A program made the position numbers and the translations under genes. A stretch of 64,000 nt of DNA from Tubulanus polymorphus (lineage: Eukaryota; Animalia; Nemertea). Under the pieces are notes generated by a model that worked only from the letters and a program-made list of their open reading frames with translations, was not told the DNA's origin and did not search any database. The DNA is taken from positions 17,057,653-17,121,652 of the forward strand of contig NC_134028.1 in NCBI RefSeq assembly GCF_964204645.1, written 5' to 3'. Shown here piece by piece: positions 1-64,000 of this stretch; position 1 is the stretch's first letter; every line of letters starts with the position of its first letter.

Positions 1-16
1 TTGTTTTTTTTTGTAG

Positions 17-1791
17 AGCAACGAAGTAAGAAGTTCAAATTCAATGGAGTTGGAGGGATTCGAACGATGCATGGCATTTTTGAAAGAAAATAAACTGGGA
101 GTTAAAGATATTACCACCGATCGTCACGTTCAAATAAAGAAATATTTACGGCAGAAAATGACAAATGTTACCCACTTCTTTGATGCATGGCATATATCAA
201 AAGGTATTCAATTTGCAGATATGATAATTAGAATTGTCGAGTCGAGAAGATACACAATATCCATGTAAGATGAATAACGAGCAACGTTTTGGCTAATAAG
301 TAACTATTAGCCATCATCAGGCGTACTGATGATGGCTAATAGTATTTAGCCGAAACGTTGCTCGAAATATATACAATTTACAATAGAACTTTTTATTTTT
401 GGCTGAATCTATTGTGGGATTTCTCTCACAAAATTTTAATTAAAAGGTACCAGGTTTTGGATAATTACATGTATGATTTTATTTAGGAGAAGTAAAGCAA
501 CTCGAAAAAGCAGCAAAACAGAAAAAATTCAAGAGTGTTGCAGAGTGGACAAAGTCAATTTCAAATCATCTCTACTGGGTGGCCTCAAGCAGTGAGGGTG
601 ATGCAGAAATGGTGTTAGCGAAATGGAAGTCAATTGTCAACCATGTCGTTGATAAGCATGACGGACATGGCGAGAAATTTAAACAATGCGAACACGGCGA
701 TTTGGAGGAAAGAAATTGGCTCAAGTCAGGTTAGTGTGTCTGACAGTATGAAGATTTCTTATCTAGAAGATGTTTGGAGTTATAAGACTGTATACTCCAA
801 GGAAAATGTTAAAATAATTTTTTCAAAATCTATGTATGATACACAGAATTGGTGTAAGACTGAATATTGAGATAAAAATTAATTGAATATGAAGTTATTT
901 TGGTCGAGTATGTCTGATATCTAAGTAGCTCCATCTGATGGGATAGCTGGTACCCTATGGTTTTGATATGGAAATCATTACAAATCTGAATAAATTTTGA
1001 AATTTCAGGAGTTTTTACCTCCAAATAAGACGACTGAGTGAATACATGCATTCAATTTTCTTTTTCTCATATCATTATTCGTTTTAGGTTCTGCGTGCCA
1101 CAAACTGCTCAAAGACATTGTCTTAAAACGAAATCTCCTGGCAGATATTTGACAAGTAGCCCCAAGTTCGCAAACATCCGCCTTGGAGTCCGACCACAAA
1201 ATTGTGATATACTTTGCCCCAAAATCGATGCATTTCTTCTATGATTCAATGTTGTCAAGGTAAAGAATTATTTAGTTATATATCAAATATTCGTTTGTCA
1301 ATGTTTACCCAAAATTGTTCATTGTGGCATCCATTTTCAGGCTTCAGCTCTCAGCTATGCACTTTAATGAAAACAGTGTTCGCGAACAGGCAGTTGACAA
1401 ATCTGGCAATCCACAATTCAAATTGTCGTATCCAAAGGCTCGTCATGGTGCACCAGTAGCGAAAGAAGTGAAAGTCCCAATAACCTACTGTGAGTTTTAC
1501 TAAATTTCTATTTTTTGAAAAATGCTGCAACATCTCTTTACAGAAACTGTTTCTGATTTTGAATGCACACTTAATTCAATTTCAGATTATTTGTCCGACT
1601 GTATGAATGAGGTGATAAGATTAAGAATGGAACACGAGAATCATCAGGCAGCTTCTAGAGCATGGAAGGAAATAAGTGTGGCAAGTGAGAAGGGAAATGT
1701 TGTGGATAAATTTGATCGGACTGATATCGTGAAAGAAGAAGTCGTTTTAGCTCATGTTAGCCGATTTAATCTACCTGTGAAATCTAAGTAA
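17..1791 (+). pseudogene. Kolobok DDE transposase, 3' exons, with a premature stop
   Basis: GT-AG exons at about 17-202 (SNSMELEGFERC..ITTDRHVQIKKYLR..HFFDAWHISK), 487-729 (EWTKSISNHLYWVASSSEGD..KWKSIVNHV), 1089-1259 (DI*QVAPSSQTSALESDH..FAPK), 1341-1489 (LSAMHFNEN..YPK) and 1586-1791. In-frame TGA near 1150. Motif-for-motif homologous to the transposase at 23426-26736. Confidence 0.8.
278..364. repeat. Palindromic insert carrying a minimal hammerhead-ribozyme-like core (Penelope-type remnant) in a transposase intron
   Basis: cgagcaacgtt..actattagccatcatcag-gcgta-ctgatgatggctaatagt..aacgttgctcg forms a near-perfect hairpin. The right arm reads CTGATGA(326-332)-TGGCTA..TAGCC-GAAAC(352-356)GTT. 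Confidence 0.55.
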
Positions 1792-1912
1792 AACACAAAG
1801 ACATCTTAACAATGCATAGATCGGATTTATTATGTAATTATACAATGTACAAAAATGATATGGCAAATACAACATTTTATATATAAATCCCTTTTACTTG
1901 TCATCCACGAAC

Positions 1913-3083
1913 CTATAACCTCTCTGGTATAGCTGGATACTCAAAGCCGGTATAAAGTTCATTTGGAGAAGGCCACTTAAGTCGTATTGTTGAGACAACA
2001 CAGGAAGGCAGGATACGACGATTTCCACGACCAAGTATGCCCCATGCCCAACGACAGAAACGACGGTACGCAATGTGTCGATATAATCTGGAAATTAGTA
2101 TAAACGTGAGAAAGTTGAATTAGAACAAAAATTAAATGGTCAAAATATTTTGTGACGATTTAACTAGGTGTGTTCTCAAAATTGTTTTACCTTCTGTTTA
2201 GTTTTAATAATGTCATTAATATTTTAATAATAATTTACTAAGCAGTATGTTTTTGATAATCACAGGTATGCATTATTTTTTAATGAATTTTTAAGGAACT
2301 TACTCTTCAACTGGTTCCTCATCACCTACAGGCCAGTTATCTCGGACGAAATCATAAAAACATACTTTTAAGACCTCGGGCTCGAGGCAGTTTGCTCTGA
2401 AACCATGCACTTCAGTAATGCAGAGTACATTGTTGGCAGTGCTTATTTCTTTAAGGCATGGAAACTCTTGGCAGCACACATTCATTCGAGTTTTTTCCAT
2501 AATGCTGCAGACATTTCTGCACAAACACCTAAAAATATATTCATTTTTAAATATTGTATATTATCTAATTATTTCTTACCTGAAAAAAAAAATTTGCTCA
2601 GCGAATAATCACTATATTTCCTCGTTATTTTTGGCGCAAAAGAAAAAAGAGGGTTTTATTCACCTTTATTTTATACAAAAATAGTCTTGCACGCTGAGGA
2701 GAGTAGAAATGTAAACCGGGAAATTTGTTTTGCAAACAAGCGGCAATAATAATGTTTATTGAATTTATTTCGATCAGCTGATTGACGTAAACAATTTTAC
2801 CAAATGCCAGAATCCAACATGGGAATTAATCTACGCAGTCCTAAACGTATTTATTCTTATTTAATTAATAAAAATATCCTACATACCAGTCCGTATTGTC
2901 AGCTCGCTGACGATATTCTTCATCACTGCTTATATCGTCTGAAGATGAAGCCGAGCTGTCGTCGTCGGAGTTAGGCCTAATTTCCCTATTTGCTGCTAGC
3001 GGTTCAAACATGTAAGGAGCTACGTTATTTACGTTCCTTGCATCTATTTCAGTTATATCCAAAATTTCTTCATCCGATGACAT
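1913..3083 (-). CDS. KolX accessory protein (Cys-rich, P2X7 C-terminal/ballast-like domain), 3 exons
   Basis: Exons 3083-2887 (acidic, PYMFEP, ..NTDW), 2528-2304 (CLCRNVC..VCCQE..CIT..GFRANCL) and 2087-1913 (YRHIAYRRFCRWAWGILGRGNRRILPSCVVSTIR..YTGF). Canonical GT-AG introns. Confidence 0.8.
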
Positions 3084-3377
3084 TTTGCGACAATAGCACG
3101 AATGATTAGCGCTTGAATCGACGTATTGTTCTATTGTTATCGCAACATTGGCGAGATCGCTTGTCGGAACCTACGTCACGGCATCGGGCCACCTATCGGA
3201 ATTTTTATGAACTGGCGTTTCGGCAAATACCGTAAAAAGTGAAATTTCAACCACCAATTTGAAACCAATGATCAATTTATTTCTTGCTTAATTGTCTCTA
3301 TAATCAATTCTTTAATATAAAAAAAACTTCCGATGAAGTAAAATCGCGGATATAATTAGAGGTCATAGGACCTTTAA

Positions 3378-4087
3378 AGTTCACATGCAGTTCACATGTA
3401 GTACCGCATGCGCAATGTGCCGATTTCTCGACTTAGAGCCATTACAGCACTGACTAATGCGCATGCGTTAGGTAGAAACGGAGACTTGGGAAACTTTACG
3501 GTTTTTGCCAGTAGCATGGTACGCACTAAATTCAAAATTACTTTATTACCAATATTTTCTAAGCATAGTTTCATTGGTTGCCTCATTAATTAAATTCAGA
3601 CCAAACCAAATCAAATATCATATTTTTAATAACCTAAAAGTACATTATGAACTTTTGAATGGTCTAACCCCAGTATAGTCCCCCGTGATTTGGAAATTCT
3701 CGGAGCTCTCCGTTATTTACTTACTAAATGACGTCACAAACTGTTATTTCGCCGGTGCTTGTTGTCTAACAATTCAATTCAATTCTTTATTTACAGTAAC
3801 CTAATAAGTAATTTTAAGTTTCAAATAGGCTGGAATTCTTTATTTACAGTAACCTAATAGGTAATTTTAAGTTTCAAATAGGGTGGAAAGTACATTCAGA
3901 CAATCTGTTGGTTCAGAGAGACCGATATTACAGTATCAATTTATACATTTCGTTTCGAAGCTGTCAGTTGCCGAATCTGAATGAAGATGAATTTTATTTG
4001 ACGAAATCGGCGGAAAATATATAATAATAATAATAATAATCAACAGAATTTCAAGAGGGTTTTCGACGAAAGTCAGAAAACCCTAAT
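3378..4087 (+). mobile_element. 3' part of a non-autonomous Helentron-like element (family B)
   Basis: About 3790-4087 is homologous to about 16165-16394 and ends in (AAT)n plus the hairpin agggttttc-gacgaaagtc-agaaaaccctaat. It contains a 53-bp tandem duplication (3781-3888). The left boundary is assumed at the Kolobok end. Confidence 0.6.
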
Positions 4088-4409
4088 AAAAAAGAAATTG
4101 AACATAACATATTGAGAATCCGAAATGACTTATCTAAGCAATTTGATTGATCGAGGCGCTGACGAGAACGGACGATTGCTTTGTGATACACATATACAGT
4201 GAGTGCGCGTAACAACAGCTGCGCGTGGATAGATCGATACAGCGAGGTGCTACTGAGAACGGTTATTAACACGCGTGCTATTACTGTAGTACTGTGCTCG
4301 GATAGATAGATGCTGTGAGGCTTGGATGAGAACGGACGATTGCGTGCTTGTTATATACAAGGGGAAGTAATCCCCACTCATCACCACAAGTAATTTTTTT
4401 TCCTTATAA

Positions 4410-5770
4410 ATGGGAGGGAATAAGACAGAACAAATTGATGTTAATGAAAATCAATATTATTGTCCATATTGTAAAAAATACATTGATAAATCTCAAAAAT
4501 CGCGTCATGAAAAATCTGCAAATCATATAAAAAATGTAATAGATTTTCAAACTCCAGAAAATTCCAATGAAAGAAAAGAACGATTAGATGATATGAATGT
4601 GGATGAAATGAAATGTGAAGTTTGTAATGAATTTATAGTAAAAAGGAATTTTAAAAGACATATCAAATCACAAAAACACCATCAAAATTTAAGTAATTAT
4701 GTTTTAGGAACTGATTATTTTGATGATAAACCTCAACAAGTAAAAAAACCAACTTCAAAAACTAAATCCATTTCAAATAAACCTTACATGGAAAATGTTA
4801 GAAATTATATCGATTCACTAGAAATAGTAGATACAATTGGAATTTTTGAAACATTACATAGTAAAATTGGTCCTGCAGCCATTATATTTAGATTTTTTAA
4901 AGGTACAACAATAGAAGATTATAGTAAATTTAATGAAATAATGGAAAAAATACTAGATTTGATAGTAAAAAGTAAAACAATGTTTAAAAATGATTCAAAC
5001 TTTACAACAGAAAAGGATATTAAAGGATCACCTTATATTGAATTACCATTTACAACAAAAGCAGTTATAAATGTTCAAAATGAAGATAATAAATGTTTTC
5101 TATGATCAATTATTAGTTCTTTACACCCAACTCAGGAAAATGTTTGTAGAATAACAGATTACCGGAAATATGAAACATTATATAAAATTGATCAATATCC
5201 AGTAACTATAAAAATGATTCCTAAAATAGAAAAAGTTAATAATTTAAAAATAAATGTATTTGAATTAATGCAATTACCAAAGACAAAAGGTAAAAATATT
5301 AAAGATTATACATTAGAAGCTTTATATTTAACAGAATATTATGATGATGAAAATGCTATAGATTTGTTATATTACAAAAAAGATGAAAATGAACATTATA
5401 TGTGGTTAAAACAAATTGATTTATTCTTTAGAACAGAAAGTGATTATCATCGTAAAATTTATCTATGTAGAAAATGTTTATCTAAATTTATGACTGAGAA
5501 TACATTATTAAAGCATAAAGAATTGTGCGATAATAAGGATTTTTGCAAATTAATAATGCCAACAAAAAAGATTGTAAGTTGAAATTTACTAATCATAAAT
5601 TTAAAAATATTGTTCCATTTGTAATTTATGGGGATTTTGAATCGTTGAATATAGAATTAACTGATCAAGATAGAAAAGAAATATATAACAAAAAGCAATT
5701 TTTAAAATCAATGGATAAAGGAAATGAATTAAATGAAGATATAATTCAAGATCCACCAATGATAAACACA
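4410..5770 (+). pseudogene. Protein-primed DNA polymerase B, N-terminal part (zinc fingers, GSxYIxLP..NEDNKCF region, Exo I)
   Basis: ORFs 4410-5105, 5214-5582 and 5543-5794 join through one stop (5103) and one frameshift: KGSPYIELP..AVINVQNEDNKCFL*SII, INVFEL, HYMWLK, CRKCL..KHKELC, VPFVIYGDFES (Exo I). Confidence 0.85.
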
Positions 5771-7234
5771 AATATAGCTGCCAAGCAGCGATGACGGGTT
5801 TTCTGCAAAGCCATTCAGAAAGATCGGAATTGTAGTAAATTGAAATATCGATACATAGAATAAAATGCATTGACAGATTCGAATCTAATATGCTACCACT
5901 GTGTAAACGTCAAATATGATTCAGCTTTGAAAAATACGTGGACGTACAATCAACAAATATTAATCTATTTGAGCAGGCATTTATTTTGGCATTCAAACAT
6001 CATGATACTGTATTATCACCATGCTTAAAAATGGATCTGTCCTATTAAGAACTCATCTCGCACCTGAGTCGATAGATTGAGTGAATTTACAGATAAGAAC
6101 GTATTATGATTTAGAATAGATTGAAGAAGTTAATGTTTTTATTGAAATATTTGAATAAATACATGTACATATATTGTAGTGTAGATTCAATCAATAAATT
6201 ATGAATTGATCTGGTCTGGGTTTCCGGCTGATGTTGATTTTGGCTTTTATGGATTACAAATTCTATAGTGATAAAAAATTGATACCTGCAACATGTGTGT
6301 AAATCAAACCTATTCCACTAGTTGCGTGTGTTTCCTAATAAACGGGAGAGTCACTCTTGTTCTGAGTTATTAGAAAAATAATGTTCATTTAGTTTTTTAA
6401 AATTCATTGCCTTTTTTAAAATTCTGTAATGATATTTGTTCTTTCCTAATTTTTATTACTGTATGAACCAATGATATGCTTTGTAAATATGATATAATAA
6501 AATAAATTTGAATTTGAATTAAATTTGAACATGAGAATCAGGCATAACTTGTGTTTTTTTTTAACTTGTCTTTTGTTAACAGTTCCAGAGTTTCAATTAC
6601 AATAATATTCAAATCAGCTAAAAAAGTACATAGGACTAAATGAAATGAACCGTTTAGTTACTGCAAACCTATTCCAGTGTTATGTCGATCGTGTTGAATC
6701 ACTTTGCTTGAGTTGAAAGAATCAGATCTTCTATGGTGCAACATCGGTCGAAGAGAGATATCTTGGTGTTGACTGTCCATCTAACTTCATGCGTTTGACA
6801 TTGGAATCAGCATCATACTCATTTGAACTGCAAAATATTCATACAACATGAAAAACCTACAGTACATGTATACAGTAATCAAAATTTCACCGATGTTGGA
6901 TATTTGAATAAACGTTAGGCTTATTTCAGTATTCTAAAGCAGGAAATAATAAACCCAATCAATAGGCCCTATTCCCATTGGAACAATTGTATAATGCATA
7001 CAGCTGTACCGTACACTTATCAGTCAAGAATGGAGAAATCGGTATACCAAACCTACGGACAGCAAAATGTACAGGCCTACAATGATTTCTGGTATACAAG
7101 CCGTGACCATATGAACGTTTTGGATCTAGGTTTGACTATTAATGTCAGCAGGTCAGAGAGGGCCTGGCCAAATTTAATCACATGGCTCAAATCAATTGGC
7201 CTTTCTGCGTTTGAATACTTCACTGTATTGTTTT

Positions 7235-8348
7235 AACTAGGGGTCCAGGGACACCATGCCCACTTGGGAAGTAGTTCCGAATGCTCAACAATCTAACAAT
7301 TTCAATATTCAACGCCCCCTGGTGACCATATTCAAAACCCAATGACCTTGAAACTCACCACAATCATAGAACATGTCACGAACTATAACTTTGTAATTGA
7401 TCATGGTAACAAAATATGCCTAGGTACCAATATAATAAGGAAATACTAAGTTATTCTACTATTCAACGCCCCCTGGTGACCATATAGAATAACTAATGGC
7501 CTTAAAACATGCCACAATCATAGATCATGTCATGAGCTACAACTTTGCAATTGATTGTGGTTACAAAATGTGCATTGATACGAATATAATATAGAAATAC
7601 TAAGATATTGTATTATTCAACGCCCCCTGGTGGCCATATACAAAAACCAATGACCTTCAAACTCACCACAATCATAAACCATGTCATGAGCTACAACTTT
7701 CCAATTGATTGTGGTAAGAAAATATGCTTAAATATCAACAATATAATGTGGAAAAACTTTTCCCACCTACGAATGAGTGCTTATGACACCAAGATGGCCG
7801 CCAATTGCGTCATAATTGGCTGATCAAAAATACCTGTCTCAGGTATAACACATCCCTTTTCAAAGAATACCCATCACAAATTGCAATGAGAAATGGCGAA
7901 CCAGTAGGGAGCTACAGCACTCCGAATTCGGGCCAAAATTGACATTTTTGGGCACTAAAAAGGTCATAGGACGGTCATCTTGAGTCCGATCGACCCAATT
8001 TTTGTTATGCTGATGGGCCCTGGGGGGATTCACATACATCCAAAAGATCAAGGTAATTGATCAAAGCGTCTTCAAAATTTACCTCAAAAAGTTCAAAAAT
8101 GTGTAAAAAGTGTTGATTTTGGCGAACAACAATGGCTGCCAGTCGGCCATCTTGATTCTGACAGGGCCAGTTTTTGGGCTGAAGATGTGTCTAGGGTAGA
8201 TACATGTGTAACCCAAATATCAAGACATTACATTGAAGCGTCTTCAAAACTTCCCAAAATAACTGGATTCCGTCTACAGACGGACGGACGACGGACGATA
8301 AGTGAACGCAATAGCCCGCTGGGACTAAAGTCCCAAGTGGGCTAAAAA
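7235..8348 (+). mobile_element. HINE/DINE-1-like non-autonomous Helentron with internal 154-bp repeats
   Basis: 5' AACTAG; subTIR GCCCACTTGGGA (7258) matches TCCCAAGTGGGC (about 8331). Three 154-bp units start at 7306, 7460 and 7614. (GGAC/GACG)n microsatellite at about 8279-8298, then terminal hairpin agcccgctgggac-taaa-gtcccaagtgggct and an A-run. Confidence 0.8.
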
Positions 8349-8611
8349 TAGGCCTATCGAGTGAATTAGTACATAGACTGAATTAGACTTTAGGCTAGTC
8401 CTGACCAAATCCTATCCATGTAATAATGGCACCAGTTATTAGTAACATCACTGTAGGGCCGACGAGAGGGGAAAAAGTTGTGTTTGTAGCACATAGGCAT
8501 GGTAGGCTTGTCGCACTCACTTAATACTTAAAACGCTGTTGTTACCTGTGACTGTACGGCGATTACTGCAGGTTAGCCATATGTGAGTACCTTGACGCTC
8601 AGATATGCAAT

Positions 8612-8681
8612 ATTGGGATTCGAAACCAAACGAAAAAAAACAAACCAGTAGTAGTCCAGTGATTTACCCACTGTGCCACAG
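8612..8681 (-). other. Degenerate tRNA-derived (SINE-head-like) sequence
   Basis: Minus strand has an A-box-like TGGCACAGTGG and a B-box-like GTTTCGAATCC at tRNA-like spacing; no intact cloverleaf. Confidence 0.4.
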
Positions 8682-11600
8682 AATGTAACTGCAGGTTAGA
8701 TGAAATTTGATTTACAAATAGCCTAGCCTCACCTAACCCAAACTCTGTTCTTTTACGCACGCGTGTTTGCAGATTACAGGAACTCACGTACGGTTAACCT
8801 GTGGAGATCACCATACAGTCGGTAGGCTTTCTGAGCTTCCACACTTCACAACCGAACCAACTGACCAATCAGTATATTTATTCCCAGTATGCACCAACCG
8901 GCACAGGCCTAACACTGTTTGTCGACTGTGTGTACCGTAGTAGGCTATCGATAATCACCTGATACTTTTCTGTCGTTTGTTTTCTCTCTGAGACGAACGT
9001 AATTCTAATAGCCCTCCGCGACTCAACGACCTTGATTTAAACTTGATCAAGTCAAAATCTGTTTATTGACTCTTTTGGTTACATGAACTGATCAGCAATA
9101 TACTTAAATGAAATAACCCGAATAACAACAAATCAAAAATATTAAAGAGGTAACCAACAAATGCCCGTAAACCTGTCAGACTCGCGAACGCCGGACTCGT
9201 AAACTCTTGGACTCGGACCCGCTGAGCAATAAATTCATAAAATTGACTTTGAAATTAATTGTGGAGAAGAGAGGGAATAATTCGATAGCTCTTCCTCATA
9301 AAGAAGAGAGAAATTTCGGACAAGAAAACACAACATGGCTACTAATTGAACGGAGCCAAATTTCCGATGTTTACGGCTCGACAGTGCCTTTATAACGTGG
9401 ATTTATCAAAATTCCCATGCAGTATCTGGAGATTGAAGTGGACTGAAGGATGTCATACGGATTGTATCGGCGACAGCGGTAAGGTAAGGAAGCCTTTACA
9501 CTTTTAACAAAAACTGTGTGGAAAAGGGTAAAAAAAATAATAAATATAGCTGCAAAGCAGCGATAACGGGTTTTCTGAGCAGGCGTGCTATTCATAGTTT
9601 GAAAAGTGGATAATAAAAATATATCAATACGGGATACGCATTTGACGTGTCAAGTCACACCAATGCGGTTTAACATAACATAATTTATAGTTATAGTCAA
9701 ATTGGGGGTTACTCGGGTCGTTTATTGTCTGCGGAGTCGAGTAGATTGGTTACCCGTCTGTAACATTGGTTACGGAAACGACTCGTCAGCTTGATGAGTT
9801 GTATGTATTATGATTGTGCGCCACCTGCATCTTCCGAAATAATGTTCAATTATTTGAAGGGAGGATTGAAATCAATTATCAACGTACATCTGAATATGTA
9901 ATAGTCCTTAGTAACTTTCTGTTGCAGAGGGCATAGAAAAGATTTTGAAATTATTTAATTAAAATATAAATTTTACGAAAAATAAACTATTATGGTCAGT
10001 ACAAATTGAAAATTCATAGTGTATTTTTAAGAACAAGCTTACATAGCTTACAGAATACATCACGTACATTTGAATTTTACAGGTGATGGGTAAAAATTAA
10101 CGTGTGACAGAAAAAAATGTAGTTAATTATTTAACAATATCGAAATATGTGCTCTCATTTTAAACTAATGGAGTGATACGCAATTAATCACATGGCCTGT
10201 ATTAAAAGATAGAACATACAAGTCGAAACATGTGAACAGAAAATAAAACTTTGATGTCAGTGACCAGTATCGAATTACACAACGACAATTGACTTTAAAC
10301 TCAACAAACATTATTAAAGAATGTTTCAAACAAAATGCTTTATATAACGACATGAATAAACTTGTTTTACAAAACAAGAAAGTACATTTTGAACTTTTGA
10401 ATGGTCGAATCCCATTTATTCACAGTAACCTGTGATGTGGCGATCCTCGGAGCCATCATTCTTGATGACGTCACTAACAAGTGGTCACGGCCGTCGCGTG
10501 CACTCATTTCTTTGAAAATCTAGCTTCCTCGCGGAGCGGGACCTGGTGACGCTGCGCCCCACCCCCTTCGCCCTGAGAAATATCTTATTCCCAGTCAGCA
10601 AAGACAGGTTCTAAAGATCATAGAGTGCATCGCTGGAGGGTTTCCGATCCAATTTGAATTGGTGCGGTGGCGCTCTCAATGCGGAAGTTTTTGTGAATTT
10701 TTCAGTCGGTGACGGACGTTTATCGTTGTAAGTGATGTTATATGTAAAAAATGCAGGGAAACCTATCTCAATTTGTTTTTAGCGATGCAGCGGAACTAAT
10801 AAGGAACATTTTGGGTAAAAGTGCAGATCCGCACCTCTCCGCGTAAACGGTTCAATCAATTACATTAAATATCAATGTTTCAGATTCAAAATTCAGCAAT
10901 CCAGTACATTGCCTGTTTAATTCAAGATATCTCCACTAGAAAGATTTTAGGGCGCTATTGCACTTTCGTACCCCCCTCCCAAAATTTTTTATTTCTGTAT
11001 ATTATTAATCAGGGAGGTCTGTAGAGTCAAAATAAATTACTTTTGACAAAAAAAATTAATTTTTTCCTAGCCAAAATTCTGATAATTTGGGGCCGATTTC
11101 CTCGATCCAAACCGATGGGTCGGCCATGTTTCCGCACTAATTACCACCTAAAAACATCTGAATAAATGTATCTCAATAAATTTAATTGAATTGAATTGAT
11201 AAAATTTCGTTTTTGGGCATATAACTTTTCTTCATCAGAACATCTTTAGATCAATAGCTAAGTATGAAAATAATGCAAACATACACGTCATTTTCAGAGA
11301 TGGTTATGTTTGAAAACATGGCTTTTGCAAAGTTTTAATGTCATGACATTTCAGTAGAGGGTTAGAAACTTTGATTGACATCCAATATGGCGTTGTTGAC
11401 GTCGCGAATCGGCGATTTTACACGCGATTTAGGGCCAAAATATCTAAATTTTAGTCAAGTAAAAGTAAGTTTTTTGGGTCAAAAGTTACTGATTTTGAAT
11501 CCCTAGACCTTCCTGATGGCGCTAATGAGAAAGATTATTCTATTATTTAGGCCTATTCAAATTTTCTGTCCACTGCCACGTGGAAATAAAGACCCAGTCA

Positions 11601-11899
11601 AAATTGCGCATCACGCTTTGACGAAGAAATTGGTTCTAGGCTATAAATTTTACGACTCAAACGAATCTTTTCCTCAACAAAGCCGCTTTTAGTTTGATGC
11701 AAAATGAAATTTGCTTTTAAAATGTGTAACTAGGCCTAATCAAAAGGATATTTCAAAAGCAAACTTTGCCGGGCCAAGAGCCATATTGAATTCAATTTTT
11801 TCCGAACCATTATGCCTCTTTCATCATAACATTATTTATCCTATTTCAAGATCTTAGGCCTACAAGTAGAGAGAGGGCCTACGTTGGGTTCAAATCGGA

Positions 11900-12420
11900 A
11901 TTTTAAGATTTATTTCATTTAATTCCAGGTTTTCACTGTAGATTATCAAAGACATGTGGCGTTGTGGGAGTTCATACTTGTTTGATAATCCATCATTTGT
12001 AAGTGTAAGGCTATTTGAGGGATTCGAAACCGACATTTTGTAAATTTTGTAGCTTTATTACGTTTAATTCCAGATGTTTATCATGACACGTTTCATTTTG
12101 GGGGTTTGTCAGCGAGTTTGTATGCTGTCGGCAGAAGTAGTTTGATAATTCGTTTCATTCAAGTAAACAGCTATTTGAAGGATTCGAAACAGAAATCTGT
12201 ATTGTGAATTTTTTAGTTGTATTTTGTTTGATTCTAGGTGAATAGGACATGATTCATTTTGGGAGTTTGTCCGCGAGTTTGTATACTGTCAAATGAAGTT
12301 TCTTCGTCAATTTGTCGTATGTAAGTATCAATCTATAGGTTATATAGGCCCTATTAGGGGTTCGATACAGAAATTTGGTGAATTCCTCAGATTTATTTTA
12401 ATTTATTCCAGGTTGTTATC
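11900..12420. repeat. About three diverged tandem units of 160-180 bp
   Basis: gctatttgagggattcgaaac (12010), gctatttgaaggattcgaaac (12171) and cctattaggggttcgatac (12350); attccagg-like motifs recur at 11922, 12067, 12231 and 12406. Confidence 0.55.
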
Positions 12421-12542
12421 AGAAAAATATGTACTTTATTTCATAGGTTGGTCTTTGATTGAAAACTAAAAATGGATGATAGTTCTAAATTTGATGTTGA
12501 TTCACATGACCAATCTAGTAAGTATGGCTCACTCGTCTTTTA

Positions 12543-13823
12543 GCAAAAGGTAGAAAGTTTCTTTTGTCCAATGTCGTATAGCGCCGCTGCGGTCGAAAAT
12601 CGAACTAATCTGTCAAGTCGATAATTTTCTAAGTGAGAAGACGCCGCGTTCAGTTCGCGGTACACTGTACGTACAGTTTTTCGATACACTGCTGTTCAAC
12701 AAATTTGTTTTGAAGTTGAAGTTCACAGCGCGCTATTCAGTTTTCAGAAGTAGAGGGCTAAAATAACATCATTCGTAAGATCTCAGATTGAATATTTTCA
12801 TCAGATTCAGAGCTCAGTTCATTGTATAAAATGTGTTATTTCATGTATTAGACAGTTACTTCTATTACTCTGACAGGAGTTTTTATGTCATAATTTTTTT
12901 ACCTCATGTGTAACTCAATTATAGCAGAGTTGATAGTTTAATTACCAATTATTAATTTATAAATAAATTAGTATTATTAATCTAATTATTGGATTGATTA
13001 TTATTAAGAGATATGACATTATAAACATATATATAATGCACAGATATGGATGTTATATATAATGCAAAGATAATGTATTTCTACTCGCATAGAAATGAGA
13101 CTAAAGTTTTCCTGTTTGGATATTCTAAAAGCTTATAAGTCCTTTGCCAAGGATATGAATGGTTTGTGATGATATTATGTTAACTAAATTCATTTGTTGG
13201 TTGAACGATTTCAATTAATATCGCAATATTTAGCATTCGTGATATAATTAATATGATAGAGATATGGCCATTTGTCTATTGTTTATGTTAGCAAAAGATT
13301 GCATTTGATATAGAAGGCTTTAAAATGTTTTGATGTATGGTTGAGATTTTCAAAATAAATGTTATGCTTACATGAGATAATTGGAACTAGATGTTTTATT
13401 TCATTTTTATCAAGTATCGATGGATGAGAAGTCTTTCGACGATGTGCAGTTAGCCCATTAGAGTTTGCCTTAAAATACTTTACTCTCAGTCTAAGCTGAA
13501 TTTAATTCATACCGCCGTTACAGTACCATAAAATTCACACAAAATCTTTAGCGTCATTGGAATAGGACGTCCCCTGTTTCACATCCGGCAGGTGTGTTGA
13601 CGGTGGGTAAGTTTAATAAGGTACACCAAATCTATTAAAACGATCGCTATTTTAAAATCAAATCATCCCGAAGAAATTGGGGATTCGAACCTATCGGATA
13701 TATACTGGTACTCGGCGTCTTTCCACTTAACAAAACATCGTCAATAACATTAGTTCTTATTATTGCTAAGTAGCGGCGCTACCGGTACTGTCGATCGGAC
13801 ATTAGAAACTTTCTACCTTTTGC
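12543..13823. mobile_element. Non-autonomous TIR transposon with 9-bp TSD (Mutator/MULE-like)
   Basis: Perfect 20-bp TIR GCAAAAGGTAGAAAGTTTCT (12543-12562 and 13804-13823), extending imperfectly to about 50 bp. TSD CGTCTTTTA at 12534-12542 and 13824-13832. No ORF. Confidence 0.85.
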
Positions 13824-16014
13824 CGTCTTTTAGAATAAGAGACCTATTGCATTAATCCTTCAATTCAAGTTGCTATACAACCTTTTATACAGATATTTAC
13901 CTTATCAATATAAACATGTATTTGCCATTAGCCATACAATTCAGTAAAACTTTTCCCGTCCAGATTTTGAAACATCATTTGACTCAATTTTTCCTCCTAG
14001 AAAATTGCTTTAGCTCATTCCAATGTTCGCAGTAAAAGTGAATGTAGCATGTATGATTCCCATCCATCAATTTTGTCTTGTTTCGTATTTTTAGCGAAAA
14101 TCTCGAAAAAGTCTGACGTCGAGGCAGGTGGTGGCCAGACAAAGACATATTCTTGGGAAATATTTAAAGACGCATGGCAAACACACTTATTGTTAAATTT
14201 TTTCCTATCCTTATTTTGAAATTGAAGTATTGTAATAAACTATTGATTTATTTTTGTTGATCAACGCAACTAGTTTTGTTGTTTTCTTTCTTAATTTACA
14301 TTTGAATTGGATGGTTATCTTGCGTAGGAGTCAGTTTGTCATCGAAGCAATACAGTCCAACTTGTTGACGTCTCAGATGCAGCGGGGCAGGGCGGTCATT
14401 ATATTGTGGACTTATACAAATTACACTTACACAGCCCAACGTGTTTCAGTGTGTAAACTCCGTCGTACTCCGCATTATAAGACAGCGAGGAATTGAGTTT
14501 TAGTCACCTGAGCCCTCGGCTTGATTCGACCAAAAAGATCTTAACTGACTTCACAGAATTTGATTATGAGTCAAGGATTTTCTAAATTTCTGAATGCTTT
14601 CTCTGGTTTTAAGATCAATTCAAATTCAATCTTCAAAATATTTTATTGAAAGAAATTTTACTGAAGACAGATTTTGAAATGAAGGATATATCCAGGCAAA
14701 TAATTATAGCAAAATCAACTGATGATCATCAAGGTGAAGTTTTCATTCATCTTCGGCTAATTTGTCTACCCCTGATGATTGAAGCATTTTGGTTACTCGC
14801 GCCAATTAGTCAGCCACAGTCGATTTTCATGCCATCTGACCTCTTTCCATCTGTAATTAAGCAATCAAATGTAAGAATTACTTAGGTAAGGAGCGAAATA
14901 ATATATAGATATCTTAGGAGACTATTTGAAATCATGAGTTTGTTGTGAAAATCTATTACTACAGTCTCGTAGAGCATAGACACCAAGCCACGTGGCATTG
15001 GTATTTTAAGGGATATTCAGTTTACTCCAAAACAAGTCAATGATTAACATTAAAAAGGCTTCATATCAAGGGTATGTCGCAGGACTCGTGACGCCCATGA
15101 ATTATCATCCCATAATTACAATGAATCCAATTCTGCATGTACGTTAGCACGACTGATTACTAATCCAAATATTGCATTACAAAAAAAAAAATTACGCAAA
15201 ACGTCAAGTACTTACAGCATCTGAGACAGTTGCGCTTAAGTTAGCGTGTTAAGTTACGTCTTTGGCTGTCAATGTCGAAAAAGCCTAATTAGAAACATAC
15301 ATTTGCGCACTGTGGTTTAATATTCCTGCAAGAATCCGCAAAGGAATTGAAGACCGTAGTGCCCAGTTCATTCCACGAATAATAGCTGGAAAGAAAGTAA
15401 TCAAAATAAATTGTCATGCACATTCAGTGTAAACCAGGCCATAACTAGCTGCTATTAAGGCATTCCACTGACTGGCTCTACCCATTATATTTAGGGCCTA
15501 AATCTATTCTAGGCGCATCCCCCCCCAAAAAGCTAGGCATTAAGTAAGTAGCCAACAATGATCATTGCTTCACCGAGTAGGCCTACTCATTTGCTACCAT
15601 ACTCATATTATTAAAGAAATCATTTAATACATTCCCTGGTTAACGGATTCTCACCTTAAAATACATCATAGAACTATAACGGAATATCCGTTATAGATAC
15701 ATAAAGTCCGCTGTCGTTGTCATCGATACGAGTCGTCAACTGAACGCGGAAGTAAAATTCCGTGTGAAAATTCCTACAATTTCTGTCCATATCACGTTGA
15801 TTTGACCCCGAAATCTTCAGGAAATGTAGCCAACGTAAATTGATTTACGAATAGAATTAATCAATTGACTCATTTTAGAAATCATGGTTTCATGAAGTTC
15901 ATTAAAGTCCTAAAACTCGCGATAAATTTAAGCCGGAAATAATTTCAACCATCCACCATGTTGTTTCATTAATAAAACAATTGTTGCGCGCCGGCGCTGC
16001 ACTGTGATAATGCA

Positions 16015-16087
16015 TGGTTTCACTAGGATTCGAACCCTCGACCTCTCAGTTTGGAGTCAAACACCTTATCCACCATGCCACAGGACA
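16015..16087 (-). pseudogene. tRNA-derived sequence (tRNA pseudogene or SINE head)
   Basis: Minus strand GTCCTGTGGCATGGTGGATAAGGTGTTTGACTCCAAACTGAGAGGTCGAGGGTTCGAATCCTAGTGAAACCA has A and B boxes and a T-arm, but broken acceptor and anticodon stems. Confidence 0.55.
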
Positions 16088-16443
16088 GGACGCTGTTTTT
16101 ATCATTAGTGGGAGTACCATACAGGGCGAGTCGCGATTGCTACTATCATCCGGTGTTATCTTTCAGTAAGTAATTTTAAGTTTAAAATAGGACGGAGAGT
16201 GCATATGTATAATCTACGCGGAGCGAATGCGTGTTATATTACTATCAGAATTCTACATTTCAATTAGAAGCAGTTAGTTGTCGAATCTGATAGATGAATT
16301 TTATGTGCGAAAAAAGTGGAAAATATGTAAATAATAATAATAACAATCAACAGAATTACAAAAGGGTTTTCGACGAAAGTCAGAAAACCCTAATGATAGC
16401 GCGAATTTCAATAGGGTTTTCTGTAAAGAAACAGAAAACCCTC

Positions 16444-19400
16444 ATTAAAAAAGTTCATCAAAGTGCTGCTGCTTATGGAATTTACATAAAATCAAATTAT
16501 CCTGAATTATATGAAAGTCAATATATTTCTTTTAGAGGTGAAGATGTAGTTAATGATTTTTGTAACAAAATAATTGAAATAGAAAGTGATTTTGCAAGAT
16601 TATTAATCAAAAATAAAAGAATAGTTATGACAAAAGAAGATGAAATTGATTTTAATTATGCAACTCATTGTTGTTACTGTGAAAAACGTTTTTATTCATT
16701 TGATAAAAAAGTTAGAGATCATGATCCTTTAAATTCAAAATATCGTGGAGCTGCTCATGAAGATTGTAATTTACAAGCTAAGAAAGTTAATTTTGTACTC
16801 ATATCATTTCATAATTTATCGGGCTTTGATACCCATCTATTTATAAAACAATTATCAGGAAATTTGGGGGCAATTAATCAAGAAATAGAAGAATATAATG
16901 CTATGAATGGTGCAAATGTAAGAAAATATGATTTTAAACTATTAGCTAAGACATCTGAAAATTATATTTCATTTCAATTTGGTTGCATTAGATTTTTAGA
17001 TTCTTATAGATTTCTAGCAAGTTCATTAGATAATTTAGCAAAAAGTTTAGTTGATAATGATTTTATAATTACTCAACATTATTATCAAAATGAACAAGAT
17101 TTTAAATTATTGAGATTTAAAGGCGCAATTCCTTATTCATTTTATAGAACACATGATGTTTTTTATGTAACAGAATTACTAAAAGAACAATTTTATGATC
17201 AATTAAAAGAGGAGTATGTGAATGATGAAGTTTTTAATAGAACATTAAATATTTGGAACCATTTTAAGATAGAAAATCATGGTGAATTAGTTGATCTTTA
17301 CTTGAAATCAGATGTTATGATATTGGCTGACATATTTGAAAAATTTAGAGAAGTTAATTTAAATCATTTTAATGTTGATCCTTGTTATTGTTATTCAAGT
17401 CCTGGTTTAACCTGGCAATGTGGTTTAAAATATACCAACGTAGAATTAGATTTATTTAAAGAACCAGACATGGTTTTATTATTTGAAAAATCAATTAGAG
17501 GTGGAATTAGTGGTGTTATGGGAGATAGACATTTTAAAGCAAATGATGAATATAAATTATTATATATTGACGCCAATAATTTATATGGTTGGGCAATGAT
17601 GCAACCTCAACCATACAAAAATTTTATATTAACAGACGTTGAAAATGATGATAAAACTAATTGGGAAAGTGCAATTATGAGTTTAGAAGATGAAGCATCA
17701 ATTGGTTATTTCTTTGTAGTTGATTTAGAATATCCTGATAACATAAAGTTTAAAACAAGAAACTTACCTTATTGCCCAGAACATTCAACGTAGCTGATAG
17801 TTATTTAAGTGAATACCAGAAAAAAATAAAACCGGAAGATCATGTTTTTACAGAAGAATTGATATTAACACAAAATAATAAATATAATTATATTGCTCAT
17901 TATAGAATGTTAAAATTTTATCTAAAACAAGGAATGAAATGAAAGAAAGTACATAGATATATTGAATTTAATCAATCGAAGTGGTTAGAAAAATATATAG
18001 ATTTCAATACTCAACAGAGAACCATATCGAAAACAGATTTTGAAAAAGATTTCTTCAAATTAATGAATAATAGTTTTTATGGTAAAACATGTGAAAATAT
18101 TAGAAATAGAAATCATATTGAATTAGTAAATAATTCTGAACGATTAACACATTTACAATCGAGCCCTAGACAGTAAGGAAATAAAAGATTTGAAGCAGTA
18201 AAATTAAAAAGAACGTCAATGAAATTTAATAAACCCATATTCATTGGTTCGACTGTTTTAGAAATATCAATATTATTAATGTATGATTTTTATTATAATG
18301 TTTTACAACCACTTTTTGGGGAAAAACATATAGAAATCTTATATTTTGATTCTGTAACAGCTGACACCCCAATATTATTAAAATGCAATGATAAAATATT
18401 GATAAGAAGAATTTCAGAAATAATTCCAAAACAAAATGTACGTTATATTTCATATGGTGAAAAAGAATTAATACAAATAAATGGATTTATGGATGTATGG
18501 ACAAGAAATGGATGGAAAAAATTAAAGAATATAATTAGGCATAAAACAAATAAGAAAATCTATAGAGTTAGAACTAAATTAGGGTTTGTAGATGTTACAG
18601 AAGATCATAGTTTAATTAAACGAAATGGTGATGAAATAAAACCAACTGATATAAAAATTGGAGATGAATCATTACATAAAAGATTTTTCCAAAGAATGAA
18701 TCATATGTCATTTGATGAAATAATTGATAATATTTATAATATAGAACCCGAAACATAAGAAGAAAAAGAATATTTTATAAATGGATTTTTCATGGGAGAT
18801 GGTTCAGCAGGTGTTGTATAATTATGTTTGGGGTAATAAATATTGTTGGTATTTATGTAATCAAGATTTGAAATTATTAGAAAGAATACAGAAATACTGT
18901 GAAGAAGTTTACCCAAATAAAACATTTAAAATCATAGATTTTATGAAATCATCAGCAGTTTATAGAATACATGTAAATAATACTAAAGATTTTGCAATTA
19001 AATATAATGATGAATTCTATATTCATGCAATAGTGAAAAGTAATACTTCAACTAAAGAAAAGATAGTTCCAAATTATGTATTAAATGCATAAGATAATTT
19101 AAGAAAATGATTCTTCATTGGACTCTATGCCGCAGATGGCTCAAAAAACTATACAAAACAGAAAACTATATCTTTGACACAAAAAGGAAAAGTTGCTATA
19201 TCCGGATTGAATATATTATGCAATTCATTAGGTTTTAATATGAATATTGGATTGATTAAATCTAAACCAAATTGCTTTAATTTAAGCCACACAGAAAAAG
19301 ATTTAACTGAAGAAGTTAGAGATTTATTTGAAATATATAACCCAACAGATTATGTTTATGATTTAGCAACTGATGATGAAACATTTAACTGTGGATTTCC

Positions 19401-19872
19401 ATTAATAGCAGTCAATACGGACGCGTACATTCTAAAAATCAAGACAAATGACATAACAAAAGACTTAAAAACATTAAAACATCATTTTGATTTTAGCAAT
19501 TATCCCAAAGATCATGAACTATTTAGCAATGATAATAAAAAGATTCCTGGTAAGTTTAAAGATGAATTAGGGGGTGATGAAATGATTGAATTTGTTGGGA
19601 TCAGAAGTAAAATGTATAGCTATAGAACAAAAGATCATGAACCTAAAAAGTTAAAAGGAATAACAAAACATGTGGTTGATAAACATATAGAATTTCAAGA
19701 TTATATAAAGTGTTTATATAATTCGATTGTAATGAAACATAAAATGAATTGTTTAAGATCAGAAGATCACGAGATGTACATTAATGAAGTTGAAAAAACT
19801 AGTTTAAATCCATTCGACGATAAAAGATTTTTTTTGGGTGATGGAATAAAAACATTGCCTTATGGTTATTAA
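16444..19872 (+). pseudogene. Protein-primed DNA polymerase B, main part (EndoVII-like insert, Exo II/III, Pol A/B/C), containing an intein
   Basis: CCYC..VRDHD..YRGAAHEDCNL; FHNLSGFD (Exo II); RFLDSYRF; LYLKSDVMILADIFEKFR (Exo III); IRGG; YIDANNLYGWAM (motif A); KLMNNSFYGK (motif B, about 18058); YFD|TDA (motif C); KIPGKFKDE; KMY; KGI; DDKR. Several stops and frameshifts between 17790 and 19110. Confidence 0.93.
18351..19416 (+). mobile_element. Intein with LAGLIDADG homing endonuclease (about 355 aa, decayed) in pPolB motif C
   Basis: Block A SVTADTPILL; block B VDVTEDHSL; endonuclease motifs INGFFMGDGS and FFIGLYAADGS; blocks F/G DYVYDLATDDETFNCGFPLIAVN followed by +1 Thr. Excision restores ILYFD-TDAY. 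Three in-frame stops and one +1 frameshift inside. Confidence 0.92.
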
Positions 19873-20165
19873 AACATGAAATCAAGATCATCATACTCGA
19901 AATCACTACTGGTTTCTTCATTTTTATTTAATTGTTTAGGTTCTTCCATTTCATTTTTCTCATTTAAATAGAGTTCTACATTGTACCACATTTCTCGCTT
20001 TCTTTGTTTCTTTTTGTTTGTTAATTCATCAAATGGAATTATAATATCGATGTTTAAAAGATTTACAATCTTATTTAAAAAGAATTCATAATTAATTGAA
20101 TCTGTTATTTTATTATCCACATAATATCTTAATATTTTTTTGAATGTTTCTTTTATATTTTCCAT
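19869..20165 (-). CDS. Hypothetical Polinton protein
   Basis: AT-rich ORF converging on pPolB with overlapping stop codons; acidic C-terminus. The true start may lie further upstream. Confidence 0.5.
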   Translation of the reverse strand: MENIKETFKKILRYYVDNKITDSINYEFFLNKIVNLLNIDIIIPFDELTNKKKQRKREMWYNVELYLNEKNEMEEPKQLNKNEETSSDFEYDDLDFMF

Positions 20166-20284
20166 ATCTTCTTCTGTTAATTTAGGTTTTTTTATAATAA
20201 TCGTTAAATAATAGATATAAATACATTTTCTTTTCTTGTGTGTTAAATGTTGATTGAATAATTGTTTTTATTATATCTTATTTA

Positions 20285-20690
20285 GTTATTTCACCATTTT
20301 TATTTTCTATCATTTTCATTTTTTCAAGCCATTGCTTATATTCTGGTGTATAATCTTCCATAGAAAATATTTTAAAAATTTCATCTAGATTTTTTTATTT
20401 TGGTTCTATAAGAATATCTCTAGTTTTTTCATCACCCCATAAATTCCTTTGCCATCCACATTCATTACAAAATATCACAGGACCTTCTTGTGGTAAGTCC
20501 CCGTAAATACATTGTGGGCATTTTTTTCTATCATATCTTGGTGTAATAAGTCTTCATTAAGTTCTTGGTATTTACTTACGTTTTCTTTATGTTTTATTGT
20601 TCTATTATGTAGATTTAAATTACTTGTTGTAATAATCAATTTACAATATTTACAATAATGTTGTATTAATGAAGTTTTTTTAATGTTGTT
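20285..20690 (-). pseudogene. Fragmented zinc-finger protein of the Polinton
   Basis: Minus strand encodes HYCKYCKLIITTSNLNLHNRTIKHKENV and KKCPQCIYGDLPQEGPVIFCNECGWQ in broken frames. Confidence 0.5.
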
Positions 20691-20697
20691 TTTCTTA

Positions 20698-21207
20698 CTA
20701 ATTCATTATATTGTTTTCTAGATTTTCAGCTGTTTCTTCATTATCTTGTAACGTTTTCTCATATTTCATTTTTTCTAATATAGCATTTTTTCTTTCATTG
20801 AATTCTGCTTCAAATTTATTAGAAATTTTATCTATATGTGCTTTACGAAATTGATGATTCTCCCAATCTTCTATATTTTCAGGGCTATATTTTGTTCGAC
20901 AAGGCTCACAGAAATTATCTTTTATATTATTCTTATCAAAGAATAAGAAAGGTCTTTTCCAAATAATTTCAGGTTCAGTTTCAACAGAATTACTATTACT
21001 TTCGTTACTATCAACATTAACCGTTGTGTCATTAATTTTACACTTCTCTGAATGTTTTTTAACATAATTTCTTGAGAATAATTTATTACAATTTGGGCAG
21101 TTTATTTTAGTGGGTTTATAATTTTTATCATGTTTTTTCATAGGTCGAGCCATATAACTTTTTCGTAGAAGTTCACCACAAATTTCACATGGTATCTTCT
21201 CATCCAT
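20698..21207 (-). CDS. C2H2-like zinc-finger protein of the Polinton
   Basis: 169 aa with CEICG..H, CPNCNK..H..KC and CEPC..H..H motifs; the start lies in an ATAAATG context. Confidence 0.7.
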   Translation of the reverse strand: MDEKIPCEICGELLRKSYMARPMKKHDKNYKPTKINCPNCNKLFSRNYVKKHSEKCKINDTTVNVDSNESNSNSVETEPEIIWKRPFLFFDKNNIKDNFCEPCRTKYSPENIEDWENHQFRKAHIDKISNKFEAEFNERKNAILEKMKYEKTLQDNEETAENLENNIMN

Positions 21208-21790
21208 TTATTTAGGAAAAATTGTATTAGAATTAATTTTTAGTGATGAGAGGTAATTTTTTTGTGCTATAAATAATGGTAGAATTAAAAGAATACAGAA
21301 TATTTGTTGATTCAAGAAGCTTACTAATTATAAATCGCATAATTTATTAGTACAATTAGATAGAGAATTAAGAATTGTGTAGATTTAAAATTAGTAAATA
21401 TAAGTTTATTTAATTCTTTTCATAATATATCGAATAAAAGTCTTGATCATTTAGTTTTTAAAATTCATGTTAGAAATTTGAATAAATGGTTTCATCTTTA
21501 TCTAAAACCAGGATTATATAATTTAGAAACATTAGCGCAGGAAATTAATAGAAGAGCTCGTTTAAAGGGTAACTGACACTTTTTCAAGAATTTTCTACTT
21601 TTGGAATAAAATGATTCATTATAGTATACTATTGAGATTGACAATTTGAAAGATCGGAAAAAATTTCAATTTATAATGATATTTGATGATTTTGATTTTC
21701 GCGCGCCTCGTTTTGTTTACATCGTTCCGGAAAAACACGTGTACTGCGGGCTATTTATAGAACTACGTCATTAAAGGCAGCGACTCAATA

Positions 21791-22746
21791 ATGGCGTCTA
21801 TAGAAATGAATAGAGAATCGGACAATGGGAGCGATTCATCTGAATTTAATGCCACTTCGGCATCAAATTCAGATGAATCGCTTAGTGATTTTGAATGGCA
21901 GGAAACAAGTGACGAAGAGGAATTAATGATCGGGCCGTATTTATACGAACCAGAGGCAGAACCGAAGCGAAACGGCGATGGACCCAGACCGGAGGCAGAG
22001 GGAGACGACGACGAAGGCCGAATAAACCGTTTGGAGCTGGATAATCTGAATCAGTGGTATGTTCATATAACAATTAACTTAAAAATATATATTTTAAGAT
22101 TCATTAAGCCGTAGATTTAATTATAGGTTTTTGAGCTTTGTTGGCGAAGTTGAGAGAATCTTATCATGTTCGTTTCAAAAGCTCAGTGCGATTCAACGTC
22201 GTTGTGCTGGCACTGCTGGACTATTCTTGCACTGCATTGCATCAGCATAGGCTTACAACAAGTAGATACCTATATCCATACCTTAAAAATATTTTTATGG
22301 ATAATCTTTTTAGGTGCCAATGTGGACACTGTCAGATCTTAGAGACGGAGCAAGAGTGTGTGTGCTGTATGGAGATTGATGTCGTGAAAAGAAGACTGGA
22401 ATGGGTTTGGGTTTGGGAGGAGTCCGGACAAAATGAAGAGACCTGCATGACGGACACAGCAGCTTTCGCTTCGATCTGTTTGAACCCTTGGGTCCTGCAG
22501 CTGATGTGGACCGAATTTAAACGGTAGTACGGACGGAAAAGTTTTGAAGGGCCAGCAAATGCGAAATTAAGACATGTAGCATACAGATCATTTGGTCGGT
22601 GGTGTTGGGGATATTTGGGCAAGGAGAATAGGAGAATTTTGCCTGCTTGTGTCGTTTCGTGCATCCGCGCACATTTCCCTGAGGACGGTTATGAGGAGGA
22701 CCATGTATATAAAGGATTTCGTAATGTGTCGATTGATGGACCATAA
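21791..22746 (+). pseudogene. KolX accessory protein (P2X7 C-terminal-like), 2 exons, one premature stop
   Basis: Exons 21791-22056 (PYLYEP..LNQW) and 22314-22746 (CQCGHC..ECVCCMEI..CMT..FASICLNPWVL..KR*YG..LRHVAYRSFGRWCWGYLGKENRRILPACVVSCIRAHFP..YKGF). TAG at 22525. Confidence 0.82.
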
Positions 22747-23425
22747 TGAATTAAAATAGAAGAATTCAACTTAAAAATTCTAACGATGTTTATATATTCT
22801 TCTTAACTTGTGCTTTTCTTACAGGTATTTTAATAAAACAATGACATCGCTTAGATATAAAATATAAATTTTATTGCATATTTATAATGTATAAAACGTT
22901 TTGCTTTCAATCCATTGAGTTCTAATTTAAACATCTGATCGCAATTAATTGTTCAAGTAAGGAGCAGTTTTGTTATGCTTAAGCAGATCAATAATTTTAT
23001 TTTCAGTTTCCTATCAATTTTCTACAGATCATTTATTGAGTGAACTGGTGTCTACAACTTTCACTTAGACTTGTAGTTTCACCATTAATCTTCCCATGCA
23101 AATGTAGATATTTTGTCTTTATCACCTGAAAAAGACATGAAAAATATTTTAGGTTGAATTATAAAACGAATACAAGATATATCATGATTCCTGATGTTGA
23201 AATAAAACGTACTCGGTATCTTTGAACTGCCAAATTTCAAATATATTTCTTCGTACATTATTTTTCGAATTAAATCATCACTTCGGGTCATCATTTTTTC
23301 CGCAGACCTAAAAAGAATGTATTTTTTAAGAAAATCAATATAATTGTCATGTTTTCATGTGCATGTATTACAATTTTAAATGAAATTATACCTTCAATAC
23401 AAATGTCAAGAGACTTACCATTCAA

Positions 23426-26400
23426 TCATTTATTAGTTTTTTTGAATCTTGTCCTGTGCATTGCGATGGCTTCCTCTTTGGTGATTTTTTCTTTGTTTGA
23501 TGTGAGATTTGGTGGTACTGTGATTATTTTCCTCGGCCTATCTGCTTCTTCCACGTCCTCGAGTATCTTGTTCCAGCAAATGTCGACATATTCTGAAATA
23601 AAAAACACTGTTAGCCAACAATGTGTTTGGTAATGAATTATTTACATAAGTTTAGTTAATGACTTTAATATTCACCATAAGTGGCATCAGTGAGTAGTTT
23701 TCGTAATGTGTGGGTGTCCTTGTATTTTGGATAGACAATGCTATATTTTTTTGTCCCATCAATCTTTGTGCCTTGTATTCTGTCACTATTCTCATTGAAA
23801 TGTAGGGCAGCTATTTGTAACCTAAGAGAAGACATAAGACATTGATATAAGTCTTAGCAGGGACATATGTATGAAAAAATAGAAATCACTCAATTGTTAT
23901 ATACTTTGCTTACCTGCTTGTCATTCCATTGTAAGAAAACTGAATCATCTTCGGGGCAAAATGATTGAATAAACTGTGAAGACACTCCAGTTTACTGGTC
24001 TGGCCGTATGGTGACATCATCTTCACTTTATTTATAACCCGTGTATTCGTCAGATATTTTTGCATAGAATCACCAACCAAAGATCCTGTAAATAGTACAT
24101 CAAATGTTTCATCACATGAAATTAGATATAATTTCTGATTCAGTAGTTGCAATAGATAATATCTTACCTGGATAAAGCCATTTCTTTTCTGATGTTATGG
24201 GTTCATGGCTGCAGTCTTCATGATTGTCTTGGATGTGTTTGACTGCTGATGACCATTTTTTACTGATGCCTTCTTTATCCCCGGGTGATGATGATGCAGC
24301 GCACCAGTACAAATGACATTTTATTGACTTTATCCAATCCTTGATTTCTTCACATTCCTTTTTCCTTGACATTATTTCTAGTTTCTTAGTTATACCTTGA
24401 AATGAAAAATTAGTATTTCGTCTCATTTTTGATTCCGTGAGTGATATGTAAATTCTACACAAAGAATTTTTGAACTTACTTTTAACAACGTGCCAGCAGT
24501 CATAATAGTGAGCTACATTCCAAACTTCCCTTGTCCATTTAGTAATTTGAATGTGCATATCCGAAATAAATGCCATCACTTTCAGGTTTCCTATCTGTAT
24601 TCGGCAACGCTTTAAGCCTTCCAATTCCATTGCATTTGAATTCTTTACCTCATTCGACTAAAAAAATCAATAACAAAGATAGACGTAAACCTTTCTCTGT
24701 TTTAAATTCAGGAAAAAGCAAGATTTTATGGTTCTGACATACCTGAACAAGTTGAAACGCGATCACTTTGTTAGTTATTAAATCCATCAGAGTGTAACTT
24801 CCAAATTTAGCAGAATGACCCATAGAATCGCAACGTCCATCACCAGCAAGCAATCGTGGCCCTGGTAATTTGTTGACAAGTGCCGATCTACTTGCTTCCC
24901 ACACAGATGAAACAGCATCGTGAAGATAGTTTTTCTGGTACCGGAAATATGTCCTGGTACTCTGAGCCTTTAAACTGTTGGTTGGCTGGACCATTCAGTA
25001 GTTTCACCACAATTCAAACAATTTGTTCTGACAGTCAACATTGTTCCTCTGTGCCTCTTCCAAACTTGGTTCTCTCTTCCACAGCGCCGGCAGTATTGTA
25101 ACAGCTGCAGAATTGCTGACTGGAACACAATAATCTTGGTTTGGTCTTTATACGACTTATCCGATTCATCACTGCAATGATAAATGAAGTTTTATACAAA
25201 AGAAAGGAAAATATCATTCATGATTAAAATATTATACTTTACTAACCTTATTTCTTCAAACATAACTCTGCCTTCAGAATCATCCTCAGAGCCACTGTCC
25301 ATCTCTGACTCTTCTGCCGAATCTGGATGATAGTCATCATCTTCACTGTCACTCCCTAAATCTGATTCTTCTCCAATACAAATGGCTTTTGAGGTATTTG
25401 TAAGTTCTTCAGCAGGTCGCTTACATTGAATACCAATGTTTCGAGCTAAAACAGACCAATCACAGTAGTAGGATTAAATAGATAGGGAGAATAGATGATA
25501 TCATAAAAAACCCCATAATACAAGCCGTACCATAATACGATATAGACTGAATAAAGAATACTCACTCAATGCATTTTCCTGGATTCCAACTGAACGCTGA
25601 GCCTTAAATGGCGTTCTGTAGATAATCTTAGGTTTGATGCGGTACACAATTTTGGTCTTCACCTGTGCAGTTTCTTTCAGCGTTTGCATCCCTAGAAAAA
25701 ATTATCATTAAATAACATGAAATTCAATGATTACAGTGATATATTCAAAACTGAATGACAATGATACACCATACCATCATGAAAATCCTACCTCGAGATT
25801 TACAATCCGGTTCAGCCTGCACAGCAAATTCTCTTGTCGCCTCGAACTCTGATTTGATACCGGGTTCCGCATACACTTCCCCGCCGTCATCTTCACCAGG
25901 TTTTGCATAATCTTCAACCAAATTTGGTTGAAGATTATGCAAAACCTGGCTCTCAGTCTCAGCAATGACTCGCCGTCTCTCCCTCTTCTCAAACACTTTT
26001 CGTCCAGGCTTTCGTGGTGGCGAGAAGAAATCCTCTGGTTGAGATGTAGATTCAGGGGTTTCTATCACAGTGTGGATCGATGGCACGGCTCCTTGTTTCA
26101 GCAACAATCTATTTCAAGCAAAAGGCAACCGTTAATTCACAAGGCTCGTGAAATATTCATTTTGTTATTGTAGTTAGTGAGTGAAGTAAGGCACTCACAA
26201 TGACAATAAAAGCCTATTGTACGATGGCCAATGCACTGTGGCCTATAGTAGTAGTTCAATGAAAAGATGTTTCTATTGTCACACGATGTAAGCTGACCTA
26301 GAAGGCATGGTTTTACAATCACGCTTAGCAAACAAAAGTTAAACGGCATTTTGACATAAAAAATTATGAATTGGATACCGCGCGTGGAAAAAATAAATTT

Positions 26401-26736
26401 TATTGATTTGAATTGGACTTGAAAATGCGACCCTTTTAACAGTGATTTTCAAGCCCATACAATAATTATTCTCAAACCATGTCTCGAATAAATGTTAAGA
26501 TGACTGAATGAAACTTACCTCTTTGCAAATTGTGCATCATACTGCATTTTATTAACGAAATCATCGTTGGTAAAATGCCGGTAACACACGACGCTATTCG
26601 ACGTTGGGCCGCTCCAATTCAATCGCTTTAAACCTACAAAAGAAGCCCATTTTTCTCGAAGAACAGGATTCTTCGGAAAAAGAAATATACCCCTATCCGA
26701 ATAATCGCACCCAAAGCAAACACAACGATTTGGCAT
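23426..26736 (-). pseudogene. Kolobok THAP-DDE transposase, multi-exon, probably internally deleted
   Basis: THAP domain MPNRCVCFGC..FPK..W..VCYRHF..LKQGAVPSI; catalytic LAGDGRCDSMGHSAKFGSYTLMD, MELEGLKRC..FISDMHIQI..YDCWH, HLYWC, QTSKLECLHS..FAPK, LHFNEN. The frame jumps near 24965, where a conserved segment appears to be missing. Confidence 0.85.
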
Positions 26737-27503
26737 TTGAGAAAAAGCAGTGAAAACACGCCGAGTAGTAAAAACGCAACGTTATCTCATAGAAGAGAAT
26801 TTTCAGTGCTCACTTTATTGACGTCACAGCGCCGGAGATCGACGGAAATTGCCGATGATTTCTAACGCGATGTATACAACGAAATGAGGTCAAAAATTGT
26901 CTTACAAAATCACGATTTTCGCGGAAACTACACATTTTTGAACAGAACTATTTCAAAGTCTTCCTTAGTTCGATAGAACTTATCGAATTTTGAAATAAAA
27001 AAAAAGTGTCAGTTACCCTTTAAAAATGGGTGCAGCTGCTAGATTTGAAATTAAATTTATTAAAAGTGATAGTTCGAATAAGGTAAGAATAAAGTTAACT
27101 AATGAACAACATATATTTCTAGTAAGAAAACCTTTAGCTAAACTGTTTGGAATTCTTCCAGATAGAGATTATTCAAGTATTGAAACTTATACAAATTTAA
27201 TGACTTTTACACACTTTTATATTTATTGCAATTTAATTGATCCTACAAAAACATTTGAAGCAACTAAAGTTATAATTTGTAATTCTAGTATATTAAATAT
27301 TATACCATTAAAAAATGTTTAACAATTTGGAACGCAAATAAATTACAATTTAGCTGTATGTGATTTTAAACCTTGTATTCCACATTTCAATAATTTCAAA
27401 TTAGAAATAAGAAATCATAATGGATACTTAATTGATTTAAATAATTTCCCTGTAATTTATGAATTAGTTATAAGATGTAAATAATAATTTTTTCACTATA
27501 TAA

Positions 27504-27850
27504 ATGAAAATAACTGTTGGACCGAGCATATGTTTTGGATTTGATTTTAAACGTGAGAAAGAAATGAAATTTAACATTACTGATGTAATTACACATATTG
27601 AACATATTGCATTTTCTAATGAAACAACATTTGAGTATGAAAAAACAATAGATAAAGAATGTAGTAAAGATTACTAATTTAATTAGAGAATCTTTAAGAT
27701 TTTATGAATTAGATGAAGATTTTATCATTGTTGATATTAAAAGAAGAAAACTGAAATATATGAAAATGAAACTAATAATACTATAAATGTTGAAATAATC
27801 ATAAATAAGATAATTAAATATTTTGAAGATAGTAACATTTTTGATTAATA
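27504..27850 (+). pseudogene. Small hypothetical Polinton protein, frameshifted
   Basis: TATAAATG start, MKITVGPSICFGFDFKREKEMKFNITDVITHIEH..; fills the gap between neighbouring genes. Confidence 0.45.
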
Positions 27851-27851
27851 A

Positions 27852-28072
27852 ATGAGTGATAATAAGTGGATAATAACTGGTTTATATAATGGAGCATTAC
27901 TATCAGTTGGAACTGTTGGTTATTCAATGGTTTTAAAAAAGTATTTACAATGGGAAGAGTTAATGTTGACAGATTTGATATAAATGATATTTTAGAATTA
28001 ACGTTAGCAGTTACTTTATCTAATTTAACTATTGATTACTTGGAAAAACAAAAATATATTCCTCTTATATAA
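27852..28072 (+). pseudogene. Small hydrophobic Polinton protein, one frameshift
   Basis: MSDNKWIITGLYNGALLSVGTVGYSMVLKK / ..DRFDINDILELTLAVTLSNLTIDYLEKQKYIPLI; ATAAATG start. Confidence 0.6.
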
Positions 28073-28096
28073 ATGCATAATCTTCTTGCTAAATAA

Positions 28097-28520
28097 ATGG
28101 CAATCTGCAATTATAACTATTATAGGATCGGCAATTGTTAACGCTTTAGCATTTACTGGTGGTGGTTATTTATTTAAACATATTGATAAAAATAGTTCAT
28201 TATCAGAACAAAAAAGACATAACTTAGCATTTGAGAAATACAATAAAGCAGCAGAAGAATATAGAGAAAAGAGACAAAACTATATGGATTACATCAATAA
28301 AGAATTATATGATCAGAAGATTTCACATAGAGATTTTCAATCAGTCGATGATGCAATGAGTTTATATAACGCAGTAACAAATAAAGAAAGATTACATCTA
28401 TACAAGCCTAAATTATCAGATTATTATACACCAAGTAAAGAACAACAGAAATATGAAATAATTTGGATTTTAGGTGGAACAGTTATTGTTATATTTGTAG
28501 CATATAAATTTACTAATTAG
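28097..28520 (+). pseudogene. Polinton protein with N-terminal hydrophobic helix, coiled coil and C-terminal TM segment
   Basis: MA/SAIITIIGSAIVNALAFTGGGYLF..EQKRHNLAFEKY..PKLSDYYTPS..IIWILGGTVIVIFVAYKF. A +1 frameshift follows the ATAAATG start. Confidence 0.65.
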
Positions 28521-28539
28521 TAATTTCTTTGCTAAATAA

Positions 28540-28974
28540 ATGGAGGATAAAGTTGATAATATTGATATAATTCCTCATGATATAAATAAAACTAAATTCA
28601 AAACATATTTAGAAAAAAAAATATAAGAATTTGAAAGTGACTTAAAGATAATAAAGAAGAAATATATAAAAAGTAAAATTATATATTATTTTATTATCAG
28701 TGGTTCAGTTACAATTAGTTCTGTAATAACATTTCTAGCAATATTCAGTCCATTAACACCTTTAGCTATATCAATTGGCGTGTTAGGATTAAGTTCAAGT
28801 GTGTTAACTGGTATAAGTTCAAAATTAAATATAAAAAGTAATAAAGAAAAAATTAAAACTAATATAAAAGAAATTAATAAATTAAAAAATACATTAGATT
28901 ATATAATAAGTTTAAATGGTAATATAACAGTTGAAGAACAAGATAAATTATTAAAAGAATTAGGTAATTATTAA
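28540..28974 (+). pseudogene. Two-TM-helix membrane protein of the Polinton, one premature stop
   Basis: Single frame MEDK..LEKKI*EFESDLK..IIYYFIISGSVTISSVITFLAIFSPLTPLAISIGVLGLSSSVLTGIS..GNITVEEQDKLLKELGNY; TAA at 28624. Confidence 0.65.
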
Positions 28975-28990
28975 TTTGTTTATTATATAA

Positions 28991-29282
28991 ATGGTAGATA
29001 GTTTTCCAAAAGCTTTTCAATATAATAAATCAATTAAATATATTATTCCTGCAATAGATTTTAATAAAGATATTTCATATAGAAATGAAGTTTTAAATTC
29101 ATTAATTAATTTAGATATTTATGTTACTGAAACTTATAATTTTAATGTTAAAATGGAAAATATATTTCATGTGTATACAATTAATTTTAAAAATTTAAAT
29201 GAGGCAAAACAATGGTTATTAAAATCTAATATGAAGTACTGGCAGAACCAATTAAATTTTGCTGTTTATTGCGCAACAACAA
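28991..29282 (+). pseudogene. Uncharacterised Polinton protein, truncated at the 3' end
   Basis: TATAAATG start; ..NMKYWQNQLNFAVYCATT, then an abrupt switch to Helentron B sequence at 29283. Confidence 0.6.
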
Positions 29283-30573
29283 CCTTATTAGTTCCGCTGC
29301 ATCGCTAAAAACAAATTGAGATAGGTTTCCCTGCATTTTTTTTACATATTACATCACTTACAACGATAAACGTCCGTCGCCGACTGAAAAATTCACAAAA
29401 ACTTCCGCATTGAGAGCGCCACCGCACCAATTCAATATGGATCGGAAACCCTCCAGCGATGCACTCTATGATCTTTAGAACCTGTCTTTGCTGACTGGAA
29501 ATAAGATATTTCTCAGCGCGAAGGGGGTGGGGCGCAGCGTCACCAGGTCCCGCTCCGCGAGGAAGCTAGATTTTCAAAGAAATGAGTTCACGCGACGGCC
29601 GTGACCACTTGTTAGTGACGTCATCAAGAATGATGGCTCCGAGGATCGCCACATCACAGGTTACTGTGAATGAATAGGATTCGACCATTCAAAAGTTCAA
29701 AATGTACTTTCTTGTTTTGTAAAACAAGTTTATTCATGTCGTTATATAAAGCATTTTGTTTGAAACATTCTTTAATAATGTTTGTTGAGTTTAAAGCCAA
29801 TTGTCGTTGTGTAATTCGATACTGGTCACTGACATCAAAGTTTTAGTTTCTGTTCACATGTTTCGACTTATAAATATCCAATTTGTATGTTCTATCTTTA
29901 AATACAGGCCATGTGATTAATTGCGTATCACTCCATTAGTTTAAAAAGAGAGCACATATTTCGATACTGTTAAATAATTAACTACATTTTTTTCTGTCAC
30001 ACGTTGATTTTTACCCATCACCTATAAAATTCAAATGTACGTGATGTATTCTGTAAGCTAAGTAAGCTTGTTCTTAAAAATACACTATGAATTTTCAATT
30101 TTTACTGACCATAATAGTTTATTTTTCGTAAATAAAATTTATATTTTAATTAAATAATTTCAAAATCTTTTCTATGCCCCCCTCTGCAACAGAAATTTAC
30201 TAAGGACTATTACATATTCAGATGTACGTTGATAATTGATTTCAATCCTCCCTTCAAATAATTATAATAACATTATTTCGGAAGATGCAGGTGGCGCACA
30301 ATCATAATACATACAACTCATCAAGCTGACGAGTCGTTTCCGTAACCAATGTTACAGACGGGTAACCAATCTACTCGACTCCGCAGACAATAAACGACCC
30401 GAGTAATCCCCAATTTGACTATAACTATAAATTATGTTATGTTAAACCGCATTGGTGTGACTTGACACGTCAAATGCGTATCCCGTATTGATATATTTCT
30501 ATTATCCACTTTCCAAACTATGAATAGCACGCCTGCTCAGAAAACCCGTTATCGCTGCTTTGCAGCTATATTT
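29283..30573 (-). mobile_element. Second copy of the 5' 1.3 kb of Helentron-like element B, inverted and truncated
   Basis: Near-identical reverse complement of 9542-10804; for example ccttattagttccgctgcatcgct (29283) versus agcgatgcagcggaactaataagg (10781). Confidence 0.9.
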
Positions 30574-31200
30574 AGGGTTTTCTGTTATTTCACAGAAAAC
30601 CCTATTGATATCCGCGAGATTATTATTATTATTATTTTCTTCCACACTATTTTTACCAAAAGAACTTCGGCTTTGTTACCTTACCGCTGTTTCATATAAA
30701 ATCCATATAATATCGTTCAGCTCACTGAGATCTACAAATAGCCCGCGTGTTTTCTCACGAATCATCGTTACAAAAGCGCTGTCGGGCCGTAAACATCGAA
30801 AATTTAGCCCCATTCAATGGGACGACATGTTTTTCGAGTCGTCATCCCGAAATCAACCCGCAGGCCGACTGTCACTTCGATTATCAATTCAAGTATAAAT
30901 GAACTAATTTATTGCCGCAGACTTCAAATTCAGTCGCGGTCTTCAAACAGTGATTTTAACAATAGCCCATTTTCCTCATCAAATCATATTACCGATACAC
31001 TGGAAATTTACTACTTTAGATTTTAAAAGCACTGTCGAGCCGTAAACATCGACGAATCGACGTGTGTTACTACATCGTCGTTCCGGGGATCAGCTGCGAG
31101 TTTCTCCTCATCATGAGAATCAAATCGAGTACAAATTAATTTATTACTACCAGTGATTTGGCTGCGGGTTTCAAGGAGTTAGTTTAACAATACCTATTTT
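30574..31200 (-). mobile_element. 3' part of an A-type Helentron-like element
   Basis: Terminal hairpin AGGGTTTTCTG-ttatttca-CAGAAAACCCT (30574-30603) and (ATT)n tract. The motifs ccttaccgctgt and ctgtcgagccgtaaacatcg are reverse complements of about 9473 and 9366. The far boundary is approximate. Confidence 0.65.
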
Positions 31201-31669
31201 TCTTTACCGAATTAACCGTGTATTTACTAAGATAAATCTTTAGTGTACTGGGGAATCGTAGGCCTAAACTAAACAGGCCGAAGAGATATGGCGGAGAAAA
31301 GCTGTTATGTCGACGAGGTATCAAAATAAAAGAATATATTACTTTATTCGGCCGCGGGCTTCAACCATTTATCAATACTCTATATTTCCTACAGTACATA
31401 CCGATCATTGTCAAATGCACAAGGTATTTACTAAATACAATTATATAGCACACTCCTATCCGTATGTTGGACTCACACTTGACATTCGGAGTAAGCGTTC
31501 GCTGTGGGGGAAAGGAGATCGTTCGCTGTGTCGCTTTAAGTGTTTATCGAGTTTTACGCGACCTTAAGGCTTTAGTATGGTGGCTGATAAGATAAAAAAA
31601 CACGAATATGCAAATGAGGGCGACATTACGACAAAACGACAAAACTAAAATAACGCGAGAAAACAATGA

Positions 31670-34600
31670 CTTTGATTTTGTCGCCCGCGACAATTCATTA
31701 TTTTGGTTTGTCACACGTGACAATTCAATATTTTGGTTTTATCGCCCGCGACAATTCATTATTTTGGTTTTATCGCTTGCGACAATTCATTATTTTGGTT
31801 TTGTCGCCCGCGAAAATTCTTGGTTTTGGTTTTGACGCCCGCGACAATTCATTATTTTGGTTTTATACTTTGTTTTTGTCGCCTGCGACAATTCAATATT
31901 TTAGTTTTGTTGCCCGCGACAGTTCATTATTTTGGTTTTATCGCCCGCGACAATTCAATATTTTGGTTTTATCGCCCGCGACAATTCAATATTTTGGTTT
32001 TATCGCCCGCGATAATTCATTATTTTGGTTTTGTCGCCTGAGAAAATTCATTATTTTGGTTTTATCGCCCGCGACAATTCATTATTACGGTTTTATCGCC
32101 AACGACAATTCATTATTTTGGTTTTGTCGCCCGCGACAATTCATTATTTTGGTTTTGTATTTTGTTTTTGTCGCCCGCGACAATTTTTTTTTATGGCTTG
32201 TCGCCCGCGACAATTCAATATTTTGGTTTTATCGCCCGCGACAATTCATTACTTTAGTTTTATCTCCAGCGACAATTCATTATTTTGGTTTTGTGGCCCG
32301 GGACAATTCTTCTTTTTGGTTTTGTCGCCCGCAACAATTCATTATTTTGGTTTTATATTTTGTTTTAGTTGCCCGCGATAATTTTTTTTTAGTTTTGTCG
32401 CCCGCGACAATTCAATATTTTGGTTTTATCGCCCGCGATAATTCATTATTTTGGTTTTATCGCCCGCGACAATTCATTATTTTGGTTTTATCGCCCGCGA
32501 CAATTCATTATTTTGGTTTTGTCACCCGAGACAATTCATCATTTTGGTTTTATCGCCCGCGACAATTCATTATTTTGGTTTTGTCCCCCGCGACAATTCA
32601 CCATTTTGGTTTTGTCGCCTGGACAATTCACCATTTTGGTTTTGTCGCCCGCGACGATTCATTATTTTGGTTTTGTCGCCCCCACAATTCTTTTTTTGGT
32701 TTTGTCGCCCGCGACAATTCATTAGTTTGGTTTTGTCGCTTGCGACAATTCATTATTTTGGTTTTGTCGCCCGCGAAAATTCAATATTTTGGTTTTATCG
32801 CCCACGACAATTCACTACTTTGGTTTTATCGCCAGCGACAATTCATTATTTTGTTTTTGTCGCCCGCGACAATTTTTTTTAATGGTTTTGTCGCCCGCGA
32901 CAATTCAATATTTTGGTTTTATCGCCCGCGACAATTCATTATTTTGGTTTTGTCGCCCGCGACAATTCACCATTTTGGTTTTGTCACCCACGACAATTCA
33001 TTATTTTGGTTTTATCGCCCGCGACAATTCATTATTTTAGTTTTATCGCCCGCGACAATTCATTATTTTGGTTTTGTCGCACCGACAATTCTTTTTTTGG
33101 TTTTGTCGCCCGCGACATTTCATTAATTTGGTTTTGTCGCCCGCGTTAATTCATTAGTTTGGTTTTGTCGCCCGCGACAATTCAATATTTTGGTTTTGTC
33201 GCCCGCGACAATTCAATATTTTGGTTTTATCGCCCGCGACAATTCATTACTTTAGTTTTATCTCCAGCGACAATTCATTATTTTGGTTTTGTCGCCCGGG
33301 ACAATTCTTCTTTTTGGTTTTGTCGCCCGCAACAATTCATTATTTTGGTTTTATATTTTGTTTCAGTTGCCCGCGACAATTTTTTTTTTGGTTTTGTCGC
33401 CCACGACAATTCAATATTTTGGGTTTTATCGCCCGCGATAATTCATTATTTTGGTTTTATCGCCCGCGACAATTCATTATTTTGGTTATATCGCCCGCAA
33501 CAATTCATTATTTTGGTTTTGTCGCCCGAGACAATTCATCATTTTGGTTTTATCGCCCGCGACAATTCATTATTTTGGTTTTGTCGCCCGCGACAATTCA
33601 TCATTTTGGTTTTATCGCCCGCGACAATTCATTATTTTGGTTTTGTCGCCCGCGACGATTCACCATTTTGGTTTTGTCGCACACGACAATTCATTATTTT
33701 GGTTTTGTCGCCAGCGACAATTCACCATTTTGGTTTTGTCGCCCGCGACAATTCACCGTTGTGGTTTTGTCACCCGCGACAATTCATTATTTTTTTTTTA
33801 TCGCCCGCGACAATTTATTATTTTGGTTTGGTCGCCCCGACAATTCTTTTTTTTTGGTTTTGTCGCCCGCGACAATTCAATATTTTGGTTTTGTCGCCCG
33901 CGACAATTCAATATTTTGGTTTTGTCGCCCACGACAATTCAATATTTTGGTTTTATCGCCCCGACAATTCATTATTTTGGTTTTGTCGCCCCGACAATTC
34001 TTTTTTTTGGTTTTGTCGCCGGCGACAATTCATTAGTCTGGTTTTGTCGCCCGCGACGATTCAATATTTCGGTTTTATCGCCCACGACAATTCAATATTT
34101 TGGTTTTATCGCCCGCGACAATTCATTATTTTGGTTTTATCGCCTGCGACAATTCATTATTTTGGTTTTGTCGCACGCGACAATAGCGACAATTCAAGAT
34201 TTTGGTTTTATCGCCCGCGACAATTCATTTTTAGGATTTGTCGCCCACGACAATTCAATATTTTGGTTTTATCGCCCGCGACAATTCATTATTTTGGTTT
34301 TATCGCCCGCGACAATTTTTTTCTCTTTTTGTCGCGGTTTTATCGCCTGCGACACTTCAATATTTTGGTTTTATCGCCCGCAACAATTCATTATTTTGGT
34401 TTTATCGCCCGCGACAATTCATTATTTTGGTTTTATCGCCCGCGACAATTCATTATTTTGGTTTTGTCACCCGAGACAATTCATCATTTTGGTTTTATCG
34501 CCCACGACAATTCATTATTTTGGTTTTGTCGCCCACGACAATTCATTATTTTGGTTTTGTCGCCCGCCACAATTCACCATTTTGGTTTTGTCGCCTGGAC

Positions 34601-37600
34601 AATTCACCATTTTGGTTTTGTCGCCCGCGACAATTCATTATTTTGGTTTTGTCGCCCACGACAATTCATTATTTTGGTTTTGTCGCCCGCCACAATTCAC
34701 CATTTTGGTTTTGTCGCCCGCGACAATTCACCATTTTGGTTTTGTCACCCGCGACAATTCATTATTTTGGTTTTATCGCCCGCGACAATTCATTATTTTG
34801 GTTTTGTCGCCCCGACAATTCTTTTTTTTGGTTTTGTCGCCCGCGACAATTCATTATTTTAGTTTTATCGCCCGCGACAATTCAATATTTTGGTTTTATC
34901 ACCAGCGACAATTCATTATTTTAGTTTTATCGCCCGCGACAATTCAATATTTTGGTTTTGTCGCCTGCGACAATTCAATATTTTTGTTTTATCGCCCGCG
35001 ACAATTCATTACTTTAGTTTTATCTCCAGCGACAATTCATTATTTTGGTTTCGTCGCCCGGGATAATTCTTCTTTTTGGTTTTGTCGCCCGCAACAATTC
35101 ATTATTTTGGTTTTATATTTTGTTTAGTTGCCCGCGACAATTTTTTTTTGGTTTTGTCGCCCACGACAATTCAATATTTTGGTTTTATCGCCCGCGATAA
35201 TTCATTTATTTTGGTTTTATCGCCCGCGACACTTCATTATTTTGGTTTTATCGCCCGCGACAATTCATTATTTTGGTTTTGTCACCCGAGACAATTCATC
35301 ATTTTGGTTTTATCGCCCGCGACAATTCATTATTTTGGTTTTGTCCACCGCAACAATTCACCATTTTGGTTTTGTCGCCTGGACAATTCACCATTTTGGT
35401 TTTGTCGCCCGCGACGATTCATTATTTTGGTTTTGTCGCCCCCACAATTCTTTTTTTGGTTTTGTCGCCCGCGACAATTCATTAGTTTGGTTTTGTCGCC
35501 CGCGAAAATTCAATATTTTGGTTTTATCGCCCACGACAATTCACTACTTTGGTTTTATCGCCAGCGACAATTCATTATTTTGGTTTTGTCGACCGCGACA
35601 ATTCTTCTTTTTGCTTTTGTCGCCCGCGACAATTCATTATTTTGGTTTTGTCGCCCGCGACAATTCACCATTTTGGTTTTGTCGCCCACGACAATTCATT
35701 ATTTTTGTTTTGTCGCCCGCGACAATTCACCATTTTGGTTTTGTCGCCCGCGACAATTCACCGTTTTGGTTTTGTCACCCGCGACAATTCAATATTTTGG
35801 TTTTGTCGCCCGCGACAATTCAATATTTCGGTTTTATCGACCGCGACAATTCATTATTTCGGTTTTATCCCCCGCGACAATTCATTATTTTGGTTTTGTC
35901 GCCCCGACAATTCTTTTTTTTGGTTTTGTCGCCGGCGACAATTCATTAGTCTGGTTTTGTCGCCCGCGACAATTCAATATTTTGGTTTTATCGCCCGCGA
36001 CAATTCATTATTTTGGTTTTGTCGCACGCGACAATAGCGACAATTCAATATTTTGGTTTTATCGCCCGCGACAATTCAATATTTTGGTTTTGTCGCCCGC
36101 GACAATTCAATATTTTGGTTTTATCGACTGCGACAATTCATTATTTTGGTTTTATCGCCCGCGACAATTCATTATTTTGGTTTTGTCGCCCCGACAATTC
36201 TTTTTTTTGGTTTTGTCGACGGCGACAATTCATTAGTCTGGTTTTGTCGCCCGCGAAAATTCAATATTTTGGTTTTATCGCCCACGACAATTCACTACTT
36301 TGGTTTTATCGCCAGCGACAATTCATTATTTTGGTTTTGTCGACCGCGACAATTCTTCTTTTTGCTTTTGTCGCCCGCGACAATTCGTTATTTTGGTTTT
36401 GTCGCCCGCGACAATTCACCATTTTGGTTTTGTCGCCCACGACAATTCATTATTTTTGTTTTGTCGCCCGCGACAATTCACCATTTTGGTTTTGTCGCCC
36501 GCGACAATTCACCGTTTTGGTTTTGTCACCCGCGACAATTCAATATTTTGGTTTTGTCGCCCGCGACAATTCAATATTTTGGTTTTATCGACCGCGACAA
36601 TTCATTATTTTGGTTTTATCGCCCGCGACAATTCATTATTTTGGTTTTGTCGCCCCGACAATTCTTTTTTTTTGGTTTTGTCGCCGGCGACAATTCATTA
36701 GTCTGGTTTTGTCGCCCGCGACAATTCAATATTTTGGTTTTATCACCCGCGACAATTCATTATTTTGGTTTTGTCACCCCGACAATTCTTTTTTTTGGTT
36801 TTGTCGCCGGCGACAATTCATTAGTCTGGTTTTGTCGCCCGCGACAATTCAATATTTTGGTTTTATCGCCCGCGACAATTCATTATTTTGGTTTTGTCGC
36901 CCCGACAATTCTTTTTTTTGGTTTTGTCGCCGGCGACAATTCATTAGTCTGGTTTTGTCGCCCGCGACAATTCATTATTTTGGTTTTATCGCCCGCGACA
37001 ATTCATTATTTTGGTTTTGTCGCCCCGACAATTCTTTTTTTTGGTTTTGTCGCCGGCGACAATTCATTAGTCTGGTTTTGTCGCCCACGACAATTCAATA
37101 TTTTGGTTTTATCGCCCGCGACAATTTTTTTCTCTTTTTGTCGCGGTTTTATCGCCTGCGACACTTCAATATTTTGGTTTTATCGCCCGCAACAATTCAT
37201 TATTTTGGTTTTATCGCCCGCGACAATTCATTATTTTGGTTTTGTCACCCGAGACAATTCATCATTTTGGTTTTATCGCCCGCGACAATTCATTATTTTG
37301 GTTTTGTCCCCCGCGACAATTCACCATTTTGGTTTTGTCGCCTGGACAATTCACCATTTTGGTTTTGTCGCCCGCGACGATTCATTATTTTGGTTTTGTC
37401 GCCCCCACAATTCTTTTTTTGGTTTTGTCGCCCGCGACAATTCATTAGTTTGGTTTTGTCGCTTGCGACAATTCATTATTTTGGTTTTGTCGCCCGCGAA
37501 AATTCAATATTTTGGTTTTATCGCCCACGACAATTCACTACTTTGGTTTTATCGCCAGCGACAATTCATTATTTTGGTTTTGTCGACCGCGACAATTCAT

Positions 37601-40600
37601 TATTTTGGTTTTATCGCCCGCGACAATTCATTTTTTGGATTTGTCGCCCACGACAATTCAATATTTTGGTTTTATGGCCTGCGACAATTCATTATTTTAT
37701 CAATTCATTTTTTGGATTTGTCGCCCACGACAATTCAATATTTTGGTTTTATCGCCCATGACAATTCAATATTTTGGTTTTATCGCCCGCGACAATTCAT
37801 TATTTTGGTTTTGTCGCACACGACAATGGCGACAATTCAAGATTTTGGTTTTATCGCCCACGACAATTCAATATTTTGGTTTTATCGCCCGCGACAATTC
37901 ATTATTTTGGTTTTATCGCCGCGACAATTTTTTTCTCTTTTTGTCGCGGTTTTATCGCCTGCGACACTTCAATATTTTGGTTTTATCGCCCGCAACAATT
38001 CATTATTTTGGTTTTGTATTTTGTTTTTGTCGTCCGCGACAATTTTTTTTAATGGTTTTGTCGCCCGCGACAATTCAATATTTTGGTTTTATCGCCCGCG
38101 ACAATTCATTATTTTGGTTTTGTCGCCCGCGACAATTCATTATTTTGGTTTTATCGCCGTGACAATTCATTATTTTAGTTTTATCGCCCGCGACAATTCA
38201 TTATTTTGGTTTTGTCGCACCGACAATTCTTTTTTTGGTTTTGTCGCCCGCGACAATTCATTAATTTGGTTTTGTCGCCCGCGTTAATTCATTAGTCTGG
38301 TTTTGTCGCCCGCGACAAATCAATATTTTGGTTTTGTCGCCCGCGACAATTCAATATTTTGGTTTTATCGCCCGCGACAATTCATTACTTTAGTTTTATC
38401 TCCAGCGACAATTCATTATTTTTGTTTTGTCGACCGGGACAATTCTTCTTTTTGGTTTTGTCGCCCGCAACAATTCATAATTTTGGTTTTATATTTTGTT
38501 TTAGTTGCCCGCGACAATTTTTTTTTGGTTTTGTCGCCCACGACAATTCAATATTTTGGTTTTATCGCCCGCGATAATTCATTATTTTGGTTTTATCGCC
38601 CGCGACAATTCATTATTTTGGTTTTATCGCCCGCGACAATTCATTATTTTGGTTTTGTCACCCGAGACAATTCATCATTTTGGTTTTATCGCCCGCGACA
38701 ATTCATTATTTTGGTTTTGTCGCCCGCGACAATTCACCATTTTGGTTTTGTCGCCCACGACAATTCATTATTTTGGTTTTGTCGCCAGCGACAATTCACC
38801 ATTTTGGTTTTGTCGCCCGCGACAATTCACCGTTTTGGTTTTGTCACCCGCGACAATTCATTATTTTGGTTTTATCGCCCGCGACAATTCATTATTTTGG
38901 TTTTGTCGCCCCGACAATTCTTTTTTTTGGTTTTGTCGCCCGCGACAATTCATTATTTTAGTTTTATCGCCCGCGACAATTCAATATTTTGGTTTTATCA
39001 CCCGCGACAATTCATTATTTTAGTTTTATCGCCCGCGACAATTCAATATTTTGGTTTTGTCGCCTGCGACAATTCAATATTTTGGTTTTATCGCCCGCGA
39101 CAATTCATTACTTTAGTTTTATCTCCAGCGACAATTCATTATTTTGGTTTTGTCGCCCGGGATAATTCTTGTTTTTGGTTTTGTCGCCCGCAACAATTCA
39201 TTATTTTGGTTTTATCGCCCGCGATAATTCATTATTTTGGTTTTATCGCCCGCGACAATTCATTTTTTGGATTTGTCGCCCGCGACAATTCAATATTTTG
39301 GTTTTATCGCCCGCGACAATTCATTATTTTGGTTTTATCGCCCGCGACAATTCATTATTTTGGTTTTGTCACCCGAGACAATTCATCATTTTGGTTTTAT
39401 CGCCCGCGACAATTCATTATTTTGGTTTTGTCCCCCGCGACAATTCACCATTTTGGTTTTGTCGCCTGGACAATTCACCATTTTGGTTTTGTCGCCCGCG
39501 ACGATTCATTATTTTGGTTTTGTCGCCCCCACAATTCTTTTTTTGGTTTTGTCGCCCGCGACAATTCATTAGTTTGGTTTTGTCGCCGGCGACAATTCAT
39601 TATTTTGGTTTTGTCGACCGCGACAATTCTTCTTTTTGGTTTTGTCGCCCGCGACAATTCATTATTTTGGTTTTGTCGCCCGCGACAATTCACCATTTTG
39701 GTTTTGTCGCCCGCGACAATTCACCATTTTGGTTTTGTCGCCCGCGACAATTCACCGTTTTGGTTTTGTCACCCGCGACAATTCATTATTTTGGTTTTAT
39801 GGCCCGCGACAATTCATTATTTTGGTTTTGTCGCCCGCGACAATTCACCATTTTGGTTTTGTCGCCCGCGACAATTCACCGTTTTGGTTTTGTCACCCGC
39901 GACAATTCATTATTTTGGTTTTATCGCCCGCGACAATTCATTATTTTGGTTTTGTCGCCAGCGACAATTCACCATTTTGGTTTTGTCGCGCGCGACAATT
40001 CACCGTTTTGGTTTTGTCACCCGCGACAATTCATTATTTTGGTTTTATCGCCCGCGACAATTCATTATTTTGGTTTTGTCGCCCGCGACAATTCATTATT
40101 TTGGTTTTGTCGCCCCGACAATTCTTTTTTTTGGTTTTGTCGCCGGCGACAATTCATTAGTCTGGTTTTGTCGCCCACGACAATTCAATATTTTGGTTTT
40201 ATCGCCCGCGACAATTCATTATTTTGGTTTTATCGCCCGCGACAATTTTTTTCTCTTTTTGTCGCGGTTTTATCGCCTGCGACACTTCAATATTTTGGTT
40301 TTATCGCCCGCAACAATTCATTATTTTGGTTTTATCGCCCGCGACAATTCATTATTTTGGTTTTATCGCCCGCGACAATTCATTATTTTGGTTTTGTCAC
40401 CCGAGACAATTCATCATTTTGGTTTTATCGCCCGCGACAATTCATTATTTTGGTTTTGTCCCCCGTGACAATTCACCATTTTGGTTTTGTTGCCTGGACA
40501 ATTCACCATTTTGGTTTTGTCGCCCGCGACGATTCATTATTTTGGTTTTGTCGCCCCCACAATTCTTTTTTTGGTTTTGTCGCCCGCGACAATTCATTAG

Positions 40601-43600
40601 TTTGGTTTTGTCGCCGGCGACAATTCATTATTTTGGTTTTGTCCCCCGTGACAATTCACCATTTTGGTTTTGTCGCCCGCGACAATTCACCGTTTTGGTT
40701 TTGTCACCCGCGACAATTCATTATTTTGGTTTTATCGCCTGCGACAATTCAATATTTTGGTTTTGTCGCCCGCGACAATTCAATATTTTGGTTTTATCGA
40801 CCGCGACAATTCATTATTTTGGTTTTATCGCCCGCGACAATTCACTATTTTGGTTTTGTCGCCCCGACAATTCTTTTTTTTGGTTTTGTCGCCGGCGACA
40901 ATTCATTAGTCTGGTTTTGTCGCCCGCGACAATTCAATATTTTGGTTTTATCGCCCGCGACAATTCATTATTTTGGTTTTGTCGCACGCGACAATAGCGA
41001 CAATTCAATATTTTGGTTTTATCGCCCGCGACAATTCATTATTTTGGTTTTGTCGCCCCGACAATTCTTTTTTTTGGTTTTGTCGCCGGCGACAATTCAT
41101 TAGTCTGGTTTTGTCGCCCGCGACAATTCAATATTTTGGTTTTATCACCCGCGACAATTTATTATTTTGGTTTTGTCGCCCCGACAATTCTTTTTTTTGG
41201 TTTTGTCGCCGGCGACAATTCATTAGTCTGGTTTTGTCGCCCGCGACAATTCAATATTTTGGTTTTATTGCCCGCGACAATTCATTATTTTGGTTTTGTC
41301 GCCCCGACAATTCTTTTTTTTGGTTTTGTCGCCGGCGACAATTCATTAGTCTGGTTTTGTCGCCCACGACAATTCAATATTTTGGTTTTATCGCCCGCGA
41401 CAATTCATTATTTTGGTTTTATCGCCCGCGACAATTTTTTTCTCTTTTTGTCGCGGTTTTATCGCCTGCGACACTTCAATATTTTGGTTTTATCGCCCGC
41501 AACAATTCATTATTTTGGTTTTATCGCCCGCGACAATTCATTATTTTGGTTTTGTCACCCGAGACAATTCATCATTTTGGTTTTATCGCCCGCGACAATT
41601 CATTATTTTGGTTTTGTCCCCCGTGACAATTCACCATTTTGGTTTTGTCGCCTGGACAATTCACCATTTTGGTTTTGTCGCCCGCGACGATTCATTATAT
41701 TGGTTTTGTCGCCCCCACAATTCTTTTTTTGGTTTTGTCGCCCGCGACAATTCATTAGTTTGGTTTTGTCGCTTGCGACAATTCATTATTTTGGTTTTGT
41801 CGCCCGCGAAAATTCAATATTTTGGTTTTATCGCCCACGACAATTCACTACTTTGGTTTTATCGCCAGCGACAATTCATTATTTTGGTTTTGTCGACTGC
41901 GACAATTCATTATTTTGGTTTTATCGCCCGCGACAATTCATTTTTTGGATTTGTCGCCCACGACAATTCAATATTTTGGTTTTATGGCCTGCGACAATTC
42001 ATTATTTTATCAATTCATTTTTTGGATTTGTCGCCCATGACAATTCAATATTTTGGTTTTATCGCCCGCGACAATTCATTATTTTGGTTTTGTCGCACAC
42101 GACAATGGCGACAATTCAAGATTTTGGTTTTATCGCCCACGACAATTCAATATTTTGGTTTTATCGCCCGCGACAATTCATTATTTTGGTTTTATCGCCG
42201 CGACAATTTTTTTCTCTTTTTGTCGCGGTTTTATCGCCTGCGACACTTCAATATTTTGGTTTTATCGCCCGCAACAATTCATTATTTTGGTTTTGTATTT
42301 TGTTTTTGTCGTCCGCGACAATTTTTTTTAATGGTTTTGTCGCCCGCGACAATTCAATATTTTGGTTTTATCGCCCGCGACAATTCATTATTTTGGTTTT
42401 GTCGCCCGCGACAATTCATTATTTTGGTTTTATCGCCGTGACAATTCATTATTTTAGTTTTATCGCCCGCAACAATTCATTATTTTGGTTTTGTCGCACC
42501 GACAATTCTTTTTTTGGTTTTGTCGCCCGCGACAATTCATTAATTTGGTTTTGTCGCCCGCGTTAATTCATTAGTCTGGTTTTGTCGCCCGCGACAAATC
42601 AATATTTTGGTTTTGTCGCCCGCGACAATTCAATATTTTGGTTTTATCGCCCGCGACAATTCATTACTTTAGTTTTATCTCCAGCGACAATTCATTATTT
42701 TGGTTTTGTCGCCCGGGACAATTCTTCTTTTTGGTTTTGTCGCCCGCAACAATTCATTATTTTGGTTTTATATTTTGTTTTAGTTGCCCGCGACAATTTT
42801 TTTTTTGGTTTTGTCGCCCACGACAATTCAATATTTTGGTTTTATCGCCCGCGATAATTCATTATTTTGGTTTTATCGCCCGCGACAATTCATTATTTTG
42901 GTTTTATCGCCCGCGACAATTCATTATTTTGGTTTTGTCACCCGAGACAATTCATCATTTTGGTTTTATCGCCCGCGACAATTCATTATTTTGGTTTTGT
43001 CGCCCGCGACAATTCACCATTTTGGTTTTGTCGCCCACGACAATTCATTATTTTGGTTTTATCGCCCGCGACAATTCACTATTTTGGTTTTGTCGCCCCG
43101 ACAATTCTTTTTTTTGGTTTTGTCGCCGGCGACAATTCATTAGTCTGGTTTTGTCGCCCGCGACAATTCAATATTTTGGTTTTATCGCCCGCGACAATTC
43201 ATTATTTTGGTTTTGTCGCACGCGACAATAGCGACAATTCAATATTTTGGTTTTATCGCCCGCGACAATTCATTATTTTGGTTTTGTCGCCCCGACAATT
43301 CTTTTTTTTGGTTTTGTCGCCGGCGACAATTCATTAGTCTGGTTTTGTCGCCCGCGACAATTCAATATTTTGGTTTTATCACCCGCGACAATTTATTATT
43401 TTGGTTTTGTCGCCCCGACAATTCTTTTTTTTGGTTTTGTCGCCGGCGACAATTCATTAGTCTGGTTTTGTCGCCCGCGACAATTCAATATTTTGGTTTT
43501 ATTGCCCGCGACAATTCATTATTTTGGTTTTGTCGCCCCGACAATTCTTTTTTTTGGTTTTGTCGCCGGCGACAATTCATTAGTCTGGTTTTGTCGCCCG

Positions 43601-46600
43601 CGACAATTCATTATTTTGGTTTTATCGCCCGCGACAATTCATTATTTTGGTTTTGTCGCCCCGACAATTCTTTTTTTTGGTTTTGTCGCCGGCGACAATT
43701 CATTAGTCTGGTTTTGTCGCCCACGACAATTCAATATTTTGGTTTTATCGCCCGCGACAATTTTTTTCTCTTTTTGTCGCGGTTTTATCGCCTGCGACAC
43801 TTCAATATTTTGGTTTTATCGCCCGCAACAATTCATTATTTTGGTTTTATCGCCCGCGACAATTCATTATTTTGGTTTTATCGCCCGCGACAATTCATTA
43901 TTTTGGTTTTGTCACCCGAGACAATTCATCATTTTGGTTTTATCGCCCGCGACAATTCATTATTTTGGTTTTGTCCCCCGTGACAATTCACCATTTTGGT
44001 TTTGTCGCCTGGACAATTCACCATTTTGGTTTTGTCGCCCGCGACGATTCATTATTTTGGTTTTGTCGCCCCCACAATTCTTTTTTTGGTTTTATCGCCC
44101 GCGACAATTTTTTTCTCTTTTTGTCGCGGTTTTATCGCCTGCGACACTTCAATATTTTGGTTTTATCGCCCGCAACAATTCATTATTTTGGTTTTATCGC
44201 CCGCGACAATTCATTATTTTGGTTTTATCGCCCGCGACAATTCATTATTTTGGTTTTGTCACCCGAGACAATTCATCATTTTGGTTTTATCGCCCGCGAC
44301 AATTCATTATTTTGGTTTTGTCCCCCGTGACAATTCACCATTTTGGTTTTGTCGCCTGGACAATTCACCATTTTGGTTTTGTCGCCCGCGACGATTCATT
44401 ATTTTGGTTTTGTCGCCCCCACAATTCTTTTTTTGGTTTTGTCGCCCGCGACAATTCATTAGTTTGGTTTTGTCGCTTGCGACAATTCATTACTTTGGTT
44501 TTGTCGCCCGCGAAAATTCAATATTTTGGTTTTATCGCCCACGAAAATTCACTACTTTGGTTTTATCGCCAGCGACAATTCATTATTTTGGTTTTGTCGA
44601 CCGCGACAATTCATTATTTTGGTTTTATCGCCCGCGACAATTCATTTTTTGGATTTGTCGCCCACGACAATTCAATATTTTGGTTTTATGGCCTGCGACA
44701 ATTCATTATTTTATCAATTCATTTTTTGGATTTGTCGCCCACGACAATTCAATATTTTGGTTTTATCGCCCGCGACAATTCATTGTTTTGGTTTTATCGC
44801 CCGCGACAATTCATTATTTTGGTTTTGTCGCACACGACAATGGCGACAATTCAATATTTTGGTTTTATCGCCCGCGACAATTCATTGTTTTGGTTTTATC
44901 GCCCGCGACAATTCATTATTTTGGTTTTGTCGCACACGACAATGGCGACAATTCAAGATTTTGGTTTTATCGCCCACGACAATTCAATATTTTGGTTTTA
45001 TCGCCCGCGACAATTCATTATTTTGATTTTATCGCCCGCGACAATTCATTATTTTTGTTTTGTCGCCCCGACAATTCTTTTTTTTGGTTTTGTCGCCGGC
45101 GACAATTCATTAGTCTGGTTTTGTCGCCCGCGACAATTCAATATTTTGGTTTTATCGCCCGCGACAATTCATTATTTTGGTTTTGTCGCACGCGACAATA
45201 GCGACAATTCAATATTTTGGTTTTATCGCCCGCGACAATTCATTATTTTGGTTTTATCGCCCGCGACAATTTTTTTCTCTTTTTGTCGCGGTTTTATCGC
45301 CTGCGACACTTCAATATTTTGGTTTTATCGCCCGCAACAATTCATTATTTTGGTTTTATCGCCCGCGACAATTCATTATTTTGGTTTTGTCACCCGAGAC
45401 AATTCATCATTTTGGTTTTATCGCCCGCGACAATTCATTATTTTGGTTTTGTCCCCCGTGACAATTCACCATTTTGGTTTTGTCGCCTGGACAATTCACC
45501 ATTTTGGTTTTGTCGCCCGCGACGATTCATTATATTGGTTTTGTCGCCCCCACAATTCTTTTTTTGGTTTTGTCGCCCGCGACAATTCATTAGTTTGGTT
45601 TTGTCGCTTGCGACAATTCATTATTTTGGTTTTGTCGCCCGCGAAAATTCAATATTTTGGTTTTATCGCCCACGACAATTCACTACTTTGGTTTTATCGC
45701 CAGCGACAATTTATTATTTTGGTTTTGTCGACTGCGACAATTCATTATTTTGGTTTTATCGCCCGCGACAATTCATTTTTTGGATTTGTCGCCCACGACA
45801 ATTCAATATTTTGGTTTTATGGCCTGCGACAATTCATTATTTTATCAATTCATTTTTTGGATTTGTCGCCCATGACAATTCAATATTTTGGTTTTATCGC
45901 CCGCGACAATTCATTATTTTGGTTTTGTCGCACACGACAATGGCGACAATTCAAGATTTTGGTTTTATCGCCCACGACAATTCAATATTTTGGTTTTATC
46001 GCCCGCGACAATTCATTATTTTGGTTTTATCGCCGCGACAATTTTTTTCTCTTTTTGTCGCGGTTTTATCGCCTGCGACACTTCAATATTTTGGTTTTAT
46101 CGCCCGCAACAATTCATTATTTTGGTTTTGTATTTTGTTTTTGTCGTCCGCGACAATTTTTTTTAATGGTTTTGTCGCCCGCGACAATTCAATATTTTGG
46201 TTTTATCGCCCGCGACAATTCATTATTTTGGTTTTGTCGCCCGCGACAATTCATTATTTTGGTTTTATCGCCGTGACAATTCATTATTTTAGTTTTATCG
46301 CCCGCAACAATTCATTATTTTGGTTTTGTCGCACCGACAATTCTTTTTTTGGTTTTGTCGCCCGCGACAATTCATTAATTTGGTTTTGTCGCCCGCGTTA
46401 ATTCATTAGTCTGGTTTTGTCGCCCGCGACAAATCAATATTTTGGTTTTGTCGCCCGCGACAATTCAATATTTTGGTTTTATCGCCCGCGACAATTCATT
46501 ACTTTAGTTTTATCTCCAGCGACAATTCATTATTTTTGTTTTGTCGCCCGGGACAATTCTTCTTTTTGGTTTTGTCGCCCGCAACAATTCATTATTTTGG

Positions 46601-49600
46601 TTTTATATTTTGTTTTAGTTGCCCGCGACAATTTTTTTTTTGGTTTTGTCGCCCACGACAATTCAATATTTTGGTTTTATCGCCCGCGATAATTCATTAT
46701 TTTGGTTTTATCGCCCGCGACAATTCATTATTTTGGTTTTATCGCCCGCGACAATTCATTATTTTGGTTTTGTCACCCGAGACAATTCATCATTTTGGTT
46801 TTATCGCCCGCGACAATTCATTATTTTGGTTTTGTCGCCCGCGACAATTCACCATTTTGGTTTTGTCGCCCACGACAATTCATTATTTTGGTTTTGTCGC
46901 CAGCGACAATTCACCATTTTGGTTTTGTCGCCCGCGACAATTCACCGTTTTGGTTTTGTCACCCGCGACAATTCATTATTTTGGTTTTATCGCCCGCGAC
47001 AATTCATTATTTTGGTTTTGTCGCCCCGACAATTCTTTTTTTTTGGTTTTGTCGCCCGCGACAATTCATTATTTTAGTTTTATCGCCCGCGACAATTCAA
47101 TATTTTGGTTTTATCACCCGCGACAATTCATTATTTTAGTTTTATCGCCCGCGACAATTCAAGATTTTGGTTTTGTCGCCTGCGACAATTCAATATTTTG
47201 GTTTTATCGCCCGCGACAATTCATTACTTTAGTTTTATCTCCAGCGACAATTCATTATTTTGGTTTTGTCGCCCGGGATAATTCTTGTTTTTGGTTTTGT
47301 CGCCCGCAACAATTCATTATTTTGGTTTTATCGCCCGCGATAATTCATTATTTTGGTTTTATCGCCCGCGACAATTCATTTTTTGGATTTGTCGCCCGCG
47401 ACAATTCAATATTTTGGTTTTATCGCCCGCGACAATTCATTATTTTGGTTTTATCGCCCGCGACAATTCATTATTTTGGTTTTGTCACCCGAGACAATTC
47501 ATCATTTTGGTTTTATCGCCCGCGACAATTCATTATTTTGGTTTTGTCCCCCGCGACAATTCACCATTTTGGTTTTGTCGCCTGGACAATTCACCATTTT
47601 GGTTTTGTCGCCCGCGACGATTCATTATTTTGGTTTTGTCGCCCCCACAATTCTTTTTTTGGTTTTGTCGCCCGCGACAATTCATTAGTTTGGTTTTGTC
47701 GCCGGCGACAATTCATTATTTTGGTTTTGTCGCCCGCGACAATTCACCATTTTGGTTTTGTCGCCCACGACAATTCACCATTTTGGTTTTGTCGCCCGCG
47801 ACAATTCACCGTTTTGGTTTTGTCACCCGCGACAATTCATTATTTTGGTTTTATCGCCCGCGACAATTCATTATTTTGGTTTTGTCGCCCGCGACAATTC
47901 ACCATTTTGGTTTTGTCGCCCGCGACAATTCACCGTTTTGGTTTTGTCACCCGCGACAATTCATTATTTTGGTTTTATCGCCCGCGACAATTCATTATTT
48001 TGGTTTTGTCGCCAGCGACAATTCACCATTTTGGTTTTGTCGCGCGCGACAATTCACCGTTTTGGTTTTGTCACCCGCGACAATTCATTATTTTGGTTTT
48101 ATCGCCCGCGACAATTCATTATTTTGGTTTTGTCGCCCGCGACAATTCATTATTTTGGTTTTGTCGCCCCGACAATTCTTTTTTTTGGTTTTGTCGCCGG
48201 CGACAATTCATTAGTCTGGTTTTGTCGCCCACGACAATTCAATATTTTGGTTTTATCGCCCGCGACAATTCATTATTTTGGTTTTATCGCCCGCGACAAT
48301 TTTTTTCTCTTTTTGTCGCGGTTTTATCGCCTGCGACACTTCAATATTTTGGTTTTATCGCCCGCAACAATTCATTATTTTGGTTTTATCGCCCGCGACA
48401 ATTCATTATTTTGGTTTTATCGCCCGCGACAATTCATTATTTTGGTTTTGTCACCCGAGACAATTCATCATTTTGGTTTTATCGCCCGCGACAATTCATT
48501 ATTTTGGTTTTGTCCCCCGTGACAATTCACCATTTTGGTTTTGTCGCCTGGACAATTCACCATTTTGGTTTTGTCGCCCGCGACGATTCATTATTTTGGT
48601 TTTGTCGCCCCCACAATTCTTTTTTTGGTTTTGTCGCCCGCGACAATTCATTAGTTTGGTTTTGTCGCCGGCGACAATTCATTATTTTGGTTTTGTCCCC
48701 CGTGACAATTCACCATTTTGGTTTTGTCGCCCGCGACAATTCACCGTTTTGGTTTTGTCACCCGCGACAATTCATTATTTTGGTTTTATCGCCCGCGACA
48801 ATTCATTATTTTGGTTTTGTCGCCCCGACAATTCTTTTTTTTGGTTTTGTCGCCCGCGACAATTCATTATTTTAGTTTTATCGCCCGCGACAATTCAATA
48901 TTTTGGTTTTATCACCCGCGACAATTCATTATTTTAGTTTTATCGCCCGCGACAATTCAATATTTTGGTTTTGTCGCCTGCGACAATTCAATATTTTGGT
49001 TTTATCGCCCGCGACAATTCATTACTTTAGTTTTATCTCCAGCGACAATTCATTATTTTGGTTTTGTCGCCCGGGATAATTCTTCTTTTTGGTTTTGTCG
49101 CCCGCAACAATTCATTATTTTGGTTTTATCGCCCGCGATAATTCATTATTTTGGTTTTATCGCCCGCGACAATTCATTTTTTGGATTTGTCGCCCACGAC
49201 AATTCAATATTTTGGTTTTATCGCCCGCGACAATTCATTATTTTGGTTTTATCGCCCGCGACAATTCATTATTTTGGTTTTGTCACCCGAGACAATTCAT
49301 CATTTTGGTTTTATCGCCCGCGACAATTCATTATTTTGGTTTAATCGCCCACGACAATTCATTATTTTGGTTTTATCGCCCGCGACAATTCATTATTTTA
49401 GTTTTATCGCCCGCGACAATTCAATATTTTGGTTTTGTCGCCCGCGACAATTCAATATTTTGGTTTTATCGCCCGCGACAATTCATTACTTTAGTTTTAT
49501 CTCCAGCGACAATTCATTATTTTGGTTTTGTCGCCCGGGACAATTCTTCTTTTTGGTTTTGTCGCCCGCAACAATTCATTATTTTGGTTTTATATTTTGT

Positions 49601-52600
49601 TTTAGTTGCCCGCGATAATTTTTTTTTAGTTTTGTCGCCCGCGACAATTCAATATTTTGGTTTTATCGCCCGCGATAATTCATTATTTTGGTTTTATCGC
49701 CCGCGACAATTCATTATTTTGGTTTTATCGCCCGCGACAATTCATTATTTTGGTTTTGTCACCCGAGACAATTCATCATTTTGGTTTTATCGCCCGCGAC
49801 AATTCATTATTTTGGTTTTGTCCCCCGCGACAATTCACCATTTTGGTTTTGTCGCCTGGACAATTCACCATTTTGGTTTTGTCGCCCGCGACGATTCATT
49901 ATTTTGGTTTTGTCGCCCCCACAATTCTTTTTTTGGTTTTGTCGCCCGCGACAATTCATTAGTTTGGTTTTGTCGCTTGCGACAATTCATTATTTTGGTT
50001 TTGTCGCCCGCGAAAATTCAATATTTTGGTTTTATCGCCCACGACAATTCAATATTTTGGTTTTATCGACCGCGACAATTCATTATTTTGGTTTTATCGC
50101 CCGCGACAATTCATTATTTTGGTTTTGTCGCCCCGACAATTCTTTTTTTTTGGTTTTGTCGCCGGCGACAATTCATTAGTCTGGTTTTGTCGCCCGCGAC
50201 AATTCAATATTTTGGTTTTATCACCCGCGACAATTCATTATTTTGGTTTTATCGCCCGCGACAATTCATTATTTTGGTTTTGTCCCCCGCGACAATTCAC
50301 CATTTTGGTTTTGTCGCCTGGACAATTCACCATTTTGGTTTTGTCGCCCGCGACGATTCATTATTTTGGTTTTGTCGCCCCCACAATTCTTTTTTTGGTT
50401 TTGTCGCCCGCGACAATTCATTAGTTTGGTTTTGTCGCTTGCGACAATTCATTATTTTGGTTTTGTCGCCCGCGAAAATTCAATATTTTGGTTTTATCGC
50501 CCACGACAATTCACTACTTTGGTTTTATCGCCAGCGACAATTCATTATTTTGTTTTTGTCGCCCGCGACAATTTTTTTTAATGGTTTTGTCGCCCGCGAC
50601 AATTCAATATTTTGGTTTTATCGCCCGCGACAATTCATTATTTTGGTTTTGTCGCCCGCGACAATTCACCATTTTGGTTTTGTCACCCGCGACAATTCAT
50701 TATTTTGGTTTTATCGCCCGCGACAATTCATTATTTTAGTTTTATCGCCCGCGACAATTCATTATTTTGGTTTTGTCGCACCGACAATTCTTTTTTTGGT
50801 TTTGTCGCCCGCGACATTTCATTAATTTGGTTTTGTCGCCCGCGTTAATTCATTAGTTTGGTTTTGTCGCCCGCGACAATTCAATATTTTGGTTTTGTCG
50901 CCCGCGACAATTCAATATTTTGGTTTTATCGCCCGCGACAATTCATTTTTAGGATTTGTCGCCCACGACAATTCAATATTTTGGTTTTATCGCCCGCGAC
51001 AATTCATTATTTTGGTTTTATCGCCCGCGACAATTTTTTTCTCTTTTTGTCGCGGTTTTATCGCCTGCGACAATTCATTATTTTGGTTTTATCGCCCGCG
51101 ACAATTCATTATTTTGGTTTTATCGCCCGCGACAATTCATTATTTTGGTTTTGTCACCCGAGACAATTCATCATTTTGGTTTTATCGCCCACGACAATTC
51201 ATTATTTTGGTTTTGTCGCCCACGACAATTCATTATTTTGGTTTTGTCGCCCGCCACAATTCACCATTTTGGTTTTGTCGCCTGGACAATTCACCATTTT
51301 GGTTTTGTCGCCCGCGACAATTCATTATTTTGGTTTTGTCGCCCACGACAATTCATTATTTTGGTTTTGTCGCCCGCCACAATTCACCATTTTGGTTTTG
51401 TCGCCCGCGACAATTCACCATTTTGGTTTTGTCACCCGCGACAATTCATTATTTTGGTTTTATCGCCCGCGACAATTCATTATTTTGGTTTTGTCGCCCC
51501 GACAATTCTTTTTTTTGGTTTTGTCGCCCGCGACAATTCATTATTTTAGTTTTATCGCCCGCGACAATTCAATATTTTGGTTTTATCACCAGCGACAATT
51601 CATTATTTTAGTTTTATCGCCCGCGACAATTCAATATTTTGGTTTTGTCGCCTGCGACAATTCAATATTTTTGTTTTATCGCCCGCGACAATTCATTACT
51701 TTAGTTTTATCTCCAGCGACAATTCATTATTTTGGTTTCGTCGCCCGGGATAATTCTTCTTTTTGGTTTTGTCGCCCGCAACAATTCATTATTTTGGTTT
51801 TATATTTTGTTTAGTTGCCCGCGACAATTTTTTTTTGGTTTTGTCGCCCACGACAATTCAATATTTTGGTTTTATCGCCCGCGATAATTCATTTATTTTG
51901 GTTTTATCGCCCGCGACACTTCATTATTTTGGTTTTATCGCCCGCGACAATTCATTATTTTGGTTTTGTCACCCGAGACAATTCATCATTTTGGTTTTAT
52001 CGCCCGCGACAATTCATTATTTTGGTTTTGTCCACCGCAACAATTCACCATTTTGGTTTTGTCGCCTGGACAATTCACCATTTTGGTTTTGTCGCCCGCG
52101 ACGATTCATTATTTTGGTTTTGTCGCCCCCACAATTCTTTTTTTGGTTTTGTCGCCCGCGACAATTCATTAGTTTGGTTTTGTCGCTGGCGACAATTCAT
52201 TATTTTGGTTTTGTCGCCCGCGAAAATTCAATATTTTGGTTTTATCGCCCACGACAATTCACTACTTTGGTTTTATCGCCAGCGACAATTCATTATTTTG
52301 GTTTTGTCGACCGCGACAATTCTTCTTTTTGCTTTTGTCGCCCGCGACAATTCATTATTTTGGTTTTGTCGCCCGCGACAATTCACCATTTTGGTTTTGT
52401 CGCCCACGACAATTCATTATTTTTGTTTTGTCGCCCGCGACAATTCACCATTTTGGTTTTGTCGCCCGCGACAATTCACCGTTTTGGTTTTGTCACCCGC
52501 GACAATTCAATATTTTGGTTTTGTCGCCCGCGACAATTCAATATTTTGGTTTTATCGACCGCGACAATTCATTATTTCGGTTTTATCCCCCGCGACAATT

Positions 52601-55600
52601 CATTATTTTGGTTTTGTCGCCCCGACAATTCTTTTTTTTGGTTTTGTCGCCGGCGACAATTCATTAGTCTGGTTTTGTCGCCCGCGACAATTCAATATTT
52701 TGGTTTTATCGCCCGCGACAATTCATTATTTTGGTTTTGTCGCACGCGACAATAGCGACAATTCAATATTTTGGTTTTATCGCCCGCGACAATTCAATAT
52801 TTTGGTTTTGTCGCCCGCGACAATTCAATATTTTGGTTTTATCGACTGCGACAATTCATTATTTTGGTTTTATCGCCCGCGACAATTCATTATTATGGTT
52901 TTGTCGCCCCGACAATTCTTTTTTTTGGTTTTGTCGACGGCGACAATTCATTAGTCTGGTTTTGTCGCCCGCGAAAATTCAATATTTTGGTTTTATCGCC
53001 CACGACAATTCACTACTTTGGTTTTATCGCCAGCGACAATTCATTATTTTGGTTTTGTCGCCCCGACAATTCTTTTTTTTGGTTTTGTCGCCCACGACAA
53101 TTCATTATTTTGGTTTTGTCGCCCGCCACAATTCACCATTTTGGTTTTGTCGCCCGCGACAATTCACCATTTTGGTTTTGTCACCCGCGACAATTCATTA
53201 TTTTGGTTTTATCGCCCGCGACAATTCATTATTTTGGTTTTGTCGCCCCGACAATTCTTTTTTTTGGTTTTGTCGCCCGCGACAATTCATTATTTTAGTT
53301 TTATCGCCCGCGACAATTCAATATTTTGGTTTTATCACCAGCGACAATTCATTATTTTAGTTTTATCGCCCGCGACAATTCAATATTTTGGTTTTGTCGC
53401 CTGCGACAATTCAATATTTTTGTTTTATCGCCCGCGACAATTCATTACTTTAGTTTTATCTCCAGCGACAATTCATTATTTTGGTTTCGTCGCCCGGGAT
53501 AATTCTTCTTTTTGGTTTTGTCGCCCGCAACAATTCATTATTTTGGTTTTATATTTTGTTTAGTTGCCCGCGACAATTTTTTTTTGGTTTTGTCGCCCAC
53601 GACAATTCAATATTTTGGTTTTATCGCCCGCGATAATTCATTTATTTTGGTTTTATCGCCCGCGACACTTCATTATTTTGGTTTTATCGCCCGCGACAAT
53701 TCATTATTTTGGTTTTGTCACCCGAGACAATTCATCATTTTGGTTTTATCGCCCGCGACAATTCATTATTTTGGTTTTGTCCACCGCAACAATTCACCAT
53801 TTTGGTTTTGTCGCCTGGACAATTCACCATTTTGGTTTTGTCGCCCGCGACGATTCATTATTTTGGTTTTGTCGCCCCCACAATTCTTTTTTTGGTTTTG
53901 TCGCCCGCGACAATTCATTAGTTTGGTTTTGTCGCTGGCGACAATTCATTATTTTGGTTTTGTCGCCCGCGAAAATTCAATATTTTGGTTTTATCGCCCA
54001 CGACAATTCACTACTTTGGTTTTATCGCCAGCGACAATTCATTATTTTGGTTTTGTCGACCGCGACAATTCTTCTTTTTGCTTTTGTCGCCCGCGACAAT
54101 TCATTATTTTGGTTTTGTCGCCCGCGACAATTCACCATTTTGGTTTTGTCGCCCACGACAATTCATTATTTTTGTTTTGTCGCCCGCGACAATTCACCAT
54201 TTTGGTTTTGTCGCCCGCGACAATTCACCGTTTTGGTTTTGTCACCCGCGACAATTCAATATTTTGGTTTTGTCGCCCGCGACAATTCAATATTTTGGTT
54301 TTATCGACCGCGACAATTCATTATTTCGGTTTTATCCCCCGCGACAATTCATTATTTTGGTTTTGTCGCCCCGACAATTCTTTTTTTTGGTTTTGTCGCC
54401 GGCGACAATTCATTAGTCTGGTTTTGTCGCCCGCGACAATTCAATATTTTGGTTTTATCGCCCGCGACAATTCATTATTTTGGTTTTGTCGCACGCGACA
54501 ATAGCGACAATTCAATATTTTGGTTTTATCGCCCGCGACAATTCAATATTTTGGTTTTGTCGCCCGCGACAATTCAATATTTTGGTTTTATCGACTGCGA
54601 CAATTCATTATTTTGGTTTTATCGCCCGCGACAATTCATTATTATGGTTTTGTCGCCCCGACAATTCTTTTTTTTGGTTTTGTCGACGGCGACAATTCAT
54701 TAGTCTGGTTTTGTCGCCCGCGAAAATTCAATATTTTGGTTTTATCGCCCACGACAATTCACTACTTTGGTTTTATCGCCAGCGACAATTCATTATTTTG
54801 GTTTTGTCGCCCCGACAATTCTTTTTTTTGGTTTTGTCGCCGGCGACAATTCATTAGTCTGGTTTTGTCGCCCGCGACAATTCATTATTTTGGTTTTATC
54901 GCCCGCGACAATTCATTATTTTGGTTTTGTCGCCCCGACAATTCTTTTTTTTGGTTTTGTCGCCGGCGACAATTCATTAGTCTGGTTTTGTCGCCCACGA
55001 CAATTCAATATTTTGGTTTTATCGCCCGCGACAATTTTTTTCTCTTTTTGTCGCGGTTTTATCGCCTGCGACACTTCAATATTTTGGTTTTATCGCCCGC
55101 AACAATTCATTATTTTGGTTTTATCGCCCGCGACAATTCATTATTTTGGTTTTGTCACCCGAGACAATTCATCATTTTGGTTTTATCGCCCGCGACAATT
55201 CATTATTTTGGTTTTGTCCCCCGTGACAATTCACCATTTTGGTTTTGTCGCCTGGACAATTCACCATTTTGGTTTTGTCGCCCGCGACGATTCATTATTT
55301 TGGTTTTGTCGCCCCCACAATTCTTTTTTTGGTTTTGTCGCCCGCGACAATTCATTAGTTTGGTTTTGTCGCTTGCGACAATTCATTATTTTGGTTTTGT
55401 CGCCCGCGAAAATTCAATATTTTGGTTTTATCGCCCACGACAATTCACTACTTTGGTTTTATCGCCAGCGACAATTCATTATTTTGGTTTTGTCGACCGC
55501 GACAATTCATTATTTTGGTTTTATCGTCCGCGACAATTCATTTTTTGGATTTGTCGCCCACGACAATTCAATATTTTGGTTTTATGGCCTGCGACAATTC

Positions 55601-58600
55601 ATTATTTTATCAATTCATTTTTTGGATTTGTCGCCCACGACAATTCAATATTTTGGTTTTATCGCCCGCGACAATTCATTATTTTGGTTTTATCGCCCGC
55701 GACAATTCATTATTTTGGTTTTGTCGCACACGACAATGGCGACAATTCAAGATTTTGGTTTTATCGCCCACGACAAATCAATATTTCGGTTTTATCGCCC
55801 GCGACAATTCATTATTTTGGTTTTATCGCCCGCGACAATTTTTTTCTCTTTTTGTCGCGGTTTTATCGCCTGCGACACTTCAATATTTTGGTTTTATCGC
55901 CCGCAACAATTCATTATTTTGGTTTTGTATTTTGTTTTTGTCGCCCGCGACAATTTTTTTAATGGTTTTGTCGCCCGCGACAATTCAATATTTTGGTTTT
56001 ATCGCCCGCGACAATTCATTATTTTGGTTTTGTCGCCCGCGACAATTCACCATTTTGGTTTTGTCACCCACTACAATTCATTATTTTGGTTTTATCGCCG
56101 CGACAATTCATTATTTTAGTTTTATCGCCCGCGACAATTCATTATTTTGGTTTTGTCGCACCGACAATTCTTTTTTTGGTTTTGTCGCCCGCGACAATTC
56201 ATTAATTTGGTTTTGTCGCCCGCGTTAATTCAATAGTCTGGTTTTGTCGCCCGCGACAATTCAATATTTTGGTTTTGTCGCCCGCGACAATTCAATATTT
56301 TGGTTTTATCGCCCGCGACAATTCATTACTTTAGTTTTATCTCCAGCGACAATTCATTATTTTGGTTTTGTCGCCCGGGACAATTCTTCTTTTTGGTTTT
56401 GTCGCCCGCAACAATTCATTATTTTGGTTTTATATTTTGTTTTAGTTGCCCGCGACAATTTTTTTTTGGTTTTGTCGCCCACGACAATTCAATATTTTGG
56501 TTTTATCGCCCGCGATAACTCATTATTTTGGTTTTATCGCCCGCGACAATTCATTATTTTGGTTTTATCGCCCGCGACAATTCATTATTTTGGTTTTGTC
56601 ACCCGAGACAATTCATCATTTTGGTTTTATCGCCCGCGACAATTCATTATTTTGGTTTTATCGCCCGCGACAATTCATTATTTTGGTTTTGTCGCCCCGA
56701 CAATTCTTTTTTTTGGTTTTGTCGCCGGCGACAATTCATTAGTCTGGTTTTGTCGCCCGCGACAATTCAATATTTTGGTTTTATCGCCCGCGACAATTCA
56801 TTATTTTGGTTTTGTCGCACGCGACAATAGCGACAATTCAATATTTTGGTTTTATCGCCCGCGACAATTCATTTTTTGGATTTGTCGCCCACGACAATTC
56901 AATATTTTGGTTTTATCGCCCGCGACAATTCATTATTTTGGTTTTATCGCCCGCGACAATTCATTATTTTGGTTTTGTCACCCGAGACAATTCATCATTT
57001 TGGTTTTGTCACCCGAGACAATTCATCATTTTGGTTTTATCGCCCGCGACAATTCCTTATTTTGGTTTTGTCCCCCGCGACAATTCACCATTTTGGTTTT
57101 GTCACCTGGACAATTCACCATTTTGGTTTTGTCGCTGGCGACAATTCATTATTTTGGTTTTGTCGCCCGCGAAAATTCAATATTTTGGTTTTATCGCCCA
57201 CGACAATTCACTACTTTGGTTTTATCGCCAGCGACAATTCATTATTTTGGTTTTGTCAACCGCGACAATTCTTCTTTTTGCTTTTGTCGCCCGCGACAAT
57301 TCATTATTTGGGTTTTGTCGCCCGCGACAATTCACCATTTTGGTTTTGTCGCCCACGACAATTCATTATTTTTGTTTTGTCGCCCGCGACAATTCACCAT
57401 TTTGGTTTTGTCGCCCGCGACAATTCACCGTTTTGGTTTTGTCACCCGCGACAATTCAATATTTTGGTTTTGTCGCCCGCGACAATTCAATATTTTGGTT
57501 TTATCGACCGCGACAATTCATTATTTTGGTTTTATCGCCCGCGACAATTCACTATTTTGGTTTTGTCGCCCCGACAATTCTTTTTTTTGGTTTTGTCGCC
57601 GGCGACAATTCATTAGTCTGGTTTTGTCGCCCGCGACAATTCAATATTTTGGTTTTATCGCCCGCGACAATTCATTATTTTGGTTTTGTCGCACGCGACA
57701 ATAGCGACAATTCAATATTTTGGTTTTATCGCCCGCGACAATTCATTATTTTGGTTTTGTCGCCCCGACAATTCTTTTTTTTGGTTTTGTCGCCGGCGAC
57801 AATTCATTAGTCTGGTTTTGTCGCCCGCGACAATTCAATATTTTGGTTTTATCACCCGCGACAATTTATTATTTTGGTTTTGTCGCCCCGACAATTCTTT
57901 TTTTTGGTTTTGTCGCCGGCGACAATTCATTAGTCTGGTTTTGTCGCCCGCGACAATTCAATATTTTGGTTTTATTGCCCGCGACAATTCATTATTTTGG
58001 TTTTGTCGCCCCGACAATTCTTTTTTTTGGTTTTGTCGCCGGCGACAATTCATTAGTCTGGTTTTGTCGCCCGCGACAATTCATTATTTTGGTTTTATCG
58101 CCCGCGACAATTCATTTTTTGGATTTGTCGCCCACGACAATTCAATATTTTGGTTTTATGGCCTGCGACAATTCATTATTTTATCAATTCATTTTTTGGA
58201 TTTGTCGCCCATGACAATTCAATATTTTGGTTTTATCGCCCGCGACAATTCATTATTTTGGTTTTGTCGCACACGACAATGGCGACAATTCAAGATTTTG
58301 GTTTTATCGCCCACGACAATTCAATATTTTGGTTTTATCGCCCGCGACAATTCATTATTTTGGTTTTATCGCCGCGACAATTTTTTTCTCTTTTTGTCGC
58401 GGTTTTATCGCCTGCGACACTTCAATATTTTGGTTTTATCGCCCGCAACAATTCATTATTTTGGTTTTGTATTTTGTTTTTGTCGTCCGCGACAATTTTT
58501 TTTAATGGTTTTGTCGCCCGCGACAATTCAATATTTTGGTTTTATCGCCCGCGACAATTCATTATTTTGGTTTTGTCGCCCGCGACAATTCATTATTTTG

Positions 58601-61600
58601 GTTTTATCGCCGTGACAATTCATTATTTTAGTTTTATCGCCCGCAACAATTCATTATTTTGGTTTTGTCGCACCGACAATTCTTTTTTTGGTTTTGTCGC
58701 CCGCGACAATTCATTAATTTGGTTTTGTCGCCCGCGTTAATTCATTAGTCTGGTTTTGTCGCCCGCGACAAATCAATATTTTGGTTTTGTCGCCCGCGAC
58801 AATTCAATATTTTGGTTTTATCGCCCGCGACAATTCATTACTTTAGTTTTATCTCCAGCGACAATTCATTATTTTGGTTTTGTCACCCGAGACAATTCAT
58901 CATTTTGGTTTTATCGCCCGCGACAATTCATTATTTTGGTTTTGTCCACCGCAACAATTCACCATTTTGGTTTTGTCGCCCACGACAATTCATTATTTTG
59001 GTTTTATCGCCCGCGACAATTCACTATTTTGGTTTTGTCGCCCCGACAATTCTTTTTTTTGGTTTTGTCGCCGGCGACAATTCATTAGTCTGGTTTTGTC
59101 GCCCGCGACAATTCAATATTTTGGTTTTATCGCCCGCGACAATTCATTATTTTGGTTTTGTCGCACGCGACAATAGCGACAATTCAATATTTTGGTTTTA
59201 TCGCCCGCGACAATTCATTATTTTGGTTTTGTCGCCCCGACAATTCTTTTTTTTGGTTTTGTCGCCGGCGACAATTCATTAGTCTGGTTTTGTCGCCCGC
59301 GACAATTCAATATTTTGGTTTTATCACCCGCGACAATTTATTATTTTGGTTTTGTCGCCCCGACAATTCTTTTTTTTGGTTTTGTCGCCGGCGACAATTC
59401 ATTAGTCTGGTTTTGTCGCCCGCGACAATTCAATATTTTGGTTTTATTGCCCGCGACAATTCATTATTTTGGTTTTGTCGCCCCGACAATTCTTTTTTTT
59501 TGGTTTTGTCGCCGGCGACAATTCATTAGTCTGGTTTTGTCGCCCGCGACAATTCATTATTTTGGTTTTATCGCCCGCGACAATTCATTATTTTGGTTTT
59601 GTCGCCCCGACAATTCTTTTTTTTGGTTTTGTCGCCGGCGACAATTCATTAGTCTGGTTTTGTCGCCCACGACAATTCAATATTTTGGTTTTATCGCCCG
59701 CGACAATTTTTTTCTCTTTTTGTCGCGGTTTTATCGCCTGCGACACTTCAATATTTTGGTTTTATCGCCCGCAACAATTCATTATTTTGGTTTTATCGCC
59801 CGCGACAATTCATTATTTTGGTTTTATCGCCCGCGACAATTCATTATTTTGGTTTTGTCACCCGAGACAATTCATCATTTTGGTTTTATCGCCCGCGACA
59901 ATTCATTATTTTGGTTTTGTCCCCCGTGACAATTCACCATTTTGGTTTTGTCGCCTGGACAATTCACCATTTTGGTTTTGTCGCCCGCGACGATTCATTA
60001 TTTTGGTTTTGTCGCCCCCACAATTCTTTTTTTGGTTTTATCGCCCGCGACAATTTTTTTCTCTTTTTGTCGCGGTTTTATCGCCTGCGACACTTCAATA
60101 TTTTGGTTTTATCGCCCGCAACAATTCATTATTTTGGTTTTATCGCCCGCGACAATTCATTATTTTGGTTTTATCGCCCGCGACAATTCATTATTTTGGT
60201 TTTGTCACCCGAGACAATTCATCATTTTGGTTTTATCGCCCGCGACAATTCATTATTTTGGTTTTGTCCCCCGTGACAATTCACCATTTTGGTTTTGTCG
60301 CCTGGACAATTCACCATTTTGGTTTTGTCGCCCGCGACGATTCATTATTTTGGTTTTGTCGCCCCCACAATTCTTTTTTTGGTTTTGTCGCCCGCGACAA
60401 TTCATTAGTTTGGTTTTGTCGCTTGCGACAATTCATTACTTTGGTTTTGTCGCCCGCGAAAATTCAATATTTTGGTTTTATCGCCCACGAAAATTCACTA
60501 CTTTGGTTTTATCGCCAGCGACAATTCATTATTTTGGTTTTGTCGACCGCGACAATTCATTATTTTGGTTTTATCGCCCGCGACAATTCATTTTTTGGAT
60601 TTGTCGCCCACGACAATTCAATATTTTGGTTTTATGGCCTGCGACAATTCATTATTTTATCAATTCATTTTTTGGATTTGTCGCCCACGACAATTCAATA
60701 TTTTGGTTTTATCGCCCGCGACAATTCATTGTTTTGGTTTTATCGCCCGCGACAATTCATTATTTTGGTTTTGTCGCACACGACAATGGCGACAATTCAA
60801 TATTTTGGTTTTATCGCCCGCGACAATTCATTGTTTTGGTTTTATCGCCCGCGACAATTCATTATTTTGGTTTTGTCGCACACGACAATGGCGACAATTC
60901 AAGATTTTGGTTTTATCGCCCACGACAATTCAATATTTTGGTTTTATCGCCCGCGACAATTCATTATTTTGATTTTATCGCCCGCGACAATTCATTATTT
61001 TTGTTTTGTCGCCCCGACAATTCTTTTTTTTGGTTTTGTCGCCGGCGACAATTCATTAGTCTGGTTTTGTCGCCCGCGACAATTCAATATTTTGGTTTTA
61101 TCGCCCGCGACAATTCATTATTTTGGTTTTGTCGCACGCGACAATAGCGACAATTCAATATTTTGGTTTTATCGCCCGCGACAATTCATTTTTTGGATTT
61201 GTCGCCCACGACAATTCAATATTTTGGTTTTATCGCCCGCGACAATTCATTATTTTGGTTTTATCGCCCGCGACAATTTTTTTCTCTTTTTGTCGCGGTT
61301 TTATCGCCTGCGACACTTCAATATTTTGGTTTTATCGCCCGCAACAATTCATTATTTTGGTTTTATCGCCCGCGACAATTCATTATTTTGGTTTTGTCAC
61401 CCGAGACAATTCATCATTTTGGTTTTATCGCCCGCGACAATTCATTATTTTGGTTTTGTCCCCCGTGACAATTCACCATTTTGGTTTTGTCGCCTGGACA
61501 ATTCACCATTTTGGTTTTGTCGCCCGCGACGATTCATTATATTGGTTTTGTCGCCCCCACAATTCTTTTTTTGGTTTTGTCGACAATGCCTGCGACAATT

Positions 61601-64000
61601 CATTATTTTATCAATTCATTTTTTGGATTTGTCGCCCATGACAATTCAATATTTTGGTTTTATCGCCCGCGACAATTCATTATTTTGGTTTTGTCGCACA
61701 CGACAATGGCGACAATTCAAGATTTTGGTTTTATCGCCCACGACAATTCAATATTTTGGTTTTATCGCCGTGACAATTCATTATTTTAGTTTTATCGCCC
61801 GCAACAATTCATTATTTTGGTTTTGTCGCACCGACAATTCTTTTTTTGGTTTTGTCGCCCGCGACAATTCATTAATTTGGTTTTGTCGCCCGCGTTAATT
61901 CATTAGTCTGGTTTTGTCGCCCGCGACAAATCAATATTTTGGTTTTGTCGCCCGCGACAATTCAATATTTTGGTTTTATCGCCCGCGACAATTCATTACT
62001 TTAGTTTTATCTCCAGCGACAATTCATTATTTTGGTTTTGTCACCCGAGACAATTCATCATTTTGGTTTTATCGCCCGCGACAATTCATTATTTTGGTTT
62101 TGTCCACCGCAACAATTCACCATTTTGGTTTTGTCGCCCACGACAATTCATTATTTTGGTTTTATCGCCCGCGACAATTCACTATTTTGGTTTTGTCGCC
62201 CGCGACAATTCATTAGTTTGGTTTTGTCGCTGGCGACAATTCATTATTTTGGTTTTGTCGCCCGCGAAAATTCAATATTTTGGTTTTATCGCCCACGACA
62301 ATTCACTACTTTGGTTTTATCGCCAGCGACAATTCATTATTTTGGTTTTGTCGACCGCGACAATTCTTCTTTTTGCTTTTGTCGCCCGCGACAATTCACC
62401 ATTTTGGTTTTGTCGCCCGCGACAATTCACCGTTTTGGTTTTGTCACCCGCGACAATTCAATATTTTGGTTTTGTCGCCCGCGACAATTCAATATTTTGG
62501 TTTTATCGACCGCGACAATTCATTATTTCGGTTTTATCCCCCGCGACAATTCATTATTTTGGTTTTGTCGCCCCGACAATTCTTTTTTTTGGTTTTGTCG
62601 CCGGCGACAATTCATTAGTCTGGTTTTGTCGCCCGCGACAATTCAATATTTTGGTTTTATCGCCCGCGACAATTCATTATTTTGGTTTTGTCGCACGCGA
62701 CAATAGCGACAATTCAATAGTTTGGTTTTATCGCCCGCGACAATTCAATATTTTGGTTTTGTCGCCCGCGACAATTCAATATTTTGGTTTTATCGACTGC
62801 GACAATTCATTATTTTGGTTTTATCGCCCGCGACAATTCATTATTATGGTTTTGTCGCCCCGACAATTCTTTTTTTTGGTTTTGTCGACGGCGACAATTC
62901 ATTAGTCTGGTTTTGTCGCCCGCGAAAATTCAATATTTTGGTTTTATCGCCCACGACAATTCACTACTTTGGTTTTATCGCCAGCGACAATTCATTATTT
63001 TGGTTTTGTCGCCCCGACAATTCTTTTTTTTGGTTTTGTCGCCGGCGACAATTCATTAGTCTGGTTTTGTCGCCCGCGACAATTCATTATTTTGGTTTTA
63101 TCGCCCGCGACAATTCATTATTTTGGTTTTGTCGCCCCGACAATTCTTTTTTTTGGTTTTGTCGCCGGCGACAATTCATTAGTCTGGTTTTGTCGCCCAC
63201 GACAATTCAATATTTTGGTTTTATCGCCCGCGACAATTTTTTTCTCTTTTTGTCGCGGTTTTATCGCCTGCGACACTTCAATATTTTGGTTTTATCGCCC
63301 GCAACAATTCATTATTTTGGTTTTATCGCCCGCGACAATTCATTATTTTGGTTTTGTCACCCGAGACAATTCATCATTTTGGTTTTATCGTCCGCGACAA
63401 TTCATTATTTTGGTTTTGTCCCCCGTGACAATTCACCATTTTGGTTTTGTCGCCTGGACAATTCACCATTTTGGTTTTGTCGCCCGCGACGATTCATTAT
63501 TTTGGTTTTGTCGCCCCCACAATTCTTTTTTTGGTTTTGTCGCCCGCGACAATTCATTAGTTTGGTTTTGTCGCTTGCGACAATTCATTATTTTGGTTTT
63601 GTCGCCCGCGAAAATTCAATATTTTGGTTTTATCGACCACGACAATTCACTACTTTGGTTTTATCGCCAGCGACAATTCATTATTTTGGTTTTGTCGACC
63701 GCGACAATTCATTATTTTGGTTTTATCGTCCGCGACAATTCATTTTTTGGATTTGTCGCCCACGACAATTCAATATTTTGGTTTTATGGCCTGCGACAAT
63801 TCATTATTTTATCAATTCATTTTTTGGATTTGTCGCCCACGACAATTCAATATTTTGGTTTTATCGCCCGCGACAATTCATTATTTTGGTTTTATCGCCC
63901 GCGACAATTCATTATTTTGGTTTTGTCGCACACGACAATGGCGACAATTCAAGATTTTGGTTTTATCGCCCACGACAATTCAATATTTCGGTTTTATCGC
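31670..64000. repeat. 31-bp satellite DNA array, over 32 kb (about 1040 monomers), running off the window
   Basis: Consensus TTTTGGTTTTRTCGCCCGCGACAATTCATTA repeated head-to-tail with no unique spacers; internal dyad TTGTCGC-CC-GCGACAA. Confidence 0.98.

Follow-up and report, generated by a model that had tools for sequence, protein, structure and literature searches.

The window (the whole stretch of 64,000 nucleotides analysed here) carries a decayed LAGLIDADG intein at motif C of a protein-primed family-B DNA polymerase (pPolB). The overall account that we judge probable is of such an intein lying in a multi-copy Polinton/adintovirus-type element of a very likely animal genome, and belonging to a family that likely homes between Polintons. 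In intact copies, the conserved blocks suggest that the intein would splice itself out by the Ser1/Asn/+1 Thr route, leaving a restored D-T-D motif for catalysis. The endonuclease, with its two motifs, would cleave motif-C alleles of related elements that lack the intein, and these alleles would then be converted when repaired from a filled copy. Such a family would have entered protein-primed polymerases once, in ancient times, from an RNA-primed viral PolB, most likely that of a giant virus, and would have moved between Polinton lineages afterwards.

Intein, host polymerase gene, and surrounding element

The coordinates of all features are listed in Table 1. The intein was confirmed as a full class 1 LAGLIDADG intein, now a dead copy; the class 1 route of protein splicing uses Ser1/Asn/+1 Thr chemistry. 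It is 1,066 bp long (355 codons plus one nucleotide), is flanked by ILYFD and TDAY, starts with SVTADTP, finishes with GFPLIAVN, and splits motif C of the host protein (YFD/TD) at the slash. It was an in-frame insertion in a conserved host motif, missing from homologues, and its frame was broken by later mutations. When the two halves were scanned with X placed at stop codons, the N half matched TIGR01445 (NCBIfam intein_Nterm) with 33.1 bits (cut-off 24.5, E 8e-8) but no Pfam family, and the C half matched Pfam LAGLIDADG_3 with 24.6 bits (cut-off 22.5). Blocks A, B (VDVTEDH), and F/G were identified together with both LAGLIDADG motifs (NGFFMGDG and IGLYAADG), which hold their acidic catalytic residues. 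A sequence-only reading had proposed an intein at this site, with splicing blocks and two LAGLIDADG motifs; both points were borne out by these above-cut-off profile matches, the blocks, and the empty homologues described below. The signature D-S-[VI]-x-x-D-T-P occurred once across the six frames of the window. The residue preceding the terminal Asn is Val, as opposed to His, Lys, or Ser in relatives.

Stops were located at 18756-58, 19090-92, and 19108-10, and a frameshift near 18810-18825. With three stops and one frameshift, the window intein cannot be active. Its GC content (0.251) equals that of the extein (0.249), which fits long residence. In a PDB search, the family profile matched PI-PkoII and I-DmoI. 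The unaltered sequence of an intact relative (P0132) was predicted to fold with pLDDT 90.8 from a 46-row alignment, and the best structural matches of this fold were the archaeal homing inteins TliVMA, PI-PkoII, and PI-PfuI (E 2e-17 to 2e-14). Among viruses, the fold was closest to inteins from the PolBs of a phycodnavirus, Pandoravirus, Megavirus, and Marseillevirus. An earlier fold of this type, from a shallow alignment (pLDDT 44.9), was discarded.

Table 1. Features of the polymerase gene, its intein, and the neighbouring element (positions counted from the first letter of the window)
Feature	Position	Strand	Evidence
N-terminal part of the pPolB gene (first ~555 residues), upstream of a 10.6-kb insertion	4410..5769	+	tblastn with P0005 (residues 1-555); junction
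Nest of inserted repeats dividing the pPolB gene	5770..16442		Repeat comparison; junction
Main part (remainder) of the pPolB gene, broken (frameshift near 17790, stops), intein inside	16443..19872	+	Pfam DNA_pol_B_2
LAGLIDADG intein at PolB motif C, degraded (3 stops, 1 frameshift)	18351..19416	+	Motifs, TIGR01445, Pfam; empty site in relatives and same-species reads
N-terminal splicing region (block A Ser1; block B TEDH at 18597-18608)	18351..18614	+	TIGR01445 above cut-off
First LAGLIDADG motif (INGFFMGDG)	18777..18803	+	Motif reading
Second LAGLIDADG motif (FIGLYAADG)	19114..19140	+	Pfam LAGLIDADG_3; motif reading
C-terminal splicing region (block F VYDL; terminal Asn; then +1 Thr)	19354..19416	+	Motif reading
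VLTF3-like ORF, weak	19872..20267	-	Pox_VLTF3 E 7e-5, 23 bits (cut-off 25)
Penton-like gene fragment, transposon-split; likely resumes near 27020-27500	21334..21573	+	Weak tblastn, E 0.006
Kolobok-like DNA transposon	21566..27019		TTAA target duplication, terminal inverted repeats, domain matches
Further decayed Polinton-like ORFs, last one ended by repeat at 29283	27467..29305		ORFs; no family match above cut-off

The host gene encodes a protein-primed PolB (Pfam DNA_pol_B_2, PF03175, E 7e-16). The element appears to be a decayed copy of a multi-copy transposon of the Polinton/adintovirus type, and repeats have truncated it. A Pfam scan of 31 ORF pieces of the window found no integrase. Genes for a capsid, an ATPase, or a protease were likewise not detected in the window, nor were genuine termini. 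The penton-like fragment weakly matched the putative penton ORF of an adintovirus-like IMG/VR contig (L175, 1-16463), which encodes a double-jelly-roll capsid protein, an A32 ATPase, a weak adenain/protease match, and an intein-free pPolB 33% identical to that of the window. The label Polinton thus rests on the polymerase and on this relative with virion genes. The VLTF3-like ORF lies tail-to-tail with the polymerase and may be an additional link to nucleocytoviruses.

Inverted copies of 1.3-1.5 kb at 9332-10804 and 29283-30831 mimic Polinton termini, and were rejected as such because one arm lies inside the insertion that splits the pPolB gene. Members of one repeat family, which has hairpin ends, lie at 5770, 9542, 16391-16442, and 30538-30625. 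The Kolobok-like transposon at 21566-27019 contains a THAP gene, a fragmented Mutator-like transposase and, on the opposite strand, a P2RX7_C-like gene. A similar second copy of it appears within 1-3200. The right side of the neighbourhood is bounded by a 31-bp tandem satellite, which starts at 31671 and was followed to 36000, with unchanged composition to the window end (64000).

The host genome is very likely animal, in agreement with the origin first assumed for the contig. This rests on the THAP (E 9e-10) and P2RX7_C (E 6e-10) genes of the transposon nested in the element, the nested transposons themselves, the satellite, and the deep read coverage of the window in two studies of the same species; the intein, too, was covered by contigs from two runs (X1 and X2). 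Host transposons lie inside two genes of the element, which suggests long chromosomal inheritance. If the contig came instead from a protist or another contaminant, the intein would sit in a protist Polinton-like virus. A further run under the same species label (X6) gave no contig matching the window, which would favour that reading, but this run was small and filtered. The nested THAP and P2RX7_C genes and the coverage argue against a non-animal contig, as does, as a lead from few records, the finding that the nearest clusters of the nested transposase are eukaryotic, with Mollusca, Arthropoda, and Chordata the commonest; we give such an origin hardly any credence. Another intein-bearing pPolB (P0319) is filed as a hypothetical protein on a 2.5-kb contig of a bacterial MAG from a bivalve symbiont, and is likely host-derived contamination.

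Distribution of the intein family and empty alleles

Among the 120 best long homologues of the polymerase, three carried an intein domain; PF03175 was matched by 6,116 of 7,992 scored candidates. Further intein searches yielded 107 new proteins, six of them pPolBs, while none of 136 further new representatives was classed as pPolB save one short fragment resembling the window family. After removal of near-duplicates, nine pPolB inteins of 337-354 aa were obtained, all at the common site and all retaining blocks A, B, F, and G and both LAGLIDADG Asp residues. Scans with the single proteins P0012 and P0132 found no loci. With the family alignment, viral and metagenome scans gave no pPolB carrier in 122 parsable loci among the matches listed (best 80 per scan), and a genome scan gave none in the five loci checked of ten.

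The final intein tree (LG+G4, 52 rows, unrooted) left out rows outside ~310-385 aa, near-duplicates at a 75% threshold, and 21 long-branch or redundant rows. All nine pPolB inteins formed a single clade (100/100), with SH-aLRT values of 99 and 98 in two other trees. The sister of the window intein was P0012 (100/99), with 64.6% identity in the intein (224/347) and 54.1% in the extein (407/753). The family also reaches a very distant type of pPolB (P0124), whose intein is 44-49% identical to the others while the exteins are 25-27% identical over partial alignments. In both comparisons the intein is thus more conserved across lineages than its own extein. Meanwhile, the closest intein-free polymerases (P0003-P0005, exteins 69-70% identical) have an uninterrupted IMYFD-TDSY, and all four exteins closest to the window (these three and P0276, ~70%) are empty. 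The spread is patchy: 10 carriers among 50 exteins require seven changes, all forced by starred branches, and 7 carriers among 54 in another extein tree require six, with gains and losses indistinguishable in both trees. The single clade, the patchy spread, and the distant carrier changed the interpretation from a one-off jump to a Polinton-wide family.

Filled and empty copies were also examined in raw DNA reads of the same species (run X5; ~12% of the run, 150-base reads, likeness threshold 82%). On positions 18050-19750, 4,590 reads were placed, with 50, 988, 1,553, and 1,999 in the identity bands 99+, 95-99, 90-95, and <90, respectively, and this spread indicates a multi-copy family. Fifty-four plus 48 reads fuse both flanks through nine letters coding for T-D-S; they are precisely empty alleles, from the window family or close ones. 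Mean depth was ~209 over the intein and 463 and 503 over the flanks, a ratio of full to empty copies that is only rough because related families may add to flank depth. At the three stops, 242 of 245, 173 of 186, and 163 of 164 reads had a letter other than that of the window stop, and 159 of 240 differed in length from the window at the frameshift. Most of the damage is therefore confined to the window copy; reads of 150 bases do not reveal whether any single copy is intact. Many intein-bearing copies and precisely empty alleles thus coexist in the same species. Together with the P0017 cluster, these reads provide the intein-free and intact-looking relatives that the sequence-only reading had called for.

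Probable homing, inheritance, and likely origin of the family

The P0017 cluster comprises 136 members on contigs of up to 1 Mb, with full and empty alleles together; among 15 members listed, seven are full-length and filled and 4-5 are empty. Full and empty exteins of this family are 97-98% identical, and those of the P0427/P0430 pair are 99.2% identical. With the window family, full/empty pairs are known in three families. Where homing co-converts the flanks, differences pile up close to the site of insertion. Within the P0017 family, full and empty alleles differ at 9 of 26 residues near the site and at 13-22 of 1,165 elsewhere (Fisher test, p < 1e-8 for P0251/2/4 and 3e-6 for P0255). Further, the flank of the full allele matches a sister family at up to 20 of 26 residues, as against 17 of 26 for its own empty alleles. 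This pattern is the trace expected from homing with co-conversion. No flank exchange was seen in the window copy or in P0427/P0430. Among empty alleles of the cluster (P0250, P0251, and P0255), the motif-C flank takes three forms, in one of which Cys replaces the motif Thr, and such variants may possibly represent escape from the homing endonuclease.

These patterns suggest that the family likely spreads from copy to copy among Polintons by homing, which could take place among copies integrated in a single nucleus or among free genomes as they replicate. An older passenger, which entered the pPolB lineage once, was precisely lost many times, and homed little or not at all between lineages later, would look partly alike. 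In AU tests, intein trees with an extein-like topology were not rejected (p 0.31 and 0.17), and two pairs of related carriers (the window with P0012, and P0017 with P0130) are found in intein and extein trees alike, which leaves room for old inheritance with repeated loss. Such a passenger, however, would hardly be expected to be better conserved than its exteins across lineages, to keep its endonuclease motifs intact in nine of nine carriers, to be filled and empty in three families, or to show divergence concentrated at the site with a flank closer to a sister family. We consider this history unlikely and prefer homing between Polintons. A bolder version of homing, put forward tentatively and held at somewhat less than even weight, is that of a cycle in animal nuclei, where a LAGLIDADG intein derived from giant viruses would act as a natural gene drive among endogenous Polintons of several animal lineages, converting empty alleles and selecting cleavage-resistant sites. 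If true, metazoan genomes would for the first time be shown to harbour an active intein population.

Outside pPolBs, the site of the family is motif C of RNA-primed PolBs, presumably the insertion site known as "pol-c". There, 120 of 122 parsable inteins (164 loci, among the matches listed) lay in PolBs that score best against a giant-virus reference, the type being assigned by the best score among five references, a coarse test. Many of these, and the top viral matches, were GVMAG contigs, and named relatives included the Mimiviridae virus ChoanoV1 and mimivirus. A subfamily containing ChoanoV1 and T4-like phage polymerases has the same short C-terminal ending as the pPolB clade. The two were grouped with 71/83 in the careful tree and with 95 (starred) in one quick tree, and the grouping was absent in another. 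The originally proposed giant-virus kinship is accordingly upheld in part: apart from pPolB inteins, its closest relatives come mainly from giant-virus PolBs, while the grouping with a giant-virus subfamily varies among these trees and nesting inside a single giant-virus clade is at most a possibility. It is well supported that the pPolB inteins originated among viral PolB motif-C inteins, and a giant-virus donor is likely, with the direction drawn from diversity rather than from rooting.

The sequence-only reading had also envisaged a separate jump from a giant-virus PolB straight into the polymerase of the window element, during co-infection of an animal. The mimivirus PolB intein shares the site and the block-A signature (42% identity in the N half), the matches listed outside pPolBs are mostly giant-virus inteins, and the weak VLTF3-like gene adjoins the polymerase. 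Nevertheless, the closest relative is a pPolB intein (P0012, 65%), all nine pPolB inteins fall into a single clade, identity to the best giant-virus intein reaches only 41-47%, and GC content equals that of the extein. A direct jump is thereby largely refuted, and we rate its chance as very slight. A little more credible, though still improbable, is a history of homing among Polintons in which the source was a phage or some other PolB not of giant viruses, or in which Polintons themselves were the donors. The tree is unrooted, and the T4-like gp43 inteins P0138, P0139, and P0141 (PHROG 262) have the short ending G-x-P-L-I-V-x-N and group with the nearest giant-virus subfamily; set against this are the far greater diversity among giant-virus-type PolBs and the single weak match (27%) among 50,697 phage records.

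Relation to known systems

Neither the type of intein nor its site is new; what is likely new is the class of host protein, together with a location that is very likely in chromosomes of an animal and with population signs of homing. The motif-C inteins of nucleocytoviruses (mimivirus, P0407; ChoanoV1, P0363) are alike in the D/TD site, block A (S-V-x-x-D-T-P), the VDVTEDH block B, two LAGLIDADG motifs, and a length of 351-359 aa, with 37-42% identity in halves. In contrast, the host of the window family is a protein-primed PolB with YFD, YMD, or YLD in place of YGD, in an integrated Polinton; the family is a separate clade and has many copies within one nuclear genome.

The accessible part of Green et al. 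(2018, PMC5784728) counts 67 viral DdDP inteins, confines viral polymerase inteins to large DNA viruses and unclassified viruses, and describes metazoan genomes as intein-free; by title, its reference list includes Bigot 2013 on inteins of invertebrate iridoviruses. The view that metazoan host genes lack inteins still stands, since the gene that holds the present intein is proviral. Gallot-Lavallee et al. (2023, PMC10710043) reported that endogenous viral DNA polymerases of algae and a labyrinthulid contain inteins, likewise in viral polymerase genes within eukaryotic nuclear genomes; as far as that text goes, the hosts there are non-animal, whereas here a multi-copy Polinton offers empty alleles as homing targets. 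The words "polinton", "animal", and "metazoa" do not occur in that paper.

Jeong et al. (2023, PMC10748475) described HNH and VSR nuclease insertions in Polinton pPolBs, which similarly are selfish-looking nuclease domains in a Polinton polymerase; in the part available these are HNH/VSR domains, unlike the complete intein at a catalytic motif found here. The main text had no match for intein, homing, LAGLIDADG, or Hint. One sentence in the consulted part of Krupovic et al. (2024, PMC11161782) suggests, citing Jeong 2023, that homing-endonuclease insertions in Polinton pPolBs stem from intein invasions. The window element resembles adintoviruses (Starrett et al., 2021, PMC8502044) in its weak PF03175 match, as in the Beta class in the portion seen, and in that its relative L175 adjoins a capsid, an A32 ATPase, and a weak adenain match; inteins are unmentioned in that text. 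"Intein" was absent from the text of the supplements of PMC8502044 and PMC10748475, where motif searches missed control polymerase motifs too. The accessible portions of PMC12220804, PMC3671162, PMC11296320, and bioRxiv 10.1101/299784 held nothing on pPolB inteins. The literature covered, which did not extend to subscription papers, Repbase, or InBase, contained no description of inteins in protein-primed polymerases or in animal Polintons, and novelty is for that reason likely rather than proven.

The significance is bounded by the proviral nature of the gene and by the inteins already known from integrated viral polymerases of algae. Within these bounds, Polintons would give complete homing inteins a way to enter animal chromosomes and multiply there. 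For an intein in a Polinton polymerase to persist, the polymerase has to be made, spliced, and required by the element, and homing requires filled and empty elements in one nucleus. The intein is therefore a usable marker for asking whether Polintons are active and whether they encounter giant viruses or each other within one cell. With full and empty pairs that are 97-99% identical, homing, co-conversion, and target-site escape can be measured directly.

The same intein family was also observed in type II topoisomerases and T4-like phage polymerases (P0123, P0157, P0454, and others), with two parsed intein copies in P0123. In all of these proteins the intein adjoins an acidic motif of catalytic type, on one side or the other.
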